Shown here: piece after piece, positions 1 through 62,801 of the stretch
How positions within the stretch are numbered: the stretch's first letter is position 1
Layout: the number at the start of each line of letters is the position of its first letter
Assembly (NCBI GenBank): GCA_903880655.1
Contig: CAIRQE010000106.1
Location: 1 to 62,801, forward strand
DNA length: 62,801 nucleotides
DNA from: an uncultured bacterium
GTDB lineage: Bacteria; Patescibacteriota; Saccharimonadia; Saccharimonadales; CAIOMD01
Direction: 5' to 3'
Made by a program: the position numbers and the translations under genes
Notes under the pieces: generated by a model
Database searches by the model: none
Seen by the model: only the letters and a program-made list of their open reading frames with translations
What the model was told of the DNA's origin: nothing

Positions 1-83
1 ATAAAGCCAAAGGTAAGTCATTAGCGGGTCTAACACGTAGACGTAAAGCTGAGATGGCACTTTTTTTAACTAGCACTGCATAG
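1..83 (+). CDS. 3' end of a CDS truncated by the window edge
   Basis: Only frame 3 is open from the window start to TAG at 81-83 (..KAKGKSLAGLTRRRKAEMALFLTSTA*). It ends 20 nt before the next structural gene. Confidence 0.3.
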   Translation, partial: KAKGKSLAGLTRRRKAEMALFLTSTA

Positions 84-103
84 AATTATTTAGGGGTTGA
101 TGG

Positions 104-2197
104 ATGGCTTTACAATATCTTCAGTTTAGACCCGGAGTCTCTAGAGAGTCTACCAACCTTGCTAATAGTGGAGGGTTTTATGCGTGTCAATGGGCGCGGT
201 TTAGAAGTGGGTCTCCTGAAAAAATAAACGGTTGGTCTCTTCCTAGTACTAACACCTTCTTAGGTGAGTGCAGAGATCTTATAGAATGGGAGTCGCTCAA
301 TTCTAACTACATCGTAGGGGTAGGAACCAATTTAAAATTCTACCTTTATATAGGGGGGCTATACTTTAACATAACCCCAATACGCCTATCAAGTAACCTT
401 GCAGCTAACCCTTTTTATCCTATATATTCTACCCTTTCAGCGGGTATTTCAGCTACTGCTACAACTATATCTGTTACAAGTGGTACTTCTTTTGCTTATG
501 TATATCCTTATGTAGTTCGTATAGGCTCTGAAGATATTTACGTTACATCTGCAGCGGGCACTACATTATCAGGGTGTATACGAGGGTATAACGGTACAAC
601 AGCAGCAACACACAGCATAAGTTCCGTTGTATCAAGTGCTTATTTAGTTGTGGCTAGTGCTACTAATAATGCTTATGTTGGGGACTATGTTACCTTTTCA
701 GGAGCTACAACTTTTGGGCCTTACAGCACTGCAGTGCTCAATGCAGAGTATATAGTAGCATCTCAAACCACAAACTATATAACTGTATATACGGGTATTC
801 AATCTACATCAGCTACTAATGGCGGAGGAAGTGCCCCTGTTGTAGCTAAATACCAAATTCATATAGGGCAAGCTATAGACACATTTGGTAATGGTTGGGG
901 TATAGGTCCTTGGGGTACAGGGCTTGGGTGGGGTACACCATACCCAGTGTCAGTAGATACGCAAGAAATGCGTATATGGAGCTCAGCTGTCTTTGGTCAA
1001 AACCTAGTATATAACATAAAGAAGGGAGGTGTGTACTATTGGGATGCTTCAACTAAATTAACTCCTAGTGGTCAAGTAACCTCCCCCGGAGTAGATATAA
1101 CATCTTTACCCGGAACTGATGGGCAAGCACCTAATGTAGCGGCAAGAGTATTTGTTACTGAAGAACGCCATATAGTAGTACTTGGTGCTAATGATCCCTA
1201 TGCTGCAGCGCCTACAGCGCAAGACCCCCTGCTTATTAGATGGTGCAGTCAAGAAGACCCTTTAACATGGACCCCAGCGGTAACGAACACAGCAGGTAGT
1301 CAACGCTTAGTATATGGCAGTGCCTTAATAACAGCGGAAATAACACGCCAAGAAACTCTAATTTGGTCGGACACAGCTGTGTACTCTATGCGGTACTTAG
1401 GCCCTCCATATACTTTTGGTTTCAACACAATATCTAACGAAATAACTATAGCCTCTCCTAACTGTGTAGCAACAGCTAATAACATTACATACTGGATGGG
1501 TAACTCTAAGTTCTATGTTTACTCAGGTAGGGTAGATACACTACCATGTGCTCTACGTCAGTATGTATTTAATGATTTTAACTTTGTTCAATCGAACCAA
1601 GTGTATGCTGGCACTAACGAAAAGTACAATGAAGTATGGTGGTTTTACCCATCTGCTGACTCTGACTATAACAATAGGTATGTTATTTATAACTACTTAG
1701 AAAAACTTTGGTATTACGGCGACATAGATAGAACTGCGTGGCTTGACTCTCATATACAAGGTACGCCTTGGGCTACATACAACGGCATGTTGGTGCAACA
1801 TGAGTCAGGTACTGATGATGGTTCTGTTAACCCCCCTGCGGCGATCCCTGCATATATAGAGAGTGCTGACTTTGACATTGGTGAGGGGGATAAGTTCTCT
1901 GCTGTTAAACGGGTCATACCTGACGTTGACTTTATTGGGTCTACTACGACTACACCTTCTGTAACTATGACGGTATCAACACGCAACTTTCCGGGTCAGG
2001 GCCTCTTTCTTAACGATACACCTACTAATATCTCCGGTTCTAAAGTGACTACTCAAGTTTATGATTACACCAACCAAGTATTTGTTAGACTGCGAGGAAG
2101 ACAGGTTGCTTTTAGAATAGGTAGTGATGGGGCTGGAATTAAGTGGCAGTTAGGTACTCCGCGTTTGGACATTCAACCTGATGGAATTAAATCGTAA
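104..2197 (+). CDS. tail tubular protein B-like (T7 gp12-like nozzle protein)
   Basis: 697-aa ORF. KINGWS and ETLIWSDTAVY resemble T7 gp12 QVNGWSS and ELLIWSDEAQF (recalled, not aligned). Followed by internal-virion-protein genes, as in T7-like phages. Confidence 0.65.
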   Translation: MALQYLQFRPGVSRESTNLANSGGFYACQWARFRSGSPEKINGWSLPSTNTFLGECRDLIEWESLNSNYIVGVGTNLKFYLYIGGLYFNITPIRLSSNLAANPFYPIYSTLSAGISATATTISVTSGTSFAYVYPYVVRIGSEDIYVTSAAGTTLSGCIRGYNGTTAATHSISSVVSSAYLVVASATNNAYVGDYVTFSGATTFGPYSTAVLNAEYIVASQTTNYITVYTGIQSTSATNGGGSAPVVAKYQIHIGQAIDTFGNGWGIGPWGTGLGWGTPYPVSVDTQEMRIWSSAVFGQNLVYNIKKGGVYYWDASTKLTPSGQVTSPGVDITSLPGTDGQAPNVAARVFVTEERHIVVLGANDPYAAAPTAQDPLLIRWCSQEDPLTWTPAVTNTAGSQRLVYGSALITAEITRQETLIWSDTAVYSMRYLGPPYTFGFNTISNEITIASPNCVATANNITYWMGNSKFYVYSGRVDTLPCALRQYVFNDFNFVQSNQVYAGTNEKYNEVWWFYPSADSDYNNRYVIYNYLEKLWYYGDIDRTAWLDSHIQGTPWATYNGMLVQHESGTDDGSVNPPAAIPAYIESADFDIGEGDKFSAVKRVIPDVDFIGSTTTTPSVTMTVSTRNFPGQGLFLNDTPTNISGSKVTTQVYDYTNQVFVRLRGRQVAFRIGSDGAGIKWQLGTPRLDIQPDGIKS

Positions 2198-2523
2198 TGG
2201 CTAACAATAATAGAGTACCGTCTCCGGTACTGCCTTTACCTCCGTTAGAATATGATGTTCAGTATATGGATAATCTAATACGGCTATTAAACTACTTCAT
2301 AATACAGCAAGGGTATCCGGGAAGTATTCGAGGTACTGATCTTACACTTACTTTAACAGGATCAGGTACAGTACAGCCTGTGGCTTCTATAAACTATGTA
2401 GTAGACCCAACTAGCTCGCTAGTGAATAAAACGATTGTTAACATTGTAAACCTTCCAACCTCTGCTACTGGACTAAGTTCTGGTGATGTTTGGAATAGTG
2501 CTGGCACCCTTAAAATTGTATAG
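2197..2523 (+). CDS. hypothetical virion-module protein (108 aa)
   Basis: ATG overlaps the upstream TAA (TAATG). Same strand and register as flanking structural genes. Confidence 0.5.
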   Translation: MANNNRVPSPVLPLPPLEYDVQYMDNLIRLLNYFIIQQGYPGSIRGTDLTLTLTGSGTVQPVASINYVVDPTSSLVNKTIVNIVNLPTSATGLSSGDVWNSAGTLKIV

Positions 2524-2532
2524 AGATTACAC

Positions 2533-4032
2533 ATGGCATATAACACTACTGCAAAAGGCTTATCAGCTCTAGGACGTAACGGAGACAACACCCTCTTACA
2601 TGTTAGCAAAGACGAACTAGCTGGGCTTCAATCACTAATAGGCCACAAACTGCCAACCAACCCACATACAGGGCTACAAGAGGCATTTGACTTAAAGAAC
2701 ATAATTGCCATGCTAGGCATAGGTGCTCTTGGTGCTGCTACAGGCGGTGCAGCGTTAGCTGCCGCTCCCGAAATTACAGCCGCAGGTGCAACAGCATTAG
2801 GCGCAGGTGAAGGAGCTCTATTAGGGGGCGCGTATAGCGCATCTCAAGGTAAAGGGTTTGGGGCAGGTGCATTAGGTGGTGCTCTTTCTGGTGGGCTTGG
2901 TGCTTATGGTGGTAGTAACTTGCCGGGTGCTTCTACTGATGTATCCACAGCGGTGCCCTATGGTGAGGTGCCTCCAGAAGTACCTAAATTTGCAATGCCC
3001 ACTCCTGAAGTCTCATCTGCATACGCTCCTAAGTATGGATTAGAACAATCACTATCAAAAGCTATGCCTGTAAATGAGCAAGTAGGATTAACTTCCGGGA
3101 TTAACCCTAATGCCACCTCTGTTTTGGGTAAAGACCCTAATACTGCTTTATCTCCTACTATAGGGCAAGCTACAAAAAGTCAACTCTCCGCTATGGGTAA
3201 TAAAGACAACATGTGGGAGTGGGGTAAAATGGCTGGTATGGGGTCTCTTTTAGGTTCTAGTGCTCAAGATATGGTAGGGCAGAACCAAGCTATGGCTAAC
3301 CAAATACGCCAAGAAAAACTTGCAGCGCAAGCTAATGAACAGCAACAGCAGCAGTATTTTAAAGACTTAGGTTATCCACTAGCCTCACTTTCTGATCTTA
3401 ATAACTCTGATACCCAGTCACAATTTGACTACTATAAAAACATAATTAACCCTAAACAAGGGTATGCTGCGGGGGGTCCTATAACTATGACCCTACCTAT
3501 GGGGGGTGTGCCTGTAACTGCGACTTTCCCTGCTAGATATGCGTCTGAGTTAGAACAAATAGACATTCCGCACGAGATAAATCAGGCGCAAAACACCGTT
3601 AAGGAAGGGGCAGGAATGGCGAATGGGGGGTATATCAACACTCAACCTGTAAACCCAAATGCTTTTTACCCGCAGTCTCAAATACACAGTGCCCAGCCTT
3701 ATGCTGCAGCTACTCCCCAACGCCATGAAATAATAGAGGGGTTTGAAGATGGCGGCATGTTAGACGGTCCGGGTGATGGCATGTCTGATGACATCCCTGC
3801 TAATATAGATGGTGAAGAAGAGATTAGATTGGCTGATGGTGAGTTTGTTGTACCGCCTGATTTGGTACGTATGTTGGGTTTTGGCGATCCTGAAAAAGGC
3901 GCTGATTTATTAGACAACCTGCTACCCTTAGTAAGACAAGCGGCTCATGGTAAGAAAGAACAGATTAAACAAGATAGTGGTAAATTAGCTGCTGAAAAGA
4001 TGTTGGCTAGAGCAGTAAAAGGTAAAGCATGA
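2533..4032 (+). CDS. internal virion / ejection-module protein (499 aa) with Gly/Ala-rich hydrophobic segment
   Basis: N-terminal GRNGDNTLLHVSKDE..NPHTGLQEAF motif, a long G/A-rich stretch, three xGG motifs, and a C-terminal ADGEFVVPPDLVRMLGFG block shared with the 361-aa protein. Confidence 0.55.
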   Translation: MAYNTTAKGLSALGRNGDNTLLHVSKDELAGLQSLIGHKLPTNPHTGLQEAFDLKNIIAMLGIGALGAATGGAALAAAPEITAAGATALGAGEGALLGGAYSASQGKGFGAGALGGALSGGLGAYGGSNLPGASTDVSTAVPYGEVPPEVPKFAMPTPEVSSAYAPKYGLEQSLSKAMPVNEQVGLTSGINPNATSVLGKDPNTALSPTIGQATKSQLSAMGNKDNMWEWGKMAGMGSLLGSSAQDMVGQNQAMANQIRQEKLAAQANEQQQQQYFKDLGYPLASLSDLNNSDTQSQFDYYKNIINPKQGYAAGGPITMTLPMGGVPVTATFPARYASELEQIDIPHEINQAQNTVKEGAGMANGGYINTQPVNPNAFYPQSQIHSAQPYAAATPQRHEIIEGFEDGGMLDGPGDGMSDDIPANIDGEEEIRLADGEFVVPPDLVRMLGFGDPEKGADLLDNLLPLVRQAAHGKKEQIKQDSGKLAAEKMLARAVKGKA

Positions 4033-4820
4033 ACTCCGTTCAGACCCAAGGAATCGTAAACTCTATTGATGAGCTGGCGGTATGCATACAGGCTAAAGTG
4101 GACAGTGGCGAACTGCAAGGTGTAGAAACTACACTAAAACATTACCATACAGAAGAGTTATACGGGCGTAGGATTATTGTCCCTGCAGGGAGTTTTTTTA
4201 CTACAAGAGTGCACAAAACAGACCATATATCTGTGGCCTTTAGAGGGCGTATAACAATGCTTAACTCTGAGGGTGAATCTCAAGAAGTAACTGCTCCTGA
4301 TATGTTTGTAACACCAGCTGGAACGCACCGTGTAGTTTATGTGCACGAAGAAGTGGAATTTGCTACTATACACGCATGTACTGAACAAGATGATACTAAA
4401 GTTGCTGAAGTGTTGACGTTTAATACAATGGCAGAGTACCAACAGTACGACTATATACAAGCTATTACAGAGGCGGGGTTTACAGATATGCAAGCTAGAG
4501 CACTTTCAGAAAATCTAGAAGACCAAGTACCCATGCCAGAGAATGAGAAACTAACTTATATAGCCCCCTCTGCTATTCAAGGTCAAGGTGTGTTTGCTTT
4601 TGAAGATATCCCTAGTGGTGCTCGTATAGCCCCCGGACGTATTGGACATTTTAGAACCTCTGTTGGAAGATATGCGAATCATAGTTCATTCCCTAATACA
4701 CAGTACGTGCTGGCTGGAGATAATATAGACATGTACGCTATAAAAAAGATATATAAAAACGAAGAACTTACTGTGGACTACAGACAAGCTAACCGAGTAA
4801 GACTAGGAGCAGAACAATGA
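4029..4820 (+). CDS. two-domain protein: N-terminal cupin-like region + C-terminal SET domain (putative protein lysine methyltransferase)
   Basis: C-terminal GQGVFAFEDIPSGARI, YANHSSFPN and NEELTVDY match the three SET signature blocks (GxG, NHSxxPN, ELxxDY). ATGA overlap with the upstream gene. Confidence 0.6.
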   Translation: MNSVQTQGIVNSIDELAVCIQAKVDSGELQGVETTLKHYHTEELYGRRIIVPAGSFFTTRVHKTDHISVAFRGRITMLNSEGESQEVTAPDMFVTPAGTHRVVYVHEEVEFATIHACTEQDDTKVAEVLTFNTMAEYQQYDYIQAITEAGFTDMQARALSENLEDQVPMPENEKLTYIAPSAIQGQGVFAFEDIPSGARIAPGRIGHFRTSVGRYANHSSFPNTQYVLAGDNIDMYAIKKIYKNEELTVDYRQANRVRLGAEQ

Positions 4821-5902
4821 GTTTTATAGTAGCAGCGGCTGCGTCAGCGGCGGCGGGATCAGTAGTTGCGGGAGGAACAGCAGCGGGTATAGGAGCATCT
4901 ATAGGGTTAACTACAGCCGCAACAGCAGCTACTGTTGGCACAGCTGCAGGGGCAGCAACCGCTGGAGCCGTAGGCGCAGGAGTAGGAGCTCTTTCTGCAG
5001 CGGCGCAAGGACAAGATATAGGTAAAGGAGCTCTTATGGGGGCGGCTACTGGCGCGGTTACAGGAGGTTTGGCTACAGGAGTTGGTGGAGCTGTTGGAGG
5101 GCAGTTAGCAAGTGCAGTAGGAAAAACTGCAGCTGGGGCTATTATAGGAGGAGGATCTGCAGCGGCTGGCGGTGCGGCTGGGGCAGCAGTGGGAGGACAG
5201 GATATAGGTAAAGGAGCTTTAATTGGAGGTGCTACAGGAGCAGTTGCAGGTGGCGCTATGGGGGCTATGGGCCCTCCTGAAGTTGGCGGAGTATCTCCTA
5301 ATATAGAAGGGGCCCCCACCCCTAAATCAGCACTTGATTCATTAGTTCCTCAACCTACATCTAGTGCATCTTTGCCTAATTCTCCTGCGCCAAATACTTC
5401 AGTTAGCTCCTTAGGGGACATAACACCTCCTCCCTCTACTACTTTGGCTTCTAACCCAAGTTACACTAGCGACCAAGTAATTTCAGGCCTTAAAGGTATA
5501 GGAACTGCAGGAGCAGCTAATTATGCAGGTAACAGCATGGTAGCTGGAGACGCGGCTAACGCTCTAGCATCACAACAAGATGCGGCAAGAGCAGGGGTGT
5601 TTGCAAATCAAAATCAGGCGGGCATGTCCAATTTAAAAGGTTTAGGGTTTGGTTCTCCTTCAGGACCTTTATCTTCATTAGGCAGCATTGGTAAAGCTAC
5701 TGGGGGTCTTACAGCTTTGGCACATGGAGGTCAAGTTCCTCTTAAAGATGGCGCATATATTATCCCTGCTGATGTAGTAAGTGCACTAGGTAATGGCTCC
5801 TCTAAAGCAGGTGCAGAGTTCTTAAGACACCTTATGATGGAAGTGCGTAAAGAAGCAGTTAACATACAAGGCTTAGGAGCGGCTAAGAAACATGGCGCTT
5901 AA
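4817..5902 (+). CDS. Gly/Ala-rich virion-module protein (361 aa)
   Basis: ATGA overlap with the upstream gene. G/A-rich N-terminal half. C-terminal GGLTALAHGGQVPLKDGAYIIPADVVSALGNG is paralogous to blocks in neighbouring proteins. Confidence 0.55.
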   Translation: MSFIVAAAASAAAGSVVAGGTAAGIGASIGLTTAATAATVGTAAGAATAGAVGAGVGALSAAAQGQDIGKGALMGAATGAVTGGLATGVGGAVGGQLASAVGKTAAGAIIGGGSAAAGGAAGAAVGGQDIGKGALIGGATGAVAGGAMGAMGPPEVGGVSPNIEGAPTPKSALDSLVPQPTSSASLPNSPAPNTSVSSLGDITPPPSTTLASNPSYTSDQVISGLKGIGTAGAANYAGNSMVAGDAANALASQQDAARAGVFANQNQAGMSNLKGLGFGSPSGPLSSLGSIGKATGGLTALAHGGQVPLKDGAYIIPADVVSALGNGSSKAGAEFLRHLMMEVRKEAVNIQGLGAAKKHGA

Positions 5903-6305
5903 AGTACAGCAAGTCCCCCTAGAGTACGTGAACCAAGTATGGGATAAGGTTGAGCATTTCTTAGAAGCCGCCCTTGAGTATGCTTGTGGGGACTACAATA
6001 TTGAAGAAGTAAGAGTGATGGTATCTCTAGGGTCATGGCAGCTTATTGTTGCTACTGACGAAGAAAATACTATACATGGAGCCTTAGTTGTGTCTTATTT
6101 TAATAGACCTGCTGACAGAGTTGGATTTGTGGTTGCTATTGGTGGTAAACTAGTATCTAACAGAGCTACATGGGCTCAATTTGAAGACATACTCCGGTCA
6201 AACGGTGCTACTTATTTAGAAGGTGCTGGTCGTGAATCTATAGTTAAGCTATGGTCTCGATACGGGATGCAACAGAAATATATAATTACAGGTAAACCCC
6301 TATGA
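5892..6305 (+). CDS. small protein, possible GNAT-fold acetyltransferase
   Basis: 137 aa. VVAIGGKLVSNRATWAQFEDIL..GATYLEGAGRESIVKLWSRYGM loosely fits the GNAT motif A/B layout. A weak call made by eye. Confidence 0.35.
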   Translation: MALKVQQVPLEYVNQVWDKVEHFLEAALEYACGDYNIEEVRVMVSLGSWQLIVATDEENTIHGALVVSYFNRPADRVGFVVAIGGKLVSNRATWAQFEDILRSNGATYLEGAGRESIVKLWSRYGMQQKYIITGKPL

Positions 6306-8542
6306 TATTCAAACCAAGTAGTCTACCAAAACTATTTTTTACTTACATCTGCCCTAGATTCTATGGTGGCGCACCATCTGCACCTTCAAATACTACATCT
6401 ACTCAGACTATCAATCAGTCGCCGTGGCAGAACCCAGTATACCAAGCTCTTATGTTAGGAACTGCGGATAAGCCCGGACCAGTTACTAGTATGCTACGAT
6501 CAGGTGCAGAACAGACTGCCGCTTGGGACGCTATGAACGCCGGAGGGTTTTCTCCTGTACCTACACAAGCTAAATATACTGCGCCTTATACACCATCACC
6601 CGCTGTTCAAAATACAGCACCAGTTCCTACCGCCGCTAAAGGTGGGATAATGTCTTTACAAGGGTACGCATCTGGTGGGCCTACTACACCTGAAGCTAAA
6701 GCCGCTAATCTGCAGAAAAAACTAGATGCGGGTACAAAATTAACAGCTTCAGAAACTGATTTTTTGCAAAACTACACCGACTCTACAGCAAATAAGTATG
6801 AAGGTAATATAGATTTTAACACAGGGTTAGAAACTCCAAGACCTAGAGGCCCCACAGAATCAGCCTCAGCGTATACTGATTACTTAGATCAAGCGGTAGC
6901 AGGTGGAGCTACTCTTTCTTCTGATCTTAAAGCAAAATACCCTGATGTAACCACTACTACCCCTAAAACAGCAACACAGCAATCTGCCGCTGATAATTTA
7001 AAGAATACTTTGGGCACAGCAGTTACAAACGTCACAGCTGATACTACGCCTGTGTATGATGCTTCGGGGAATATAACAGGGTATAAGTCTACAAATCAAA
7101 ACTTCTTAGACCTTCAAGCAAAAGCTAAAAACCTAACTACTCCAGAACAGTTTAAAGCCGCAACGGGTATGTATAATAGGTCTTCCGCAGGTCTTGAATC
7201 CGCTGCTACTTATAAACCTACTGACATAGCTACCAATAAAGCAGATGTAGCTAACGCCGAAGCTTCAGGTTATAACGCCGCTAGTATGAACGCCCCTAAA
7301 GACATAGCTGCTCAAAAGGCTAATGTTGCTACTATGCAAGGTGCGGGTGATGTCGCTTCGGATAAACTGCAACAGTACCAAATGCAAGGGCCGGGTTCTG
7401 TAAATGCCCCTACAGCTGCAGCATCTCAAATGCAAGGTCCAGCGTCTTGGTTAACTCCGGGAACAGCCGCGGCTTATATGGACCCTTATGCACAGAATGT
7501 AATAGACCAAGAGAAAACTCAATCTAATAGGGACTATCAACAACAACTTAACCAACTTAATGCCCAGTCTGTACAAGCAGGGGCTTTTGGAGGCTCTAGA
7601 CAGGCTATACAACAATCAGAAGCCGCTAGAAATCAGTTATTTAATCTAGCCAATATAGAAAATACAGGGTTAAGTACTGCTTATACCCAAGGTGCCGCTC
7701 AGTTTAATACTGCACAAGGTCAAGGACTCCAAGCGGGACAGGCTAACTTAGATGCTTCTCAACAAACTACTTTGGCAAATCAAGCAGCTCAAATCCAAGC
7801 TATGATGGCTAACCAAGGTATGGACTACAACACTGCGGTTCAGAATCTACAAGCTCAAATGGGTATTCAAGGTACTCAAGCAGGGCAAGATTTACAAGCG
7901 GCATTAGCAAATCAACAAAACCAGCAACAAACCCAATCCACCAATATGGCGGCTACTAACCAAGCCCAAAATGCATATGTACAACAAGCACTACAAGCAG
8001 CTCAAGCTAATCAAGGCGCTCAACTAACAGCCGCCCAACAAAACCAAATAGCTCAAAATGCGTCAGCTCAATACAATGCTACTAACCAGCAAAACGTAAA
8101 CTTGTCTAACCAAGGAGCGCAAAATACAGCTAACAATGCCTATGCGCAAAACCAATTAGCCGCTCAACAAGCAAACCAACAAGCGGGCTTAACTGCTAAT
8201 CAACAAGGTATTGGGGCTCTTCAAGGTATAGGACAAAATGCTTCTGGGTTATCAAGTACGGGCACAGCAGAGAATCAAGCGGGTATAGCAAACTTAGGGG
8301 CGCAAGGACAAGTAGTCCAAGCAGAACAAGCTCTAAGTCAGCAAGGTGTGACTAACAACCAACAAACAGCTCTTAATGCTCTTGGTGCTACTAATCAAAT
8401 CAACTCAGGAGCTGTTGCGGCTATTAATGCTCAACCCGTTCAAGGTGGCACTACAACATCTACAGATACATCTAACCCAGCTCATTGGGCTCGTGGTGGA
8501 CTCATTAAAAACGGTAAAGTAAGCAAAAGAGGTGTGAAATAA
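6302..8542 (+). CDS. Gln/Asn/Ala-rich internal virion protein (746 aa)
   Basis: ATGA overlap with the upstream gene. The C-terminal ~350 aa are low-complexity Q/N/A. Contains AAKGGIMSLQGYASGGP and WARGGLIKNG motifs. Confidence 0.55.
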   Translation: MIFKPSSLPKLFFTYICPRFYGGAPSAPSNTTSTQTINQSPWQNPVYQALMLGTADKPGPVTSMLRSGAEQTAAWDAMNAGGFSPVPTQAKYTAPYTPSPAVQNTAPVPTAAKGGIMSLQGYASGGPTTPEAKAANLQKKLDAGTKLTASETDFLQNYTDSTANKYEGNIDFNTGLETPRPRGPTESASAYTDYLDQAVAGGATLSSDLKAKYPDVTTTTPKTATQQSAADNLKNTLGTAVTNVTADTTPVYDASGNITGYKSTNQNFLDLQAKAKNLTTPEQFKAATGMYNRSSAGLESAATYKPTDIATNKADVANAEASGYNAASMNAPKDIAAQKANVATMQGAGDVASDKLQQYQMQGPGSVNAPTAAASQMQGPASWLTPGTAAAYMDPYAQNVIDQEKTQSNRDYQQQLNQLNAQSVQAGAFGGSRQAIQQSEAARNQLFNLANIENTGLSTAYTQGAAQFNTAQGQGLQAGQANLDASQQTTLANQAAQIQAMMANQGMDYNTAVQNLQAQMGIQGTQAGQDLQAALANQQNQQQTQSTNMAATNQAQNAYVQQALQAAQANQGAQLTAAQQNQIAQNASAQYNATNQQNVNLSNQGAQNTANNAYAQNQLAAQQANQQAGLTANQQGIGALQGIGQNASGLSSTGTAENQAGIANLGAQGQVVQAEQALSQQGVTNNQQTALNALGATNQINSGAVAAINAQPVQGGTTTSTDTSNPAHWARGGLIKNGKVSKRGVK

Positions 8543-10263
8543 TGAGTGTTCCAGTAACTAATCAATCTTATATCCAGCAAAATAACCAGCTTTTTGATTG
8601 GGCAAAAACAGCTACCCCACAGCAGATAGAGGCGGCTAAACAAGGACTACCAAAAGACTCTCCTCTATTATTAGCTATAGGTATGGGTGTTCAGTACCAA
8701 CAACAAGCTAGAGCCCCACACCCACAGGCTCCACAAAAAACTGTAATGGAGCAAAAGTTAGGTGAGTTTGCGCAGACTTCAGCACAAGGACTACCTTCAG
8801 TAGGTGGGAACCAAATGGCTATGCAACAAGTAGACCCAATGCGGGGTGCAGGAATAGGCGTAGCTCCTGAAAATACTCCAGCTCCACAACCACAAGCTCC
8901 ACAACCACAAGCTCCACAACAAGCGGCTACAGGTGGGTTAGTTGCCCTAGCTCATGGTGGTGAGATCAGACATTTTGATGGTACGGCTGGGAGTTATACA
9001 GCAGACCCCCTTGCTGGACTAAAAAACCTTAATGTAGACTCTAACGATCCTAATCTAGAAACTAAATACGCTGAAGAAGGCGCCGCAGGGGATTTGGCTA
9101 ATACTATTGAAAGTTTGGGGGGTAACGTATCTACTGACAGTATTCAGTATGGTGATAATAAGTATGCTAAAGAGAGCGCAGAGGATACTCGTAAAAAATT
9201 ACTAACTGAAGCTGAAGATAAAAGAGAACACCCTGAAGCTTCTTCTGCTCAAGGTATTGCATCGTTGCCGGGAGGAATTTATGTACCTTCTGATATAGCT
9301 AAACTAAGTGAGTATTTAACTCCTAAAGGATCTAAAGTAGACCCTAACTCCTATGATGCAGATGCGATATTAGCTAATATGTTAAACAAGGGTACTACCC
9401 CAAAATATAGTGAACAACCTATAGGTAAACACGACATACTATTTGCTCCTGCGGATACAAGCTCAGCTGCACGTAATGCATCATCGCCTACTGCTAAAGG
9501 AGAAACTTACTCATCTGCTGATACTGATGCCGCTATTGCAGAGATTGCTAGATTACGTGGTCCTGAAGCGGATATATCTGAAGAAGTAGCTGCAGCTAAG
9601 GAAGCAACCAGAAGTGCTAATAAAGAAAAATGGGGAACTGCGTTAGCTCAAGGCCTAGGAGGTATGTTATCTGCTCAAACTCCATATGTAGGTCAAGCAT
9701 TAGGTGCAGGATTGTTATCAGGTGTATCAGGGTATCAGTCAGGTGCTAAAGACGAAGCCGCTGCAGAAAAAGAGTTGATGGCACTACAGATGGCTCAGAA
9801 GAAATCCGCTCTTACAGGACATAGAGAAGCTACCGATTTGTATTTAGCACAACAGGCTAAACAAAGAGAGGCAGCGGCAGCGGCGGCAGCTAAGGCACAT
9901 GAGCTAGGGTATAACAGAGAAACTGAGCTTATGAAAGGGCAACAGACTGGGTTGTTCGGTCAGTTGAATAAACAAGCAGATATTACGGCTAACTTAGAAC
10001 TTGAAGGCTTTAAGCAAGGTAATAGAATGGAACAAGCTGCTTATGAAGCGCAGTTAAAACAAATTGCTGCTGAAGCAGACCCAAAGACTAGACAAGCTTT
10101 AGTAACATCATTAGTGGCAGCAGGATCAAAAGGAGGGCTTACCTTAGATGATGTGTATGGTGATTTGGATAGATGGATGAATTATGTAAATCAAGGGTCT
10201 CAAGCTGCACCTCAATCAGGAGGGTTTGGGCAGCCTTTAAAAGGTGGGATGTTCTTAAAATAA
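8542..10263 (+). CDS. internal virion protein (573 aa)
   Basis: TAATG overlap with the upstream gene. PQPQAPQPQAPQ repeat, ATGGLVALAHGGEI motif, coiled-coil-like C-terminus. Confidence 0.55.
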   Translation: MSVPVTNQSYIQQNNQLFDWAKTATPQQIEAAKQGLPKDSPLLLAIGMGVQYQQQARAPHPQAPQKTVMEQKLGEFAQTSAQGLPSVGGNQMAMQQVDPMRGAGIGVAPENTPAPQPQAPQPQAPQQAATGGLVALAHGGEIRHFDGTAGSYTADPLAGLKNLNVDSNDPNLETKYAEEGAAGDLANTIESLGGNVSTDSIQYGDNKYAKESAEDTRKKLLTEAEDKREHPEASSAQGIASLPGGIYVPSDIAKLSEYLTPKGSKVDPNSYDADAILANMLNKGTTPKYSEQPIGKHDILFAPADTSSAARNASSPTAKGETYSSADTDAAIAEIARLRGPEADISEEVAAAKEATRSANKEKWGTALAQGLGGMLSAQTPYVGQALGAGLLSGVSGYQSGAKDEAAAEKELMALQMAQKKSALTGHREATDLYLAQQAKQREAAAAAAAKAHELGYNRETELMKGQQTGLFGQLNKQADITANLELEGFKQGNRMEQAAYEAQLKQIAAEADPKTRQALVTSLVAAGSKGGLTLDDVYGDLDRWMNYVNQGSQAAPQSGGFGQPLKGGMFLK

Positions 10264-10306
10264 AGTATAATATCTTCTATACTAACAAACACTAGACGGA
10301 AGCAGC

Positions 10307-13300
10307 ATGGCTAATACAGAAATAGATCCTTTTGCATATAACCCTGCTGCCGCCGCCAGCATATTCGGAGAGTTGCCTCCACAAGCAGCTCCTAAAGAAG
10401 TAGATATCTCCCAGTACCTCCCTCAAGCGCAGCCTATGCAAGGGCGTAGCTCATCTTATGATGAGGCGTTTCAACAAGCAGAAAGTCAGTATGGGCTGCC
10501 TAGCGGCCTTCTCTCTACTATAGGGTTTCACGAAAGTAGGTTTAATCCTAACGCAGTAAGTCCTGCTGGAGCTGAAGGGTTGATGCAGTTAATGCCTCCT
10601 ACTGCTAGGGAATATGGGGTTAACGCCCGTGACCCTTACGCGTCTATTGATGCTGCTGGTAAGAAAATGGCGGGGCTAGTCAAATATTATAATGGTGATA
10701 TGGCTAAGGCTGTTGCTGCTTATAACTACGGCGAAGGCAATCTCAATAGAGCTATACGTAAAGCAGGGGATAACTGGATATCAGCTGTTCCTAGAGAGAC
10801 ACAATACTACGTTTCCAAAGTACTGGGCGGTCAGCCGCAAGGTCAAGAGGCGCAAGGACCCCAAGAAGATACTTATCCTATACCTCTAGCAAGCGGTAGA
10901 ACTTTGTACGCTCCTAAAGGAATGCCACGAGAAGAAGCTTTGGCAAGTGCAAGAGCTCAAGGTGTAGATGCAGTTGGGTTGCGTGATATTTCTCTAGCTA
11001 GTGGAAAGACTTTACAAGTACCTGAGCATTTAACTGATGAGGAAGCTATTAAGCAAGCCTCTGAAGCACATCCTGATATAGACTTTACCCTTGCTAAAAA
11101 AGAAACTCCTAGTCGTACTACAGGGCAAGCCATACAAGATATTGGTGTAGGCACCATGAAAGGGGGTGTGGGTTTAGGTCAATCTTTAGTAGGTTTAGTA
11201 GACATACTTACACCGGGGCAGTTTGGTAAGAGCTTAGAAGAACACGGCATTAATCTTGAAAAGGCTCAACAGTACCTAGATACACAGTATTCTCCTCAAC
11301 AACAAGAAGCTATTAATAACTTAGCTCAAGCTCATGGGTTTAGAAATATTCTACAAGCTGCTGTAGAAAACCCAACTGCTGTTATATCTATGGCTGGTGA
11401 ATCTTTACCTCAAGTAATTGGTGGGAGTGTTGTTGGTGTAGGAGCTAAACTTGCAGGTTTAGGACGATTTGCTGCAGCTGGTTTGGGACAAGGTTCTATG
11501 ACCGCAGGTAGTACTGGAGAGACTGTAAGAACTGCAACTCCTGAAAGAGAATTAACTACTAAAGGGCAAGTGGCTGCATTAGGTGCAGGGGCTGTTGAAG
11601 CTGCTCTAGGTAAGTATGGTAGTGAGTTTGTTACTAAGATAGGGGGTATTGATCCTAGCTTATTGATTATGGGTGAAGCTAAGAAATTAGCTGTTGATAC
11701 TGTCGGAGAAGTAGCTGAGAACCCAAAATTCTTTACTACCGTATTAAAGTCACTAGTCGGTGAAGGCGTAGAGGAAATACCTCAAGAAGCCCAAGCACAG
11801 ATGTTTCAAAACTATGCTACGGATAAGCCGCTGCTTGAAGGCGTAGAAGATGCCGCTACTAAAGGCCTTATCACAGGTGCTGTTACAGGTGCAGGAGCAG
11901 GAACTGTTGGGGCACTCTCAGCTCAACCAACTCCAACACCAGAGATAGCACCAGAAGTAGCACCACCAGAAGCGGGAGCAGTACCCCCAGAGGCAGAAGT
12001 AGAAGAGGAAGAAGCACCTAAGTTTGAAATTACTCCAGAGATTGCAGGGTATGTAGCCCAAGCTGAGGCAGTTAAGAAAGGTGCTAAACAGGCACCAGCG
12101 GTTGAAGAAGTAGTGGCAGGAGCCCCAGCGGCAGAACAAGTAGTGGCAGGAGCACCAGCGGTTGAAGAAGTAGTGCCTGAGCCTACTGTAAAAGCTAAGA
12201 AAGAAAAACCTGTAAAGACTGAACCTACATGGCTGACAGAAACATTAGGGCTACCTGAATCAAGTGCAGTATATAAACGAATAGCATCTCAAGGATTAGA
12301 TATAAACAACCCTGAACAGCACGATGCTATTGATAGGGCTCTTGCACCTCTTAGCACTAATAAAAAAATAAGCGGCGATCAGTGGTCTGTCTTAGACCAA
12401 CGTATGGAAGCAGTAAAACAAGGACAACCTATACCTACACCGGAGATACAAAATGCCCAGCAAATCCCCAGCCCAAGCCCGATTGTTCGCGATGGCGGCA
12501 CACAACCCCAAGAAGGCCAAGCAGTTGAAAATATCCCCCAAGCTGGCGAAGGAGTGGAACCAAGCAGACAAGGGGAGCCCATTGCTCAAAAAGGCGTTGA
12601 AGAAAAAGAAGTAGCACCTGAAGTAGCCCTGCCACAAGGTATAAAAGTACCTAAAGTAAAAGTGCCAGAAGTAAAAGCGCCTACTGAAAAACCAGTAAAA
12701 GGGTTAAATGCAGTACAGAAACGCTATAAAGAGCATATTGTTAACGGTACTTTAGATGAAGCCGATGATGCTGTTAAAGATCTTAACAATGCCCTAAGAA
12801 CTAGTGATCCTCTATTATGGGATAGTCTACAAAAAGCCCATACCCAAGCTAAGCAAGCTAAGAAAGCAGTTGCAGAAACAGCTAGAGTTGAAAGAGTACA
12901 AAAAGTAGCTGAGCGAGAGAAACTAGAAACACCTCCTGCAACAGGGTTAAAAGCAGTGGTAGCTAAAGCTACTAAACGTACACCTGAAGATATAAGGGCG
13001 GCTGTTGAACGTAAGAAAGCATTAGGTGCTCAGATAACACAAGAACTGCAAGGTATACAAACTGCTCATCCTGAAGATATTATTGAGCCTGAAGTTGAAG
13101 TTAAAAAACCTGAGCCTATAGTTGAAGTTAAAAAACCTGAGCCTATAGTTAAAACTAAAGTTAAAGTTAAAGTTAAAAAACCTGAGCCTATAACAGAAGC
13201 AGCTACTGTAGAAGACGTTTCATATGTACCTAGAGATGACACGTACGCCGAACACTATAAACACGTAACAGATAAAGGGGAAGCAAGTATAGATACTGCA

Positions 13301-16300
13301 GGTCGTGGTATATACATAACTTCAAATAACCCTGCACAAACTCATAATATAAAAGCTATATCTACGCAAGATAGAGGAGAGAGGTTAGATCTTGAAACTG
13401 CGAATAAAGGACGAGTATCGGTAGATTATGTTAAAGGTAATGTGACCTTTACTGGTCGTGATAAATCAGGAATCCCAGTTCCACTAGCTCATTTTAATAA
13501 AGTTGAAAATAATTTATCAGACTTGTTAAATAACAAATATGGTTCTAAAGAACTAAATAAAACATTATATGACTCGCTAATAAACCCCTCAGAAGAAGGT
13601 GCTCTTCATGTCATTGATAAATTAGGATTTGGTGATAGTGCGTCCAAATTATTTAAAGCTGCAGAGACAGGGTTATGGAGAAAGCACCATCCAGATTATG
13701 TTGATGAATATAATAAAGAGTACGGCCAATCAAAGACTCCTATAACAGACGAGCTTAAGTACGAGTCTTTATCAAGCCAAGAAGCTGTTGTATCTAAAGC
13801 GATAGATAGAACTATTAAAAAAGAAAAAGCTGAAGAGTTAAAAGTATTTGATATTCCTGAGAAAAAAATTCAATTATTTGCGGCTAGGAAAAAAGCACAC
13901 GCCCTACTAGAAGCTGGAAAGATATCACAAGAAGATTTTATAAGACGGTCTGAACAGATTACTGATGAAGAACGTGTCAGACATGCAGAAGCTGCATTTA
14001 AAAGAAACCCTAGAGCTAGAGGTGCTGACTACGTAAGGGAGAAACTACTAAACGCATTAAGAAAAGGAGATGTATCTCAGGAAGAACATGATTTTGCAGA
14101 GTGGTTTATAAAGAAAAACCCTAATGCGCTAGAAAATCTAGGTATATCTATTAAAGCGACTCCTGAAGGTAAAGAAGAGACTGCAGGTAATTACACTCCT
14201 CTAAACCAAGTAGTAACTCTATTTAAAGGGCATAACAAAGATACAACTGCTGTTCATGAAATACTGCATCACTTAGAACGTGCAATGCCTGAACAAATAC
14301 AAAAAGGGATTAGAAGAGCGTGGTTAAAACAAACTGTAGACGCTAGAGAAAAAGCTATAAAGAACAAGGCTGATAAATCTGTAGTAGATTACTATGATGC
14401 CGTTCTATTAGGGGAACCTAAAGCAGCTAGAGATGCCTTAATGAAGTTAAAAAAAGGTAGAGATGAATTATACCACCATCTAAACGCCTCTGAGTTTTGG
14501 GCAGTTAATGCTACAGATATTATGCAAGGTAAGTATGGGGCTGATGCTAATTTTATAGCTAAACTAAAGCAATGGTTAAAAGAAGCCTACGAACATATTA
14601 AACATGCGTTAGGGCTTAATTCTAATGCTCCTGTATTAAAGGCCATAGACCATGTACTAAAAAATATAGACACCGATTACACATCTAAAAAAATGTTAGC
14701 TGAGCGTACGAAAGGAATTATATACGCTGCACCTCCTTCCGGTCCAAGCAAAGCCGCTAAGGATCTGGGTAAAGCTATTGCTGATGAAAACCTTGTTAAG
14801 ACTTCAGATAAGAAACCATTAGATTCGGTTAAAGAAGGGTTTGAGACTGTTAAAAAGCACTCTACTCTTACCGACTTAAGAAAGAGCTGGGTAGATTCTA
14901 GTGCAGGGCTGAGTAAAGCTTTGTCCTCTCTACCTTCTATGGATACGAATGGTGAGCTTCGTGCTGATTTAATTCACAGTAAGAACCAACAGCTATATAA
15001 CTTAGTACGTACAAGTTTTGAGAAAGGGTATTTAGTACTTGGTAAAGATGGCGGCTTGATGTCTACAGATGATTCAGAGTTAGCACTGAATGAGATTTTC
15101 AAACGTATTGATGACCTAGGCTATGCAGACTCTCGTAAGACTTTCTTCTCGGCAATGCGTGTACTGGCTGGAGAGTCAAACTTAAAACATGATGCGGAGC
15201 AACGTGCCCTAGCTAAAAAATATAAAGCCTATGCTAGGAAGTTAGAAACTCTAGCTAAAACAGTTAGTGGTAAAACTGAGCATGCAAAAATCACTAGGCA
15301 CATTGCTGGGCTAAAAAGTGAGGCTTCTAGAATACTCAATAGAGTAGGTAAGAAAGTTGGTGAAGGTACTGAGAAGCGAGTAAACCAAGAACAGATTGAT
15401 CTTACTAAAGAGTTACTAGCTAATGATGATAGGATAGAACCTATTATGGCTGACATATATGCAGCCCTACGCAAGTCTGTAGATCTATGGGAAGAGACAG
15501 GACTTATAACTCCAGACATGGCTGATAACTGGCGTAGCAACCCTGCATATATCCCACTATATAAGAGTATAGATGATCTACTAGAAGACCCTTCAAAATA
15601 TGTACAAGTATTAAAGAGCGGTGCTAAATCATTAGGAGAAGTTAAAGCTCGTCTAGGTGGGTTGCATGATGTGAATGTCGGTGAGAACTTAGTAAAGCAC
15701 TTTGCATTTATGGCAGGTGCAGCAGCTCAAAATCAGTATAGAAAGATAGCCGCTAAACAATTAACTGCACTAGGTGGTGCTAAGCTATCAGGCCCTGATG
15801 ATCCGCAAGCGGTTATGTTTAGAGAGGATGGGAAAAAAGTTTATGTTCACGTAGACGACCCACTTGCGTATGAAGCGTTTCAAACAGCGATACCTGTTCT
15901 AGGAGCCTTTTCCAAAGTTGCTCAGCACTACACTAAAGTTTTTAGAGGGGCTACATTAATTAACCCTGTGTATTGGTATCGTCAGCTTATTCGTGATCCT
16001 ATGATGGCTAACTTGGTATCACAGACTGGGTTTATCACACCGTTCCATTCTTTAAAAGCTATGGCAGAGATACTGTCAGGTACTTCTAAAAGCTACGAGA
16101 CTTTAAAAAGACACGGTGTAGTAGGTGCAGTTGACTCATTAACAGATCCAGCTCAGTTTGTAAAAGCAGCGGCAACTAAAAGAGGAACAGGAAGGAAAGC
16201 AAAAGACTGGATTATGCATGTTCATGAATCTTCTGATGCTGCAACTCGTGTTGCTGTCTACGACAAAGCTATGAAAGATGCTGAGAAAAAAGGAATGACA

Positions 16301-17455
16301 GGACAACATGCAGAAGACTACGCCGCTATGCGAGCTAGAGAGATAATCAACTTCTCTAAACGTGGTAATGCACAATCCCTAGCTGCTATACGTGCTACTG
16401 TTCCGTTCTTCTCTGCACAATTAAATGGTATGGACACCCTTGCTAGAGCTGCATTTCCGGGTAAGTACGGCAACTTGAATAAAGAAGAAGCGGCACAAGC
16501 TAGGAAGCACTTCTATACCAATGCAGCTATACTTACTACTATATCTATGTCGTATGCTCTAGCTTTACAGGATGACGAGGAGTACATAAAATCTCCTGAT
16601 TGGGTCAATAGCTGGCTAGTTCCTACAGGGGATAAAGATAAACCTTTCTTTAAAGTTCCTATTCCTTTTGAAGCTGGGTTCTTCTTTAAAGTTATACCAG
16701 AACTTATAGTACGTTTGAACAGTGGTACACTATCTCCTGCTCAAGCTGAGAAAGAATTAAAGAAAGCGGCTTTGGGTTTATTAGCGCCTTCATTCCCACT
16801 ACCACAAATAATAAAACCTGTGGCAGAGGTAGCTACTAACTATGATATTCATACTGGCAATACTATTGAGAACTTTTCAGAGAGTAGGTTGCCTATGGAA
16901 CAACGCACAGCCCATGCTTCTAACTTAGCTAAACTATTAGGAGAGGCACTACCCCTATCTCCTGACAACATAGAGCATCTAGGTCGTGGGTGGTTTACAG
17001 AGGCTTGGGCTATGTCAGCTGCGTTATCTGATGCCTATTTAAACAAAGGTGTTTCAGCTCCTGAGAAAACATGGGGAGAGATGCCAATGCTAAAAGGAGT
17101 GTTTACAGCTCCGGGTAAAGATCGTGCTCTTAGTGAGTATTATGATATGTCTAAAACTGCATCTCAAATACACAACGCTGTAATGGCGGCTAATAAAATG
17201 GGGGATAGAGAAACTGTTGATGCTATTAAGAACGACCCCGATAAGCTAAAACAGTTTAAAGCATCTCCTGCTCTTCAGGATATAGGCACAAGCATCAGTG
17301 CTATGCAGCATAATATTAAACGTATTAAAGCTATGAAGGATACAGAAGTGTCCCCTGCAGAAAAAGCTAAGCGTATTAGGGTAGTTCAAGATAGGATCAA
17401 CAACCTAGCACATAAAGCACTGGTTGTTGGTAAGCGGTTTGACTTAGACATATAA
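10307..17455 (+). CDS. giant multidomain internal virion protein: N-terminal lytic transglycosylase (SLT) + HExxH metallopeptidase-like module (T7 gp16 analogue / polyvalent protein)
   Basis: 2382 aa. SLT motifs GFHESRFNP..AEGLMQLMP..AYNYGEGN near the N-terminus. AVHEILHHLE (HEILH at 14255-14269) followed by ASEFWA. Internal tandem repeats. Confidence 0.85.
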   Translation: MANTEIDPFAYNPAAAASIFGELPPQAAPKEVDISQYLPQAQPMQGRSSSYDEAFQQAESQYGLPSGLLSTIGFHESRFNPNAVSPAGAEGLMQLMPPTAREYGVNARDPYASIDAAGKKMAGLVKYYNGDMAKAVAAYNYGEGNLNRAIRKAGDNWISAVPRETQYYVSKVLGGQPQGQEAQGPQEDTYPIPLASGRTLYAPKGMPREEALASARAQGVDAVGLRDISLASGKTLQVPEHLTDEEAIKQASEAHPDIDFTLAKKETPSRTTGQAIQDIGVGTMKGGVGLGQSLVGLVDILTPGQFGKSLEEHGINLEKAQQYLDTQYSPQQQEAINNLAQAHGFRNILQAAVENPTAVISMAGESLPQVIGGSVVGVGAKLAGLGRFAAAGLGQGSMTAGSTGETVRTATPERELTTKGQVAALGAGAVEAALGKYGSEFVTKIGGIDPSLLIMGEAKKLAVDTVGEVAENPKFFTTVLKSLVGEGVEEIPQEAQAQMFQNYATDKPLLEGVEDAATKGLITGAVTGAGAGTVGALSAQPTPTPEIAPEVAPPEAGAVPPEAEVEEEEAPKFEITPEIAGYVAQAEAVKKGAKQAPAVEEVVAGAPAAEQVVAGAPAVEEVVPEPTVKAKKEKPVKTEPTWLTETLGLPESSAVYKRIASQGLDINNPEQHDAIDRALAPLSTNKKISGDQWSVLDQRMEAVKQGQPIPTPEIQNAQQIPSPSPIVRDGGTQPQEGQAVENIPQAGEGVEPSRQGEPIAQKGVEEKEVAPEVALPQGIKVPKVKVPEVKAPTEKPVKGLNAVQKRYKEHIVNGTLDEADDAVKDLNNALRTSDPLLWDSLQKAHTQAKQAKKAVAETARVERVQKVAEREKLETPPATGLKAVVAKATKRTPEDIRAAVERKKALGAQITQELQGIQTAHPEDIIEPEVEVKKPEPIVEVKKPEPIVKTKVKVKVKKPEPITEAATVEDVSYVPRDDTYAEHYKHVTDKGEASIDTAGRGIYITSNNPAQTHNIKAISTQDRGERLDLETANKGRVSVDYVKGNVTFTGRDKSGIPVPLAHFNKVENNLSDLLNNKYGSKELNKTLYDSLINPSEEGALHVIDKLGFGDSASKLFKAAETGLWRKHHPDYVDEYNKEYGQSKTPITDELKYESLSSQEAVVSKAIDRTIKKEKAEELKVFDIPEKKIQLFAARKKAHALLEAGKISQEDFIRRSEQITDEERVRHAEAAFKRNPRARGADYVREKLLNALRKGDVSQEEHDFAEWFIKKNPNALENLGISIKATPEGKEETAGNYTPLNQVVTLFKGHNKDTTAVHEILHHLERAMPEQIQKGIRRAWLKQTVDAREKAIKNKADKSVVDYYDAVLLGEPKAARDALMKLKKGRDELYHHLNASEFWAVNATDIMQGKYGADANFIAKLKQWLKEAYEHIKHALGLNSNAPVLKAIDHVLKNIDTDYTSKKMLAERTKGIIYAAPPSGPSKAAKDLGKAIADENLVKTSDKKPLDSVKEGFETVKKHSTLTDLRKSWVDSSAGLSKALSSLPSMDTNGELRADLIHSKNQQLYNLVRTSFEKGYLVLGKDGGLMSTDDSELALNEIFKRIDDLGYADSRKTFFSAMRVLAGESNLKHDAEQRALAKKYKAYARKLETLAKTVSGKTEHAKITRHIAGLKSEASRILNRVGKKVGEGTEKRVNQEQIDLTKELLANDDRIEPIMADIYAALRKSVDLWEETGLITPDMADNWRSNPAYIPLYKSIDDLLEDPSKYVQVLKSGAKSLGEVKARLGGLHDVNVGENLVKHFAFMAGAAAQNQYRKIAAKQLTALGGAKLSGPDDPQAVMFREDGKKVYVHVDDPLAYEAFQTAIPVLGAFSKVAQHYTKVFRGATLINPVYWYRQLIRDPMMANLVSQTGFITPFHSLKAMAEILSGTSKSYETLKRHGVVGAVDSLTDPAQFVKAAATKRGTGRKAKDWIMHVHESSDAATRVAVYDKAMKDAEKKGMTGQHAEDYAAMRAREIINFSKRGNAQSLAAIRATVPFFSAQLNGMDTLARAAFPGKYGNLNKEEAAQARKHFYTNAAILTTISMSYALALQDDEEYIKSPDWVNSWLVPTGDKDKPFFKVPIPFEAGFFFKVIPELIVRLNSGTLSPAQAEKELKKAALGLLAPSFPLPQIIKPVAEVATNYDIHTGNTIENFSESRLPMEQRTAHASNLAKLLGEALPLSPDNIEHLGRGWFTEAWAMSAALSDAYLNKGVSAPEKTWGEMPMLKGVFTAPGKDRALSEYYDMSKTASQIHNAVMAANKMGDRETVDAIKNDPDKLKQFKASPALQDIGTSISAMQHNIKRIKAMKDTEVSPAEKAKRIRVVQDRINNLAHKALVVGKRFDLDI
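12095..12180 (+). repeat. 30-bp in-frame tandem repeat, ~2.8 copies (PAVEEVVAGA / PAAEQVVAGA / PAVEEVVPEP)
   Basis: ccagcgg units start at 12095, 12125 and 12155. Confidence 0.8.
13094..13191 (+). repeat. 27-bp in-frame tandem repeat (VEVKKPEPI) with a KVKVKV spacer
   Basis: gttgaagttaaaaaacctgagcctata at 13094-13120 and 13121-13147. A third aaaaaacctgagcctata copy ends at 13191. Confidence 0.85.
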
Positions 17456-17459
17456 GGAA

Positions 17460-17484
17460 GGGGGCGTTATGCCCCCTCTTTTTT
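17460..17484 (+). terminator. rho-independent terminator after the giant virion protein gene
   Basis: GGGGGC-GTTAT-GCCCCC followed by TCTTTTTT. Lies between convergent stops at 17455 (+) and 17483 (-). Confidence 0.7.
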
Positions 17485-20284
17485 ACTGGATTTTTGATGC
17501 GTCTAATACTAATGCTAATACTGCAGGGCTGTCTTGTGGCGTACCTGCTGACATCCGTACTCTGGATATATCTAAGAGAATCCCCATTTTAGATAAGTCG
17601 TCTGTCATACAACTATACGATATCTGCTTCTTAGCACACCATGATTTTAACACCGAAGATATAATATAGGCTCGTTGTACATCAGGCTCCCTCCTAACGA
17701 TCAGTGCGCCGCGAGGTGATTCTATCGGCAGTGTCATCATACCCTCTATAGTCGGTGCTTTTTGGTTTATAACCAGTTGATTCTGTATATGCTCAGATAA
17801 GAATGTACCTAAGAACGCACTCGATCTTTCAAGAGAAGACTCAGCAGGTATCTGTGCTTTCCTATTTAACTGCTTAACCATACGATCAAACACAGGTTTA
17901 ACTGGGATATCTACTAACCCTAAATCGTTTGCTACCTTACCGCCCCATAGAGCTGTTGCACATAATGCTGAGTAGTATCTGTCAGGCTGTCCAAGCCCTG
18001 CCGCCTTATCAAACTCTATTTGTATAAGCTCCAAGTCTTTAATGCAGTCATCATAGTTATCTAGTACATACTGCATCATTACCTCGCCAGCATGTCCGTA
18101 GTTTTTTATCATGTCTCTAGAGAATATCTGGTCAGTCTCTTGCTTAGTCATACTATCACTACGGACTACCTCTATCTCCAACACACGCAACAGCTCGCCT
18201 TCTGGATCAGCTTTATCTGTCTGTAATACTTCGTGCAAACTGTTGTTCCCAGAGGTGATGCAAGGTAGAGACCATGTTGTGTTGTTCACTCGCTCTGAGT
18301 TAGCTGATGCTTGTAGCCTGTTTTTACCACGCCCATTAGTAACACCAAATGCCAAGTTACTTACTTCGGTAGGGTGTAAATTAGTAAGCTCATCCATACA
18401 CAGAATCATATTCTGCACTACACCCATACGATGGTACTTAGACTGCACTGTATCATCTCTCACCAGCATTGCTAAATCAGGATGTCCCCAAACACTATTA
18501 GCTACCTTTTGAACAGTCGATTTACCTACCCCAGAAGATGCATTAGTTAAGTGCACAATAGCACCGCCTAAAGAGAAAAACTTAAACATCGGTGCGCCTA
18601 AGCTAAGGAACAAAGCAAAAGCCCTTACCTCATTACCTTCCAATGCATAGCAATTCGCTACCTTTTTCCACTCGTCTAAGGTCCCTGCCTTAGAGTATAT
18701 GTGCACTATGTTTTCAGTAGCCGCCGATGGAGGGCTATACTTAGGAGGAGCGTCTTTTGTGAGCTCCCGTGTACCTATAACAAAAGATCTGTCACTATCA
18801 TTCCAACCAAATTGTACTCTCACTAATTCCGCCTTAGATGTATTCTGTAAATGTTTAGTCCATATCACCAAATAGCTCATTAGATTTCTCATCTGATTGC
18901 TACCTGCGGCGACACCACGCTGTGATAACATATCTCTGCATTTATCCCCTGCTGTTACCGTAGCAAGAGGTGCTGTAAAATCACTAACCCCATCATGGGG
19001 TCTAATAAGTCTCATGTGGATAACTTCCCCTGCATCAGGATCAGTACGTCTACCCACTACATATAAGTCGTTCTCATACACGAGGTTCTTATCATCTTCT
19101 CCTTCCTCTACATCGTCTAGCGGCTTCTTGACATATACACCACCTTTCGGTCCTCTGAAGTAAGGGAAAGGGTATTCTGGTATCTCTATATCAACCACAC
19201 CCAAGTCAGGGCTAACCGCAGTTACTATATTCTCAGTAGGTGTAGCTTCTAGTATCTCTTTACCTAACACTATAGGGGTGCGTATCTTACCCCAAAAAGA
19301 ACACCCATCACATAAAGACTCATTAAAAGGTCTAAACGTCTTGCATAGTTGTGGAGCTTCACATTTCGTAGCTTTTATCTCTGTTTCAACAGGATTGTAT
19401 TCAGCATGTTTATTAGACAGGTTGTGTATAGCTGTCTCCCTATCAGTGCAGTATTGAGCAATAGATAGTCCAGCTCTCCAATGAGGTTCCGTTATGTCAT
19501 CAGGGTTATTAAATATGTAGGCTAAATGTGCACATCCTTTGCCCTCTAAACTCTTCTCCATGATGCGTGAAAACTTGTAAACCGTATTGCCAAGTAATGC
19601 TCTTGTAGTGTCATTTAACCCATTACCTGATATAGACCCTGAGCCTGACAACTCCATCATAGCTACAGGAGATAGATCACCTGTACTTAGTAACTGCTTA
19701 AACATCTCTACTGGGTTTGGCGGGCTCAGCTTTAAGAGTGTTACATCAGCTTCCAGACCACCTTTGAAATTAATAGTGCTGGGGAGTCTTAAAATTCTAA
19801 CTGCATCTGTCGTTATCCCTAAATCCTTTACACTAAACTCCGAGGACATAATACGTTCTTTAAGGGAGTTAGCTAGAGGCTTCCAAATGTCATAACCTAC
19901 AGCCTCAGTAAAAGTCCAGTAGATGTGCAACCCATAGCCAGACGATACGATAGTGGGAGCAGGGAGCTTTAACGCCGCTGCAAAATTCTTTAAAGCAACT
20001 AACCCATCATGTTGAGTAGGGTAATCTGTATTCTTACCTATATCTAAATCAATAAATAAGTTTTTAAATTCTTTAGCGTTCTTTGTGTTTCTACTTTTGT
20101 TGTTGTTATATGTTGAAGGAGAAAAATACGCATCTCTCCCTTGCGGTGGTTGCTCTTCAGCCCACTTATCTATAGCCTCTATGGAGTCAAAAAATACCTG
20201 CCACGCTTTACCTTTTTGCATAGCAGCTACACAGTACACCCCCTGAGACGGTAAAACAGTGTTTAAAAAATCTAGCCTATTCAT
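17483..20284 (-). CDS. bifunctional primase-polymerase (AEP) / SF3 D5-like helicase
   Basis: 933 aa. FIDLDIGK (DxD) and SSGYGLHIYW primase-polymerase motifs. Walker A NASSGVGKST and Walker B ILCMDELT in the C-terminal half. Confidence 0.8.
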   Translation of the reverse strand: MNRLDFLNTVLPSQGVYCVAAMQKGKAWQVFFDSIEAIDKWAEEQPPQGRDAYFSPSTYNNNKSRNTKNAKEFKNLFIDLDIGKNTDYPTQHDGLVALKNFAAALKLPAPTIVSSGYGLHIYWTFTEAVGYDIWKPLANSLKERIMSSEFSVKDLGITTDAVRILRLPSTINFKGGLEADVTLLKLSPPNPVEMFKQLLSTGDLSPVAMMELSGSGSISGNGLNDTTRALLGNTVYKFSRIMEKSLEGKGCAHLAYIFNNPDDITEPHWRAGLSIAQYCTDRETAIHNLSNKHAEYNPVETEIKATKCEAPQLCKTFRPFNESLCDGCSFWGKIRTPIVLGKEILEATPTENIVTAVSPDLGVVDIEIPEYPFPYFRGPKGGVYVKKPLDDVEEGEDDKNLVYENDLYVVGRRTDPDAGEVIHMRLIRPHDGVSDFTAPLATVTAGDKCRDMLSQRGVAAGSNQMRNLMSYLVIWTKHLQNTSKAELVRVQFGWNDSDRSFVIGTRELTKDAPPKYSPPSAATENIVHIYSKAGTLDEWKKVANCYALEGNEVRAFALFLSLGAPMFKFFSLGGAIVHLTNASSGVGKSTVQKVANSVWGHPDLAMLVRDDTVQSKYHRMGVVQNMILCMDELTNLHPTEVSNLAFGVTNGRGKNRLQASANSERVNNTTWSLPCITSGNNSLHEVLQTDKADPEGELLRVLEIEVVRSDSMTKQETDQIFSRDMIKNYGHAGEVMMQYVLDNYDDCIKDLELIQIEFDKAAGLGQPDRYYSALCATALWGGKVANDLGLVDIPVKPVFDRMVKQLNRKAQIPAESSLERSSAFLGTFLSEHIQNQLVINQKAPTIEGMMTLPIESPRGALIVRREPDVQRAYIISSVLKSWCAKKQISYSCMTDDLSKMGILLDISRVRMSAGTPQDSPAVLALVLDASKIQ

Positions 20285-20306
20285 GGCACATACCTGAATT
20301 TACGGG

Positions 20307-20334
20307 GAAAAAAAGGGGCGGTATTATCCGCCCC
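20307..20334 (-). terminator. rho-independent terminator (minus strand)
   Basis: Minus strand reads GGGGCGG-ATAATA-CCGCCCC followed by TTTTTTTT, 20 nt after the stop at 20354. Confidence 0.7.
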
Positions 20335-20353
20335 GTAAGCACAGGAGAGTAGG

Positions 20354-21229
20354 TTAATCAGCCCATTCAGCTAATACCGATTCCATAGAGGCTGGTGCCG
20401 CCGCTGGTTTCTTTTCCCTAACAGTAGGTTCTACTGTCGCTTCAGGTGTAGGAGCAGGTGCGGGTTTCTGTACAAATGTAAGTTCTTCAGGCTCTGAAGA
20501 CCTCGCCGCAGGTGGTTGGAAAGACATAGTAACTGCAAGTTTAGCTTCTGGGGATTCCCCATGTTTCTTAATAGCTTCTAGCTCTGGGATATCTAAAGCA
20601 CGTACCGCTCTAAATACCATCTTAGGTGTAGCAGAGTCAGTATCAAAGCGCATCTCAGTAACTACGTCTGTGATGTTAAGCCCATTTGCTCCTAGCAATT
20701 TAGCATACTGGAATAAAGGCATTTTGTTGTTCTCACCTTTACCGAATAGAGAAGTAGCCGCTAAAGACAGTTCATACAACTCACCACTAACTGCATCATT
20801 CTCTAACAAAACTGCCAGTCTATGCGTATATCGGCAAGCTCTACCATTACCTTGTTTTGCTGAACCTTGAATGTTCTGTGGGCATGTTGCACAGCTCACA
20901 GACTGTGGTGCTTCACTGCTTCTATCAGGGCGTTCCCCGTCATTACTCCAGCATACAGGTGCAGTAACTACACCCTCTTGATACGTTGCCGAGTAATACT
21001 GTCTTGATGTTTTAGGAGCCGCCGCCGCAATGATGATGTTCATTGCGCGATCTTCATTCTTAGCAATCTCTTGCCCACCCACTACCATACGGAAGATATT
21101 ACCCTTGATAGAGATACGTCTAGAGCTAGTACCCCCCATAAGAGCTTTAGTAGTTGCACTTAACTCTGTGTTTCTGAAGTGTGCTGGAACTGCACCGCCG
21201 TTTTTAAAAATACTTAATTCGTTGCTCAT
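20354..21229 (-). CDS. hypothetical replication-module protein with Cys cluster; possible gp32-like ssDNA-binding protein
   Basis: 291 aa. CWSNDG..C..CATCPQ..C cluster, Pro/Ala-rich linker and a short acidic C-terminal tail (LAEWAD). Position between helicase and recombination-type genes. Function is inferred only. Confidence 0.3.
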   Translation of the reverse strand: MSNELSIFKNGGAVPAHFRNTELSATTKALMGGTSSRRISIKGNIFRMVVGGQEIAKNEDRAMNIIIAAAAPKTSRQYYSATYQEGVVTAPVCWSNDGERPDRSSEAPQSVSCATCPQNIQGSAKQGNGRACRYTHRLAVLLENDAVSGELYELSLAATSLFGKGENNKMPLFQYAKLLGANGLNITDVVTEMRFDTDSATPKMVFRAVRALDIPELEAIKKHGESPEAKLAVTMSFQPPAARSSEPEELTFVQKPAPAPTPEATVEPTVREKKPAAAPASMESVLAEWAD

Positions 21230-21445
21230 TTAAATTTCCTCGGTTGGTTGTTTGGTTATTGTAGTTCTTTTGGTTAATAGGTCTCTGACATTGTCTTCTC
21301 TGAAGAGGACACTCTTTCCTCCCATGAAGTATGTTTCAAGGGCACCTGACTGTCTTAATCGGTGTAGGGAACTGCGAGAGAGGCCTAGTATCTTACTAAC
21401 TTCTTTTCCCGTCAAGTAAACTTGATCGGTTTCTTCATCAATCAT
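21230..21445 (-). CDS. small HTH DNA-binding protein (Xis/AlpA/MerR-like)
   Basis: 71 aa. LTGKEVSKILGLSRSSLHRLRQSG fits a helix-turn-helix. Confidence 0.5.
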   Translation of the reverse strand: MIDEETDQVYLTGKEVSKILGLSRSSLHRLRQSGALETYFMGGKSVLFREDNVRDLLTKRTTITKQPTEEI

Positions 21446-21446
21446 A

Positions 21447-21830
21447 TTATTTTCTCCTTACAGTAATGCTATAACGGCTATCTACGTTCATACCGGGAGG
21501 CATGAGGTTTGGGTTTTCTTCTAAAAAGTGTTTCATATTGGTTTGGTGTACTCGTTGCTCCATTAAATCTAATGCGTCGTGATCTTTAATAAACTGTTTC
21601 ATACTGCCCCAATCCGATGTCCAGTATCTAGTCTTAATGGTTTTAAACACACTACCTGCAGGTGTACGTAATCCTTCAGCTCCAGTCTCTTTACACATTT
21701 CTAATAAGGCTTGTGTAACTTGCTCTTGTTGCTCCTTTATCCTTCCATCTGCTTCATCAAACTCTCTTTGGAGCTTTACTCGTGCATCGCGCATTTTTAT
21801 GTATATTGTTACTAGTTGTTCTGCGTTCAT
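21447..21830 (-). CDS. hypothetical protein (127 aa)
   Basis: ORF packed tightly in the minus-strand operon. Confidence 0.5.
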   Translation of the reverse strand: MNAEQLVTIYIKMRDARVKLQREFDEADGRIKEQQEQVTQALLEMCKETGAEGLRTPAGSVFKTIKTRYWTSDWGSMKQFIKDHDALDLMEQRVHQTNMKHFLEENPNLMPPGMNVDSRYSITVRRK

Positions 21831-21839
21831 TTCTGTCTC

Positions 21840-22127
21840 CTATTCTACAGGTAAGCCTATATCAGTCCCCGGAAGGGGTATAAGCATCTCAGGTGTTGCA
21901 CTACCAGCATCTGGAATTATGAATGTTGCTGGTGCGTTTGGTCCTACGATAGCTGTCATGCCACCTACATCCATAACTTGTGTAACCCCTTCACCGCCCA
22001 TGTCAGCTATAGCATACCCATTAGCTGTAGGTATAACCGCTTTCATAGCTTGCCCCGGAGTTAGTATAAGAGCCGCCGCTATAGATACTGTTGGTGCTAA
22101 CAACATTAAAAACATAATACTTTTCAT
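21840..22127 (-). CDS. small exported protein with N-terminal signal peptide
   Basis: 95 aa. MKSIMFLMLLAPTVSIAAALILTPGQA looks like a Sec signal sequence. Confidence 0.45.
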   Translation of the reverse strand: MKSIMFLMLLAPTVSIAAALILTPGQAMKAVIPTANGYAIADMGGEGVTQVMDVGGMTAIVGPNAPATFIIPDAGSATPEMLIPLPGTDIGLPVE

Positions 22128-22136
22128 AGTTTTCTC

Positions 22137-22490
22137 CTAGTGTAGAATTTGGGGAGATTCTAAAAAGGCACGTATCTCTTTAGCGAGTACGCCTCTCTCA
22201 TGTTTTTCACAAGTCCTAATTAGTAATTCAATCGCTTCAAATGCAGATGTTCTATAAATCGTATCCAAGAAATTCATAAAATACTCTCCGTTTGGTTCAT
22301 CCTTCGCCACCATAAGACTTACGCCTAATTTGCTTTCTACTATTTTTACAAGGACATGCACCCCATCGTCATCCTCACCATCTTCCTCCCCCTCAAACTC
22401 CTCATCTGTAGCAATCTCAGCTTCAATCTCAGCCCTCTCATCTCTTTCTAGTTCTTCTATGAACTCACTAATTATGTCTTCTCTAATCAT
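22137..22490 (-). CDS. highly acidic protein (117 aa)
   Basis: The N-terminal half is mostly D/E (EELERDERAEIEAEIATDEEFEGEEDGEDDDG). ATGA-type overlap with the SNF2 gene. Confidence 0.5.
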   Translation of the reverse strand: MIREDIISEFIEELERDERAEIEAEIATDEEFEGEEDGEDDDGVHVLVKIVESKLGVSLMVAKDEPNGEYFMNFLDTIYRTSAFEAIELLIRTCEKHERGVLAKEIRAFLESPQILH

Positions 22491-24043
22491 TGTATTACCT
22501 CTTTAAATAAATCTAACAGCTTCGTTTGTGAAGCACCTTTGTTCTCAAGTACGTGAAGTACCTTCTTCTCTACTGGACTACCTATTAAATGCACAACATT
22601 GCACTTATTAACCTGCCCTGCTCTGTGTATGCGAGCGTTAGCTTGCATATATGTTTCTAATGATAAGGTCATACCCCACCAGATAATTGTATTAGCCGCA
22701 TGTAAAGTAACACCATGCGCTGCCGCTTGCGGCTGGATGACCAGTATGCGAGGGTCTTTGCTAGTTTGAAACTGATTGAATAGCTCCGCCCTCTTACCCA
22801 CACTTATGCCACCATGTACTATATCTACAGTGTGCCCCTCACCCTGTAATACTTTCTGAACTAACTCGATAGTATGTCTAAACATAACGAACACGATTAC
22901 CTTATGTGGTGTCTCGTCTATAATACTTAGTAGCTCATTGGATCGGTGCTTAACATCAAACTCTATTATCTCTCCTGTATCTGAATACACAGCCCCTGCT
23001 GATAACTGCAGTAACTTATTTAGAGCCACCGCTGCGTTCGCCGCTGATATCTCCTCACCTCCTGCTTGCATAAGCATCTCTTTCTTGAGCAACTTATAAT
23101 ACTTCTCCTGCTGTGCAGATAATGGTACGTCTCTAGTCTGATAAACTAACTCTGGTAAGTCTAAGCACTCTTCCTTTGTGTAACGTATAGCAGGTTGTAG
23201 GATGCTATGTACTATCTCTTCAGCTTCAGGTCGGTTCTTAAATACAAACATAGACTGGCGTATCTGTACTAAGTCTCTAAAAGCATTAAACGCTCTAGGT
23301 ACACTTTTAGGGTTCATTATCTTAGCCAACCCATACGCATCTACTGGAGACTGTGCCGCAGGTGTACCTGTCAGCAACCACAACCATGTATCATCCTTAA
23401 TTAATTTATTCAGTGTCTTCCATCTCTTAGTGGCTACGTTCTTAAGGTGTGTTGCCTCATCTACTACAATCAGGTCAAACCCACCTGCATCTATCTCTTT
23501 CTCTACTATCTCTACACCATCGTAGTTAATGATGACTATCTCAGCACTGCCGCTTATAATCGCGGCTCGCTTCTCACGACTCCCATGTGCTATCTCTACA
23601 GACCTGTGCATAGTTGTCCTAAATAAATCCCTACGCCATGCGGCGTCCATAATAGATAGTGGGCAGATTACTAGCATACGTCTTACCACGCCTAGATTCA
23701 TTAGATAGTCTGCCGCCCATATTACAGAGTTAGTTTTACCTGTACCCATCTCAGATAAACAGAAAGCCTTTTTGTTCAGAGTTAAGAACTCTGCCGTTAC
23801 CCGTTGATGCTCAAACGGTTTGTACATGCCTGTCCATTTATATTGAGTTCGGATAGGTGATGGCACGTTTGGTATCTTCAGGTTGTTTAGGATATATGTT
23901 TCACCCAAACCAAAATTCACCCAGACTTCATCCTCAGCTACCTGCTTACTTCTTTCTATTACCGACAGAATACTGTCGGGGTCGTCCGTTTTTATCGACA
24001 GTATCTTGTCGTTTATTACATCTATTTGCATTGCATACCTCAT
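22487..24043 (-). CDS. SNF2/Rad54-family helicase
   Basis: 518 aa. LSEMGTGKT (motif I), VVDEATHLKN (motif II), QANARIHRAGQ (motif VI). Confidence 0.85.
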   Translation of the reverse strand: MRYAMQIDVINDKILSIKTDDPDSILSVIERSKQVAEDEVWVNFGLGETYILNNLKIPNVPSPIRTQYKWTGMYKPFEHQRVTAEFLTLNKKAFCLSEMGTGKTNSVIWAADYLMNLGVVRRMLVICPLSIMDAAWRRDLFRTTMHRSVEIAHGSREKRAAIISGSAEIVIINYDGVEIVEKEIDAGGFDLIVVDEATHLKNVATKRWKTLNKLIKDDTWLWLLTGTPAAQSPVDAYGLAKIMNPKSVPRAFNAFRDLVQIRQSMFVFKNRPEAEEIVHSILQPAIRYTKEECLDLPELVYQTRDVPLSAQQEKYYKLLKKEMLMQAGGEEISAANAAVALNKLLQLSAGAVYSDTGEIIEFDVKHRSNELLSIIDETPHKVIVFVMFRHTIELVQKVLQGEGHTVDIVHGGISVGKRAELFNQFQTSKDPRILVIQPQAAAHGVTLHAANTIIWWGMTLSLETYMQANARIHRAGQVNKCNVVHLIGSPVEKKVLHVLENKGASQTKLLDLFKEVIQ

Positions 24044-24077
24044 TCAGCTCCTTAAGGGAGCGACTCGTTTCTTCTAT

Positions 24078-24284
24078 TTAGTCGTCTAGTATATCAAATA
24101 ACTGCGCCTTGTTCAAGTTTCGATCACTATACCACCCACGTATTTTATTCTGGCATAGTTTTCGTTCTGCTGCTCTAAGGCGTAATGCCATTCCACATAA
24201 CGCGTCTAAATGCCTATCAATTAAAGTATCGGGTAAACCAGCATCTGCCGCCATTACCCGCACAGATTTTACAGATATTTTCAT
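24078..24284 (-). CDS. hypothetical protein (68 aa)
   Basis: ORF in operon register. Overlaps the upstream gene stop. Confidence 0.45.
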   Translation of the reverse strand: MKISVKSVRVMAADAGLPDTLIDRHLDALCGMALRLRAAERKLCQNKIRGWYSDRNLNKAQLFDILDD

Positions 24285-24562
24285 TTTTTCTTTTTAGGCT
24301 CATTGATCTTTACAGTGTGGTCAGAGTTGCGGGTAAAAGATCGGTTTTGTGATGGTGTTCTAAGTCTCAAGTTAGCTTTCCCATTACCTGCCTTTGTACC
24401 ATGTATGTGGTCTATGTCCTTACCCGTTCTGTCTATACCCGCTTTGTCTGCCGCCCGTCTCGCACGTTGCCTTTCCATCCTAGCCTCATGAGCTCCGGGA
24501 CGCTTCTTCTCCAGCTCTACTTCACGTGCTACGTTTCTATCAGCTTTGTTCTTGTATGCCAT
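24281..24562 (-). CDS. small basic HNH-motif protein (93 aa)
   Basis: GKDIDHIHG..NGKANLRLRTPSQNRS resembles an HNH core. Strong GAGGAG RBS 8 nt upstream of the ATG. Confidence 0.5.
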   Translation of the reverse strand: MAYKNKADRNVAREVELEKKRPGAHEARMERQRARRAADKAGIDRTGKDIDHIHGTKAGNGKANLRLRTPSQNRSFTRNSDHTVKINEPKKKK

Positions 24563-24707
24563 CTTTTAACTCCTCTGCTTTCTTTAAGTCATCTAACATT
24601 ATCTGGTCTATTAATCGCTCTTCATGTGCATCTTTTAACAGCCTATTTATATTAGGCAACAACTCTTTTAATAACTCAGCTCTACTTATCGCCATCATAC
24701 CCCCCAT
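24540..24707 (-). CDS. small ORF whose N-terminus copies the major capsid protein N-terminus
   Basis: MGGMMAISRAELLKELLPNINRLLKD.. compared with MCP MAAISRAQLLKELLPGLNALFG. AGGTG lies 9 nt before the ATG at 24707 (alternative starts at 24698 and 24695). Fills the gap between the Cas4-like and HNH-motif genes. Confidence 0.4.
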   Translation of the reverse strand: MGGMMAISRAELLKELLPNINRLLKDAHEERLIDQIMLDDLKKAEELKDGIQEQS

Positions 24708-25374
24708 TATGTACACACCTAACTGCTTGACACCACTGCCGACAAAGCCCATTAGGTTTAGTATTGAAGATACCTGTTTCGTATGCTACTTCACGTTGCA
24801 TTAAAACTTCTTTCAGGTTATCAAATATCTCAAAGCGCCTGTCATACGTGTACTCAGCTTTCACTACTTCTTGGGACACTACAAATAACAGCATACCTTT
24901 AATAGTTTTAACTGCTGGGTACTTTAAAAATACAGCCGCCGCTAGTAGTGCAAGTTGCTTGGTATCCGCATACTTGGCAGATTTACCTGTCTTGTAATCC
25001 ACAATATACGCCTTACCTGCCGCTTCGTCTACAATTACTAAGTCAGCAATCCCACGCCAGTATCTGTCCTTCGCCTCAAAATCACATAGGCTATACTCGC
25101 CACCTTCTAACTTAATGCCCAGTTCAAGCTCACAGAACTTATCGCCCTTGATATTATTTAATGTATCAAGATAGCCCTTAATATAGTTGTACTTCTCAGG
25201 CAACGGGGTGCCTGATCCTATATAGTGTTCTGCTGCTAAATGGACATCACGCCCATAAATAGTAGCTTCTGTGTCCGTATGTGGAACATATTTCTCTACC
25301 TTATGTGCGCTATATTGTTTTGGGCATGTAATAAATTGGCTTAATGAACTGTATGAGAAACTAGGTGCTTTCAT
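24682..25374 (-). CDS. PD-(D/E)XK Cas4/RecB-like exonuclease with Cys cluster
   Basis: 230 aa. N-terminal CPKQY, GIADLVIVDE..YIVDYKTGK core, C-terminal CRQWCQAVRC. Confidence 0.8.
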   Translation of the reverse strand: MKAPSFSYSSLSQFITCPKQYSAHKVEKYVPHTDTEATIYGRDVHLAAEHYIGSGTPLPEKYNYIKGYLDTLNNIKGDKFCELELGIKLEGGEYSLCDFEAKDRYWRGIADLVIVDEAAGKAYIVDYKTGKSAKYADTKQLALLAAAVFLKYPAVKTIKGMLLFVVSQEVVKAEYTYDRRFEIFDNLKEVLMQREVAYETGIFNTKPNGLCRQWCQAVRCVHNGGYDGDK

Positions 25375-25565
25375 TCGTCCTCTTCCTCACCCCAACCCAT
25401 AAGCTGACTAACCATGTCGCACATGCTACTCAAGCAGTCAGGACAAAACGCTACTGGCAAGATACCAAAGTATTCTGTAATCCCACCTTCATCATCAGTA
25501 AAATCTGTGCTACATACATCACACTCATTCTCACCACTATCATCAAATCCTAATCCACTTTTCAT
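25371..25565 (-). CDS. small acidic Cys-rich (zinc-ribbon-like) protein
   Basis: 64 aa. CDVC...CPDC pairs. ATGA overlap with the downstream gene. Confidence 0.45.
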   Translation of the reverse strand: MKSGLGFDDSGENECDVCSTDFTDDEGGITEYFGILPVAFCPDCLSSMCDMVSQLMGWGEEEDE

Positions 25566-25697
25566 CTTTGATGCCTTATCTCAATATCGTTATAGGGGTA
25601 TTCTCTGTTACACTCACAACATACTTGTATCTTCAATCCATAGTAGCGCTTGAAGTGTCTACACACGTGCGGTGGGCAAAACCACCCTTTAATTCTT

Positions 25698-26081
25698 TTA
25701 AACACCTCTTTTTACCTCAGCGAGTTTAGCCATGTAGTGCCTAGCTTTGTCCGCATCATCAGGGGCGTTTTCTTTTTTACCATCACGCATTGCATATTTA
25801 ATAACACACCCTTTAAGATAGCCTATAAATTCCTCTTTACTTAAAGCAACTTCCATAAGCTCCCAAGGTTGAATACCCATTTTTTTATAGTGATCTCCTC
25901 CTACTTGCATTGCATCAGCTGGAAGTTTCTTAGGTTCATGAGAGTAGTGGCTTAGGTTATTAATAGGGTCAGCTGGAACTTCTTTAGGTTTCCATACAGG
26001 TTTTACATTTGATTCTTCGTTTATCATATTAGGGTAGCTCCATAAATTTATCGGGGGGAATACAAGGTCAGCCCATTTCAC
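25698..26081 (-). CDS. DUF3310-like phage protein
   Basis: GGDHYKKMGIQPWELME..KGCVIKYAMR matches my recollection of the DUF3310 family. GTG start at 26081 or ATG at 26027. Confidence 0.45.
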   Translation of the reverse strand: MKWADLVFPPINLWSYPNMINEESNVKPVWKPKEVPADPINNLSHYSHEPKKLPADAMQVGGDHYKKMGIQPWELMEVALSKEEFIGYLKGCVIKYAMRDGKKENAPDDADKARHYMAKLAEVKRGV

Positions 26082-26281
26082 TCATTCCCTACCTCACGTT
26101 CATAGTCATCACGACACTGCTCATCACACCACCGTCTACCATCAACTACATCATCGTCACAGAACCAACATCTATTAGACTTGTTCTGGTATATATCCAG
26201 TGGCTTGCCACGTTGTAATGCTATTTGTTTCTCCAGTATTAACTGGGCTTGTTCGTTGGCTTTATCTGCAATGTCAGCCAT
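26078..26281 (-). CDS. TraR/DksA-like C4 zinc-finger protein
   Basis: 67 aa. CWFCDDDVVDGRRWCDEQC follows an acidic or helical N-terminus. Confidence 0.4.
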   Translation of the reverse strand: MADIADKANEQAQLILEKQIALQRGKPLDIYQNKSNRCWFCDDDVVDGRRWCDEQCRDDYEREVGNE

Positions 26282-26350
26282 AGTTCTCTCTCGCTCTAAA
26301 AGGATTAGGTTTTTTCTTTCTATTTTTGTTACTTGTTTTGTTCGCCATCA

Positions 26351-28171
26351 CTAACACTCTGCTAAACTTTTACCATACTTGCCTTCAGCATCTAGGGGTA
26401 GCCCAGCCATCCAAAGGGGTGTTTTAGTCATCTCTTCTATCAGAAAATCTAAAGCCTCTTGAGCCTCATCTTCTGGAGCTAGGATATATAAAGCATCATG
26501 AATAGTCAGTACAATAGGATACCGTTTATTCACTCTTACCATAGCTTCTGACATAATGCATCGGGCTGTACCCTGCACTAGATTGTTCGTTAATTTACCG
26601 CCGTATAGTCTATCATAACCATTTCTAAGTTTATATTTATATCCTCGTTCTCCTGTCTCTTTATTAACTTCATGAGCCAACTCAGGGTACTGCATGTACA
26701 TGCCTGAAGGAAACTTAATACCTTTCGTACCCTCAACAGCGAATATGTCGTTATTGCCAAAAGTAAAATTACTGTTAAGTGCCATAGCCTTAATAGCATC
26801 ACCACACTTACTCCACAGACCAGTAACACCTGTGTAAGTCGATCTATATAAGTCCACAATCTCTTGTGCATTGGGTAAGTCCTTCCCTGACCCCGCCTTC
26901 ACAGCCGCTCGTAGCTTTGCCGCCCCAACCCCAAAGATTAAACTTAACTGCGATGTCTTACCAATAAACCTCTGATCTTTAGTTACCTCATCATAAGGCA
27001 CATCAAACACCTTACTAGCAAAGTCCTTATATAAATCACCCCCTTCACCTAGTAACTTCAAAGCACTCATCTCACCTGCCACCCACATACCCACACGTAG
27101 CTCGATGTTTGATAAGTCAGCACCTACTATTACCTGCCCTTGTGGGGCTACGATGGCTTCTTTTAATATCGACCCTCTAGGTAAGTTCTGAAAGTTTACC
27201 TTCTGCCCACTACCTGCAGCCCATCTACCTGTCGCCGCCCCATAGTATTTTAGAGGGATAGGGAGGCTACCCATTCTATTAGCTATATTCATAAACCGAA
27301 TTGTTCGAGTCTCTTCTAGTGTACTCTTAACCCCCAACCTAGCTAGTGCTAGAGCTTGTACTGTAGGATTAGAATGTTCTAGTAGGGCTTTAAACCCATC
27401 ATCAGTTTTAGCAAATGCGTAGGTGTTCTCCCCTGTAGTAGGTGATACCTTCATAGGTACTTCTACCCCATGATCCTCTAACAACTTAGCAAACTTAGGG
27501 TTACTCATGAGCTCAGACTTATCTGCCGCTACAGTCGATAGCAACCTTTCTTTCTCATCCAAAACGTAGTCAAGATGGGCTTGTAGTAACAGCATATCTA
27601 CTTCCAGCTTGGCATCTGCACCCATCCTAATGGTCATGTCTATTAGGCTTAGCTCTGTCGAGTTAAAGTGGGGTGTTAGTTTCTGTAGTAACTTATAAGT
27701 TAATTCTGTGTCGTTAATACAATACTCGCCGTACCTAGCTAACTCCTCCTTAGTAAAGTCTTTACGGTATTTACCCATAGCATCAACAACCTCAGTACCC
27801 TTAACCCCCAGCTCATAATGCTCTGCCAGCTTAGCTAAGCTACCTCCTACCGATATACCATGTACAGCACGTGCCATAGATAGAGTGTCCATATACCTAG
27901 CTGGAAAGATACCAAAGTAAAGGCTAAGGATAGATGCATCAAAGAAACAGTTGTGTGCTACTAAAGTAATGTCGTTCCAATTATATCTATTAAGTATATT
28001 AGTTATCTGTAATCGACTACCTGTATGCCATGTGGTAGGGGCATCACCTAACTTAATAGATACTCCAATAACTTCAAACTCATCTCCATTTATATATTCT
28101 TCTGTGGTCAGCTTTGATAGGCTGTAGGTTTTAGAATAGAACGACTCTATATCTAATGTCATCAACTGCAT
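26351..28171 (-). CDS. family A DNA polymerase with 3'-5' exonuclease domain
   Basis: 606 aa. Exo motifs LDIESFY, HNCFFDASIL, YCINDTELTY. Pol motifs GADLSNIELRV (A), RFIGKTSQLSLIFGVG (B), LTIHDALYI (C). Confidence 0.9.
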   Translation of the reverse strand: MQLMTLDIESFYSKTYSLSKLTTEEYINGDEFEVIGVSIKLGDAPTTWHTGSRLQITNILNRYNWNDITLVAHNCFFDASILSLYFGIFPARYMDTLSMARAVHGISVGGSLAKLAEHYELGVKGTEVVDAMGKYRKDFTKEELARYGEYCINDTELTYKLLQKLTPHFNSTELSLIDMTIRMGADAKLEVDMLLLQAHLDYVLDEKERLLSTVAADKSELMSNPKFAKLLEDHGVEVPMKVSPTTGENTYAFAKTDDGFKALLEHSNPTVQALALARLGVKSTLEETRTIRFMNIANRMGSLPIPLKYYGAATGRWAAGSGQKVNFQNLPRGSILKEAIVAPQGQVIVGADLSNIELRVGMWVAGEMSALKLLGEGGDLYKDFASKVFDVPYDEVTKDQRFIGKTSQLSLIFGVGAAKLRAAVKAGSGKDLPNAQEIVDLYRSTYTGVTGLWSKCGDAIKAMALNSNFTFGNNDIFAVEGTKGIKFPSGMYMQYPELAHEVNKETGERGYKYKLRNGYDRLYGGKLTNNLVQGTARCIMSEAMVRVNKRYPIVLTIHDALYILAPEDEAQEALDFLIEEMTKTPLWMAGLPLDAEGKYGKSLAEC

Positions 28172-28692
28172 TTGTATGTCTCCCCTCGTACGATTAAGCT
28201 AATACACATTTGAGATACATTAAACTCTCTAGCTAGAGCAGTTTGCACTTCTCCTATACGATACCTAGTTCTAATGTCATCTATCTGAAGCCTGTTTAAC
28301 TTAGAGTTTACGTGCTCTTCCCCTTTTGGTTGAACTCTCCTACCCTTTTTATAAGCATCTAATTGGTTATCCCTGTAAGACCCTAAAAAGAAATGGTCTG
28401 GGTTACAGCACTTCCTGTTATCACACTTATGTAGTACATGCGTTACTGCCCTATGTGATTTTGGGGCTGACATACTATCTACTAACCCTTTAAGATATGC
28501 TGCTACTCTATGAGCAGTGTAAAGCTTGCCATGCCACGCCACAGTACCGTACCCTATATTATTTAAACTCCCTTGCCATTCCCAACACCCTGCTCCTTGT
28601 GTATCTACCCGCCCCCAAAATGATTCTGCTGTTTGCTTAACCATTCTGATCCATCGTGAACTACAGGAAAGTAAACATACAAAGTAGTCCAA
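28162..28692 (-). CDS. HNH homing endonuclease (free-standing)
   Basis: HVLHKCDNRKCCNPDHFFLGSYRDNQ is an HNH core, with a C-terminal HTH-like tail. Probable start MVKQTAESFWG at 28644. The 3' end overlaps the polymerase start by 10 nt. Confidence 0.7.
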   Translation of the reverse strand: MDYFVCLLSCSSRWIRMVKQTAESFWGRVDTQGAGCWEWQGSLNNIGYGTVAWHGKLYTAHRVAAYLKGLVDSMSAPKSHRAVTHVLHKCDNRKCCNPDHFFLGSYRDNQLDAYKKGRRVQPKGEEHVNSKLNRLQIDDIRTRYRIGEVQTALAREFNVSQMCISLIVRGETYKCS

Positions 28693-28847
28693 AGAGTAAA
28701 CGGTAATCCTTCTGGCATACCTAAACCATCATAAAATTCAATATCTAATTCTTCTTCGGTTAAAGTGCAGACATAATTGTTAATATCCTTATCTTCATTG
28801 TCTATCATTCTTACCAGTATTTCTTTACGCCAAGTTGTATAACTCAT
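28605..28847 (-). CDS. hypothetical protein (80 aa)
   Basis: ORF in operon register. The 3' end overlaps the HNH gene start. Confidence 0.4.
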   Translation of the reverse strand: MSYTTWRKEILVRMIDNEDKDINNYVCTLTEEELDIEFYDGLGMPEGLPFTLWTTLYVYFPVVHDGSEWLSKQQNHFGGG

Positions 28848-29086
28848 ATTTCATCTCCAATGCCGTGTATAGATTCTATACGTCTAGCAAAATCAATAGG
28901 ATTTCCGCACCACATAGTATTTAAATCTTCAAAACTCAAAGGCTCACGTTTTGGCGGTGCTGTGTAGAGTGGTATCACTTCAAATATTTCCCTGTGGTAC
29001 AAAAAGGGTGTTAAATCAGATACTTGTGTTCTATATCCTGTTTCCTTATTAACTATTATCCATGCTTCAGGTTGCTGTTCACTCAT
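28844..29086 (-). CDS. hypothetical protein with IPLYTAPPKREPLS motif
   Basis: 80 aa. Shares a 33-bp identical DNA block with the gene at 29527-29910. Confidence 0.5.
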   Translation of the reverse strand: MSEQQPEAWIIVNKETGYRTQVSDLTPFLYHREIFEVIPLYTAPPKREPLSFEDLNTMWCGNPIDFARRIESIHGIGDEI

Positions 29087-29421
29087 TTCTCTTCTCCTTT
29101 ATTTGTCCAACCTAAAACTCTAAATAGTTTCTTAGCAGCTACATCAGCAGTAAATAAACTCTCTTCATTTGACTCTTTATAAAATCTAAAGCTTATCCCG
29201 TAAGTTTTTCGTTCGGCATCGTATCTTTCTTTAATACCGTTATGTATCTCTATACCAGCTGCATCAGCAAACTCTCTCAATGCCCATATAACTGTATGAA
29301 GCTCACGTTGTTTAAATCCTTGTAGTCCTAGTGTTTTTAGCTCTTTACTCATCGCATCCACACATTTAGTAACATTACCAACAAAATAAAAACACCGTTC
29401 AACGGTAGTAAATGTAAACAT
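29083..29421 (-). CDS. hypothetical protein (112 aa; may start at 29352, giving 89 aa)
   Basis: An internal ATG at 29352 forms an ATGA overlap with the alternative upstream ORF 29349-29534. Confidence 0.5.
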   Translation of the reverse strand: MFTFTTVERCFYFVGNVTKCVDAMSKELKTLGLQGFKQRELHTVIWALREFADAAGIEIHNGIKERYDAERKTYGISFRFYKESNEESLFTADVAAKKLFRVLGWTNKGEEK

Positions 29422-29534
29422 AGGTTTCCTAATTTATCGTATCTTTTATCGTAACAAAACAATACTCCTAGTCCAAAAACAAAATTAAGTGTCAAACTTG
29501 TAAAGAAAAGTTTTTCTATCAAGACATCACTCAT
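29349..29534 (-). CDS. possible small two-TM membrane protein (61 aa)
   Basis: MSDVLIEKLFFTSLTLNFVFGLGVLFCY..LLPLNGVFILLVMLLNVW. Start and stop both overlap neighbouring genes, filling an otherwise 105-nt gap. Confidence 0.3.
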   Translation of the reverse strand: MSDVLIEKLFFTSLTLNFVFGLGVLFCYDKRYDKLGNLCLHLLPLNGVFILLVMLLNVWMR

Positions 29535-29910
29535 TCCCCACCTCCAACACCGTGTGCTTTTCTGCATCTCTAAACCCCCACATATACTCTTGTTTATCCA
29601 TTGCAAATGCGTGTTTGCTGTACATTATTTCTAGCTTTTCATCACTCAAAGGCTCACGTTTTGGCGGTGCTGTGTATAGAGGTATCCAAGATTTATCATA
29701 AAGCCAGTCTTTCATTTCAAAGCTAGTTAATAAATCTTGCACTTTCCCTTCAACCATTTGACACCAAGCCACAGGCTTTTGCTCTTGCTCTTGCTCTTGC
29801 TCAGGTTGGGCTAGGAGGTATTTAATATCAGAACCAAAACCAAAATCGTTTTCAACATCAGTTTCTAAAAATGCTAATACTTTTTTCAACAACTCTCTTT
29901 CTCTACTCAT
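29527..29910 (-). CDS. hypothetical protein, paralogue carrying IPLYTAPPKREPLS
   Basis: Start taken at MSRERELL (TGATG overlap with the upstream stop). Contains a (EQ)3 run and the shared PLYTAPP block. Confidence 0.5.
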   Translation of the reverse strand: MSRERELLKKVLAFLETDVENDFGFGSDIKYLLAQPEQEQEQEQKPVAWCQMVEGKVQDLLTSFEMKDWLYDKSWIPLYTAPPKREPLSDEKLEIMYSKHAFAMDKQEYMWGFRDAEKHTVLEVGNE

Positions 29911-30107
29911 CACACACCCCACTCAATAAAAAAGTCACATATCTCGTCATCATCTATTTCTTTCTTTACGTCCATGTGCCACACGTAGTTCTGTGTGTCT
30001 ATCTCAATGGTCAGGTATCTCTGACATAGGTTCTTCTGGTTGCAGTTAGTACCCATACATCTGGCACTGGTTGTTGGCAGTGGATACTGCATTTGGTGTA
30101 GTTTCAT
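29910..30107 (-). CDS. hypothetical Cys-containing protein (65 aa)
   Basis: ORF in operon register. Confidence 0.45.
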   Translation of the reverse strand: MKLHQMQYPLPTTSARCMGTNCNQKNLCQRYLTIEIDTQNYVWHMDVKKEIDDDEICDFFIEWGV

Positions 30108-30253
30108 TTTTTATCCCCCCAAAGGTTAAACAGCTCTCCGAATAATGTTATAGGTAAAAACACAGCTATAAAGATACTGCTTACTACGAACACCACCCCT
30201 ACTAACAACCAAAAGCACAGCCCTTCTAACTTACTTGTACCTTTCGCATACAT
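30104..30253 (-). CDS. possible single-TM micro-protein (49 aa)
   Basis: [49 protein letters not shown]. The stop forms ATGA with the next start. Below the ORF-track size cut-off. Confidence 0.3.
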   Translation of the reverse strand: MYAKGTSKLEGLCFWLLVGVVFVVSSIFIAVFLPITLFGELFNLWGDKK

Positions 30254-30554
30254 TTTCCTCACCATTTGACATTCTCCTCAAGTGCTCAACTAATTTATCT
30301 ACGTTCGTAGCGTTTATGCAGATGCCAGCCCCACCACTCTGAATGATTCTATCTAGCTCACGTTGTTGGATTGCCGTAGGCTTTAAGTCGTTTGCCTTAC
30401 ACTCAATAGCTAAGAACTTACCCTGCACACAACATATTATATCTGGTATAGCTGACCTGCCATACCCATTAGCCGCTGGAAAGAAGTGCCATACATCTGC
30501 ATCAATTAGTGCCTTCTTAACTTTATCTTTAACCTCACCTTCTTTAGTCCTCAT
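30231..30554 (-). CDS. VRR-NUC domain nuclease (PD-(D/E)XK; Holliday-junction-resolvase-like)
   Basis: 107 aa. [23 protein letters not shown] core. Confidence 0.75.
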
Positions 30555-31236
30555 CTACAAGCTCCTTACTACTTCTGTATTCTAAAAACGCTAAGTCATC
30601 TGCTATTTTTTCTTCTGCTATTTTTGTAGCACTCCAAATGCGGGACATGTCAACTTCGTCCTCCCCCAAACAAACACGAACTCTATTAAATCTAGAAGGG
30701 TGTCTTAGCTTCCTAAGAGCCTTAGCTTCTATCTGTCTTACACGTTCTCTTGTTACTCCTATTACGTCTCCCACCTGCTCTAATGATAGAGGGTCTCCTT
30801 CAAACCCAAACCTTAACTTTAATACATTAGATTCTCTAGGGGTTAGTTTTGTGTCTAAGGTAAAGTCTATAACCTCTTTTAATTGGTCGTTCTCAAGATT
30901 TAGTATAGGGTCAGAGATATTCTCAAGTCGTGTTAGCTCATGGTAAGAATACTCAAGTTCTCGTGTATTAGACTCTATAGGGGTAAGCTGCTCTAACGAC
31001 CACACTTCATCAAGACTTTTACCAAAGTAAGAGCATATCTTCTGTGCTGTTTCTTTTACAATACCTTTTGGGTTTAAGGGAGATTCAGACATATTGATAT
31101 ACCCACTTAACACAGAATATGAAATACCCGCCTCCTTAGCCGCCACATACCCAGCTACTCCTTTAGCCTCAATCAATTTAAGTATATTGTTATTCCTTAC
31201 TCGTACCGTTACTCGGTAATCTTTATGCTCATTCAT
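30544..31236 (-). CDS. sigma-70 region-4-containing transcription factor with N-terminal HTH
   Basis: [47 protein letters not shown] is a canonical region 4. The N-terminal [21 protein letters not shown] is XRE-like. No clear region 2 seen. Confidence 0.6.
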
Positions 31237-31477
31237 CTGTAAATTCTCCTACATCTATATAGTCCCCTATACGTGGTGGGGATTCGCCTGTCGCCTTAAG
31301 CCAGTAGTCTAGCATCTCGATGCCTTCTAACCACCCTGCTGGTGGGGCTTTAGTTTCTTGTTTAACACAACTCAGTGTACCCATAGCTGTATCAGTCTTT
31401 CTAGCTATATCAGCTAGAGTGTGTCCTCTCTTGTACAACACTTTTAACATCAACGCGAAGTCAAGCTGTCTAACCAT
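31229..31477 (-). CDS. small HTH protein (82 aa)
   Basis: [25 protein letters not shown] fits an HTH. Confidence 0.45.
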
Positions 31478-32145
31478 AAACCCCTCAATCTAGTTCGTTC
31501 TTTATCACAGTGAGCTATTACTTTTTTATTCTTACGCATGAAATTAACTATGTGTACTGCATCTCCTGATAATGTTATGCGGGCTTTCTTATGTGCTGAC
31601 GGGTCAAATGCTAATAGGTCTACAATATAGGGGAGCCAGCCATCTATCTCTTCCTTGTTATATAACTTACTGCCATCTAGCCTAGTGTACATATGGGCTG
31701 GCATCATATACCGCTTATCCTTTGCCACCCTAGAACGTAGCCTCTCGTATGTTATACCTATCATCTTGGCTATATCTATCATGGTATAAGCATTGTTATC
31801 CCCCTCAAGTGGTGCTACATACGTAGGCTTGGTACGTCTAGGCACTCTTTTGCGTTTGATTGGAGCGGGCTCGACAGGTTTAAAGGAAACAGGTTTCGGG
31901 TTCAGAGTCATTTGAGCTTGTACCTCCTCCATTTTTAACGCACGTTTGTTTTCGTTAAGCCGCTCTTTATTCTTGTGGTAATACTCTAAAGCTTTCGCCC
32001 TATACTTTTCTCTATTGAGCTGATAATAATCTTTGCGGTATTGCATATCTGTGGTATCTTTATCTTGCATAATGTGTTTCCTTTTATTGTTATTGGTTGG
32101 GTTGGTTTTGCGTTCATAGGGGTTACGGTAAATACGTAACCCCAT
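31450..32145 (-). CDS. basic DNA-binding-like protein (HTH); likely true start MQDKD at 32070
   Basis: Lys/Arg-rich N-terminal half. MIDIAKMIGITYERLRSRV is HTH-like. Confidence 0.45.
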   Translation of the reverse strand: MGLRIYRNPYERKTNPTNNNKRKHIMQDKDTTDMQYRKDYYQLNREKYRAKALEYYHKNKERLNENKRALKMEEVQAQMTLNPKPVSFKPVEPAPIKRKRVPRRTKPTYVAPLEGDNNAYTMIDIAKMIGITYERLRSRVAKDKRYMMPAHMYTRLDGSKLYNKEEIDGWLPYIVDLLAFDPSAHKKARITLSGDAVHIVNFMRKNKKVIAHCDKERTRLRGLWLDSLTSR

Positions 32146-32237
32146 TTTTTAATGAACACCCTTTACTACATCTACCAATATAATTAATACTTGTCCTACG
32201 ATTACAACTATTCCCAAGCTATACCAAACTATCTTGT

Positions 32238-32453
32238 TCATAGCTGATTCACCACATAAGTATACTCGTCTATCCGCATACCAATACCTTGTACATGCTC
32301 CCCATGAGGGCTTAACTTAAGTAGTGCCACCCTCTCTGGCACTGGGGGGTCTAGCTCAGAGACATCACTAAACGATATGACATCTCCCTCCTTCAGAACC
32401 ACGTTATCTAAATGAGTAGCTTTCTTGGAAGTTAAATCTATTCGTATTGTCAT
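32238..32453 (-). CDS. hypothetical protein (71 aa)
   Basis: ORF abuts the upstream HNH-AP2 stop. Confidence 0.4.
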   Translation of the reverse strand: MTIRIDLTSKKATHLDNVVLKEGDVISFSDVSELDPPVPERVALLKLSPHGEHVQGIGMRIDEYTYVVNQL

Positions 32454-32939
32454 CTAACCCCTCCTAAAGTCATGTAACTCAAGCTTAGCCTTAACGTAAG
32501 CATCTCTAGCTTCTTCTTTTGTTTTATAGGTACCTAAGCAGTATGCTTTACCTTGTACATTTATCCTTGCGGCATAGCTACCAGACCTAGTTAAAGTTAC
32601 CCCCGTATATCCAGAAGTATTTCTTACATTAATCTTATGGTTTTGTTGTTGCTGGCTACGGGTAGCTTCTCTCAGGTTACACCATCTATTATCATTACGT
32701 ACCCCATTAATATGGTCTATATGTAAAGTAGGAAATACCCCTGTCATAACAAGCCACGCTAATCTGTGCGCCCTATAGTTAACTTTACCAACATGAACAT
32801 AGTCGTACCCATGGCTATCTGTTGATGTTGCTCTACTTCCAGCGGGTATTCTCCCCCATCTACCCATTTTATGTACCCATATAAAGGCTCCAGTTTCAGG
32901 GTCATAATGCAGTTTTTTAATAGCTTCTTCGTAGGTCAT
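32454..32939 (-). CDS. HNH-AP2 homing endonuclease
   Basis: HYDPETGAFIW, AHRLAW and HIDHINGVRNDNRWCNLR (HNH), followed by GYTGV..YAARI..LGTYKTKEEA (AP2-like). Confidence 0.8.
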   Translation of the reverse strand: MTYEEAIKKLHYDPETGAFIWVHKMGRWGRIPAGSRATSTDSHGYDYVHVGKVNYRAHRLAWLVMTGVFPTLHIDHINGVRNDNRWCNLREATRSQQQQNHKINVRNTSGYTGVTLTRSGSYAARINVQGKAYCLGTYKTKEEARDAYVKAKLELHDFRRG

Positions 32940-34099
32940 TAGTCTATCCTTATAGTGGAACCAAATGGAGGTACAGTAGTCTTATTGCCTACCATTACCC
33001 ATAGAACAGGATAAGGGGGAGTATTTTTTGGATACTCAATCCATCCGTCTGTTATAAGTATACACACAACTGGATTACTTTTCATATCTTTTTCTACATA
33101 GTCAAATACACACAGGGAACTAGAGCCCCCTCCACCTTTAGGCTTGGTAGATGTGAGTAACCCACTGTAATTCTCTTCACGATACTGCTCGTGAGCGGCA
33201 ACCTCTGTATCCCAGTAAAGTAAATCTACTTTTTCGGGAGTTGTATTATCACATATACTAACTAACTCTGCCAATGCTTTTGCAATATCTTCGCCTGGTA
33301 TACTGCCTGATGTATCTATACCTACACAGATACTACCAATGCTCTCACTGATTTGACTAGGCATGTACACATCATGCTGTAACCAACGTCTATTAGGCTT
33401 AGCCCATGTGCTATCCCCCTTACCTGCACATACTGTCGATACGAACTCACGTAACTGCTCAGCCCAATTAACCTTAGACTGCATCACAGCATCAAAGCTA
33501 CGGTCTACCTCACCCCCCTGCTTACCTGCTAACAGTGCACCAGTACGTACAGCACTATCTATCTCCTTAGCTAACGCCTCCTTCTCTGCCTCGTCTAAAC
33601 TCTTAGCACCGTCCCAGTCATGCTCGTCCAGTGGCTTACCGCCGTTGCCCTTACCGTTCTTCTTATCTTCCTTCAACCTAGCGAACACCTCGCCGCTATC
33701 TAGCCCTCGATACATCTCGTCTACTAACCCTCCCTCTGGCATAACAAGGAAGTCGCCCCACTTGTTAAGGTCTTGTATCTCTAGGTTGATAACGTAATCA
33801 CATGCTTGGTTGGCTAACCAAGCATCTTCCTCATGAATCTTACGCCATACAAATAGATGCTGATATAACTTGTGCTTGGTCTCATGTAGTATAAGAAACC
33901 GTAACTCACTATCCTTAAGGCTCTCAACGAAAGCCCTACCATATGTAACATCACGCCCATTGGTACTTGCTGTAGGGCAGTCATCTTTCACCTCTATCTT
34001 ACCTACCATTAACAACCCTGAGTATGCTAGGGTACGCTTGTCTTGCATCAATGAAATATGGGCACGAGTCAACCTATCCTCTGCACTTAAATTAGACAT
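32939..34099 (-). CDS. VWA-domain protein with N-terminal HExxH metallopeptidase-like domain
   Basis: LILHETKHKLYQH (HExxH) and the MIDAS-like GIDTSGSI. Partner of the AAA+ ATPase upstream. Confidence 0.75.
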   Translation of the reverse strand: MSNLSAEDRLTRAHISLMQDKRTLAYSGLLMVGKIEVKDDCPTASTNGRDVTYGRAFVESLKDSELRFLILHETKHKLYQHLFVWRKIHEEDAWLANQACDYVINLEIQDLNKWGDFLVMPEGGLVDEMYRGLDSGEVFARLKEDKKNGKGNGGKPLDEHDWDGAKSLDEAEKEALAKEIDSAVRTGALLAGKQGGEVDRSFDAVMQSKVNWAEQLREFVSTVCAGKGDSTWAKPNRRWLQHDVYMPSQISESIGSICVGIDTSGSIPGEDIAKALAELVSICDNTTPEKVDLLYWDTEVAAHEQYREENYSGLLTSTKPKGGGGSSSLCVFDYVEKDMKSNPVVCILITDGWIEYPKNTPPYPVLWVMVGNKTTVPPFGSTIRID

Positions 34100-34184
34100 T
34101 TTAATTCTCCAATATACAGCCCCTGTAAAGGCAGGGGCGAAGCCTTATATGTAGTACGCTGGTACTACGCCTGATAACTGTTCC

Positions 34185-34646
34185 TTATTTACTCTCTACC
34201 CAGAATGGGTGATGTTCTCTCTTAGCACATAGATATACATCTCGTGCCTCCTCTGGTGTATCGTAGTAACCTAAGAACTTATTTACACCTTTTATTGATA
34301 TGGCTGCTTGCCATTTACCTCTAGTCGTACTCCAGCTCATTCCTTTACAAGTACTATTGTTTTGTCCGTTCTCCTTGTCAGTATCTAATCTAAGATTGCA
34401 TATTCTATTGTCGTCTTTAGCTTCATTAATATGGTCTATAGAATATAGGGGTGGTACCCCATGATAGAAGTACCATGCTAGTCTATGAGCTAAGTACCTC
34501 TTAGTTTTATATTGGATATACACGTACCCATTTTTAGCTTTATGTCCTGCTATTTTATTTAGTTTATTCTGTCTACCTGTATTCCTTACCCAAGTAAACA
34601 GTCCAGTCTCAGGGTCATAGGATAAATAATCTTTGATGTCTAACAT
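34185..34646 (-). CDS. HNH-AP2 homing endonuclease (paralogue of 32454-32939)
   Basis: SYDPETGLFTW, AHRLAW, SIDHINEAKDDNRICNLR, then GMSW..WQAAI..LGYYDTPEEA. Confidence 0.8.
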   Translation of the reverse strand: MLDIKDYLSYDPETGLFTWVRNTGRQNKLNKIAGHKAKNGYVYIQYKTKRYLAHRLAWYFYHGVPPLYSIDHINEAKDDNRICNLRLDTDKENGQNNSTCKGMSWSTTRGKWQAAISIKGVNKFLGYYDTPEEARDVYLCAKREHHPFWVESK

Positions 34647-34742
34647 GATACCTCCAGTTAAGGTCAGTGAAAATGGGTGGTCAACGCTTACTGAAGGCGT
34701 GTTCGGTTTGCATACCTAGACCACAAAACCATTATACCATAA

Positions 34743-35819
34743 CTAATTAAAAAGGTAGCCGTTATTCACAGCCCACTCAGTAAAGACCCTATTAGTAACT
34801 GCTATGCTACGCTTAGGAGACTTACTACTCATAACACTCATAGCGAACAGAGCCTGTGCTTCTTTAGACAGTCGTGCCATATACTGCATCCAGCTACCAA
34901 AGGTAGTATCTTCTACGTTACTTAATGCCTTTGATACTATCAAGCAGGTGGACGCACCGTTATGTGGGACTACAGTAGTAGTCGGGTTGTTGATGATTTC
35001 AGCCCAGCTTGGCATGGTGTTGCTTAACTTCAAGACATTCATCATATCCATCGTAGCCCTCTCACCGATAACCCCAAACAATGCGTGGGTCAGTACATCT
35101 TCAGGCATATCACGGCACATCTTAAGTATGTCAGATGCTTTCTCTAATGAACGTGGCGTAACGAACGCCGCTCTTGGTACACGTGGGTCATTGATGTACT
35201 CATTCATATCGGGGCGCTCATAGTCCTCGAATGATGCCAGCATAGCTGGATACTCTATAGCTGTAGCTATTACTACAGGGTCAACCCCTGCGTTCTGTGC
35301 ATAGTCCCATCGCCACTGCTCTGCAGTTGGTTTACGCATCTTAACTACACATAATCTATTACGTGCATGGGGTGGTATGTTATCGCCTATACCCTCAACC
35401 GCTAAGTTGGTAGTCGCAAAGACTATTGACCCCTCTGGTAGTGCATGTATGCCGAGCTTACGTTCTAGCATCAGTCGTAGACAAGCGTTCATCACAGCTT
35501 TAGATGCCTTACCTACCTCATCAAGCATAACTATCAAGGGTTTATCTAAGTGAAACCCAAACTCTTCGTTGGGTATGAACGAGCAGACAGGGACATCATT
35601 AACTGAGCGTATTTGTGGAACTAAGAAGTCACCCACATCTTTAGTAGTGATGTCTATGTAGCATGGGATATGGTTGGGGTGGGACTCTGATAGAGTCTTA
35701 AGTATAGATGACTTGCCTATCCCCATCTCTCCCTGTACAAGGACAGTGAGCCGCTCACCTACTGAGCTGATAAGTTTGATAGTGTCTTGCATAGTGATTG
35801 AACTATATGGCTTCTTCAT
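34743..35819 (-). CDS. AAA+ ATPase (MoxR/CobS-like)
   Basis: Walker A VQGEMGIGKSS, Walker B LIVMLDEVGKA. Paired with the VWA protein. Confidence 0.8.
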   Translation of the reverse strand: MKKPYSSITMQDTIKLISSVGERLTVLVQGEMGIGKSSILKTLSESHPNHIPCYIDITTKDVGDFLVPQIRSVNDVPVCSFIPNEEFGFHLDKPLIVMLDEVGKASKAVMNACLRLMLERKLGIHALPEGSIVFATTNLAVEGIGDNIPPHARNRLCVVKMRKPTAEQWRWDYAQNAGVDPVVIATAIEYPAMLASFEDYERPDMNEYINDPRVPRAAFVTPRSLEKASDILKMCRDMPEDVLTHALFGVIGERATMDMMNVLKLSNTMPSWAEIINNPTTTVVPHNGASTCLIVSKALSNVEDTTFGSWMQYMARLSKEAQALFAMSVMSSKSPKRSIAVTNRVFTEWAVNNGYLFN

Positions 35820-35843
35820 TATCGTATCCTAATTGTTTGGTAT

Positions 35844-35857
35844 GGGTACTTGTACCC
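35844..35857. promoter_or_regulatory. palindrome GGGTACTTGTACCC, copy 1 of 7 (candidate operator / 5'-UTR hairpin)
   Basis: Exact 14-mer, 24 nt upstream of the AAA+ ATPase ATG (35819, minus strand). Confidence 0.6.
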
Positions 35858-35921
35858 GAAATGTCAGCCCCTTAAGGGAGCGATGCTTTACTTCAACTGC
35901 AGGTATATTACACGTTATGTG

Positions 35922-36320
35922 TCATGGTGTGTCAAGTGTCTCCCCTATGGGGTATGGTTCGCCTTCTGTTTCTAAGTGTATAGACTGTGTTGGGAACACT
36001 ATATCGACTGTATATATGTCTTGTCCTTCATCATCTTTACCATCTTGATCTATATCTCCTATCTCCTCACCTACTCTACAGAATGCCCACGCACAACCCT
36101 GTGCTTTAGCATCTTCGAGCAACCGCTTATGTGCTATCACTAACTCATACTCGTCATACCACTTGACCCGCCAATGATAGAATAAAATAGTCGTGTCATC
36201 TACTAAATTAAACTCCTTTAAATCAATCTCAGGATCTAGTGCCTGAGCCGCCATGAATCTTATGCGGTGCTCTTTATTTTTAAACGCGATTGTGTACGCT
36301 ACATCACTACGGTATCCCAT
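35922..36320 (-). CDS. hypothetical protein (132 aa)
   Basis: ORF in operon register. Confidence 0.5.
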   Translation of the reverse strand: MGYRSDVAYTIAFKNKEHRIRFMAAQALDPEIDLKEFNLVDDTTILFYHWRVKWYDEYELVIAHKRLLEDAKAQGCAWAFCRVGEEIGDIDQDGKDDEGQDIYTVDIVFPTQSIHLETEGEPYPIGETLDTP

Positions 36321-36334
36321 TACTCTTCTCCTAA

Positions 36335-37207
36335 TTAAAACAAATCTAATATGGCGTCTACGTCACGCTTCAAGGTAACACGTACATAATCTGAGTCCTT
36401 AATGTCTTTACTATCAATGCCAGTAAAGCTGTCCTCTAACTTAATACGCATAGCCTCTAGTTGAGTGTCGCCCTTGATATTGAAATGGGTGAGTAGCCCA
36501 CACAGCTCACGTGTGTTCTCCAACACGCTATCGTATATCTTGCCTTTACTACCGTCCTCATTAGTACGCAACCCAAAGCTAAGCTGGGTAAGTATCCTGT
36601 GTAACCTGTCGTATGCGTCAGCATGTACCTTCTCTATGTTTGCCTGATACATCATGTCATATTGATCCTTAAGGTCGTTAAGCCCCTCGTTACCTATATC
36701 AATACGCCAGTCGCCTGACTCTGGCAATGGGTTGTACCGTACTACAAAGCCGAACTTGCTTATAACCTCCTGTGCATCAGGATACTCAGCTCTATCAAAG
36801 AGCGTGCCCAACTGGAACGCCGCCGCACTTACCCTTAAGTTGTAATCTGCAATAAAGTCATTCACTAAGCCCCAATACTGCTTCTCAAGTCGTGCCATCT
36901 CACTCTTATAAGTAAAGAACTGAGCAGTAGTCAGCAAGCGGTCGCCATTGTCGTTCCACGGTGATGTCTGTGTCATGTGGTAAGTTCTGATAAGCCCTGC
37001 CAGCTTTTGGATTGCCGCAAGTGAGTCATCACCTGCTAACAGATTCTTGTGGTAGTTGCCCGCTTTTGTTCTCGTACTATTTGATATGTCTACATCATTA
37101 GATACTTTCTTATCCAGCTTGCGAGCTGTCCACAGGCTGATGCTAAGTGATACCAGCATAGCTGATGATGAAAGGCTTTTTACGTTTGTATTTGTATTTG
37201 ATGTCAT
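36335..37207 (-). CDS. hypothetical protein (290 aa; possibly DUF3150-like)
   Basis: Start moved to MTSNTNT (37207): a GGAGAA RBS and the palindrome lie upstream, and the longer ORF would translate through the palindrome. The family call is from memory only. Confidence 0.5.
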   Translation of the reverse strand: MTSNTNTNVKSLSSSAMLVSLSISLWTARKLDKKVSNDVDISNSTRTKAGNYHKNLLAGDDSLAAIQKLAGLIRTYHMTQTSPWNDNGDRLLTTAQFFTYKSEMARLEKQYWGLVNDFIADYNLRVSAAAFQLGTLFDRAEYPDAQEVISKFGFVVRYNPLPESGDWRIDIGNEGLNDLKDQYDMMYQANIEKVHADAYDRLHRILTQLSFGLRTNEDGSKGKIYDSVLENTRELCGLLTHFNIKGDTQLEAMRIKLEDSFTGIDSKDIKDSDYVRVTLKRDVDAILDLF

Positions 37208-37230
37208 GATGTTCTCCAAAATTAAAAGGT

Positions 37231-37244
37231 GGGTACTTGTACCC
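37231..37244. promoter_or_regulatory. palindrome GGGTACTTGTACCC, copy 2 of 7
   Basis: Exact 14-mer, 23 nt upstream of the ATG at 37207 (minus strand). Confidence 0.6.
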
Positions 37245-37388
37245 AATGGTTGGGGTGTATCAGCACAAGGCGGTAAAGCGTACATATTAATAGGCTGCCC
37301 TGCCTGATACCTCTGCGGTTAATTCAAACGCCCACTCACAGATATACGGCGTCTGGGCTTATTCACCTACCCGGCTTAGGTCACACAT

Positions 37389-37565
37389 TTAATCTTCGTC
37401 TACTCTTAATAGCTCAGCTATCAGTTTTTCATTGCTATAATTGTGTAGGTAAAATCTTTTATACAAGTCAATCCTAAGGTCAGACCATTCAATATTGTAA
37501 TCATTACTCGTTATCATGCGACCCATTAACACATCTATAACCTTTACACGCTCTTCCTTAGTCAT
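37389..37565 (-). CDS. short ORF (58 aa), not in the ORF track
   Basis: MTKEERVKVIDVLMGRMITSNDYNIEWSDLRIDLYKRFYLHNYSNEKLIAELLRVDED. Its ATG forms an ATGA overlap with the stop of the upstream gene at 37562. Confidence 0.35.
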   Translation of the reverse strand: MTKEERVKVIDVLMGRMITSNDYNIEWSDLRIDLYKRFYLHNYSNEKLIAELLRVDED

Positions 37566-38143
37566 GACAGACTCCCGTCCTCTTCGAAGTCCATGTATTC
37601 CACACCTTCAAAGAAGTTATCCATAGAGAACTCATACTCATAAGCGTTCTCCAGCTCACGGTACAGTTGCCGCATGTAGTCCCTGCATTGCCGTTCAATA
37701 TCAGGCTCAGCATCGGTCATCACCTTATCAAACTTTCCAACATCGTTAGTTTCTATATCCCAATCAAGCGTTATGGTATTTTCATGGCAATAGTGGCGGT
37801 GCTGTGTTTTTCGTAGGAGCACCATGTACTCCGCATAGTCGTCTGACAATGTATCAAACGGTACTGTAGATATGTACAACTCAATGTGTTTTTGTCTTAC
37901 ATCAGGGTGGGCTTCAAGAAACTTTTTTAGGTTTATACTGCCCTCAAAACTAGCACCATCTCCCTGTGAATGGAACCCACTCCAATGCATGTCATACACC
38001 TCAGTATCAATACCAACATCTTCAAGTCGCTCAACCCAATCTTCGAGCACGTGATGTGCCCAATGGTTATCGTATAGCTCCCTATTCTTAAAGCTCTCAA
38101 AGGCACGTTCCTTTGCCTCGTCTGATAACTCGTTATATTGCAT
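37562..38143 (-). CDS. hypothetical acidic protein (193 aa)
   Basis: ORF in register. Contains a WSGFHSQGDGASFEG motif. No function assigned. Confidence 0.5.
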   Translation of the reverse strand: MQYNELSDEAKERAFESFKNRELYDNHWAHHVLEDWVERLEDVGIDTEVYDMHWSGFHSQGDGASFEGSINLKKFLEAHPDVRQKHIELYISTVPFDTLSDDYAEYMVLLRKTQHRHYCHENTITLDWDIETNDVGKFDKVMTDAEPDIERQCRDYMRQLYRELENAYEYEFSMDNFFEGVEYMDFEEDGSLS

Positions 38144-38152
38144 GATGTTCTC

Positions 38153-38320
38153 CTACGCATACCATTTAGGTAATGCTTTGTATTCTTTTACTAAGTTGGG
38201 GTACTCAGCTTCAAGCAATTTGCACAGCAGTCTATCTGCATATAAGTGCATGCTCTCTATGTCCTCTTTATGTTCATCACATATAGCTTTTAATTGTTCT
38301 AATGCTTGTTGCTCATTCAT
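38153..38320 (-). CDS. short ORF (55 aa from MNEQQALEQL)
   Basis: Start moved downstream of the palindrome. AGGAA RBS precedes the ATG at 38320. Confidence 0.4.
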   Translation of the reverse strand: MNEQQALEQLKAICDEHKEDIESMHLYADRLLCKLLEAEYPNLVKEYKALPKWYA

Positions 38321-38355
38321 CGTCTTATTCCTATTTATTATTAAGTTGTTGTTAT

Positions 38356-38369
38356 GGGTACTTGTACCC
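38356..38369. promoter_or_regulatory. palindrome GGGTACTTGTACCC, copy 3 of 7
   Basis: Exact 14-mer, 35 nt upstream of the ATG at 38320 (minus strand). Confidence 0.6.
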
Positions 38370-38423
38370 GATTCAGTAGTCAACCGCTTAAGGCGGTGAA
38401 TCTTTTATCAAACTACAGGACAT

Positions 38424-38454
38424 ATTATACGCCCTTTCCCAGTGTGTGTGTCAA
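38424..38454 (-). promoter_or_regulatory. sigma-70-like promoter candidate (TTGACA-N19-TATAAT)
   Basis: Both hexamers match consensus perfectly on the minus strand (38454-38449 and 38429-38424), but the 19-nt spacer is longer than optimal. Confidence 0.3.
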
Positions 38455-38530
38455 GTCATTGATTTAATTAGCTTTTATTTAGGGGAATGGGGATTCCCCA
38501 TAGAGACCTGTTTCCCTCTTAGCTTCCCTC

Positions 38531-39778
38531 TTAGCTTCCCGCTTTCCTCGTTACCAGTATGTCTCCGTTCCTTAACTTCTGTTTGAACCCTTTTAGTTTG
38601 CTCAGTCGTTTCTCGAACTCTCGTATGGCATCAGCCTCACTCCATGCATAAAAGTCTGGTATCTTGCCTCTCTCTACCACTCCTTGCACCACCCATTGCC
38701 CTTTAATATGCTTTATGTTGCGTGTGTACCCATACACTCTCTTACACGCACGTGCACGCACCTGCTTCTTTAATGTAGGGTCTTTAGTGATAGTCGCCGT
38801 ACTGACAGCGTCAGGCTTGATGTTGTCCCATCTTAAGTTGAGTGGGTCGCCGTCCATGCATGGCTTGCGTCTGGGCTTGTTGGTCTTGTGGTCGTATAGC
38901 TTCAGACCCTCTGGTGCTACGGTCGTATTTACCCTGTATGCGTTATCAATGCCGCGAGTGTAGTTCCAGTCGCCTCCTGCACCCATATAAAGGTATGCTA
39001 GTTGATTGGCAGTGTATTCTTTCCCTAACAGCACTATGCGTACGTATGGGTTGTTCTTCTTAAGGTAGTATGGCACTCTTATTAGCTCGTCTGTCGCTCC
39101 TTGTGGCGCTTTCTTTGCATAGAACAGTCGGTATATGTCCGTTTGGCGTCCTTTCTGGGTTTGTGCTTGTGCTTGTGCTGTTAGATACGCCTCCTCACTC
39201 ACTATATGATACCCTGACAACCTTGACGGCTTGCGTGGTAGTTTGCTCTTGTCCTTTGCTTTACCCTTTGCATTGGACTGTTTTGTATGCTTACTTGGAG
39301 GCTTATTTGGCGGCATTACTACTCTACCTGCTCTTTTACCTGCTAGTGAGCCTGTTTGCCACTCAAATGTGCCTTCCTCTGGGTCGTAGTATAAGTGGTG
39401 CTTCAGTTGCTCTTGCGTTAGTGGTTGCGCTCGTGCTTGCAGCCGCCTTTCTTTGTCTTGGGTACGTGTACCCGATATTGCATCTTCTATCGCCGTCTTT
39501 ACGTAATGTTTAAGTAGTAGGGTCTCTTTACCAGTGTTGGGGTTAGTGTATATATAGTTAGCCAGTGCTGTTAGTTCATCTATTACTGCATTACGCCTAT
39601 CTCTTTTCTCTATCTGTTCTTGCACTGACAGTCTTTTTTGCAGTTGTTTGTTTTCCCTCTCTGCTTGCTTACTTAAAGCGTATTTATATCGCCTATATTC
39701 ATTTGCATGGATTCTGTTTAGTCTTGATGCTTCAGATAGTCCTAAGTAGTATTGCGCTGTTCTTTTTATAGGTTGCAT
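38531..39778 (-). CDS. degenerate HNH/AP2-like DNA-binding protein (415 aa), catalytic His residues replaced
   Basis: YYDPEEGTFEW, ANQLAY (AHRLAW in the paralogues), CMDGDPLNLRWDN (IDHIN..DNR..NLR in the paralogues), plus a long Lys/Arg-rich insert. Confidence 0.5.
   Translation of the reverse strand: MQPIKRTAQYYLGLSEASRLNRIHANEYRRYKYALSKQAERENKQLQKRLSVQEQIEKRDRRNAVIDELTALANYIYTNPNTGKETLLLKHYVKTAIEDAISGTRTQDKERRLQARAQPLTQEQLKHHLYYDPEEGTFEWQTGSLAGKRAGRVVMPPNKPPSKHTKQSNAKGKAKDKSKLPRKPSRLSGYHIVSEEAYLTAQAQAQTQKGRQTDIYRLFYAKKAPQGATDELIRVPYYLKKNNPYVRIVLLGKEYTANQLAYLYMGAGGDWNYTRGIDNAYRVNTTVAPEGLKLYDHKTNKPRRKPCMDGDPLNLRWDNIKPDAVSTATITKDPTLKKQVRARACKRVYGYTRNIKHIKGQWVVQGVVERGKIPDFYAWSEADAIREFEKRLSKLKGFKQKLRNGDILVTRKAGS
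39460..39473. promoter_or_regulatory. palindrome GGGTACGTGTACCC, copy 4 of 7 (intragenic)
   Basis: Lies inside the 415-aa ORF and encodes SGTRTQ. Confidence 0.5.
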
Positions 39779-39812
39779 TAGGTTTGTCCTTTTGGGCTGT
39801 TTTGAGGCTGTA

Positions 39813-39842
39813 ATTGTAGTACACGTGTCACATAAAAATCAA
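39813..39842 (-). promoter_or_regulatory. sigma-70-like promoter candidate (TTGATT-N18-TACAAT) for the 415-aa gene
   Basis: Hexamers at 39842-39837 and 39818-39813 on the minus strand. The ACACGTGTCACA element lies in the spacer. The ATG is ~35 nt downstream of the -10. Confidence 0.3.
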
Positions 39843-39850
39843 GATATACG

Positions 39851-40142
39851 TTGACAATGAACAAGTAAAAATTCTCTAAGGGCACGTAGAACGGGCTTGT
39901 GACGGAGTAGGTAAGGCAAAAATTAGTGTTATTAAAGATTTGGAATTATGAGAGAGGAAGAACAAAAAGAAGTAAAAAAACATATATTCCCCTGTACAAC
40001 ACGTGTCACAGGGAAAAAGAAGAAATTTTGAAAAACTTTCCTCTCTATATATATATTATAATAATAATAATAATAATAAGACCTTTTTTTTCTAACCCTC
40101 ACCGCTGCTGGGCTCACAGGAATTTTAGTTGTTCATTGTCAA
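39851..40142. repeat. inverted repeat arms TTGACAATGAACAA (39851-39864) / TTGTTCATTGTCAA (40129-40142) flanking an AT-only tract
   Basis: 14-bp perfect reverse complements. The similarity continues as [G/C]TAAAA(A)TTC on each inward side. Confidence 0.8.
40046..40079. repeat. AT-only microsatellite: TA run followed by (ATA)7
   Basis: tatatatatattataataataataataataa. 34 nt with no G or C, followed by T8. Confidence 0.9.
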
Positions 40143-40392
40143 TGCATTGCGCCCTATTTTCTGTTACACGAGTTTCTCACCTGCTCACTATCCTTATGCT
40201 AAACATCACCATCACGCATACACATTACAGACAACTAGCATGTTCTTTATAAAGCGATTTAAGGCTCATTTAGGGCAATGTAGCACTTTTTTATTATCGA
40301 CGCGTAAAGGGCATGCTACTTCGCTTAAATCGCATAGCTTAGTTTAGTAAAAGAAACAGGTATCAAATTCAGCGCGTGGCTGAATTTTAGGC

Positions 40393-40416
40393 AAAAAAAA
40401 GCCCCCTTTCGGGGGC
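40393..40416 (-). terminator. rho-independent terminator after the 225-aa gene
   Basis: Minus strand reads GCCCCCGAAAGGGGGC followed by TTTTTTTT. Confidence 0.7.
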
Positions 40417-40419
40417 TTT

Positions 40420-40433
40420 GGGTACTTGTACCC
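40420..40433. promoter_or_regulatory. palindrome GGGTACTTGTACCC, copy 5 of 7
   Basis: 2 nt after the stop at 40436 and 3 nt before the terminator hairpin. Confidence 0.55.
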
Positions 40434-40435
40434 AA

Positions 40436-41113
40436 TTATTTTGTTTCGCGATCCACGTACACGTTTATTTCTTTTGCCAGAACTAGCAGTTCTGGTAGGC
40501 TTAGATACTTAACCAAACTATTTAAAGACGCGTCTACCATTTTTTGACTGGCATCACCTATTTTTAAATCAGGTTTAAGCGCAACCTTTACGGGTTGCTC
40601 AATGGTATTTTTACTTGCTGGTGTGGCTGGTGTGGCTGGTGTGGCTGGTGTGGCTGGTGTAGCATCTTGGGTACTTGTACCCAAAACTTCGGTTTTTAAC
40701 GCGTCAATTTTATCTTGTTTTTCTTTCTCAATCAGTGCCTTGCTTGCTTTTTCAGCCTTAACAAACGCCGCCTTTTTAACGGCTAACTCTTCAATACTAA
40801 ACAACCGCACCTTTTCAATGGTGCTAGTAGCCTCTAAATAAGAAGCAAAGTTTTTGGCGCGTGTTCCATTGCTATCTAACCAATTACAGTAAATGGTTGA
40901 CAATTCAAAGGCTTGAACCCTTTTATGGTCGGTATATAGCCCTTTTGCAATGCTACGTATACTTTCACGGGTGGGATTGGTTGCCATAATGGCAAGCGAT
41001 TCTTTTTTGAACAACTCTATATCCTTGTTGTCAAACAGCCTATTGGCTATAAGGCTTAAAGCAGTTAGTTTCATAGTTAATATTTCAGTTTGTTTGTTAG
41101 TGTTAGTAGTCAT
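40436..41113 (-). CDS. hypothetical protein (225 aa) with (ATP)5 repeat
   Basis: First gene of the minus-strand arm. Has a predicted promoter and palindrome upstream and a terminator downstream. Confidence 0.55.
   Translation of the reverse strand: MTTNTNKQTEILTMKLTALSLIANRLFDNKDIELFKKESLAIMATNPTRESIRSIAKGLYTDHKRVQAFELSTIYCNWLDSNGTRAKNFASYLEATSTIEKVRLFSIEELAVKKAAFVKAEKASKALIEKEKQDKIDALKTEVLGTSTQDATPATPATPATPATPASKNTIEQPVKVALKPDLKIGDASQKMVDASLNSLVKYLSLPELLVLAKEINVYVDRETK
40617..40661 (-). repeat. 9-bp x5 in-frame tandem repeat encoding ATPATPATPATPATP
   Basis: gctggtgtg x5 on the plus strand, 8 nt from palindrome copy 6. Confidence 0.9.
40669..40682. promoter_or_regulatory. palindrome GGGTACTTGTACCC, copy 6 of 7 (intragenic)
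   Basis: Lies inside the 225-aa ORF and encodes LGTSTQ. Confidence 0.5.
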
Positions 41114-41136
41114 TTGATTTACCTATTAAGATGGTT

Positions 41137-41150
41137 GGGTACGTGTACCC
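41137..41150. promoter_or_regulatory. palindrome GGGTACGTGTACCC, copy 7 of 7
   Basis: 23 nt upstream of the ATG at 41113 (minus strand) and ~35-45 nt downstream of the predicted promoter. Confidence 0.6.
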
Positions 41151-41190
41151 GAAAAGTTAAGTTGTTGTGTTTTGCTAGAACACGGTAATC

Positions 41191-41219
41191 ATTCTACTAG
41201 CTTTGTGTCATTATGCCAA
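41191..41219 (-). promoter_or_regulatory. sigma-70-like promoter candidate (TTGGCA-N17-TAGAAT) for the leftward early operon
   Basis: Hexamers at 41219-41214 and 41196-41191 on the minus strand with an exact 17-nt spacer. Confidence 0.4.
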
Positions 41220-41489
41220 CTATTGTTTCATTGTGTTTCTAACGGTCTATATTATAAGGAATAGAATAAACTAATAAAACTCTATAGAAATCAATGACTT
41301 ACGAAGGGTACGGGGTGGGCAACCCCCCTTTTCAATTAGGAGTCCCTATTTTGTACTATACTATGTTACACACAACCAAATTCTAAATTCCCCAATTTTC
41401 CTAATTCCCCCTAAGCCCCTCTTAACACCTAGCTTCCAAGTCCTTTTAGTGTACTCCATTCAAATTTCCCTTGACCTCCAATTTATTTT

Positions 41490-41515
41490 TTGATAAGCTG
41501 TGCACAGCTTATCAA
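41490..41515. promoter_or_regulatory. 26-bp perfect palindrome TTGATAAGCTGTG|CACAGCTTATCAA
   Basis: Perfect dyad flanked by T-runs. Overlaps a possible TTGACC-N17-TAAGCT promoter (41471-41499) facing the packaging genes. Confidence 0.5.
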
Positions 41516-41653
41516 TTTTCACTCCCTCCCGCCAAAACACCCCCCGTCACTAAAATAAGTGCCAAAGCAAAAAAATTTTTCTACAAAAATTTAGAAAACC
41601 ATGATAGGCTAGAGATTATCTGAACCTTTGAGTTCTGCGCATACTGGTATATT

Positions 41654-42241
41654 ATGGATCCTGAATTAGAAACAATTCTAGAATTAGAAGCCCTTTTAGC
41701 TCCATCCGAGCGAAGTGCTGAGAGCACCTTTTTACAAGCCCAAGAAGTGTTTGCCGACAGATCATTCTTACTGAACAACGGCGTACCTTATACAAAACTC
41801 CCCCCTGAATTTACAGCCCAAGAAAAGAACGAAGCCTTGAGCATTTTTCTTGAACAGCCCGATGCACCTCTTGCACCTACTACATCCGGCGCCGCGAAAG
41901 CCCTTGAGAAACTATTAAAACGGTTCGACTACAATCTCCCCAATGCAACAAACAAGATGCGGCAGTATCTAATCTTTAAGATGTTTGAATTGGCAGAAAG
42001 TGATGACCCTAAGTTAGCTATAAAAGCCCTAGAGATGCTAGGTAAGGTGTCAGAGATTGGGCTGTTCAGTACCAAAATAGAAATAGCAACGACTGATAAG
42101 CCTACAAAAGAGTTAGAAACAGAGCTTTCAAGTTTATTAGCCACATACTCACTAGGGGATTTAGTTGCTAGAGAGGTTAAAGAAGCCCCACAAGAGATTA
42201 CTGACGAAGAATTACGAGGAGAAGTGCATGATGAGGCCTGA
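41654..42241 (+). CDS. acidic protein immediately upstream of the large terminase; candidate small terminase subunit
   Basis: 195 aa. Called on position only; no motif recognised. Confidence 0.35.
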   Translation: MDPELETILELEALLAPSERSAESTFLQAQEVFADRSFLLNNGVPYTKLPPEFTAQEKNEALSIFLEQPDAPLAPTTSGAAKALEKLLKRFDYNLPNATNKMRQYLIFKMFELAESDDPKLAIKALEMLGKVSEIGLFSTKIEIATTDKPTKELETELSSLLATYSLGDLVAREVKEAPQEITDEELRGEVHDEA

Positions 42242-42328
42242 AGATGACGTACGTTTAGCGATTATAAGTTGGGCGGTATTAGTTGCAGGGCTTGTTGCCC
42301 TTTATTTTAACCCTCTAATGCATTGTTG

Positions 42329-43813
42329 ATGAAAGATAAACTAGCAGCTTTACCTGAATCTGACCGTATACACCTTGCGCAGCTTATAAAAGAGCTAAAA
42401 AAGCGTAAGGCTAGGGCAGATGCACAGACAAGCTTCTTATCTTTTGTGCAGGAAGTGTGGCCTAGTTTTATTTATGGGCGGCACCATGCGCGTATAGCGA
42501 AAGAATTTGAACGAGTGGCTAATGGTGAGTGCAAAAGACTGATTATTAACTTAGGTCCTCGTCATACTAAGAGTGAGTTCTCTTCTTACTTGCTACCTGC
42601 GTGGTTTTTAGGGCGCTTTCCAGAAAAGAAAGTCATTCAGTGTTCGCATACGGCAGAGCTTGCGGTAGGTTTTGGTCGTAAGGTACGTAACTTAGTAGGG
42701 TCGGACGAGTATCAGTCCATATTTCCGGGTGTAGGGCTACAAACAGACTCTAAAGCGGCGGGGCGATGGAACACAAACGCGGGAGGGGACTACTTCGCTA
42801 TCGGGATCAGCGGTGCTGTAACGGGTAAAGGTGCTGACCTACTGATAATTGATGACCCACACTCTGAAGGCGATGCGGTTATAGCGCAGTACAACCCTGA
42901 AGTGTACGATAAGGTGTATAGTTGGTACTCATCTGGTCCTCGTCAGCGGTTACAGCCCGGTGGGGCTATTGTTATAGTTATGACTCGTTGGAGTCTACGT
43001 GACTTGACAGGGCAGATATTAGAGTCTGCAGCAATGGGGGGCGACAAGTGGGAGGTGATTGAGTTTCCAGCCGTATTACCTAGTGGCAAACCGCTTTGGC
43101 CTGAGTTCTGGCCCATTGAAGAGTTAATGGCGGTAAAGGCTGAGATACCTAGCGGCAAATGGCAAGCACAGTACCAGCAGCAGCCCACATCTGAGTCTAC
43201 GGCTATCGTTAAGCGAGAGTGGTGGCAAGAGTGGGAGAAGAAAGAGCCACCTGACTGTGACTTCCTGTTGATGTCGATGGATACGGCGTTTGAGAAAAAG
43301 ACCAGTGCTGACTACAGCGCCATCGTGATATTTGGTGTGTGGAACAACCCTGAAGACGGAGATCAACCGAACTTAATACTGTTAGAAGCTTGGCGAGAAC
43401 GGCTAGAGTTCCCTGATTTAAAGCAACGGACATTAGAGTTTTATCAAGAGTGGGAGCCAGATGGTGTTATTATTGAGAAGAAAGCATCAGGAGCTCCGCT
43501 AATATATGAGTTAAGACGTATGGGCATTCCTGTCCAAGAGTTTACACCTTCACGCGGACAAGATAAGATATCACGACTAAATGCAGTATCTGACATGTTT
43601 GCTTCTGGAAAGGTATGGGCTCCATCTACTCGATGGGCTGAAGAAGTGATAGACGAAGTGGCTTCGTTTCCATCAGGTAGGAATGATGACTTTGTAGATG
43701 CTGTAACCCTAGCTCTTGCGCGGTTTAGGTCAGGAGGCTTCATTGGTTCAGCTAAAGATAAGGATATTGATGAAGACAGCTGGTTAATAAAGAAACGTGC
43801 TAACTACTACTAA
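42329..43813 (+). CDS. terL: terminase large subunit
   Basis: Walker A-like LGPRHTKSE, Walker B ADLLIIDDPHSE, nuclease-half MSMDTAFE. ATG at 42329 preferred over the TTG at 42323. Confidence 0.9.
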   Translation: MKDKLAALPESDRIHLAQLIKELKKRKARADAQTSFLSFVQEVWPSFIYGRHHARIAKEFERVANGECKRLIINLGPRHTKSEFSSYLLPAWFLGRFPEKKVIQCSHTAELAVGFGRKVRNLVGSDEYQSIFPGVGLQTDSKAAGRWNTNAGGDYFAIGISGAVTGKGADLLIIDDPHSEGDAVIAQYNPEVYDKVYSWYSSGPRQRLQPGGAIVIVMTRWSLRDLTGQILESAAMGGDKWEVIEFPAVLPSGKPLWPEFWPIEELMAVKAEIPSGKWQAQYQQQPTSESTAIVKREWWQEWEKKEPPDCDFLLMSMDTAFEKKTSADYSAIVIFGVWNNPEDGDQPNLILLEAWRERLEFPDLKQRTLEFYQEWEPDGVIIEKKASGAPLIYELRRMGIPVQEFTPSRGQDKISRLNAVSDMFASGKVWAPSTRWAEEVIDEVASFPSGRNDDFVDAVTLALARFRSGGFIGSAKDKDIDEDSWLIKKRANYY

Positions 43814-43839
43814 CGAACAAATAACTTAAGGATCCATCA

Positions 43840-46332
43840 ATGGCTGAAGTTCCAAACAACATATTTAAGGCAATGCAACCGCAGAGTCCCTTTTTAACAG
43901 AAGATGATGAAGCACCGATTGAGGTTGATATAGGGGATCCGATGAACCCTATTGAGACTGAGGTTGATGTAGAGATGGAACAAGAGCCGGGGTTTGATGC
44001 GAACCTCGCGGAGTACATGGATGAGGCGGATATGGCCTCGTTAGTAGCTGACTTACTTGATGACTTTAACAATGACAAGAACGCTCGTAAAGAGTGGGAG
44101 TCTACCTATATAGACGGCTTAGATTTGTTAGGTTTAAAAATTGAAGAGCGTTCAGAACCTTGGCAAGGTGCTTGTGGTGTATACCACCCCATGCTAACAG
44201 AAGCGGCTATCCGCTTTCAGTCTGAGATGATCTCTGAAACATTTCCTGCTCAGGGACCTGTAAAAGCCCGAATAATCGGTAAAGATGACCCTGATACCCA
44301 GAAGTCTGCGGAACGTGTTGTAGAAGACATGAACTACCAGCTTACGGAAAAAATGACTGAGTTTAGACCTGAACACGAAAAGATGTTGTGGTCCTTAGCA
44401 TTGGCAGGAGCCGCGTTTAAGAAAGTATATTTTGACCCCTCACTAAACCGTCAGGTAAGTATGTTTGTACCTGCGGAAGATCTGTATATCCCCTATGGAG
44501 CCTCTGATGCACGTACTTCAGAGCGACTGACTCATGTCATGCGTAAAACCAAGAATGATGTTAAGAAGCTACAGTATGCGGAGTTCTATCGTGATATAGA
44601 CCTTGGTGAGCCAACAAAAGACCTTGACGATATTCAGAAGCGCAAAGACGAGGCTGATGGGTATAAAGCCACATACGACAATAGATACAGACTATTAGAG
44701 ATGCAGGTTGAGTTAGACCTTGTTGGGTTTGAAGATGTTGATGATGACTCAGGTGAAGAGACAGGCATAGCCCTGCCATATGTTGTGACCATTGAACAAG
44801 GCACACAAGAGATTTTATCCATTAGACGTAACTGGGATGAACATGACCCTCTTAAACAAGCTAAGCAACATTTTGTACAGTATACTTATATCCCCGGTTT
44901 CGGTGCTTATGGCTACGGTCTTATACATCTTATTGGTGGTTTTGCTAAATCTGCAACTTCTATTGTCAGACAGTTAATTGATGCAGGTACACTAAGTAAC
45001 CTACCCGGAGGCTTAAAATCTAGAGGTATGAGGATTAAAGGTGATGATACTCCGATCATGCCGGGTGAATGGAGAGACGTTGATGTTCCGTCAGCTAATA
45101 TTAAAGACAACATCTTACCGCTTCCTTATAAAGAGCCAAGCCAAACATTATTCACATTACTACAAAACGTAGTAGAAGAAGGCCGTAGATTAGCTGCAGT
45201 TGCTGATGTTAAGCTGGATAATATGAATGGAGAGGCGCCAGTAGGTACTACACTGGCTATCTTGGAAAGAACTCTAAAGGTGATGTCGGCTGTTCAGGCT
45301 CGTGTTCACTACTCGATGGAGCAAGAGTTTAAGTTAATTGCAGCGTTGGTAAGAGACTATACTGCCCCTGCTTATGATTACATGCCAGAGTTTGATGCTG
45401 AACCCTCAGCTAAGAAAGAAGACTACGATAAGGTTGATATTATTCCAGTCTCTGATCCAAACGCTAGTACTATGGCACAAAGGATCATTCAGTACCAAGC
45501 AGCTATCCAGTTAGCTCAACAATCTCCACAAATATACAACTTACCTGTATTACATCGTCAAATGCTTGAAGTTATGGGTATTAAAGACGCGGACAAGATA
45601 GTTATTGTGGAAGAAGATCAAAAGCCAACTGATCCTGTTACAGAGAATATGGACATTCTTAAAGCTAAACCTGTCAAAGCGTTCATAGAACAAGACCACG
45701 ATGCGCATTTAACAGTGCATAACAGTATGCTAACTGACCCTAAGATAGCGGCAGCAATGGGGCAAAACCCTCAAGCTTCTGTCATAAAACAGGCGTTAAT
45801 GGCACATATCATGGAGCATGTGGGCTTCCAATACCGTAGAGGTATAGAGACTCAATTAGGTACTACATTACCTCCAGAAGATGCAGAGTTAAGCCCTGAA
45901 ATGGCAGTACAACTGGCAAAACTATCTGCTGATGCAGCTAAACAATTACTACAAGCGAACCAAGCTGAACAAGCCCAACAAACGGCTCAACAGCAAGCAC
46001 AAGACCCTGTAGTACAGATGCAGCAGAAAGAGTTACAACTTAAAGAGCAAGAGATCAATAACAAAAAAGAGATCGAGCTTAAGAAGATTGACGCTAGTAA
46101 AGAGATAGCGATGCTAAACAATGAGGCTAAATTAATGCTTCAAGGCGAAGACGCTAAGGTTCAAGGGTTATTTAAAGGAATGGATATGGCTACTCAACAG
46201 ATAGAAGCTCAAAGACAAGCCGCGGTCCCACCAATGCCTTTAGCTGGGCCACAAGGGGCTCCAGCAGCGCCTCCACCACCACCACAAGGAGCGCCAGCAC
46301 CTGCACCACCTCCACAACCACCTATGGGTTAA
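43840..46332 (+). CDS. portal (head-to-tail connector) protein with extended Q/A/P-rich C-terminus
   Basis: 830 aa, directly after terL. The N-terminal two-thirds resemble podovirus-type connectors (my recollection). Coiled-coil and PPPP tail. Confidence 0.75.
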   Translation: MAEVPNNIFKAMQPQSPFLTEDDEAPIEVDIGDPMNPIETEVDVEMEQEPGFDANLAEYMDEADMASLVADLLDDFNNDKNARKEWESTYIDGLDLLGLKIEERSEPWQGACGVYHPMLTEAAIRFQSEMISETFPAQGPVKARIIGKDDPDTQKSAERVVEDMNYQLTEKMTEFRPEHEKMLWSLALAGAAFKKVYFDPSLNRQVSMFVPAEDLYIPYGASDARTSERLTHVMRKTKNDVKKLQYAEFYRDIDLGEPTKDLDDIQKRKDEADGYKATYDNRYRLLEMQVELDLVGFEDVDDDSGEETGIALPYVVTIEQGTQEILSIRRNWDEHDPLKQAKQHFVQYTYIPGFGAYGYGLIHLIGGFAKSATSIVRQLIDAGTLSNLPGGLKSRGMRIKGDDTPIMPGEWRDVDVPSANIKDNILPLPYKEPSQTLFTLLQNVVEEGRRLAAVADVKLDNMNGEAPVGTTLAILERTLKVMSAVQARVHYSMEQEFKLIAALVRDYTAPAYDYMPEFDAEPSAKKEDYDKVDIIPVSDPNASTMAQRIIQYQAAIQLAQQSPQIYNLPVLHRQMLEVMGIKDADKIVIVEEDQKPTDPVTENMDILKAKPVKAFIEQDHDAHLTVHNSMLTDPKIAAAMGQNPQASVIKQALMAHIMEHVGFQYRRGIETQLGTTLPPEDAELSPEMAVQLAKLSADAAKQLLQANQAEQAQQTAQQQAQDPVVQMQQKELQLKEQEINNKKEIELKKIDASKEIAMLNNEAKLMLQGEDAKVQGLFKGMDMATQQIEAQRQAAVPPMPLAGPQGAPAAPPPPPQGAPAPAPPPQPPMG

Positions 46333-46360
46333 AAATGGAAAAGAACTTGGAGAAAGCTAA

Positions 46361-46702
46361 ATGAACAACTTATATGACAACACAAGATTAGTTTCTATAT
46401 ATAAAAATGATGTAGGTGGTCATCCTGTTATTGGTTATACCCACCCTTATTGTATGCTATCTGATGCTGAGCAGTTGCGGGTTGTATTATATGCTAAAGA
46501 CCAATTAAATACTGAAATACAGCGACTCCTAAAACGTAGAATGAGTGAAGAACGTAAAGAACTCTTAAAGCTTGGAGCTGCAGCTTGGAAAATAATAGAT
46601 AGAGCTTCGGGGGAATATGTAATTCAACAAGTGTTACCTAATATAGACTTTGAACTTGAAGAAGTAATACCGCTTTATGCAGCACCACAGGAGGCTAAAT
46701 GA
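46361..46702 (+). CDS. hypothetical protein (113 aa) ending in VIPLYAAPQEAK
   Basis: The C-terminal PLYAAP resembles the PLYTAPP block of two early proteins. Confidence 0.5.
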   Translation: MNNLYDNTRLVSIYKNDVGGHPVIGYTHPYCMLSDAEQLRVVLYAKDQLNTEIQRLLKRRMSEERKELLKLGAAAWKIIDRASGEYVIQQVLPNIDFELEEVIPLYAAPQEAK

Positions 46703-46890
46703 TTGAAGAATATAAAAAACAATATGTAGTTCAAGAGCGTTTTGAAGATGAGCCTGAAAGGTTATTTCAGATATTTTATACATTAGAGGCTGCTGAACAA
46801 TTTGCAAAAGAACATGCAAGAGCGCACTACAGCTACCCAATATCAGAGGTAATATACAACCCTCAAAAACTTGAGCCTTATAACATATGA
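46699..46890 (+). CDS. hypothetical protein (63 aa)
   Basis: ATGA overlap with the upstream gene. Confidence 0.45.
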   Translation: MIEEYKKQYVVQERFEDEPERLFQIFYTLEAAEQFAKEHARAHYSYPISEVIYNPQKLEPYNI

Positions 46891-47072
46891 AAACTGTACT
46901 AGATGTACTGCGTAGAGATCTTGAAGATGAGATAGTTGCTCACATGGACGCCCTTGCAAAAGGGCGTGTTGAGGACTTCCCAGCTTACAAATTATTGGTA
47001 GGGACTTTATCGGGTCTGTCCTTAGCTCTTAATCGTTTAAAAGACCTGCAAAAAATCGAGGAAGAAAATTAA
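46887..47072 (+). CDS. hypothetical protein (61 aa)
   Basis: ATGA overlap with the upstream gene. Confidence 0.45.
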   Translation: MKTVLDVLRRDLEDEIVAHMDALAKGRVEDFPAYKLLVGTLSGLSLALNRLKDLQKIEEEN

Positions 47073-47470
47073 TGAGTACCAAAGATATAGGAAATATAGA
47101 TACGGATGCTACTATCGAAAAAGGGGAGTCATTAGCTGACCGCTTACCAGATCCGGTAGGTTATAAGCTTTTATTGATTAAACCTAAGATAGTGGACAAA
47201 ACAGCAAGCGGTATTGAAATGCCAGACGCTTTCAAAAAGAAAGAAGAGGCAGGTGCTGTAGTTTGTATGGTGCTTAAAGTAGGCAACATGGCTTATGAAG
47301 ATAAAGTAAAATTCCCAACAGGTCCTTGGTGTCAAGAAGGTGATTTCGTGTTAATTGGAGCATATCGTGGTTCACGATTCTCTGTTGATGGGGAAGAGTT
47401 CATCTTAGTAAATGATGACATGATTGAAGGTACAGTTGCTGACCCACGTGGCATTTCTAGGGCGTATTAG
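47072..47470 (+). CDS. GroES/Cpn10-like co-chaperonin
   Basis: YKLLLIKPKIVDKTASGIEMPD..AGAVVCMVLKVG..EGDFVLIGAYRGSRFSVDGEEFILVNDDMIEG follows the Cpn10 pattern. Confidence 0.5.
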   Translation: MSTKDIGNIDTDATIEKGESLADRLPDPVGYKLLLIKPKIVDKTASGIEMPDAFKKKEEAGAVVCMVLKVGNMAYEDKVKFPTGPWCQEGDFVLIGAYRGSRFSVDGEEFILVNDDMIEGTVADPRGISRAY

Positions 47471-47478
47471 GGGGGTGT

Positions 47479-47721
47479 ATGAGAAGTAGATTTGATTACA
47501 TAGCTTATGATGAAGAAGCTAAAGCCCACCAAGCACAACTTAAATTGTTATTTACCGCTGTAGAAGATAAGTTATGGACTTTGGCTAATACCAGATACAT
47601 ATCTTTAGCACTTACTTCTTTAGAAGAGTGTTACATGTGGGCGGGCAAAGCTACTCGTGACGATCAACTCGTTCGCAACAATTATGAATTTAGTCTTGAA
47701 GAAGAAAGGAGCAATAGCTAA
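47479..47721 (+). CDS. hypothetical protein (80 aa)
   Basis: ORF in the head-module register. Confidence 0.45.
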   Translation: MRSRFDYIAYDEEAKAHQAQLKLLFTAVEDKLWTLANTRYISLALTSLEECYMWAGKATRDDQLVRNNYEFSLEEERSNS

Positions 47722-48620
47722 TGGCTGAAGAATACGAAAACGAAGATATTGATGTAGATCTTGATGGGGGCGATGATTACGAAGTTGATATCGTAGACGA
47801 TACTCCTGAAGAAGATCGAGGTAGAACTAAGTTAGCTGATGCAGAGGACGATGACGATGATGAGTTAGAATCATACTCTAAAGGCGTTCAAAAGCGCATT
47901 AATCAGATAAACCATAAGTACCACGATGCTAAACGTGAGAAAGAAGCTTTAGAAAGACAAAATGCTGAAGCTATACGTATTGCTCAGGCTATTCTTGCAG
48001 AAAACGAACAGTTAAAAAGCACACTTAACTGGGGGCATCAGGAGTATACGAAGGAAGCTCAAGGTCGTTTAGAATACGCACATAAAATTGCGCAGGATAA
48101 ATACCGTCAAGCTTTTGAAACGGGTGATACAGATGGAGTACTTGAAGCACAGGAAGAGTTAAGCGAATTAGCCAATCAAAAACGGCAATTAGCTAACTTG
48201 GTGCCGCCTGTACAACAAAAAGCTTTACAACCACAAAGTAATGATGTATATATTCCACCATCAGTGCCAGAAGCGCCACCAAGAGACTATAAAGCCGAGA
48301 GCTGGGCTGGAAAGAATCCATGGTTTGGTAAAGATGAAGAGATGACCGCCTTCGCTTATGGACTGCACGAAAAATTGGTTAAATCCGGTGTAGACCCTAC
48401 CTCTGACGAGTATTATCAGCGAGTAGACTCCCGCATACGGGAAGTATTCCCAAAGAACTTCGACAAAAAGAAATCTTCACCAGTGGCATCGGTAGGTAGA
48501 ACTACCGCACCTAAAAAAGTCACTCTGAACACATCTGAAGTCGCTATAGCAAAACGTCTTGGAGTACCTTTAGAGGTATACGCCAAGTACAAAGTAAAGG
48601 AGCAACAACTTAATGGCTAA
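47721..48620 (+). CDS. scaffolding protein candidate
   Basis: 299 aa. Very acidic N-terminus and coiled-coil-like middle. Position between the portal and capsid genes. Confidence 0.55.
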   Translation: MAEEYENEDIDVDLDGGDDYEVDIVDDTPEEDRGRTKLADAEDDDDDELESYSKGVQKRINQINHKYHDAKREKEALERQNAEAIRIAQAILAENEQLKSTLNWGHQEYTKEAQGRLEYAHKIAQDKYRQAFETGDTDGVLEAQEELSELANQKRQLANLVPPVQQKALQPQSNDVYIPPSVPEAPPRDYKAESWAGKNPWFGKDEEMTAFAYGLHEKLVKSGVDPTSDEYYQRVDSRIREVFPKNFDKKKSSPVASVGRTTAPKKVTLNTSEVAIAKRLGVPLEVYAKYKVKEQQLNG

Positions 48621-49074
48621 CGTACAAATTGACAGAGCACCACGCTCTACAGAAACACGCGAAAAAGAAGTTCGTCCAGTATCATGGAAACCTGCGCATG
48701 ATTTGCCAGCTCCAGACCCACAAGATGGCTACGTGTTTCACTGGAAAAGAGTTTCTATGATGGGGGTGCCTGATCCAGCGAATATGGCTAAGGCCAAACG
48801 CGAGGGGTGGATACCTTGTCAAGCGGAAGATCATCCTGAGTTATTGTCTGACTTTGCTGCCTTTGGTTTAAAACCCCAAGGGTTGATTGAAATTGGTGGA
48901 CTTGTTTTGTGTAAGACTACTGTCGAGAACTCAAACGCTCGTAAAGAGTATTACGCTAATATGTCCAGAGCGTCTGTGGAGTCTGTTGATAACAACTTCC
49001 TACGCGAAAATGATCCTCGGATGCCCCTTTTCTCTGAAAAAGCATCTAAAGTGTCTTTTGGTCGCGGTTCCTAA
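48613..49074 (+). CDS. hypothetical head-module protein (153 aa)
   Basis: ORF overlaps the scaffold gene end by 8 nt. Confidence 0.5.
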   Translation: MANVQIDRAPRSTETREKEVRPVSWKPAHDLPAPDPQDGYVFHWKRVSMMGVPDPANMAKAKREGWIPCQAEDHPELLSDFAAFGLKPQGLIEIGGLVLCKTTVENSNARKEYYANMSRASVESVDNNFLRENDPRMPLFSEKASKVSFGRGS

Positions 49075-49113
49075 ATAGTTAGGACCGTGTTGAATCTTAT
49101 TTAGGAGTTATAT

Positions 49114-49824
49114 ATGGCTTATCCTAGCAACGTCGGTCCCTACGGTTTTTTACCGAATACCCTAGAAGGCTTTCAGCCTTACGCTGGTGCAACTCGGTAT
49201 TTACCGATTGCTTCTGGCTACGCAAAAAATATTGGTTATGGCGATCCTGTGTCTCTATTAGCTGATGGTACTATCGCACGTGTAGATTCATCTACTGGAG
49301 CTAAAACTGCTTGGGCTATTAACCCAATCGGTATCTTCATGGGGTGTTCTTATACTAGCCCGACTATGAAATATAAAGTCTTCTCACAATACTGGCCTAC
49401 TGGAACTTCTGCTTCTGATGCCGTTGCTATTGTTGCTGACGACCCACAAATTTTAATGAAGGTTAACTTGACTAATGCTGGTACAGCTTACACTTCTGGT
49501 GCTGCTACTCTGGCTGATGTTGGTCAAAACATTGGTTATTTCATTCCTACTAACTCAGGTTCTATTGTTGATGGCGTTAATACTGCTACTGGTAACAGCG
49601 CCATTTCAGTTGATTTGGCTTCTAAAAACGTTACTGTTACATTGCCTTTGCGCGTTGTTAGTATGGTTCAAGAAACTGCATTATCTGACGGTACGTTTGT
49701 AGAAGCTTTCGTAGCTTATACACCACCTAACTATACTGTTACTCAATCGGGTACTACTCCGTTTGCTGTTTCAGCGATTAATGTTGTTGGTGGCCATGCT
49801 TACCGCAACCCTGTCGGCATTTAA
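49114..49824 (+). CDS. structural protein preceding the capsid gene (decoration or second capsid protein?)
   Basis: 236 aa. Strong AGGAG RBS. Position mirrors the lambda D-E arrangement. Confidence 0.45.
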   Translation: MAYPSNVGPYGFLPNTLEGFQPYAGATRYLPIASGYAKNIGYGDPVSLLADGTIARVDSSTGAKTAWAINPIGIFMGCSYTSPTMKYKVFSQYWPTGTSASDAVAIVADDPQILMKVNLTNAGTAYTSGAATLADVGQNIGYFIPTNSGSIVDGVNTATGNSAISVDLASKNVTVTLPLRVVSMVQETALSDGTFVEAFVAYTPPNYTVTQSGTTPFAVSAINVVGGHAYRNPVGI

Positions 49825-49836
49825 GGAGTTTAACTA

Positions 49837-50751
49837 ATGGCTGCTATTTCACGCGCGCAACTACTAAAAGAACTACTTCCCGGTCTTAACGCTCTGTTCG
49901 GTTTAGAATATGATCGTTATGGTGAGAAGTATAAAGAAATCTTCGAAACTGAATCATCTGATCGTTCTTTCGAAGAAGAACAAAAACTGTCTGGCTTTGG
50001 TGCCGCTGCGGTTAAAAACGAAGGCTCAGGTATTACGTATGACAATGCGCAAGAAGCTTGGTCTACTCGCTACACCCACGAAACTATCGCTTTGGGCTTT
50101 TCTTTAACTGAAGAAGCTATTGAAGATAACTTGTATGATTCATTGTCTGCTCGTTATACAAAAGCATTGGCTCGCGCTATGGCGTACACCAAAGAAGTTA
50201 AAGGCGCTGCTGTACTAAACAATGCATTCAACTCCAACTATACTGGTGGTGATGGCAAATCTTTATGTAACAGTGCACATCCTTTAGTTTATGGTTCAAC
50301 AATTTCTAACGTCCCAGCTACACCAGCTGATTTGAACGAAACTTCATTGGAAAATGCGGTTATTCAAATTGCCTTGTGGACTGACGAACGTGGTTTATTG
50401 ATTGCTGCTAAACCTAAAAAATTGGTTCTACCTCCTGCATTACAATTCGTAGCAACCCGTTTGTTAGAAACTGAATTGCGTGTTGGTACAACTGACAATG
50501 ATGTGAACGCTCTTAAGAACAACGGCTCAATTCCCGGCGGCTATACTGTTAACCCATGGTTGACTGATACAAATGCTTGGTTCTTGTTAACTGATGTTCC
50601 AAACGGTCTGAAACATTTCGTTAGAACTCCATTAGCTACTTCCATGGATTCGGACTTTGACACCGGAAACTCTCGCTATAAAGCAAGGGAACGCTACAGC
50701 TTCGGGTTCTCGGATCCTTTAGGTGTTTTTGGTTCAGCTGGTTCATCTTAA
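49837..50751 (+). CDS. major capsid protein
   Basis: 304 aa. AAGGAG RBS and a strong terminator immediately downstream. The sequence pattern resembles gpT/E-type HK97-fold capsid proteins (my recollection). Confidence 0.75.
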   Translation: MAAISRAQLLKELLPGLNALFGLEYDRYGEKYKEIFETESSDRSFEEEQKLSGFGAAAVKNEGSGITYDNAQEAWSTRYTHETIALGFSLTEEAIEDNLYDSLSARYTKALARAMAYTKEVKGAAVLNNAFNSNYTGGDGKSLCNSAHPLVYGSTISNVPATPADLNETSLENAVIQIALWTDERGLLIAAKPKKLVLPPALQFVATRLLETELRVGTTDNDVNALKNNGSIPGGYTVNPWLTDTNAWFLLTDVPNGLKHFVRTPLATSMDSDFDTGNSRYKARERYSFGFSDPLGVFGSAGSS

Positions 50752-50787
50752 TTTATTAAGATAAATCAGTAACTTAGAGTAAATTAA

Positions 50788-50811
50788 GGGCTCCTTCGGG
50801 GGCCCTTTTTT
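50788..50811 (+). terminator. rho-independent terminator after the capsid gene
   Basis: GGGCTCC-TTCG-GGGGCCC followed by TTTTTT. Confidence 0.8.
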
Positions 50812-50950
50812 ATGTCCGACTCGGACACATTTGCGGTTGTGACGCAATCACAAACCTCCTATCGAGTATTACCTGTGTCAAAAAATAAAGCTTGTATTAT
50901 TTTTATACTCCTGTATATTACATGTGTCAAAGACCAAACAGGAGATAGCA

Positions 50951-51535
50951 ATGTACAATCAATACCCAACAACTCGTAAAGAAGCCCAAGAAACTAAAGC
51001 AACTCATTACTTTACAGGATTACCCTGTAAACATGGACACATAGCCCTGCGTAAAACCAAAGGCACATGCATGGACTGTTTAAAAATAGAATGGGAAGAG
51101 ACCAATGCTAAACGTGCGCTACTACCTAAATCTGAGGCTAGTAAAAAAGCAGGTAAAAAATACTACGAAAATAATAAGGAGCTAATTAAATCTAAAGCTC
51201 TTGGTCGTTCTTTAGAGGACAGAAAAAGGTATAGGGATAAATGGGCAAAGGATAACCCTGAATTGCGTAAAGCTAATACCAAACACCGTAGAACAAAGCA
51301 TAAACAAGCTACACCTAAATGGCTAACTCAAGAACAGAAAACTGCGATTAAACAGTTTTATCTGGACGCTATGGCGGCTACTAGAGTTACAGGTACGCCC
51401 TATGTTGTAGACCATATAATACCTCTACGTGGTAAGCTCGTAAGCGGTTTGCATGTACCGTGGAATTTAGCGGTGATAACCCGTGAAGAAAACCATATTA
51501 AGGCCAACAAATTAATTGACACTCCACCAAAATAA
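50951..51535 (+). CDS. HNH homing endonuclease (paralogue A)
   Basis: YVVDHIIPLRGKLVSGLHVPWNLAVITREENHIKANK. ATG at 50951 is preceded by CAGGAG. Own promoter-like TTGTAT-N16-TATATT upstream. Confidence 0.75.
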   Translation: MYNQYPTTRKEAQETKATHYFTGLPCKHGHIALRKTKGTCMDCLKIEWEETNAKRALLPKSEASKKAGKKYYENNKELIKSKALGRSLEDRKRYRDKWAKDNPELRKANTKHRRTKHKQATPKWLTQEQKTAIKQFYLDAMAATRVTGTPYVVDHIIPLRGKLVSGLHVPWNLAVITREENHIKANKLIDTPPK

Positions 51536-51638
51536 ATGTTATAAGGAGTACATATCTGAGAATATTTTTAACTGCCTACTCGACTGACTCAGCAGATCCG
51601 CACACAACGATAGGCGCAAGTGCAATAAGGAATTAAAT

Positions 51639-52097
51639 ATGTCTTTTTCAACTTTTTCTGGTCCAGTTCGCGCAGGTACTGTTAGATATACTACTGGCAC
51701 TACTGTTGGTAATATTGATAATACAGGCGTTGTTGTTTTATCTCAATCAGCAGCTTTAGGTTTAACTACTAGTGCTCCTTTTGTGGTTCCAGCTGGCTCT
51801 CAAATCTTAAACATTTTTGTTGACGTTACTACTACTTTTACTACAGGTGCCACACTTGCGGTAGGTAACAGCACAACAGCAGCGGCTTATGTAACCGCAA
51901 TAACCACTCCAGCGGTAGGCCGTCAAGCCCTTACTTTAACAGCGGCTCAAATTACAGCTCTTAGCAATGTTGGTACTACTGATATGCAAGTTCTTGTCAC
52001 TATGGCGGGGACAACTGCAACTGCAGGTGCGGGGTTTATTACTATAGTTTACGCACAAAAAACATCTAGTGGCGCTGAAGCACCTGCTTCTGCTTAA
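51639..52097 (+). CDS. Ala/Thr-rich structural-module protein (152 aa)
   Basis: AGGAA RBS. MSFSTFSGPVRAGTV start. Function unknown. Confidence 0.5.
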   Translation: MSFSTFSGPVRAGTVRYTTGTTVGNIDNTGVVVLSQSAALGLTTSAPFVVPAGSQILNIFVDVTTTFTTGATLAVGNSTTAAAYVTAITTPAVGRQALTLTAAQITALSNVGTTDMQVLVTMAGTTATAGAGFITIVYAQKTSSGAEAPASA

Positions 52098-52186
52098 TAA
52101 TTAGTCTAAGGGGGCCGGAGTTGATCGACCTTGGCCTTAAATGAGAACGGCAAGCCCGCCCTTAACTTTACTTTAGGAGATTAATT

Positions 52187-52480
52187 ATGATTCAAACAGA
52201 TGTAAAAAGTACCCATTTAAGTGTAGCGGGGTCTATTTATGCAGATCGAACTAGGTTAAAAGGTATTATAGTAGCACCAAAAGCTAGTACGGCGGCTACT
52301 TTTGAGGTTAGAGACGGCGGTGCATCGGGTGAAATATTGTTTCAAATGGACATCCCATCAAATAGTAACCCAAACTCTTTCGATATTATTATTCCCGGCG
52401 AAGGCATTTTATATCGTACCGACGTATACTTAACTTTTAGTGTTGGGTCTGTAACAGGCATTACAGCTTTTTATGGTTAG
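52187..52480 (+). CDS. hypothetical protein (97 aa)
   Basis: AGGAG RBS 7 nt upstream. Confidence 0.5.
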   Translation: MIQTDVKSTHLSVAGSIYADRTRLKGIIVAPKASTAATFEVRDGGASGEILFQMDIPSNSNPNSFDIIIPGEGILYRTDVYLTFSVGSVTGITAFYG

Positions 52481-52483
52481 CCC

Positions 52484-52741
52484 ATGGAACATCAAAGAGC
52501 TTCAGATCCAGTGATACAAACGGCGCGGGAGCTTGCTACCCACAGTGCGGACATAAAACACTTACAGAATGACATGGACAAAATGATTAAAGATATGGAT
52601 GAGATAAAAGAAGCCATAAAAGAAATCAGTAAAACCCTGTCTGAAGCTAAAGGTGGGTGGCGTATGTTCATGATCTTTGGTGGTATAGGTGCTGTAATAG
52701 GGGCTAGTATGTCTTGGATAATAGATCTCGCAAGGAACTAA
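52484..52741 (+). CDS. XhlA-like membrane protein (N-terminal coiled coil + C-terminal TM)
   Basis: 85 aa. HLQNDMDKMIKDMDEIKEAIKEI followed by WRMFMIFGGIGAVIGASMSWII. Confidence 0.4.
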   Translation: MEHQRASDPVIQTARELATHSADIKHLQNDMDKMIKDMDEIKEAIKEISKTLSEAKGGWRMFMIFGGIGAVIGASMSWIIDLARN

Positions 52742-52742
52742 T

Positions 52743-53333
52743 ATGCCCTACAAAGACCTAAGTGTACGAACTGCAAAAGCTAGAGAATATATGGCGGCGC
52801 ATAGATTACGTGAAAAGGCAAAGATAGCTTTACTTGAGCCTGAGCCTAGATTTTGTTTATTATGTAGTATAAGTATTATAGATAAAAGAAAAGGTGCTAA
52901 ATACTGCTGTAGGGATCATAAGCGAATAGCCTCAGATGCAAAAAGAAATCATGCTGCCGAATATGGAAAAAACAAAACTAATAAAAGAGCACAGGCTTTA
53001 AAGTATTATTATTTATATATAGATCGTAATAGACAATTGATGCGAGAACGGCAAAAATGTAATTTACCTGTGTTTGCTGCAAGTGCTGCAAAGAGACGCG
53101 CGGTAAAAATACAACGTACGCCAAACTGGTTGTCCAAACTTGATATATGGTTAATAGAAGAAATATATGTATTAGCCGCTTTACGAACTAAATTAACAGG
53201 GGTAGTATGGCACGTAGATCACATTGTCCCTTTGCAGGGAGAGCTTGTTTCGGGCTTACATATACCTGTTAATTTACAAGTTATAACTGCAAAAGAAAAC
53301 ATGTATAAAAGTAATAAATTTGAGGTGGCATAA
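52743..53333 (+). CDS. HNH homing endonuclease (paralogue B)
   Basis: WHVDHIVPLQGELVSGLHIPVNLQVITAKENMYKSNK aligns with paralogue A. Confidence 0.75.
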   Translation: MPYKDLSVRTAKAREYMAAHRLREKAKIALLEPEPRFCLLCSISIIDKRKGAKYCCRDHKRIASDAKRNHAAEYGKNKTNKRAQALKYYYLYIDRNRQLMRERQKCNLPVFAASAAKRRAVKIQRTPNWLSKLDIWLIEEIYVLAALRTKLTGVVWHVDHIVPLQGELVSGLHIPVNLQVITAKENMYKSNKFEVA

Positions 53334-53599
53334 TGAGTAGCCCTATTCGTAAAACTACAAAAGGTAAAAGTAGGAATTATCTTAGTACGGATGAAGGAGC
53401 TGGAATGACAAAAGCTGGGCGAGACAAATACAATGCAGCTACAGGATCTAATCTTAAAGCCCCACAACCACAAGGGGGACCACGTAAAAAGTCCTTCTGC
53501 GCACGTATGAGTGGAATGCCGGGACCTATGAAAGACGAGAACGGCAAACCTACACGCAAAGCAGCCTCACTAAAAAGGTGGAACTGTGGTAGTAAGTAA
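53333..53599 (+). CDS. small basic protein (88 aa)
   Basis: TAATG overlap with the upstream gene. KAGRDKYNAATGSNLKAP..RKKSFCARMSGM motif. Confidence 0.5.
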   Translation: MSSPIRKTTKGKSRNYLSTDEGAGMTKAGRDKYNAATGSNLKAPQPQGGPRKKSFCARMSGMPGPMKDENGKPTRKAASLKRWNCGSK

Positions 53600-53616
53600 A
53601 CTAACGGGAAAGTAAT

Positions 53617-53922
53617 ATGACTCGCCCATCACGCGGTATTTCTGATATACAAGAAAAGGCTAGAGGAAACAAAATGACTAAGTTAAAAGCGGGCATGGCC
53701 CCATTAAAGAAAAAAGATACACTTAAAGCTAAAGTAACTAAACGAGCTCCAACTCCAGACATGGCTCAAATAGGTGCTATGCGTTCTGCTGGTTTAGGCG
53801 CTGTTCCGGGATCTCCAACTGCGGCTATGAAGAAAGGTGGATCTGCTTGCAGAGGTATGTACAAAGGTGGCAGTGTCGATGGCATTGTTAAGAAAGGTCG
53901 GACTCGTGGGAAGATAATCTAA
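53617..53922 (+). CDS. small basic Gly-rich protein (101 aa)
   Basis: C-terminal KKGGSACRGMYKGGSVDGIVKKGRTRGKII. Confidence 0.5.
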   Translation: MTRPSRGISDIQEKARGNKMTKLKAGMAPLKKKDTLKAKVTKRAPTPDMAQIGAMRSAGLGAVPGSPTAAMKKGGSACRGMYKGGSVDGIVKKGRTRGKII

Positions 53923-54206
53923 TGGCTACTACAGTAAAAGCTACAAAAACACCAAAAAAACAGGAAGAGCCTGATGTTGGTCAAGCTGACCTTGATAGAG
54001 CGATGCTTGATAAACGCAATAAGTACGAGGAAGACATAAGCAAGAAGTTTGGTGTTGGTGACTCACCGTATGAAAAATTTAGTGGTCCGGACTACTACAA
54101 AGGTAAAAAATGTGGTGGTTCTGTAAAAGGCTACGCTAAAGGCGGCTCAGCTTCTCGTGGTGATGGTTGTGCTATTAAAGGCCATACAAAAGGTAGGATG
54201 ATCTAA
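53922..54206 (+). CDS. small basic Gly-rich protein (94 aa), paralogous C-terminus
   Basis: C-terminal KKCGGSVKGYAKGGSASRGDGCAIKGHTKGRMI. Confidence 0.5.
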   Translation: MATTVKATKTPKKQEEPDVGQADLDRAMLDKRNKYEEDISKKFGVGDSPYEKFSGPDYYKGKKCGGSVKGYAKGGSASRGDGCAIKGHTKGRMI

Positions 54207-54640
54207 TGGCTGGGGGAGGACAAGGTTACGCAGATGGTGGAATTATAGGTCAAGGGTTTGGGAACCAACAGGCGAACCCAACACCTCAGTTTAATACTCA
54301 GAGTGCGTACAATAACTTTGCCTCTCCTAATTCCAATTTTATGAGTTACCCACAACAAGGGCAACCTAACCAACCCAGTGCAGCGCCTACGGCTATGTCT
54401 AACACACTCCCACCTGTACAAAGTGCTCCTAGTCCTGATATGGGCGGGGTGTCTCCAAGTAACAATATGGGGTATGATAATAGCGGTAGCGATGCGGGAA
54501 TAGGTGGGCAACCAGTGACTCAAATGCAAACCCCATTGCAAGGGCAACCACCAAGTCTGTCTCAGTACATGCCTCAACAAGGACTACAAATTCAGGGCAA
54601 TCCTACTTCGATGCCCGTACAACGACCACAACAAAGGTAA
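54206..54640 (+). CDS. Q/N/P/G-rich low-complexity protein (144 aa)
   Basis: GYADGGIIGQG at the N-terminus. The rest is Q/N/P/S-rich. Confidence 0.5.
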   Translation: MAGGGQGYADGGIIGQGFGNQQANPTPQFNTQSAYNNFASPNSNFMSYPQQGQPNQPSAAPTAMSNTLPPVQSAPSPDMGGVSPSNNMGYDNSGSDAGIGGQPVTQMQTPLQGQPPSLSQYMPQQGLQIQGNPTSMPVQRPQQR

Positions 54641-54643
54641 CGC

Positions 54644-55348
54644 ATGAGCACTTCAGGTCTTACTACATTCAATCCGGATATAGCTGAAATAATTGAAGAA
54701 AGTTTTGAGCGTATTGGGGTAGAAGTACGCACAGGCTATCAATTTAGAACAGCTAGAAGATCTTTAAATTATCTATTAGCATCTTGGGCTAATAAAGGCT
54801 TGAACCTGTGGACTATTGAACAAGGTGAGATTCCTTTGTTAGTAGGTGTTGATACGTATGATTTGCCTGATGATACGGTTGATTTAATAGAGACGGTGAT
54901 ACGTCAAAACCCCGGTAGTACTTCTAATCAAGTAGACCTACAGATAGCTCGTATAAGTGTTTCTACATACGCAACAATACCAAATAAACTAACTCAGGGC
55001 AGACCTATACAGATATTTGTTGATAGGCAGACTCCTACACCTACAGCTAAGATATGGCCTTTACCTAGTCAAACTGGATACACTTTAGTTTATTGGCGCT
55101 TACGTAGAATGCAAGATGCAGGACAAGCCGGAGTAAATACGCTTGATATCCCCTTTAGATTCTTAGAAGCTATGACTGCTGGACTAGCCTACAACTTGGC
55201 TCTTAAAACACCAGAAGCAGAAAATAAAATCCCTATGCTTAAACAACTCTATGATGAGGCTTTTGAACTGGCGGCTGATGAAGATCGTCAACGAGTGTCT
55301 TTTAGATTTGTACCTAATATAGGCAGTGTAGGCGGCGGAGGCTGGTAA
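54644..55348 (+). CDS. head-tail adaptor / tail tubular protein A-like (T7 gp11-like)
   Basis: IAEIIEESFERIGV..ARRSLNYLLASWANKGLNLWTIEQGEIPLL parallels T7 gp11 [38 protein letters not shown] (recalled, not aligned). Confidence 0.5.
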   Translation: MSTSGLTTFNPDIAEIIEESFERIGVEVRTGYQFRTARRSLNYLLASWANKGLNLWTIEQGEIPLLVGVDTYDLPDDTVDLIETVIRQNPGSTSNQVDLQIARISVSTYATIPNKLTQGRPIQIFVDRQTPTPTAKIWPLPSQTGYTLVYWRLRRMQDAGQAGVNTLDIPFRFLEAMTAGLAYNLALKTPEAENKIPMLKQLYDEAFELAADEDRQRVSFRFVPNIGSVGGGGW

Positions 55349-55414
55349 GTGATTGATGTGGACAATAGTGTGATTGATGTGGTAAACTATAATCTCTTTA
55401 ATTTAGGAGGTTAT

Positions 55415-56020
55415 ATGGGTGCTAATCAATTTACAGAAAACTCCATCTCGCATTTAGATTTACCCTGTAGTAGTGGGGTGTATATGATTACGGATAAGAC
55501 GCTAGGGCATAGATATATAGGGAGCTCGGTTAATATAAAACGCAGAGCGATGCAACACTTTGCAGAATTAAAAGCAAATAGGGGCCACCATGTGAGCCTA
55601 TATGAAAGGTTTAAAACTACATATAATACACTAGGGCCTGTTGGATTTGACGTAACTGTACTAGTTTTATGTGAAGATAAAGACCTATTAATGTACGAAG
55701 AGCAGTGCATTGCTATACTGGGGGACACAATAAACCGATATAACAATGTAAATATAACAGCTGTATATTCTGAACAAGAGATAAAAAATAAGTCAGAGCG
55801 AACTAAAACCCTCTGGGCTAATCCTGAGTATAGAGAAAAAGCCATAGCGGCACGTAAGGGTAAAGCCTATAATAAAGGTTATAAATGCACTCCTGAGCAA
55901 ATAGAAAACAGGAAAAAAGCAGGGCGTATTAGTAATATGAAACGTGCATATGGCGATGATTGGAAAACCGAGTATAGCAGACGATATCCTACTTATGTGG
56001 AAGACCTAAATGGGTACTAA
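55415..56020 (+). CDS. GIY-YIG homing endonuclease
   Basis: GVYMITDKTLGHRYIGSSVNIKRRAMQH. AGGAGG RBS precedes the ATG at 55415. Confidence 0.8.
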   Translation: MGANQFTENSISHLDLPCSSGVYMITDKTLGHRYIGSSVNIKRRAMQHFAELKANRGHHVSLYERFKTTYNTLGPVGFDVTVLVLCEDKDLLMYEEQCIAILGDTINRYNNVNITAVYSEQEIKNKSERTKTLWANPEYREKAIAARKGKAYNKGYKCTPEQIENRKKAGRISNMKRAYGDDWKTEYSRRYPTYVEDLNGY

Positions 56021-56345
56021 ATTTGCTGGAGAAAAACGGTCATTTGGCTTCTGCGATAGGTGCAATTTTAGATACGCATTAAAGAAACTGCACACCTATG
56101 TTATTATAGGTAAACGGATAAATATGCGGGTATGTCCAGAGTGTATGGACAAAGTTGGTGGAGACCACCCACAAAACTGGGTTGGTATAATAGGTGCCCA
56201 AAAGGTAGCAAATGATCCACAGGCTCTACAAAACCCTAGACCGGATGTAAACTTAAACGCTTCTAGAGGTTTATTTGCTTTTAACCCTGTGGCGACACAG
56301 ACTATTACTACCACATTGAATGATGTGTTTATTACGATTACTTGA
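56010..56345 (+). CDS. zinc-ribbon protein (111 aa), structural module
   Basis: CDRC...CPEC pairs. Confidence 0.5.
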   Translation: MGTKFAGEKRSFGFCDRCNFRYALKKLHTYVIIGKRINMRVCPECMDKVGGDHPQNWVGIIGAQKVANDPQALQNPRPDVNLNASRGLFAFNPVATQTITTTLNDVFITIT

Positions 56346-56353
56346 GGTATACT

Positions 56354-56584
56354 ATGGCTAGTTTTGAAGGTTCAGCTAAAGACGTTAAAGAAGACAAAGT
56401 CCTTGCAAAGAAAAACAAGATGTCTATGTCTGACTGGGAGAAAAGCCCAAAAGACGCTAAGCATGACAAACAAAAATCTATGAAGGGTCTTAAAAAAGGC
56501 GGCATTACATCTATGGATGCTAAGAAGATGGGTCGTAATGTAGCTCGTGCTATGAATCAAAAAAGTTCAGGTAGAGGTCGATAA
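56354..56584 (+). CDS. small basic protein (76 aa) with LKKGG motif
   Basis: GAGGT RBS precedes the ATG at 56354. Lys-rich. Confidence 0.5.
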   Translation: MASFEGSAKDVKEDKVLAKKNKMSMSDWEKSPKDAKHDKQKSMKGLKKGGITSMDAKKMGRNVARAMNQKSSGRGR

Positions 56585-56751
56585 TGGCTAAGCAACATAT
56601 TGAAGGATCTGCTGAGTATAAAGGCGTTAAATCTGTACCCACTCCTGTAGGTAACGGATACCCTGTGCAAATCGAAAACAAAAAGACAGTGAAAGTACGT
56701 GGTACTGGTGCAGCTACTAAAGGCACTATGGCTTCTAGTAAAATGGGCTAA
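56584..56751 (+). CDS. short ORF (55 aa), not in the ORF track
   Basis: MAKQHIEGSAEYKGVKSVPTPVGNGYPVQIENKKTVKVRGTGAATKGTMASSKMG. TAATG overlap with the upstream gene. The RGTGAATKG tail resembles the RGDGCAIKG of the 94-aa protein. Confidence 0.45.
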   Translation: MAKQHIEGSAEYKGVKSVPTPVGNGYPVQIENKKTVKVRGTGAATKGTMASSKMG

Positions 56752-56754
56752 ACT

Positions 56755-57438
56755 ATGACGTATGATGAGTTGACAACTGCTATACAACAATACCTTATGG
56801 TGGAGTATGTCGGTGACGGAGCAGAGCCTACATTTGTAGCAAACATTGACAACTTCATTCAACACACTGAGTTACTAATAAATAACTCGGTGCAGCTCCC
56901 TGCATTTCGTAAAAACGTAGCGGGGTCTGTGACGACTGGCAACCCTTATTTAACTATACCGTCAGACTTCTTATCTGTGTTCTCTTTAGCGGCTATACCA
57001 TCAACTATAGTTGACTTAGTTCCTACACCAACATATCAGTATTTGTTAAACAAAGACGTTAACTATATAAGAGAAGCATACCCTTACCCATCTGCTCAGG
57101 GGACTCCAAAGTATTATAGTATCTTTGATGATAATACTTTTTTATTAGGTCCTACTCCTGAAGTAGACTACGATGTAGAACTACATTACTACGCATACCC
57201 AGAGTCTATTGTAGATGCTGTTTCTGGCACTACATGGTTAAGTATTGAGTTCCCTAATGCCTTACTTTGGGGCGCATTGGTTGAAGGTTATATTTTCTTG
57301 AAAGGAGAACAAGAGCTAATTCAAACGTACCAATCTAAGTTCGACCAAGTTATGGAAGAATTGATTCAATTAGGTAACGGTAAAAACCGTCAAGATTCGT
57401 ATAGAGTCACTCAAGTTAGAGATAAGGTGGTACGATAA
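56755..57438 (+). CDS. structural protein (227 aa)
   Basis: ORF in the tail-module register. Confidence 0.5.
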   Translation: MTYDELTTAIQQYLMVEYVGDGAEPTFVANIDNFIQHTELLINNSVQLPAFRKNVAGSVTTGNPYLTIPSDFLSVFSLAAIPSTIVDLVPTPTYQYLLNKDVNYIREAYPYPSAQGTPKYYSIFDDNTFLLGPTPEVDYDVELHYYAYPESIVDAVSGTTWLSIEFPNALLWGALVEGYIFLKGEQELIQTYQSKFDQVMEELIQLGNGKNRQDSYRVTQVRDKVVR

Positions 57439-57867
57439 ATGGCTATTACTCAAGCTCTCTGCTCATCGTTTAAAGTAGAACTCCTAAAAGGGCAACATGA
57501 CTTTACTGCTATTACTGGAGATACCTTTAAAGTTGCATTATATACTTCAGTAGCAGAGCTAAATTCAAGTACCGTACTATACACAGCTATAGGTGAAGTA
57601 GTAGGGACAGGATATGTCGCAGGGGGTAATGTATTAACGGGGCAATCAATAGCTCTTTCTGGTACTACAGCATATGTTACCTTTGATACTAGTGAATGGC
57701 TTAACTCTACTATAACTGCATCAGGGGCTTTAATTTACAACCATACTCAAGCTGATAAAGCAGTAGCGGTCTTAAATTTTGGAGGGCCTTTTCACTCCTC
57801 CGATAGTACATTTACACTCACTTTTCCGCCCGCTACAGCAACCACTGCTGTAATTACTATTTATTAG
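57439..57867 (+). CDS. structural protein (142 aa)
   Basis: The start abuts the upstream stop. Confidence 0.5.
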   Translation: MAITQALCSSFKVELLKGQHDFTAITGDTFKVALYTSVAELNSSTVLYTAIGEVVGTGYVAGGNVLTGQSIALSGTTAYVTFDTSEWLNSTITASGALIYNHTQADKAVAVLNFGGPFHSSDSTFTLTFPPATATTAVITIY

Positions 57868-57897
57868 GGCATAACGTATAACATATTAGGAGCTATT

Positions 57898-58503
57898 ATG
57901 CTTAAAGAAATTCAAGGTTTTGGTGACGTAGCAGAGGTTAGTTATCAAGCTAATGCTGTTGCAGGTGAGTCTGTAGGTATCGAAGGGTACTACCATGTCG
58001 AATGTCGTGATAAAGACGGCAACTTAAAGTGGGAAGAGTCATTTCCTAACTTAGTTAATGCTATTGGTAAACAATTATTACTTGATACCTTATTACGAAC
58101 TTCGGGTACATATACTACTGTAGGTCCTTTCTTAGGGCTTATTAATGCCTCGCCAACTTTCCTTGCTGCTGATACTATGACATCACATGCAGGTTGGACT
58201 GAGTTTACTAACTATACAGTTGGTGGTTCAGCGGTAAGAGGTACAGCAGTTTTTGGCGCAGCTTCATCAACAGGTTTGAGCCCATCTAACGTAACTACTT
58301 CATTAGCTACAGCAATTACTTATACTATTACAGGCGCTGGCGGTACAGTTGCTGGATGTTTCTTAGTTACAGGTTCAGGCGCAGTAAGTACTCAGTCTAG
58401 CACTGCAGGTACTTTATATAGTGCTGGCGCGTTTGCTACAGCTAAGATTACAACTGTTGGCGATACAGTCAGCGTTACTTATAGTACAACTGCTACTTCT
58501 TAA
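57898..58503 (+). CDS. structural protein (201 aa)
   Basis: AGGAG RBS. Thr/Ala/Gly-rich C-terminus. Confidence 0.5.
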   Translation: MLKEIQGFGDVAEVSYQANAVAGESVGIEGYYHVECRDKDGNLKWEESFPNLVNAIGKQLLLDTLLRTSGTYTTVGPFLGLINASPTFLAADTMTSHAGWTEFTNYTVGGSAVRGTAVFGAASSTGLSPSNVTTSLATAITYTITGAGGTVAGCFLVTGSGAVSTQSSTAGTLYSAGAFATAKITTVGDTVSVTYSTTATS

Positions 58504-58519
58504 ATATAAGGGGTCTTAA

Positions 58520-60361
58520 ATGGCTTTAGTCCTAAAAGATCGGGTTCAGGAAACAGCGACCCCTAACACAACGGTAAGTTTTTCATGTAATGGGGCTGTT
58601 ACAGGGTTTCAAACATTTGGTACTGCCATAGGTAATACTAATACAACCTATTATACAGCCGCAGATACTGTTGGAAACTGGGAATGTGGTTTAGGTACTT
58701 ACGCAACCACTGGAAATTTAGTAGCACGTACAACTATTTCAGCGTCTAGCAATGCAGGTAGTGCTGTTACATTTCCGGGTAGTGTTTATTTATTTGTAGA
58801 TTATCCTGCAACTAAATCTGTAAATCTTGATGCTTCTGGAAACGTAAGCGCATTAGGCACTGTTGCTTCTGGAACTTGGCAAGGATCTACTGTAGGTGTT
58901 GCATATGGCGGCACAGGTGTTACTACGTCTACTGGGGCAAACTCTGTTGTATTACGTGATGCTAATGAGAATATAGTTGTTAATAGCGTTACCCAAAAGC
59001 TGACTAAAACAGTTTCAAGTGCAACAATTACAACTTTAACAGCAGCTTCGTCTCATTTTCAAGTTCTTACAGGCACCACAACTCAAACATACAAACTTCC
59101 TGACGCTACTTTATTGCCCACGGGTTTTACTTGGGTATTTGATAATGACTCTACTGGAAATTTAACTGTTACTGATAATGCTGGAGCTACTGTAGATGTA
59201 GTTGCGGCAGGGGGATACTCAACAGTATTTCTTGAAGCTAATGGTACTGTCGGTGGTGAATGGGGTAGATTCGGCATGATCCCAGAGGAAGTTAAGTGGG
59301 GAACTAACAGCTTAGATTTAGGCGGTTCAACGCTTATTACTAATGGCGCTTGGAATGGTACAACTATCGGCACTACTTATGGTGGTACAGGACTAACGAC
59401 ATTTACCACAGCTAATAATGCTATATATTCAACATCAGCATCAGCCTTAGCCGCAGGTACTCTGCCTGTGTTAGCAGGAGGCACAGGCGTAACCACAAGC
59501 ACTGGAACTGGAAGCAATGTATTAAGCGCGGGGCCTACATTCACAGGAACATTAAACGCAGTCAACATATCTTATACAGGCACACTTACAGGTGGTACAG
59601 GCGTAGTTGCTATAGGTACAAACCAGATATATAAAGATGCTTCAGGAAACGTGGGGATTGGGACGAGTAGTCCTTCAAGCCGCTTAACAGTATCAGCTAC
59701 AACTAACTATTCAGATACATATGGCATAATTCAAGCATATAACACGGGAACAGCTTCTACTGACAATGCGTCTTTAACGGTTAAAAACTACAGCGGAACA
59801 TCCCAGTTCATGCAGTGGCAAGATATAGGTTTACGCATCGGTAGCCGCATAAAAACAAACACTGGGGCGGGTTCTGTAGTATTTACATATGGCAATGATA
59901 CTGAAGCCATGCGCATCGACTCCTCAGGCAACGTAACATTGCAGAAAAATATATCTGTGGGAGCAGCAGCACCAACAACATCAGGAACTGGAATAACCTT
60001 CCCAAGCACAGCTTCGCCAAGTACAGATGCTTATACTTTAGATGATTACCGAGAAGGGACTTGGACTCCAACTTTAACAGGATTTACTTTAGTAGGTACG
60101 GATTCAAGCTCCTACAGATATACAAAAATTGGAAGATCAGTAACAATCAATGTAGTTTTTTTAGCCTCAACATCATATACCATAGCTATGAATGCACTCA
60201 TGACATTACCTTTCACTCCTACTCTTGGTGGCACTGGTGTTGCAGTATCTGAAAATACGGGTCAATGGGGTTATTTTGTTGCAAACGGAGGAAACCTAGT
60301 ATTTAAAGGTGGAGTAGTAGCATCTCAAAGTATTACATTATCTTTTACATATATTGTTTAA
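58520..60361 (+). CDS. tail fibre / receptor-binding-type protein (613 aa)
   Basis: Three copies of the (Y)GGTG(V/L)TT motif (VAYGGTGVTTSTG, TTYGGTGLTTFTT, LAGGTGVTTSTG), typical of phage fibre repeats. Confidence 0.6.
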   Translation: MALVLKDRVQETATPNTTVSFSCNGAVTGFQTFGTAIGNTNTTYYTAADTVGNWECGLGTYATTGNLVARTTISASSNAGSAVTFPGSVYLFVDYPATKSVNLDASGNVSALGTVASGTWQGSTVGVAYGGTGVTTSTGANSVVLRDANENIVVNSVTQKLTKTVSSATITTLTAASSHFQVLTGTTTQTYKLPDATLLPTGFTWVFDNDSTGNLTVTDNAGATVDVVAAGGYSTVFLEANGTVGGEWGRFGMIPEEVKWGTNSLDLGGSTLITNGAWNGTTIGTTYGGTGLTTFTTANNAIYSTSASALAAGTLPVLAGGTGVTTSTGTGSNVLSAGPTFTGTLNAVNISYTGTLTGGTGVVAIGTNQIYKDASGNVGIGTSSPSSRLTVSATTNYSDTYGIIQAYNTGTASTDNASLTVKNYSGTSQFMQWQDIGLRIGSRIKTNTGAGSVVFTYGNDTEAMRIDSSGNVTLQKNISVGAAAPTTSGTGITFPSTASPSTDAYTLDDYREGTWTPTLTGFTLVGTDSSSYRYTKIGRSVTINVVFLASTSYTIAMNALMTLPFTPTLGGTGVAVSENTGQWGYFVANGGNLVFKGGVVASQSITLSFTYIV

Positions 60362-60374
60362 TTAGGAAAATAAT

Positions 60375-60707
60375 ATGTCAATAACAAACACTTGGAACAT
60401 CTTAGCCTTAAACTGCAAACCCGATGTCAACGGTATGCTTGATTATGTCGTGACCTCACACTGGACTTTAACAGCTACAGACGGAACTTACACAGGTTCG
60501 GTATATGGAACAGCATCATTTGAAGTTGATCCTGCTAAATCTAATTATGTACCTTATGCAGATTTAACTTTGGATCAAGTGATCGCTTGGACACAATCTG
60601 CTTTGGGAGGAGAGCAAGTAGCGTCTTACGAAGCTAACGTAGCAAGCCAAATTGAAGCACAAATAAATCCGACTATCGTCACTCCACCATTACCTTGGGT
60701 CGCCTAA
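60375..60707 (+). CDS. hypothetical tail-module protein (110 aa)
   Basis: ORF in register. Confidence 0.5.
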   Translation: MSITNTWNILALNCKPDVNGMLDYVVTSHWTLTATDGTYTGSVYGTASFEVDPAKSNYVPYADLTLDQVIAWTQSALGGEQVASYEANVASQIEAQINPTIVTPPLPWVA

Positions 60708-60862
60708 TGATTAACCTAGAATTATCAGTACAAGAAATAAACTTAATCCTACAAGCACTAGGTCAAGCACCTTATGTGCAAGTTGCAGATATAATTGATA
60801 AAGTAAGAACACAAGCCGCGCCTCAAGTTGAGGCGTTACCTAAAGAAGAAGTATCTGAATAA
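60707..60862 (+). CDS. short ORF (51 aa), not in the ORF track
   Basis: MINLELSVQEINLILQALGQAPYVQVADIIDKVRTQAAPQVEALPKEEVSE. TAATG overlaps at both ends. Confidence 0.4.
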   Translation: MINLELSVQEINLILQALGQAPYVQVADIIDKVRTQAAPQVEALPKEEVSE

Positions 60863-61761
60863 TGTTTGGTATAGCTCCGTTCTCAAAGACGCCTTTCTCT
60901 ACGTTATCTAGTAGTGCGTATAGTTTTACTGTGGCTGAAAATATAAACTCAGCAGATTCTAATAGTCAGCTATATGCGTTTTTACAATCACAGAGCGAAG
61001 GGTTTCTTATAACGGATAATAACTCCGATGCAGGGATATACTTTGAAGGTATTGTAGAGACTGTATCTAATGCGGATTTTAGTACGCAATTAAGTACTTT
61101 TGGGCAGACACGTTCAGAGAATGTATCGTTAGCCGATACACCAACAATTAGGGCAGACTTCACTCAAAGCCCAACAGAACCCCTTACCCTAGAAGATACT
61201 CTAGTTCCTTACTTTGCTGCATTGCAAACTCGTGTAGAGCCTTTTACTATAGATGATGTGCGTTCTATGCTGGCGCAGTTATACCAGTCTATTTCAGAGC
61301 CTATAACCGTAAACGACACACCTACAATCTTAGCTCAATTTGCACAAACTGTTTCAGAGCCTATAACCGTAGAAGACCAAAGAACAATATTAGCGCAGTT
61401 CCTATCAAGTGTTACTGAAGATATATCTGCTAATGATGTATTGCTTATTGGGAGTGCGTTCTTCTTTACTATAATAGAGAACTTTTCATCAGATGATGCT
61501 AGGGCTATTATTGCTGGTTTTGCACAATCAATAGAAGAATCTTTAACTGTAGGCGACATAAACGATATAGCAGCTCAATTTAAGTCTGTTATATTTGAAA
61601 CTATTTCGTTATTGAGCTATCAACCTGTGCATGGATGGTTTAAAATAAACGATAGTCAATCAGTAACGTGGGTTCCAGTAAATGACACCCAGATAACAAC
61701 ATGGACTGCGGTAAATGATACTCAAACCCCCAACTGGGTTCCGGTAGACGACTCTCAATAA
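60862..61761 (+). CDS. repeat-containing tail-module protein (299 aa)
   Basis: ~20-aa repeats (SEPITVxDxxTILAQFxQ). A 20-nt block is identical at 61292-61311 and 61352-61371. WVPVNDTQ repeats at the C-terminus. Confidence 0.55.
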   Translation: MFGIAPFSKTPFSTLSSSAYSFTVAENINSADSNSQLYAFLQSQSEGFLITDNNSDAGIYFEGIVETVSNADFSTQLSTFGQTRSENVSLADTPTIRADFTQSPTEPLTLEDTLVPYFAALQTRVEPFTIDDVRSMLAQLYQSISEPITVNDTPTILAQFAQTVSEPITVEDQRTILAQFLSSVTEDISANDVLLIGSAFFFTIIENFSSDDARAIIAGFAQSIEESLTVGDINDIAAQFKSVIFETISLLSYQPVHGWFKINDSQSVTWVPVNDTQITTWTAVNDTQTPNWVPVDDSQ

Positions 61762-61772
61762 AGGATACTTTC

Positions 61773-62801
61773 ATGGCATCAACATATTCACCTAATCTAC
61801 GTATAGAGCTTATTGCTGTTGGTGAGCAATCTAATACATGGGGCGGCACAACTAATAACAATCTTGGAACCCTAATTGAGCAAGCTATCTCAGGGGTAGT
61901 CTCTATTGATGTAACTTTAGGAAATGTAACTCTAACAGCATTACAAGGGGCTACGGATCAATCCCGTCAAATGGTCATTATAGCTACTGGTACTCCCGGT
62001 GTTACTCGTACCATAACCGCCCCTGCAGTTAATAAAGTCTATAGTGTAGTTAATAATTCAGACGCTACATTAAGTTTTATAGCCTCTGGTGGTACTGGAG
62101 TTACATTAATTGCTGGCGCTAAGAAATATCTTTATTGTGATGGCACTAACTTTTATGATGCTATTAATGCTGTAACGGTTACAAGCGGAACTATTGACGG
62201 AACTACAATAGGGGCTACAACTCCAACTACAGGTAAGTTTACTACCATAAATGCTTCTGGACAGATCACTTCTACAGTAGCTATTGGAACCGCCCCTCTT
62301 GTTGTTACCTCTACTACAGCTGTTGCTAACTTAACTGCAAGTAATGTCACTACTAACGCCAATCTAACTGGTGCTGTAACTTCTGTAGGCAACGCCACTT
62401 CTCTAGGGTCTTTTACTTCAGCTCAGCTTGCCACTGCGCTTACAGATGAGACTGGTACAGGAGCTAACGTATTTGCAACAAGTCCTACACTAGTAACTCC
62501 TGCTCTTGGAACCCCCTCGGCGCTTGTAGGTACTAATATAACAGGTACGGCTACTAATTTTACAGCCTCTAATGTCACTACTAACGCCAATCTAACTGGT
62601 GCTGTAACTTCTGTAGGCAATGCTACTTCTCTAGGGTCTTTTACTTCAGCTAATCTAGCTGCAGCTCTTACAGATGAGACTGGTACAGGAGCTAACGTAT
62701 TTGCAACAAGTCCTACACTAGTAACTCCTGCTCTTGGAACCCCCTCGGCGCTTGTAGGTACTAATATAACAGGTACGGCTACTAATTTTACAGCCTCTAA
62801 C
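61773..62801 (+). CDS. tail fibre protein, 5' part (runs off the window end)
   Basis: MASTYSPNLRIELIAVGEQSNTWGGTTNNNLGTLIEQAISG is a common fibre N-terminus. Open through the last base. Contains 76-aa repeats. Absent from the ORF track because no stop lies in the window. Confidence 0.65.
   Translation, partial: MASTYSPNLRIELIAVGEQSNTWGGTTNNNLGTLIEQAISGVVSIDVTLGNVTLTALQGATDQSRQMVIIATGTPGVTRTITAPAVNKVYSVVNNSDATLSFIASGGTGVTLIAGAKKYLYCDGTNFYDAINAVTVTSGTIDGTTIGATTPTTGKFTTINASGQITSTVAIGTAPLVVTSTTAVANLTASNVTTNANLTGAVTSVGNATSLGSFTSAQLATALTDETGTGANVFATSPTLVTPALGTPSALVGTNITGTATNFTASNVTTNANLTGAVTSVGNATSLGSFTSANLAAALTDETGTGANVFATSPTLVTPALGTPSALVGTNITGTATNFTASN
62346..62801 (+). repeat. 228-bp (76-aa) tandem repeat, 2 copies; the window ends at the unit boundary
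   Basis: 62346-62573 versus 62574-62801. The last ~137 bp of each unit are identical apart from the final base (t/c). About 10 substitutions are clustered in the first 90 bp. Confidence 0.9.

What the first reader, a model, noticed from the sequence alone, without database searches (positions are those of the whole stretch)
24540..24707. Small early ORF copies the N-terminal arm of the major capsid protein at peptide level but not at DNA level
The gap between the Cas4-like nuclease and the small HNH-motif gene holds an ORF reading M(GG)MMAISRAELLKELLPNINRLLKD... The major capsid protein (49837) begins MAAISRAQLLKELLPGLNALFG. That is 14 of 18 consecutive identical residues, both anchored at the N-terminus, with no gaps. 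Codon by codon the two stretches differ at most synonymous sites (ata/att, agt/tca, aga/cgc, tta/cta, ttg/cta, and so on), giving about half nucleotide identity by my hand count. This is therefore not a recent DNA duplication; the peptide itself appears to be conserved. In HK97-fold capsids with separate scaffolds, the N-arm is a contact surface for scaffold and assembly factors. Capsid proteins are also known triggers of some abortive-infection sensors. An early-expressed N-arm peptide could be an assembly timer, a scaffold or chaperone competitor, or a decoy. All of these are speculative.
Basis: seen in the sequence. Interest (0 to 1): 0.65.

Follow-up and report, generated by a model that had tools for sequence, protein, structure and literature searches.

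The report
Small gene copying the capsid N-arm
A 52-residue accessory gene in the replication block of an uncultured freshwater phage descends from a partial copy of the phage's own major capsid gene. Only the capsid protein's N-terminal arm survives in it, and similar "N-arm only" genes turn out to be widespread in this abundant aquatic phage group, so they probably act as molecular mimics of the capsid arm.

Summary
The minus-strand ORF 24540..24698 (MMAISRAELLKELLPNINRLL...) matches the N-terminus of the major capsid protein (MCP, 49837..) at 14/18 and 15/21 residues. Nucleotide identity is only 33/63. The match scores z = 13.5 against shuffles.

The ORF is intact and in the same position in all close relatives that carry it. 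Most relatives read MAISRAELLKELLPGLNELFGLEY, 22 of 24 identical to the MCP.

Between the copy and the MCP gene, synonymous sites are saturated. Among copies, dN/dS over the arm is 0.03-0.1, so the peptide itself is under selection.

The gene is an accessory cassette:
- 47 of 65 related loci lack it.
- 11 carry an alternative cassette (type B) without the arm.
- One carries both.

A profile search found at least four more small-protein families that start with the same ~25-residue arm. All lie in the replication module. One of them still carries decayed MCP residues 1-58 and 96-132, which shows the origin was a partial MCP gene copy.

Function is inferred, not shown. I favour competitive mimicry of the MCP N-arm. 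The partner is unresolved: a host factor that recognises unassembled MCP, or the phage scaffold. The window's own copy keeps only the first 15 arm residues.

The parts
24540..24698 (-). Small ORF, 52 aa (MMAISRAELLKELLPNINRLLKDAHEERLIDQIMLDDLKKAEELKDGIQEQS). The second ATG (24695) gives MAISR..., the same start as most MCPs.
   Evidence: An identical protein is on record (P0001). Syntenic intact homologues in L001-L016 and L022. G-rich Shine-Dalgarno-like run (GGGGGG here, GGGAGG in relatives) 1-4 nt upstream. AlphaFold2 predicts one helix, residues 6-51, pLDDT 85.
24636..24698 (-). Segment copying the MCP N-arm (codons 1-21). Only codons 1-15 remain close to the MCP in this window.
   Evidence: 15/21 aa and 33/63 nt identical to 49837..49899. 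z = 13.5 against shuffles. hhalign 97%.
24543..24611 (-). C-terminal helix module C1 (IDQIMLDDLKKAEELKDGIQEQS). It is shared with type B cassettes and is exchangeable with modules C2 and C3.
   Evidence: Alignments; tblastn.
24682..25374 (-). Upstream flank: Cas4-like PD-(D/E)XK nuclease. Its last 4-5 codons (YDGDK*) are supplied by the cassette.
   Evidence: Pfam PDDEXK_1, E 4.6e-15. Relatives without the cassette end ...NGRYKQED* or ...NGNYKEG*.
24281..24562 (-). Downstream flank: 93-aa HNH-like protein. It is present whether or not the cassette is there.
   Evidence: Weak HNH_3 match. PHROG 4590/4578. Present in 47 loci that lack the cassette.
49837..50751 (+). Major capsid protein (Phage_capsid_4 / Mu gpT-like). 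The copied N-arm is encoded by 49837..49911.
   Evidence: Pfam. PHROG 371. More than 8000 homologues. The arm MA(A)ISRAQLLKELLPGLNALFGLEY is nearly invariant.
47721..48620 (+). Putative scaffolding protein. It is one candidate partner of the N-arm, by inference only.
   Evidence: Position between the portal and MCP genes, acidic N-terminus, basic C-terminus (...SEVAIAKRLGVPLEVYAKYKVKEQQLNG). Only a PHROG of unknown function matches.

Best explanation
Shown:
- The ORF is a real, translatable accessory gene.
- It descends from a partial copy of the major capsid gene placed in the replication module.
- In this lineage only the first 15-25 codons (the capsid N-arm) survive, joined to a short helical tail.
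- Selection has kept the arm peptide while all synonymous sites turned over.

Inferred:
- The product is a free amphipathic helix that acts by molecular mimicry. It is made from the replication operon, and I infer (untested) that this is before or alongside bulk capsid synthesis.
- It occupies the site on whatever partner normally receives the N-arm of unassembled capsid protein.
- Because the cassette is patchy, mosaic and fast-evolving, I favour a conflict role: a decoy or antagonist for a host factor that recognises the invariant arm (about half of this explanation's weight).
- The other half goes to binding the phage's own assembly partner, most likely the basic C-terminal end of the putative scaffold.
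- The acidic residue at position 8, where the MCP has an invariant Gln, may tune that binding.
For: Reality and coding:
- Intact, syntenic ORFs in more than 20 loci, with a Shine-Dalgarno-like site and overlaps with both neighbours.
- Within the arm, L001 vs L022b has 6 synonymous and 1 nonsynonymous difference, and L001 vs L008 has 6.5 and 3.5 (dN/dS 0.03-0.1).
- Against the MCP gene, pS is about 0.96-1.0 while pN is 0.12-0.15 in the A1 variants L001, L003 and L022b (0.20 in L008).

Origin:
- In loci L175 and L176 the same Cas4/HNH junction holds MCP residues 1-58 (48% identity).
- In another frame it holds MCP profile positions 96-132 (hmmsearch iE 1e-4).

The arm is the part that is kept:
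- At least five families of small proteins share it but have different tails: Fam1 with 25 clusters, two Fam2 tail clusters of 4 each, Fam3 with 4, plus Fam4 and Fam5.
- All lie next to the Cas4-like, SNF2 or DNA polymerase genes.

Systematic difference from the MCP: position 8 is E or D in 32 of 40 small proteins, but Q in 119 of 120 MCPs.

Accessory and conflict-like behaviour:
- Census of related loci: A 5, B 11, A+B 1, none 47.
- Modules are shuffled.
- Against the nearest variant the small ORF has 0 synonymous and 4 nonsynonymous changes, while the neighbouring HNH-like gene has 9 and 3.

Precedent for the arm as a binding element: in phage 80alpha the scaffold's C-terminal helix binds the capsid protein's N-arm helix, and SaPI1 CpmB competes at that site (PMC5644958).
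Against: - No binding, expression timing or phenotype is known.
- The window's own copy has lost arm similarity after residue 15 (2 of 12 identities beyond P15).
- Type B cassettes keep the gene without the arm (hhalign probability 3%), so the arm is not needed for the gene to persist.
- Most relatives do without the gene altogether.
- No host sensor of an N-arm is known, and the host is unknown.
- The MCP structure model failed (pLDDT 39), so the arm's own conformation is not established.
- The RNA evidence is weak: short contigs in runs labelled RNA, which may contain DNA.
Confidence: 0.45

Rival explanations
1. Decaying remnant. The ORF is the last readable piece of a partial MCP gene copy and has no function of its own. 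It persists because it carries the Cas4-like gene's stop codon, the ribosome-binding site of the HNH-like gene and translational coupling between the two.
For: - Fam2 loci show such a copy in decay, with frame-shifted pieces.
- The cassette is absent in 47 of 65 loci.
- The window copy is the most eroded.
- It has 0 synonymous and 4 nonsynonymous changes against its nearest variant.
Against: - Synonymous saturation with 21/22 arm residues kept in A1, and dN/dS 0.03-0.1 among A1 variants.
- No frame disruption in any copy.
- The arm is retained in at least five families while the rest of the MCP sequence is lost or replaced.
- Relatives without the cassette couple the Cas4-like and HNH-like genes directly, so the cassette is not needed for that.
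Confidence: 0.2
2. Address tag. The arm works like the capsid targeting sequence of phage T4 internal proteins. It docks small payload proteins onto the scaffold or shell so that they are packed into the procapsid and delivered to the next host.
For: - One N-terminal peptide is shared by several unrelated tails, which looks like tag-plus-payload.
- The loci are hypervariable, like the T4 internal-protein genes (that comparison is my own knowledge).
Against: - No other protein in the window carries the arm, including the giant 2382-aa protein, whose relatives' homologue carries SLT and LPD38 domains.
- No arm-bearing non-MCP protein above about 160 aa was found.
- No prohead protease is recognisable in the head module.
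- The genes lie in the replication block, not with the late genes.
- In this family the tails are tiny.
Confidence: 0.1
3. The protein is functional, but its function lies in the shared C-terminal helix. The arm similarity is historical baggage.
For: - Type A and type B cassettes share the C1, C2 and C3 modules and differ in the N module.
- Type B has no arm.
- The C module is repeated two or three times in P0143 and P0147.
Against: - The arm is more conserved than the tail across families.
- Fam2 to Fam5 have the arm but unrelated tails.
- Purifying selection acts on the arm itself.
Confidence: 0.15
4. The similarity is due to chance or composition, or the element works at the nucleic-acid level (an RNA or DNA element, or a recombination substrate).
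For: Both sequences are Leu/Lys/Glu-rich helices.
Against: - z = 13.5 and 20.7 against shuffles.
- hhalign probability 97%.
- Nucleotide identity is at the level of random synonymous codon choice, so there is no DNA or RNA homology to act on.
- Both messages are sense for the peptide, so they are not complementary.
Confidence: 0.02

Closest known systems
SaPI1 CpmB versus the phage 80alpha scaffolding protein (PMC5644958)
   Same: A small helical protein carries the same short interaction peptide as a capsid-assembly protein, and so competes at the scaffold/N-arm interface. In that system the capsid N-arm helix is one side of the interface.
   Different: CpmB copies the scaffold's C-terminus and is encoded by a parasite of the phage. 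Here the copied peptide is the capsid's own N-arm and the gene is in the same genome. Binding has not been shown here.
Phage T4 capsid targeting sequence on internal proteins IPI, IPII, IPIII and Alt (my own knowledge)
   Same: A short N-terminal peptide is shared by unrelated small accessory proteins encoded in hypervariable loci.
   Different: The T4 tag is not a copy of the capsid protein's arm and is removed by the prohead protease. No protease is recognisable here, and packaging is untested.
Anti-defence proteins that compete with a structural trigger, for example DSAD1 against the tail tube protein on DSR2 (PMC11087589, abstract only)
   Same: A small phage protein would block a host sensor of a structural protein. 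In DSAD1's case the block is by competition for the binding site (my own knowledge; the abstract only says DSAD1 counteracts DSR2).
   Different: DSAD1 is not derived from the trigger. Here the candidate decoy is a fragment of the trigger itself. No sensor of this arm is known.
Accessory regions of phage genomes: variable small genes between conserved core genes (bioRxiv 10.1101/2023.04.06.535777)
   Same: Conserved flanks (Cas4-like and HNH-like genes) with presence/absence, alternative cassettes and tandem copies between close relatives.
   Different: That is a positional category only. It says nothing about mechanism.

Membership tests
Major capsid protein family (Phage_capsid_4 / Mu gpT-like), as a paralogue or fragment | Sequence homology to the MCP | tested here: met
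   hhalign 97% over MCP columns 1-29. BLASTP E 8e-8. Fam2 relatives extend to MCP residues 1-58 and 96-132.
Major capsid protein family (Phage_capsid_4 / Mu gpT-like), as a paralogue or fragment | Possession of the HK97-fold body (E-loop, P and A domains) | tested here: not met
   The protein is 52 aa and predicted as a single helix. There is no similarity beyond MCP residue 29 and no Pfam hit. It is a derivative of the family, not a capsid protein.
T4-type capsid-targeting-sequence cargo proteins | The same N-terminal peptide on several unrelated proteins | tested here: met
   At least five tail families share the arm. In this window, however, only one such gene exists.
T4-type capsid-targeting-sequence cargo proteins | A prohead protease that removes the tag | tested here: not met
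   No protease family matches any of the head-module proteins scanned, from the portal gene (43840) to 49824 just upstream of the MCP gene. A novel protease is not excluded.
T4-type capsid-targeting-sequence cargo proteins | Presence of the protein inside procapsids or virions | not testable with these tools
   This needs virion proteomics. The phage is uncultured (lake metagenomes).
Scaffold-interface competitors (CpmB-like) | Carries the interaction peptide of one partner of the capsid/scaffold interface | tested here: inconclusive
   The protein carries the capsid N-arm peptide. That the arm is the scaffold-binding element in this phage is inferred from 80alpha, not shown. The MCP model failed.
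Scaffold-interface competitors (CpmB-like) | Encoded by a satellite that parasitises the phage | tested here: not met
   The gene lies inside the phage's own replication operon, in the same position in full-length relatives.
Accessory-region (candidate counter-defence) genes | Variable gene content between conserved flanks in related genomes | tested here: met
   Census A 5, B 11, A+B 1, none 47, other insertion 1. Module shuffling.
Accessory-region (candidate counter-defence) genes | Demonstrated inhibition of a defence system | not testable with these tools
   The host and its defence systems are unknown.
Cassette mobilised by a homing endonuclease | An endonuclease gene that comes and goes together with the cassette | tested here: not met
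   The 93-aa HNH-like gene is present in 47 loci without the cassette. A different HNH/AP2-like ORF occupies the junction in L069 only.

The most novel reading that the evidence does not exclude
The near-invariant N-arm of the capsid protein may be a weak point that host immunity (or a competing genetic element) reads on unassembled capsid subunits. If so, this abundant group of aquatic phages answers with decoys made from the trigger itself. These would be arm-only fragments with an added acidic residue, expressed from the replication operon ahead of the capsid. That would be a new class of counter-measure: a self-derived trigger decoy.
Probability: 0.2. Interest if true: 0.9.

Novelty: new variant of a known kind. 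Interest (0 to 1): 0.65.

Why it matters
- If the arm-only proteins act by mimicry, they point to the partner of the capsid N-arm in a very abundant but uncultured group of freshwater and marine podoviruses (more than 8000 capsid homologues in public data).
- They would be a natural example of a phage turning a fragment of its own capsid gene into a small regulator or decoy.
- The peptide is only 25 residues, so the idea is directly testable by binding and co-expression assays without culturing the host.
- It also gives a simple sequence signature (MAISRA[ED]LLKELLPGLN...) for finding such genes.

Tried and rejected
- **DNA search of cultured phages:** no match to the locus. Protein searches with arm-bearing queries found only MCP N-termini or nothing. 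The Cas4-like gene has only about 32% relatives among cultured phages, in Rhizobium phages. No cultured model exists.
- **Covariation of the small ORF with its own MCP arm:** not possible. The arm is nearly invariant in the 120 best MCP homologues.
- **MCP structure:** the AlphaFold2 model was unusable (pLDDT 39), so no fold search was run. There is no sequence relative in the PDB, with a single sequence or with a profile.
- **Recent DNA donor:** none for this family among 76 distinct MCP 5' ends (maximum 55-70% nt identity, against an MCP-MCP median of 81%). Other families reach 77-85%.
- **More-than-random codon avoidance:** pS near 1 looked striking, but 3 of 15 identical codons is within expectation for random synonymous choice (my estimate). 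I dropped the idea.
- **Type B cassette as a mimic of another protein:** no significant match anywhere in the window or in the large database beyond its own family.
- **MCP C-terminal fragment ('HFVR') upstream of the Fam2 ORF:** seen by blastx at E = 1.9, not supported by the profile. Rejected.
- **Read-through into an intron or insertion within the MCP gene:** rejected. All contexts are in the replication module, far from the MCP gene.
- **Promoter and terminator scan:** nothing informative.
- **Pfam and PHROG on all tails:** nothing.

Full report
**1. The observation**

- On the minus strand, 24540..24698 encodes MMAISRAELLKELLPNINRLLKDAHEERLIDQIMLDDLKKAEELKDGIQEQS.
- The ORF overlaps the last 17 nt of a Cas4-like PD-(D/E)XK nuclease gene (24682..25374; Pfam PDDEXK_1, E 4.6e-15).
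- It also overlaps the first 23 nt of a 93-aa HNH-like gene (24281..24562; weak HNH_3 match, PHROG 4590/4578).
- The major capsid protein (MCP, 49837..50751; Phage_capsid_4 / Mu gpT-like) starts MAAISRAQLLKELLPGLNALFG.
- Aligned from residue 1 without gaps, the two share 14/18 and 15/21 residues.
- They share only 33/63 nucleotides. Just 3 of the 15 identical residues use the same codon, one of them the forced ATG.
- The pair stands far above chance:
  - E = 1.2e-5 against the six-frame window, with no other hit reaching E 0.1. In a more permissive search the next-best hit was E = 1.4.
  - Ungapped score 71, against 24.5 +/- 3.4 in shuffles, z = 13.5.
  - Profile-profile probability 97% over 29 columns.

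**2. It is a gene, and relatives make the resemblance stronger**

- A search of 5.8 billion proteins found 17 homologues of 56-77 aa.
- Most read MAISRAELLKELLPGLNELFGLEY, which is 22 of 24 identical to the MCP arm (E = 1.6e-10, z = 20.7).
- All of their contigs that were fetched show the same order: DNA polymerase ... Cas4-like, small ORF, HNH-like, 68-aa ORF, SNF2 helicase.
- No copy is frame-disrupted.
- A Shine-Dalgarno-like site (GGGAGG, GGGGGG in the window) sits 1-4 nt before the paired ATGs. The second ATG gives MAISR, the commonest MCP start.
- The phage is uncultured and comes from lake metagenomes.
- Its capsid relatives include Planktothrix phage Pag-Yong1, Synechococcus phage MinM2 and Pelagibacter phages HTVC023P and HTVC027P, at 62-67% identity. 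Their replication modules differ, and none of them has the small ORF.
- Short contigs covering the ORF occur in two runs labelled as RNA. This is weak evidence, because DNA carry-over is possible.

**3. Selection acts on the peptide**

- Between the arm segment of the small ORFs and the MCP gene, the proportion of synonymous differences is 0.83-1.08. That is saturation.
- The nonsynonymous proportion is 0.12-0.15 in the A1 variants L001, L003 and L022b (0.20 in L008) and 0.38 in the window.
- Among A1 variants the arm shows 6 synonymous against 1 nonsynonymous difference (L001 vs L022b), and 6.5 against 3.5 (L001 vs L008). That is dN/dS 0.03-0.1.
- No sampled MCP 5' end is a recent donor. Maximum nucleotide identity is 55-70% for this family, while MCP genes are 81% identical to each other at the median over the same stretch.

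**4. It is a dispensable, mosaic cassette**

- Among 65 informative IMG/VR loci found through the Cas4-like gene:
  - 47 have the nuclease gene followed by the next gene within 5-30 nt;
  - 5 carry the arm-type cassette (A);
  - 11 carry an alternative cassette, type B (MMA[IT]SRKAGKSIMDEIMWKYYDSRTDSYDYKRME...);
  - 1 carries B and A in tandem;
  - 1 carries an unrelated HNH/AP2-like ORF at the same junction.
- Type B shares only the first six residues with the MCP (hhalign probability 3%). It matches nothing else in the window or in the database.
- N modules (A1, A2, B) combine freely with three C-terminal helix modules.
- The window carries subtype A2. It keeps MAISRAELLKELLP, then departs (NINRLLKDAHE against GLNALFGLEYD).
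- Against its nearest variant the small ORF has 0 synonymous and 4 nonsynonymous changes. The adjoining HNH-like gene has 9 and 3 (Fisher p about 0.02 by my own arithmetic).
- AlphaFold2 predicts a single long helix, residues 6-51, pLDDT 85.

**5. The wider picture and the origin**

- A profile of the family was searched against 1.84 billion representative proteins. It gave 245 hits at E <= 1e-3.
- After setting aside in-frame and frame-shifted MCP fragments (70 of 145 tails), several distinct small-protein families remain. All begin with the same ~25-residue arm:

| Family | Tail | Clusters |
|---|---|---|
| Fam1 | this family | 25 |
| Fam2 | two basic-tail clusters (...R.RE.IGGN.YVHG... and ...RYDRNKQIHG...) | 4 + 4 |
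| Fam3 | ...WAVY...DELDAYKKFM | 4 |
| Fam4 | ...IVEVDF... | short tails |
| Fam5 | 107-116 aa proteins | 2 |
| singles | up to about 158 aa | n/a |

- None of the tails has a Pfam or PHROG match.
- Every context recovered lies in the replication module, not beside the MCP gene:
  - Fam2: between the Cas4-like and HNH-like homologues, the same junction as here, although the Cas4-like protein is only 36-38% identical;
  - Fam3: upstream of the DNA polymerase gene;
  - Fam4: overlapping the start of the nuclease gene;
  - Fam5: overlapping the start of the SNF2 helicase gene.
- In Fam2 loci the first ORF aligns with MCP residues 1-58 or 1-65 (48% identity, with most of the identity in the arm).
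- A second piece downstream, in another frame, matches MCP profile positions 96-132, predicted helical in the low-confidence MCP model and so possibly the spine helix (iE 1e-4 in L175 and L176).
- So the locus once received at least the 5' 40% of an MCP gene. Different lineages have kept different amounts, and the arm is the piece that always survives.
- The arm DNA of Fam2 to Fam4 is 77-85% identical to some MCP 5' ends. Whether there was one old capture or several is open.
- One systematic difference stands out. Position 8 is Glu or Asp in 32 of 40 small proteins, but Gln in 119 of 120 MCPs. Position 19 is Glu or Asp in 23 of 40, and Ala in 118 of 120 near MCPs. A more distant MCP clade has Glu there.

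**6. Mechanism**

Shown:
- a translatable gene;
- derivation from the MCP gene;
- purifying selection on the arm;
- accessory, mosaic behaviour;
- placement in the replication operon.

Inferred:
- The protein works as a mimic of the N-arm of unassembled MCP.
- In HK97-fold phages with separate scaffolds the N-arm helix is a docking surface. In 80alpha the scaffold's C-terminal helix-and-hook packs against it, and SaPI1 CpmB competes there (PMC5644958).
- The putative scaffold here (47721..48620) ends in a basic, helix-turn-helix-like stretch. An arm with extra acidic residues could bind it well. This step is inference only.
- The patchy distribution, cassette swapping, tandem copies and excess of amino-acid changes fit a conflict gene better than an assembly factor. 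The capsid genes of phages carrying A1 and A2 cassettes appear to fall in one 99%-identical cluster (P0019; not checked contig by contig).
- I therefore split the mimicry explanation (0.45 in total) about evenly:
  - a decoy or antagonist of a host factor that reads the invariant arm;
  - a competitor at the phage's own scaffold or capsid interface.

Rivals:
- a functionless remnant (0.2);
- function carried by the shared C-terminal helix only (0.15);
- a T4-like address tag for packaged cargo (0.1). This one is weakened because no other protein in the window has the arm, no protease is recognisable, and no large arm-bearing protein exists;
- chance or a nucleic-acid role (0.02).

**7. Comparison with known systems, and novelty**

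- It works like the CpmB/scaffold case (one shared interaction peptide), like T4 capsid-targeting tags (a shared N-terminal peptide on variable small proteins), or like competitors of structural triggers (DSAD1). It is a member of none of these (see the membership table).
- It is a derivative of the MCP family without the fold.
- I found no description of arm-only capsid fragments in phage replication modules.
- I rate it a new variant of a known kind (peptide mimicry by a truncated paralogue).
- Interest is 0.65: the sequence evidence is strong and general, but the function is open, and the window's own copy is the most eroded example.

Noticed in passing
window 47072..47470 (+): A GroES-like co-chaperonin gene sits inside the head module, between the portal and scaffold genes (PHROG 3188, E 3.3e-11). 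This recalls T4 gp31, which is needed to fold its capsid protein.
   Followed up: partly
L069:3681-4225: In one relative the same Cas4/HNH-like junction holds a 543-nt insertion encoding an HNH/AP2-like protein that looks like a homing endonuclease, instead of the small ORF. The junction is therefore a general insertion hot spot.
   Followed up: partly
L022:3677-4004 (same contig as L187): One relative carries a type B and a type A cassette in tandem as two separate genes, each with its own ribosome-binding site.
   Followed up: yes
L175 and L176, about 180-390 nt downstream of the start of the arm ORF: A second small ORF carries a decayed copy of MCP profile positions 96-132 (...YDDLSARYTKHLAEAL...), possibly the spine helix, in a different frame from the arm ORF.
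   Followed up: yes
proteins P0143, P0147, P0144, P0146 (relatives; contexts not fetched): Some Fam1 members repeat the C-terminal helix module (IDQIIHNEA[IV]KQKELE) two or three times, or add a second tail (...GETFRNDVKIAQIKATDLKKKEEGDEHRSISKSS).
   Followed up: no
protein P0002 (relative of the window's subtype): The arm carries an in-frame four-residue duplication (ELLKELLKELLP).
   Followed up: no
protein P0163 (context not fetched); compare window 48613..49074: A 108-aa ORF joins MCP residues 1-35 to the C-terminal half of a homologue of the 153-aa head-module protein. It may be a real rearrangement or an assembly chimera.
   Followed up: no
proteins P0277 and L198:3242-3619: In two cases the arm peptide lies at the C-terminal end of a roughly 105-125-aa ORF rather than at the N-terminus.
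   Followed up: no
window 24682..24698 (-) compared with L023, L033: The cassette supplies the last codons and the stop of the Cas4-like gene (…YDGDK*, 230 aa). Relatives without the cassette end …YKQED* or …YKEG* (226 aa).
   Followed up: yes
L001:5696-6097 and L001:2553-3245 (window equivalents not located): Close relatives encode a 133-aa protein with an RNA polymerase alpha C-terminal domain match (PF03118) just upstream of the DNA polymerase gene. They also encode a 230-aa protein with sigma-70 region 4.
   Followed up: no
window 1..62801: The window looks like a whole phage genome in three blocks: + 104..17455, including a 2382-aa ORF at 10307..17455; - 17483..41113, replication; + 41654..61761, packaging and head.
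   Followed up: no
window 22000..30000: Terminator-like hairpins are over-represented (12 found, 3.8 +/- 2.2 expected). Ten of the 12 lie on the + strand, antisense to the genes.
   Followed up: no

Follow-up and report, generated by a model that had tools for sequence, protein, structure and literature searches.

The window analysed here, the whole stretch of 62,801 nucleotides, is an entire phage-like genome (~63 kb), the TerL of which was closest to those of Pelagibacter HTVC027P-type phages. The first early gene (F1a; 40436–41113, minus strand) encodes a 225-aa all-helical protein, in which a PAT-repeat linker joins an N-terminal domain to a short C-terminal one, and is followed by an intrinsic terminator (40398–40419, minus strand; AAAGCCCCC-GAAA-GGGGGCTTT and a T run). 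A 415-aa gene (38531–39778) and the genes starting at ATG 38320, ATG 37207 and ATG 35819 follow, the last coding for a MoxR-like ATPase. A palindrome, referred to as hp2, recurs among these minus-strand genes.

The pattern GGGTAC-NN-GTACCC was found exactly seven times in the window, always within 35844–41150, i.e. in the first 5.3 kb of the minus-strand early arm. Exact matches to GGGTACKTGTACCC on the plus strand were located at 35844, 37231, 38356, 39460, 40420, 40669 and 41137, which are the seven positions listed in a preliminary description of this DNA. The motif was matched in 0 of 100 dinucleotide-preserving shuffles (seven copies versus none expected), so the clustering noted there is real and non-random. 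The earlier statement that no full copy lies elsewhere was also borne out: a scan of the window at 0–2 mismatches added only 27455 and 54717, which is the chance level (1.3 expected), and no further GGGTAC/GTACCC copies appeared when the spacer was freed to 0–8 nt. The cluster is confined to the early region and is positioned relative to start codons. The sense-strand motif reads T-Y-GGGTAC-A(A/C)-GTACCC-A. The flanks had been proposed to extend the dyad; this holds for the copies at 40420 and 40669, with 8-bp arms (TTGGGTAC..GTACCCAA), and at 37231, with 7-bp arms, but not for the remaining four, in which C at position -1 faces A.

Four of the copies, all of which are on the minus strand, are situated in 5' UTRs. 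Copy 1 (41137–41150; sense GGGTACACGTACCC) lies 23 nt before ATG 41113 of the first early gene, copy 5 (38356–38369) 35 nt before ATG 38320, copy 6 (37231–37244), which is followed by a U-rich tract, 23 nt before ATG 37207, and copy 7 (35844–35857) 24 nt before ATG 35819 of the ATPase gene. These distances are as first described, and the accompanying start corrections (37285 to 37207 and 38383 to 38320) agree with the orthologues in relatives. Copy 3 (40420–40433) has the 8-bp arms TTGGGTAC/GTACCCAA, is placed 2 nt beyond the TAA that ends the first early gene and is abutted by the terminator, the folding z-score being -4.45 for both together; its reported setting between a stop codon and a terminator hairpin is correct. 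The other two copies are intragenic, as stated before. Copy 2 (40669–40682) encodes LGTSTQ within the first early gene and marks the junction of the N-terminal domain with the PAT-repeat linker and the C-terminal domain; past this point the homologues P0004–P0008 have another C-terminal domain. Copy 4 (39460–39473) encodes SGTRTQ and falls in the variable linker that separates two conserved parts of the 415-aa gene; a T4, T3 or T2 hairpin occupies the same spot in other lineages. An eighth hairpin of another type, T3 (34151–34168, minus strand; sense GTAGTAC-cagc-GTACTAC), was detected 51 nt before ATG 34099. It adjoins an HNH gene (34185–34646), which is absent in the relatives L121 and L138, where the corresponding position carries GGGTACATGTACCC.

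Sigma-70-type promoters were recognised upstream of the leaders, in line with the initial placement of the UTR copies downstream of such promoters. The first early promoter (41191–41219, minus strand; TTGGCA, 17-nt spacer, TAGAAT) has its -10 element ~40 nt upstream of copy 1. The promoter at 38424–38454 (minus strand), read from the sequence, consists of TTGACA (38454–38449), a 19-nt spacer, which is 17 nt in its orthologues, and TATAAT (38429–38424), and is followed by the conserved transcript start CTGTAGTTTGA. The third (35905–35935, minus strand) combines TTGACA (35935–35930), a spacer and TG-n-TAATAT (35910–35905). The leader order of promoter, conserved transcript start, a boxB-like hairpin (hp1), hp2, Shine-Dalgarno sequence (SD) and ATG is common to the metagenomic relatives. 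In the window, hp1 with a 5-bp stem and a pentaloop was found upstream of copy 5 (38383–38397, minus strand; ACCGC-CTTAA-GCGGT) and, with a sense-strand U.G wobble, upstream of copy 7 (35867–35881, minus strand; GCTCC-CTTAA-GGGGC). It is located 25–35 nt downstream of each early promoter, after a conserved sequence block. Its copies are 30 sense-oriented versus 1 antisense, the stems covary, and U.G wobbles are restricted to the sense strand. In the minimum-free-energy folds of the leaders both hairpins form and the SD and AUG are left unpaired; the folding energy of hp2 is weak, -6.1 kcal/mol, and whole leaders are not unusually stable (z 0 to -1.4). In 13 genomes 109 distinct hairpin sites were collected, 76 of them in 5' UTRs, and the last hairpin before a gene was always 11–35 nt from the ATG, promoter-less intercistronic junctions included.

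The hp2 stem was found to be lineage-specific, being GGGTAC, GTAGGAC, GTAGTAT or CTAAGTTA. In alignments of orthologous leaders the promoter, transcript start, hp1, SD and ATG are kept and hp2 is of type T1, T4, T3+T4 or T2, so that conservation at orthologous 5' UTRs extends to the position of the hairpin but not to the sequence of its stem. The same concerted replacement is seen at the post-stop site of the first gene and at the site in the 415-aa gene. In a 65-kb relative with another hairpin type, the copies of its own hairpin, seven in all, are confined to a 7.1-kb part of the early region. Within one genome stems are invariant, whereas the loops differ in both sequence and length. A comparison of the window with L138 gave substitutions at 0 of 84 arm positions and at 2 of 14 loop positions, the flanks being diverged or non-homologous. 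The T1 loops are AA (13), AC (6), AT (2) and TT (1); T2 and T3 loops measure 2–4 nt and T4 interiors, which are often self-complementary, 7–9 nt, with variation inside single genomes. At its seventh pair T3 has either T-A or C-G and no mixed form, and the T3 flanks are strand-asymmetric, with C at -1 in 29 of 29 sites and A (20) or G (9) at +1. Leftover T1 sites are decaying, one through a 21-nt deletion and one through a synonymous pair-breaking change, and the genomes are mosaics with mixed hairpin types.

The preliminary description offered two readings of the palindrome, an operator for a dimeric regulator or an RNA hairpin. A DNA operator could resemble a "stoperator", at which a phage protein of lineage-own specificity would sit on the duplex palindromes, block the elongating host RNA polymerase and shut off the early class. 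The stems are indeed perfect palindromes, invariant per genome and lineage-specific, their arm centres, ~8–10 bp apart, would suit a helix-turn-helix dimer, and a roadblock would work at all the observed positions, downstream of promoters as well as between, inside and after genes. A similar pattern is known from Cluster A mycobacteriophages, the stoperators of which change along with the repressor (PMC6550527). In an unrelated 84-kb contig of 35% GC (L111/L037) five T1 palindromes were found, six with one of 1-nt spacer; they cluster around promoters, some adjoining them, and may point to a shared DNA-binding factor. However, the spacer differs within a genome (2, 3 or 4 nt; 7–9 nt for T4), the spread for the equivalent element of relatives being 1–3 nt, a reader of duplex DNA needs neither the covarying inner pairs nor the self-complementary T4 interiors, and the conserved flanks and loops are strand-asymmetric. 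No site in this genome overlaps a -35 or -10 element, and a roadblock gives no reason for the tight coupling to start codons at 11–35 nt; since the sites of the equivalent elements track ribosome-binding sites rather than promoters, the operator reading is weakened further. No lysogeny module, repressor or lysogeny genes were recognised in this phage genome, which also speaks against a stoperator-like system. Nor was a helix-turn-helix protein found that changes with hairpin type. The helix-turn-helix and sigma-region-4 proteins encoded nearby, previously put forward as binders, change little across the switch: identity of the 30544–31236 protein is 96% to L121 (T1) and 81% to L122 (T4), and that of the 31229–31477 protein 99% to both. 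Altogether, an operator is considered improbable. The invariant stems, variable loops, compensatory inner pairs and asymmetric flanks and loops favour a transcribed hairpin over a symmetric DNA site, and the RNA reading is the better fit of the two, each leader containing another hairpin, the stems of which covary and have G.U wobbles on the sense strand. The hp2 stems of the window and its relatives are perfectly Watson-Crick paired and free of G.U pairs. Such pairing is also expected of a DNA site.

Some gene-cassette indels join exactly at hp2. Compared with L121/L138 and L122/L137, the window differs by a 1.05-kb indel of two cassettes that joins precisely at copy 6, and an 86-aa cassette that L121/L138 have and the window lacks has its junction at copy 5; the junctions in the window are 37247–37230 and 38369–38316, the latter within 20 nt of shared sequence. 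In the first gene and the 415-aa gene, domains are swapped at junctions that fall on the intragenic copies. These junctions and the mosaic genomes with mixed types would also be expected if hp2 had no dedicated reader and were a generic intercistronic RNA structure, an RBS insulator or decay barrier, made uniform by the spread of a promoter-hairpin-RBS cassette and serving mainly as a homology linker for the shuffling of ORFans. PeSL cassettes, in which a sigma-70 promoter and a stem-loop flank ORFans, provide a precedent (PMC2839356; PMC4122927). This explanation is nevertheless doubtful. Arms are identical between copies whose loops and immediate flanks differ, and gene conversion or recent copying would transfer the loop along with the arms; the arms are therefore under selection in their own right. 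Orthologous sites, coding ones too, acquire the lineage's own type and not arbitrary stems, and a pure structural constraint predicts covariation among the copies of one genome, of which none was seen. The enrichment of breakpoints is modest overall, 11% of breakpoint ends in all genome pairs lying within 30 nt of a hairpin versus 5% for random positions.

Two further roles of early hairpins were considered and judged very improbable. Sites of host RNase III ahead of early genes in the T7 early region have a similar intercistronic placement, and RNase III processing had been suggested for hp2. Classical RNase III substrates, however, extend over roughly two helical turns, and the 5–7 bp stem of hp2 is far shorter, which makes cleavage by this enzyme unlikely; a host enzyme would not account for lineage-specific stems either. 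Promoters of the N4 type, DNA hairpins used by a virion RNA polymerase, are superficially similar in having a 5–7 bp stem and a 2–4 nt loop (PMC4496689), and N4-like phages carry distant homologues of the ATPase gene. Against this, neither a virion RNA polymerase nor a single-subunit one was detected, only SLT and LPD38 domains being found in the 2382-aa virion protein; canonical TTGACA/TATAAT promoters precede the leaders; and in N4 the loops are conserved and the stems variable (PMC4496689), the opposite of hp2. A further point against these roles is the copy directly followed by a terminator.

We consider it about an even bet (probability roughly 0.5) that hp2 is a phage-specific signal read as RNA by a trans-acting factor for post-transcriptional control of the early class. 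From sequence patterns we infer its action as RNA, a trans-acting reader, the identity of this reader and the direction of the effect. The palindrome would encode a small RNA hairpin (in this genome, stem GGGUA/UACCC and loop CAAG or CACG) that the host sigma-70 RNA polymerase transcribes within early mRNAs. It would punctuate the early operons: most early cistrons have one copy directly 5' of their SD region, with or without a promoter close by, and further copies lie within the first two genes and past the stop of the first. As there is one stem per genome and relatives have other stems at the same positions, the reader is probably sequence-specific, phage-encoded and fast-evolving. By binding or cutting at hp2 it could mask, process or destabilise early mRNAs, its own message included, in functional analogy with T4 RegB at GGAG sites. 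As a side effect, early cassettes may be gained, lost and exchanged at the repeated hp2-plus-RBS module, which would serve as a homology linker.

The first early protein, F1a, is a partly supported candidate for this reader. Across the hairpin-type switch, outright replacement affects the first early gene alone; in the closest relatives the unrelated F2a takes the place of F1a together with the turnover from T1 to T4. The F1a, F1b and F1c proteins are homologous and only ~18% identical (hhalign probability 97.6%). The assignment is contradicted in part by five genomes in which T3 hairpins occur although the first gene is F2 and F1b is missing, and by T4 in L140, which has no F2. No known family or fold was found for F1a; its structure model was of low confidence (pLDDT 62.7) and matched no fold, and none of the early proteins examined showed an RNA-binding or nuclease domain.

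Among known systems, the PeSL cassettes of T4-type phages, in which a sigma-70 promoter and a stem-loop flank ORFans and crossovers fall in or near the stem-loop (PMC2839356; PMC4122927), share with hp2 a repeated composite element in an ORFan-rich early region, a strong sigma-70-type promoter, a stem-loop and a downstream SD and ATG, and cassette insertions and deletions between close relatives with junctions in the element. In contrast to hp2, which follows the promoter and lies in the leader, the PeSL stem-loop precedes the promoter and terminates or attenuates upstream transcription. Also, hp2 occurs without a promoter, inside genes and past a stop codon; its stem is short, mostly without a U-tract, identical per genome and swapped as a set between lineages; and the phage of ~63 kb is of another group. 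Cluster A stoperators are 13-bp asymmetric DNA sites of a monomeric immunity repressor, 20–30 of which are spread across a whole temperate genome (PMC6550527, PMC9283540). The likeness comprises many copies of one short site, mostly outside promoters, orientation or asymmetry relative to transcription, a lineage-specific consensus changing in step with genome relatedness, and sites around the putative regulator's gene. The copies of hp2 differ in being hairpin-forming palindromes with variable loops, limited to the early region, for which the evidence favours RNA. T4 RegB is an endoribonuclease acting on the 4-nt single-stranded GGAG within the Shine-Dalgarno of early mRNAs and needs ribosomal protein S1 (PMC1702504, PMC3014915). 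It is the proposed analogue, as a short cis signal beside early RBSs would let a phage early protein inactivate early mRNAs and its own message. In contrast, hp2 is a 14–18 nt hairpin upstream of the SD, at which cleavage is only proposed, and no RegB homologue was found in this phage. The likeness to lambdoid nut sites (boxA, boxB, N protein) concerns hp1 instead, with its 5-bp GC-rich covarying stem and conserved pentaloop downstream of early promoters after a conserved block, and a first gene followed by a terminator. The hp1 loop is CUYAA and not a GNRA-like pentaloop, and no N-like arginine-rich protein was identified. The pattern of hp2 is the opposite of nut, the stem being conserved and the loop variable.

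The scan of the window gave seven exact matches to GGGTACKTGTACCC, at 35844, 37231, 38356, 39460, 40420, 40669 and 41137. All perfect copies of this hairpin-forming palindrome (hp2) lie within 5.3 kb of the 62.8-kb window and none was found outside. None of 100 dinucleotide-preserving shuffles of the window matched the pattern. With up to two mismatches, only the sites at 27455 and 54717 were added, 1.3 being expected by chance, and relaxing the spacer to any 0-8 nt gave no additional sites in the window. The seven positions of the preliminary description, and its division into four copies before start codons, one between a stop codon and a terminator and two inside genes, were all correct on rescanning. 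Its claim of confinement also held, as the mismatch-tolerant scan of the whole window gave only chance-level extra sites. The palindrome finding is real and far from chance.

The genes of the region are on the minus strand, where the palindrome reads T-Y-GGGTAC-A(A/C)-GTACCC-A. The pre-start copies lie 23, 23, 24 and 35 nt before the minus-strand start codons at 41113, 37207, 35819 and 38320, respectively. On the same strand, the copy at 40420 is located between stop codon and terminator and those at 40669 and 39460 within coding sequence. Three sigma-70-type promoters of the minus strand precede hp2, TTGGCA-17-TAGAAT (41219-41191), TTGACA..TATAAT (38454-38424) and TTGACA..TAATAT (35935-35905), and the fourth pre-start copy has a -10-like TAATAT upstream. 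The distance from the -10 element downstream to the palindrome start is about 35-55 nt, and no copy overlaps a promoter.

The window looks like a complete phage genome. Its plus-strand arm (41654 to 62801, then 1 to 17455) encodes the terminase, portal, capsid and tail proteins and a 2382-aa internal virion protein with SLT and LPD38 domains. The minus-strand arm (41113 down to 17483), with all seven copies at its promoter-proximal end, encodes ORFans, a MoxR-like ATPase, a DUF2201 protein, HNH endonucleases, a sigma-region-4 protein, DNA polymerase, exonuclease, helicase and primase. No phage RNA polymerase was found in the window, the 2382-aa virion protein and other large ORFs being without an RNA polymerase match; no repressor or integrase families were detected among the window proteins scanned, and no tRNA genes were found. 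The cultured phages nearest by TerL were 023Pt_psg01, Pelagibacter HTVC027P and HTVC023P, DSL-LC04 and Synechococcus MinM2 (48-56% identity). This kinship is at the protein level only, and 34500-42000 had no DNA-level match to cultured phages among 50,697 phage records. The host search by leader 20-mer against 185,579 genomes resulted in coincidental matches only (Bacteroidota coding sequence and elsewhere). In the intergenic region from which the two arms diverge, there is a palindrome with 12-bp arms, TTGATAAGCTGT-gc-ACAGCTTATCAA (41490-41515), which is flanked by A and T runs and conserved in relatives; the L126/L129/L131 group has TTTGATAAACTGC-nn-GCAGTTTATCAAA instead, with both arms changed together.

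Relatives were gathered by a motif scan of IMG/VR and then by searches with two early proteins and the first early protein, which resulted in about 13 distinct related early regions (L-numbers denote metagenomic loci). The leader layout was common to all: TTGACA-17-TATAAT, a conserved transcript start (CTGTAGTTTGAAG...AAAGATTC), the boxB-like hairpin hp1 (5-bp stem, loop CTYAA), hp2, an A/C-rich spacer, AGGA and ATG. The hp2 stem was of four types according to lineage. Type T1, GGGTAC-nn-GTACCC, was present in the window, L121/L138, L148, L149, L101 and L056; T2, GTAGGAC-n3-4-GTCCTAC, in L132/L142 and L134/L145; T3, GTAGTA[T/C]-n2-6-[A/G]TACTAC, in L126/L140, L127, L129/L139, L131, L141, L130/L144 and L143; and T4, (C)TAAGTTA-interior-TAACTTA(G), in L122/L137, L124/L135 and also the L126-L131 group. 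In the aligned leaders of the orthologous ATPase genes the promoter, transcript start, hp1, SD and ATG were kept and hp2 was swapped. The site after the stop codon of the first early gene, before the terminator, was T1, T4b or T2 by lineage, and the site inside the 415-aa gene (second early gene, 38531-39778, minus strand) encoded SGTRTQ (T1), KLYPYN (T4), VVCDTT (T3) or VGQRPT (T2) at the same alignment position. The whole-collection scan found exactly seven T2 copies in the 65-kb contig of L134/L145, within 7.1 kb of the early region; confinement to the early region is therefore a trait of the family. The concerted lineage-specific replacement of the hairpin, coding and post-stop sites included, is new, and so is its use at cassette joints.

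Five copies of GGGTAC-NN-GTACCC were also observed in an unrelated viral contig, IMGVR_UViG_3300030060_002972 (L111/L037; 84 kb, 35% GC), at L111 333, 608, 732 and 10634 and at L037 2651, with a sixth at L111 6637 if a 1-nt spacer is counted. Among these copies, one precedes an ATG by 23 nt, one lies in coding sequence for AGTSTQ and two adjoin promoter-like sites. This contig and the window have one small protein in common only, so that the comparison did not point to a shared binder.

Between the window and L138, the hp2 arms had 0 differences in 84 positions and the loops 2 in 14, with flanks that had diverged or were non-homologous at several sites. The same stem was present in all hp2 copies of each genome. 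These comparisons indicate that the stem sequence is under selection. Loop length varied within genomes: 2 or 3 nt (7-bp arms) or 4-6 nt (6-bp arms) in T3, 3 or 4 nt in T2, and an interior of 7-9 nt in T4. The seventh pair of T3 was T-A or C-G and never a hybrid, and the T4 interiors were often self-complementary (TA-ccg-TA, GAA-cg-TTC, TAC-cc-GTA). The pattern indicates that pairing is under selection and that the geometry is not rigid. Stoperators are lineage-specific multi-copy sites that change with lineage (PMC6550527), and hp2 could be a stoperator-like operator read as DNA; however, a symmetric dimer on duplex DNA does not need covariation or self-complementary spacers and does not normally tolerate spacing changes of 1-2 bp, and we consider such an operator unlikely.

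The flanks and loops of hp2 were not symmetric between the strands. In T3, position -1 was C in 29/29 copies and +1 was A in 20 and G in 9/29; in T2, -1 was C in 8/12 and +1 A in 10/12; in T1, +1 was A in 16/22 and -1 was T in only 7/22, the sense-strand loops being AA (13), AC (6), AT (2) and TT (1), where all counts take in related copies. The asymmetry is consistent, having the same direction across the hp2 types, with underlying counts that are not independent. The 5' UTRs contained 76 of the 109 distinct hairpin sites. In every case the last hairpin preceded the ATG by 11-35 nt and lay just 5' of the SD, at promoter-less intercistronic junctions too, and copies occurred also far from promoters.

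RNA folding predicted that hp1 and hp2 form while the SD and AUG stay unpaired. Folded on its own, hp2 is predicted to form a 5-bp stem closed by a CAAG tetraloop (-6.1 kcal/mol), and the copy at 40420 is predicted to stack directly on the terminator hairpin. The stability of whole leaders was not above that of shuffled sequences, which speaks for discrete small hairpins and not a large structured RNA. RNase III processing sites of the kind in the early region of T7 are extended double-stranded RNA stems of roughly two helical turns. The RNase III processing suggested in the preliminary description was rejected with a predicted hp2 stem of only 5-7 bp. Rfam gave no match at gathering score in the whole window; within 33500-41700, only rimP-leader (E=0.045) and Phe_leader RF01859 (E=0.58) were obtained below threshold, both over the terminator.

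The neighbouring hp1 is located on the minus strand of the window at 38383-38397, 35867-35881 and 24047-24061, and about 30 copies were found in related loci. It has a 5-bp stem NCCNC, the pentaloop CTYAA, the complementary arm and then TGAC or TGGC, and it sits 25-35 nt after TATAAT. The stems covary (GCTCC/GGAGC, ACCGC/GCGGT, GCCCC/GGGGC, ACCCC/GGGGT, ACCAC/GTGGT, ATCCC/GGGAT), and U.G wobbles were present on the sense strand (GCTCC..GGGGC at 35881-35867, ACCCT..GGGGT in L145). About 30 copies were in sense orientation and 1 in antisense. Judged from these features, hp1 is clearly an oriented RNA-like element. The copy at 24047-24061 is directly before the SD of the helicase gene. The transcript start, CTGTAGTTTGAAG / TAGATTGAAG, was kept in all lineages (about 38423-38400 and 35904-35885 of the window, minus strand); a few nt beyond the start site it has a -10-like hexamer, TAGnTT, the position of which may resemble that of the sigma-70-dependent promoter-proximal pause elements of lambdoid late promoters.

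Taken together, the selection on stem and pairing, the strand asymmetry, the position linked to the ribosome-binding site, hp1 and the predicted folds favour a transcribed RNA hairpin, the stem of which would be read in a lineage-specific manner. An RNA hairpin with a specific reader is the best explanation, with a probability of roughly 50%, and its mechanism is what we infer from the comparisons. The two alternatives offered in the preliminary description fared differently: the RNA hairpin was better supported, and the DNA operator lost ground.

The hairpins were also found at recombination junctions. Two of the indels by which the window differs from the relatives closest to it have their joints exactly at hp2. 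The site at 37247-37230 consists of the left flank of the L121 site 8895 and the loop and right flank of site 9964, with 1.05 kb carrying two cassettes removed compared with L121, and 38369-38316 corresponds to the L121 sites 7055 and 7480 fused, with an 86-aa cassette removed. The HNH gene 34185-34646 is 97% identical to the copy of L126 and came with a T3 hairpin (34151-34168); at this position L121 has a T1 hairpin and no HNH gene. The intragenic palindromes coincide with domain junctions: up to the palindrome, the first-gene homologues P0004-P0008 have the N-terminal domain in common, and beyond it they carry a different C-terminal domain, and the 415-aa gene of L130 begins just before the hairpin. 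Over all genome pairs, 11% of breakpoint ends were within 30 nt of a hairpin compared with 5% of random positions. With an enrichment of no more than about twofold, it is the individual exact junctions that support the recombination role. A structural or recombination linker without any reader would account for such junctions, but we read the recombination role as a consequence of the repeats and not their main purpose, and regard such a linker as improbable.

Three free-standing HNH genes (34185-34646, 32454-32939 and 28162-28692) were present or absent among otherwise collinear relatives; L121, L122 and L124, for example, lack the first two. Such a distribution is typical of homing endonuclease traffic, and one of the genes brought the foreign-type hairpin. 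The conserved 415-aa protein matches PHROG 99 weakly and has degenerate HNH-like motifs (LYYDxExGTFEW, DGDPLNLRWDNIKP) in its C-terminal part. Possibly, it derives from a homing endonuclease, has been inactivated and binds nucleic acid.

In the RNA-hairpin reading, the candidate reader is the product of the first early gene (40436-41113, minus strand, 225 aa). This is the only early gene replaced outright between the closest T1 and T4 genomes, L121 and L122 having a 290-aa protein with 99% identity, and it had no tblastn match in any non-T1 locus. The F1 family of first genes comprises those of the window (F1a), L126 (F1b) and L132/L134 (F1c), which are homologous by profile comparison (97.6% probability) and only about 18% identical; the F2 family comprises those of L122, L129, L131 and L130. 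F1a was paired only with T1, F1c only with T2, and F2 always with T4 or T4b, and the F1a-to-F2a swap agrees with the change of hairpin type. T1 sites remaining in the T4 genomes L122 and L124 look decayed: hp2 of a leader was lost by a 21-nt deletion between CCCAACCA repeats, and a synonymous change breaks the outer pair of the intragenic leftover in L124. The first gene is bracketed by three palindrome copies, in which it is like an autoregulated regulator. However, T3 occurred in five F2 genomes without F1b and T4 in L140 without F2, so the association of T3 and T4 with F1b and F2 is not clean, and the protein is therefore kept as a candidate only. Neither the first early protein nor its counterparts in relatives nor the small early ORFs had a match in Pfam or PHROGs; two AlphaFold runs reached pLDDT 56 and 63, and a Foldseek search of PDB had no match with E below 1. 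The intragenic palindrome is followed directly by a perfect 9-nt tandem repeat (40617-40660, 4.9 copies), which encodes the PAT-repeat linker of the protein; the linkers of homologues vary in composition (PA-, PAT- or SAPAT-rich) and in length.

The first and second early genes are separated by 620 bp of non-coding sequence (39779-40397) that is conserved among relatives. In it are an (ATA)7 microsatellite (40058-40079) accompanied by an AT-rich run, tracts rich in pyrimidines and a hairpin CCCTGT..ACAGGG, the interior of which differs among relatives. GTGACACGTGT has two exact copies here (39821-39831 and 39999-40009), one of them within the spacer of a promoter-like site (39842-39813). The stretch could be a replication origin, a small RNA gene or another operator region. 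The relatives all retain a hairpin with a 9-bp stem, GGGGTTACG-7 nt-CGTAACCCC (32119-32143), that begins right after the start codon of the gene 31450-32145; the L125-L131 group shows the compensatory change GGGGTTACA/TGTAACCCC. Read on the plus strand, this hairpin resembles a terminator, with a T run after it.

A more specific proposal, which we put forward as doubtful, is that a fast-evolving early protein and a stem-specific RNA hairpin serving as an "address label" before every early cistron form a matched pair. There would be at least four specificity groups (GGGUAC, GUAGGAC, GUAGUAU and CUAAGUUA). In an apparently lytic phage, such a pair would correspond at the RNA level to the immunity groups of repressor and operator and could act in early-gene shut-off and possibly in interference between co-infecting relatives, while the same hairpins would double as joints for cassette and domain shuffling. 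ORFans abound in the early regions of lytic phages, and only for a few model phages is it known how these regions are regulated. If the pairing is true, hp2 is a landmark for the early class and for gene-start correction in a whole group of uncultured aquatic phages. It would also provide four naturally occurring, orthogonal hairpin specificities, with a candidate protein partner for each, which might serve as RNA-level regulatory parts, and a concrete case outside T4-type phages of short regulatory repeats guiding early-gene gain, loss and domain-swapping. If hp2 is instead a DNA operator, stoperator-like silencing extends to Gram-negative, apparently lytic phages.

Among known systems, the boxB/nut elements resemble hp1, which has a short, covarying GC stem, a conserved loop and a promoter-proximal position and no Rfam match. 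A lambdoid boxB was rejected for hp2, the stem of which is invariant while the loop varies and copies lie far from promoters. N4-like hairpin promoters were considered because the window ATPase has N4-like homologues. The N4 early promoter has conserved loop bases (-11 purine, -10 G) and -8 G in an otherwise variable stem (PMC4496689); hp2 has invariant stems, loops AA, AC, AT or TT and canonical sigma-70 promoters, there is no virion RNA polymerase, and this identity was rejected too.

The PeSL cassettes of T4-type phages, with crossovers at the element and ORFan cassette indels between close relatives (PMC2839356; PMC4122927), are closer to hp2. Both are repeated regulatory linkers flanking early ORFans. 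At 35844 and 38356, as at the orthologous sites, TTGACA/TATAAT, the hairpins, SD and ATG all fall within a span of about 110 nt, and the junctions of ORFan-cassette indels (37247-37230, 38369-38316) are inside the element, with overall enrichment modest. In contrast, the PeSL stem-loop is upstream of the promoter and acts as a terminator or attenuator, whereas hp1 and hp2 are downstream of the -10 element and most hp2 copies in the window are without a U-tract. Stoperators differ in being 13-bp asymmetric DNA sites, 20-30 per genome, bound by the immunity repressor of a temperate phage, whereas hp2 is a 14-18 bp inverted repeat with a variable loop at seven sites within 5.3 kb; as regards the link to a cognate protein, the hp2 type tracks the first early protein in the case of T1 and T2, and with T3 and T4 the link is not clean. 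The RegB/GGAG system of T4 is a class-wide post-transcriptional control by a cis signal at early ribosome-binding sites (PMC1702504), where hp2 is situated as well. By analogy, hp2 appears to work most like a hybrid of the PeSL, stoperator and RegB/GGAG arrangements while being a member of none.
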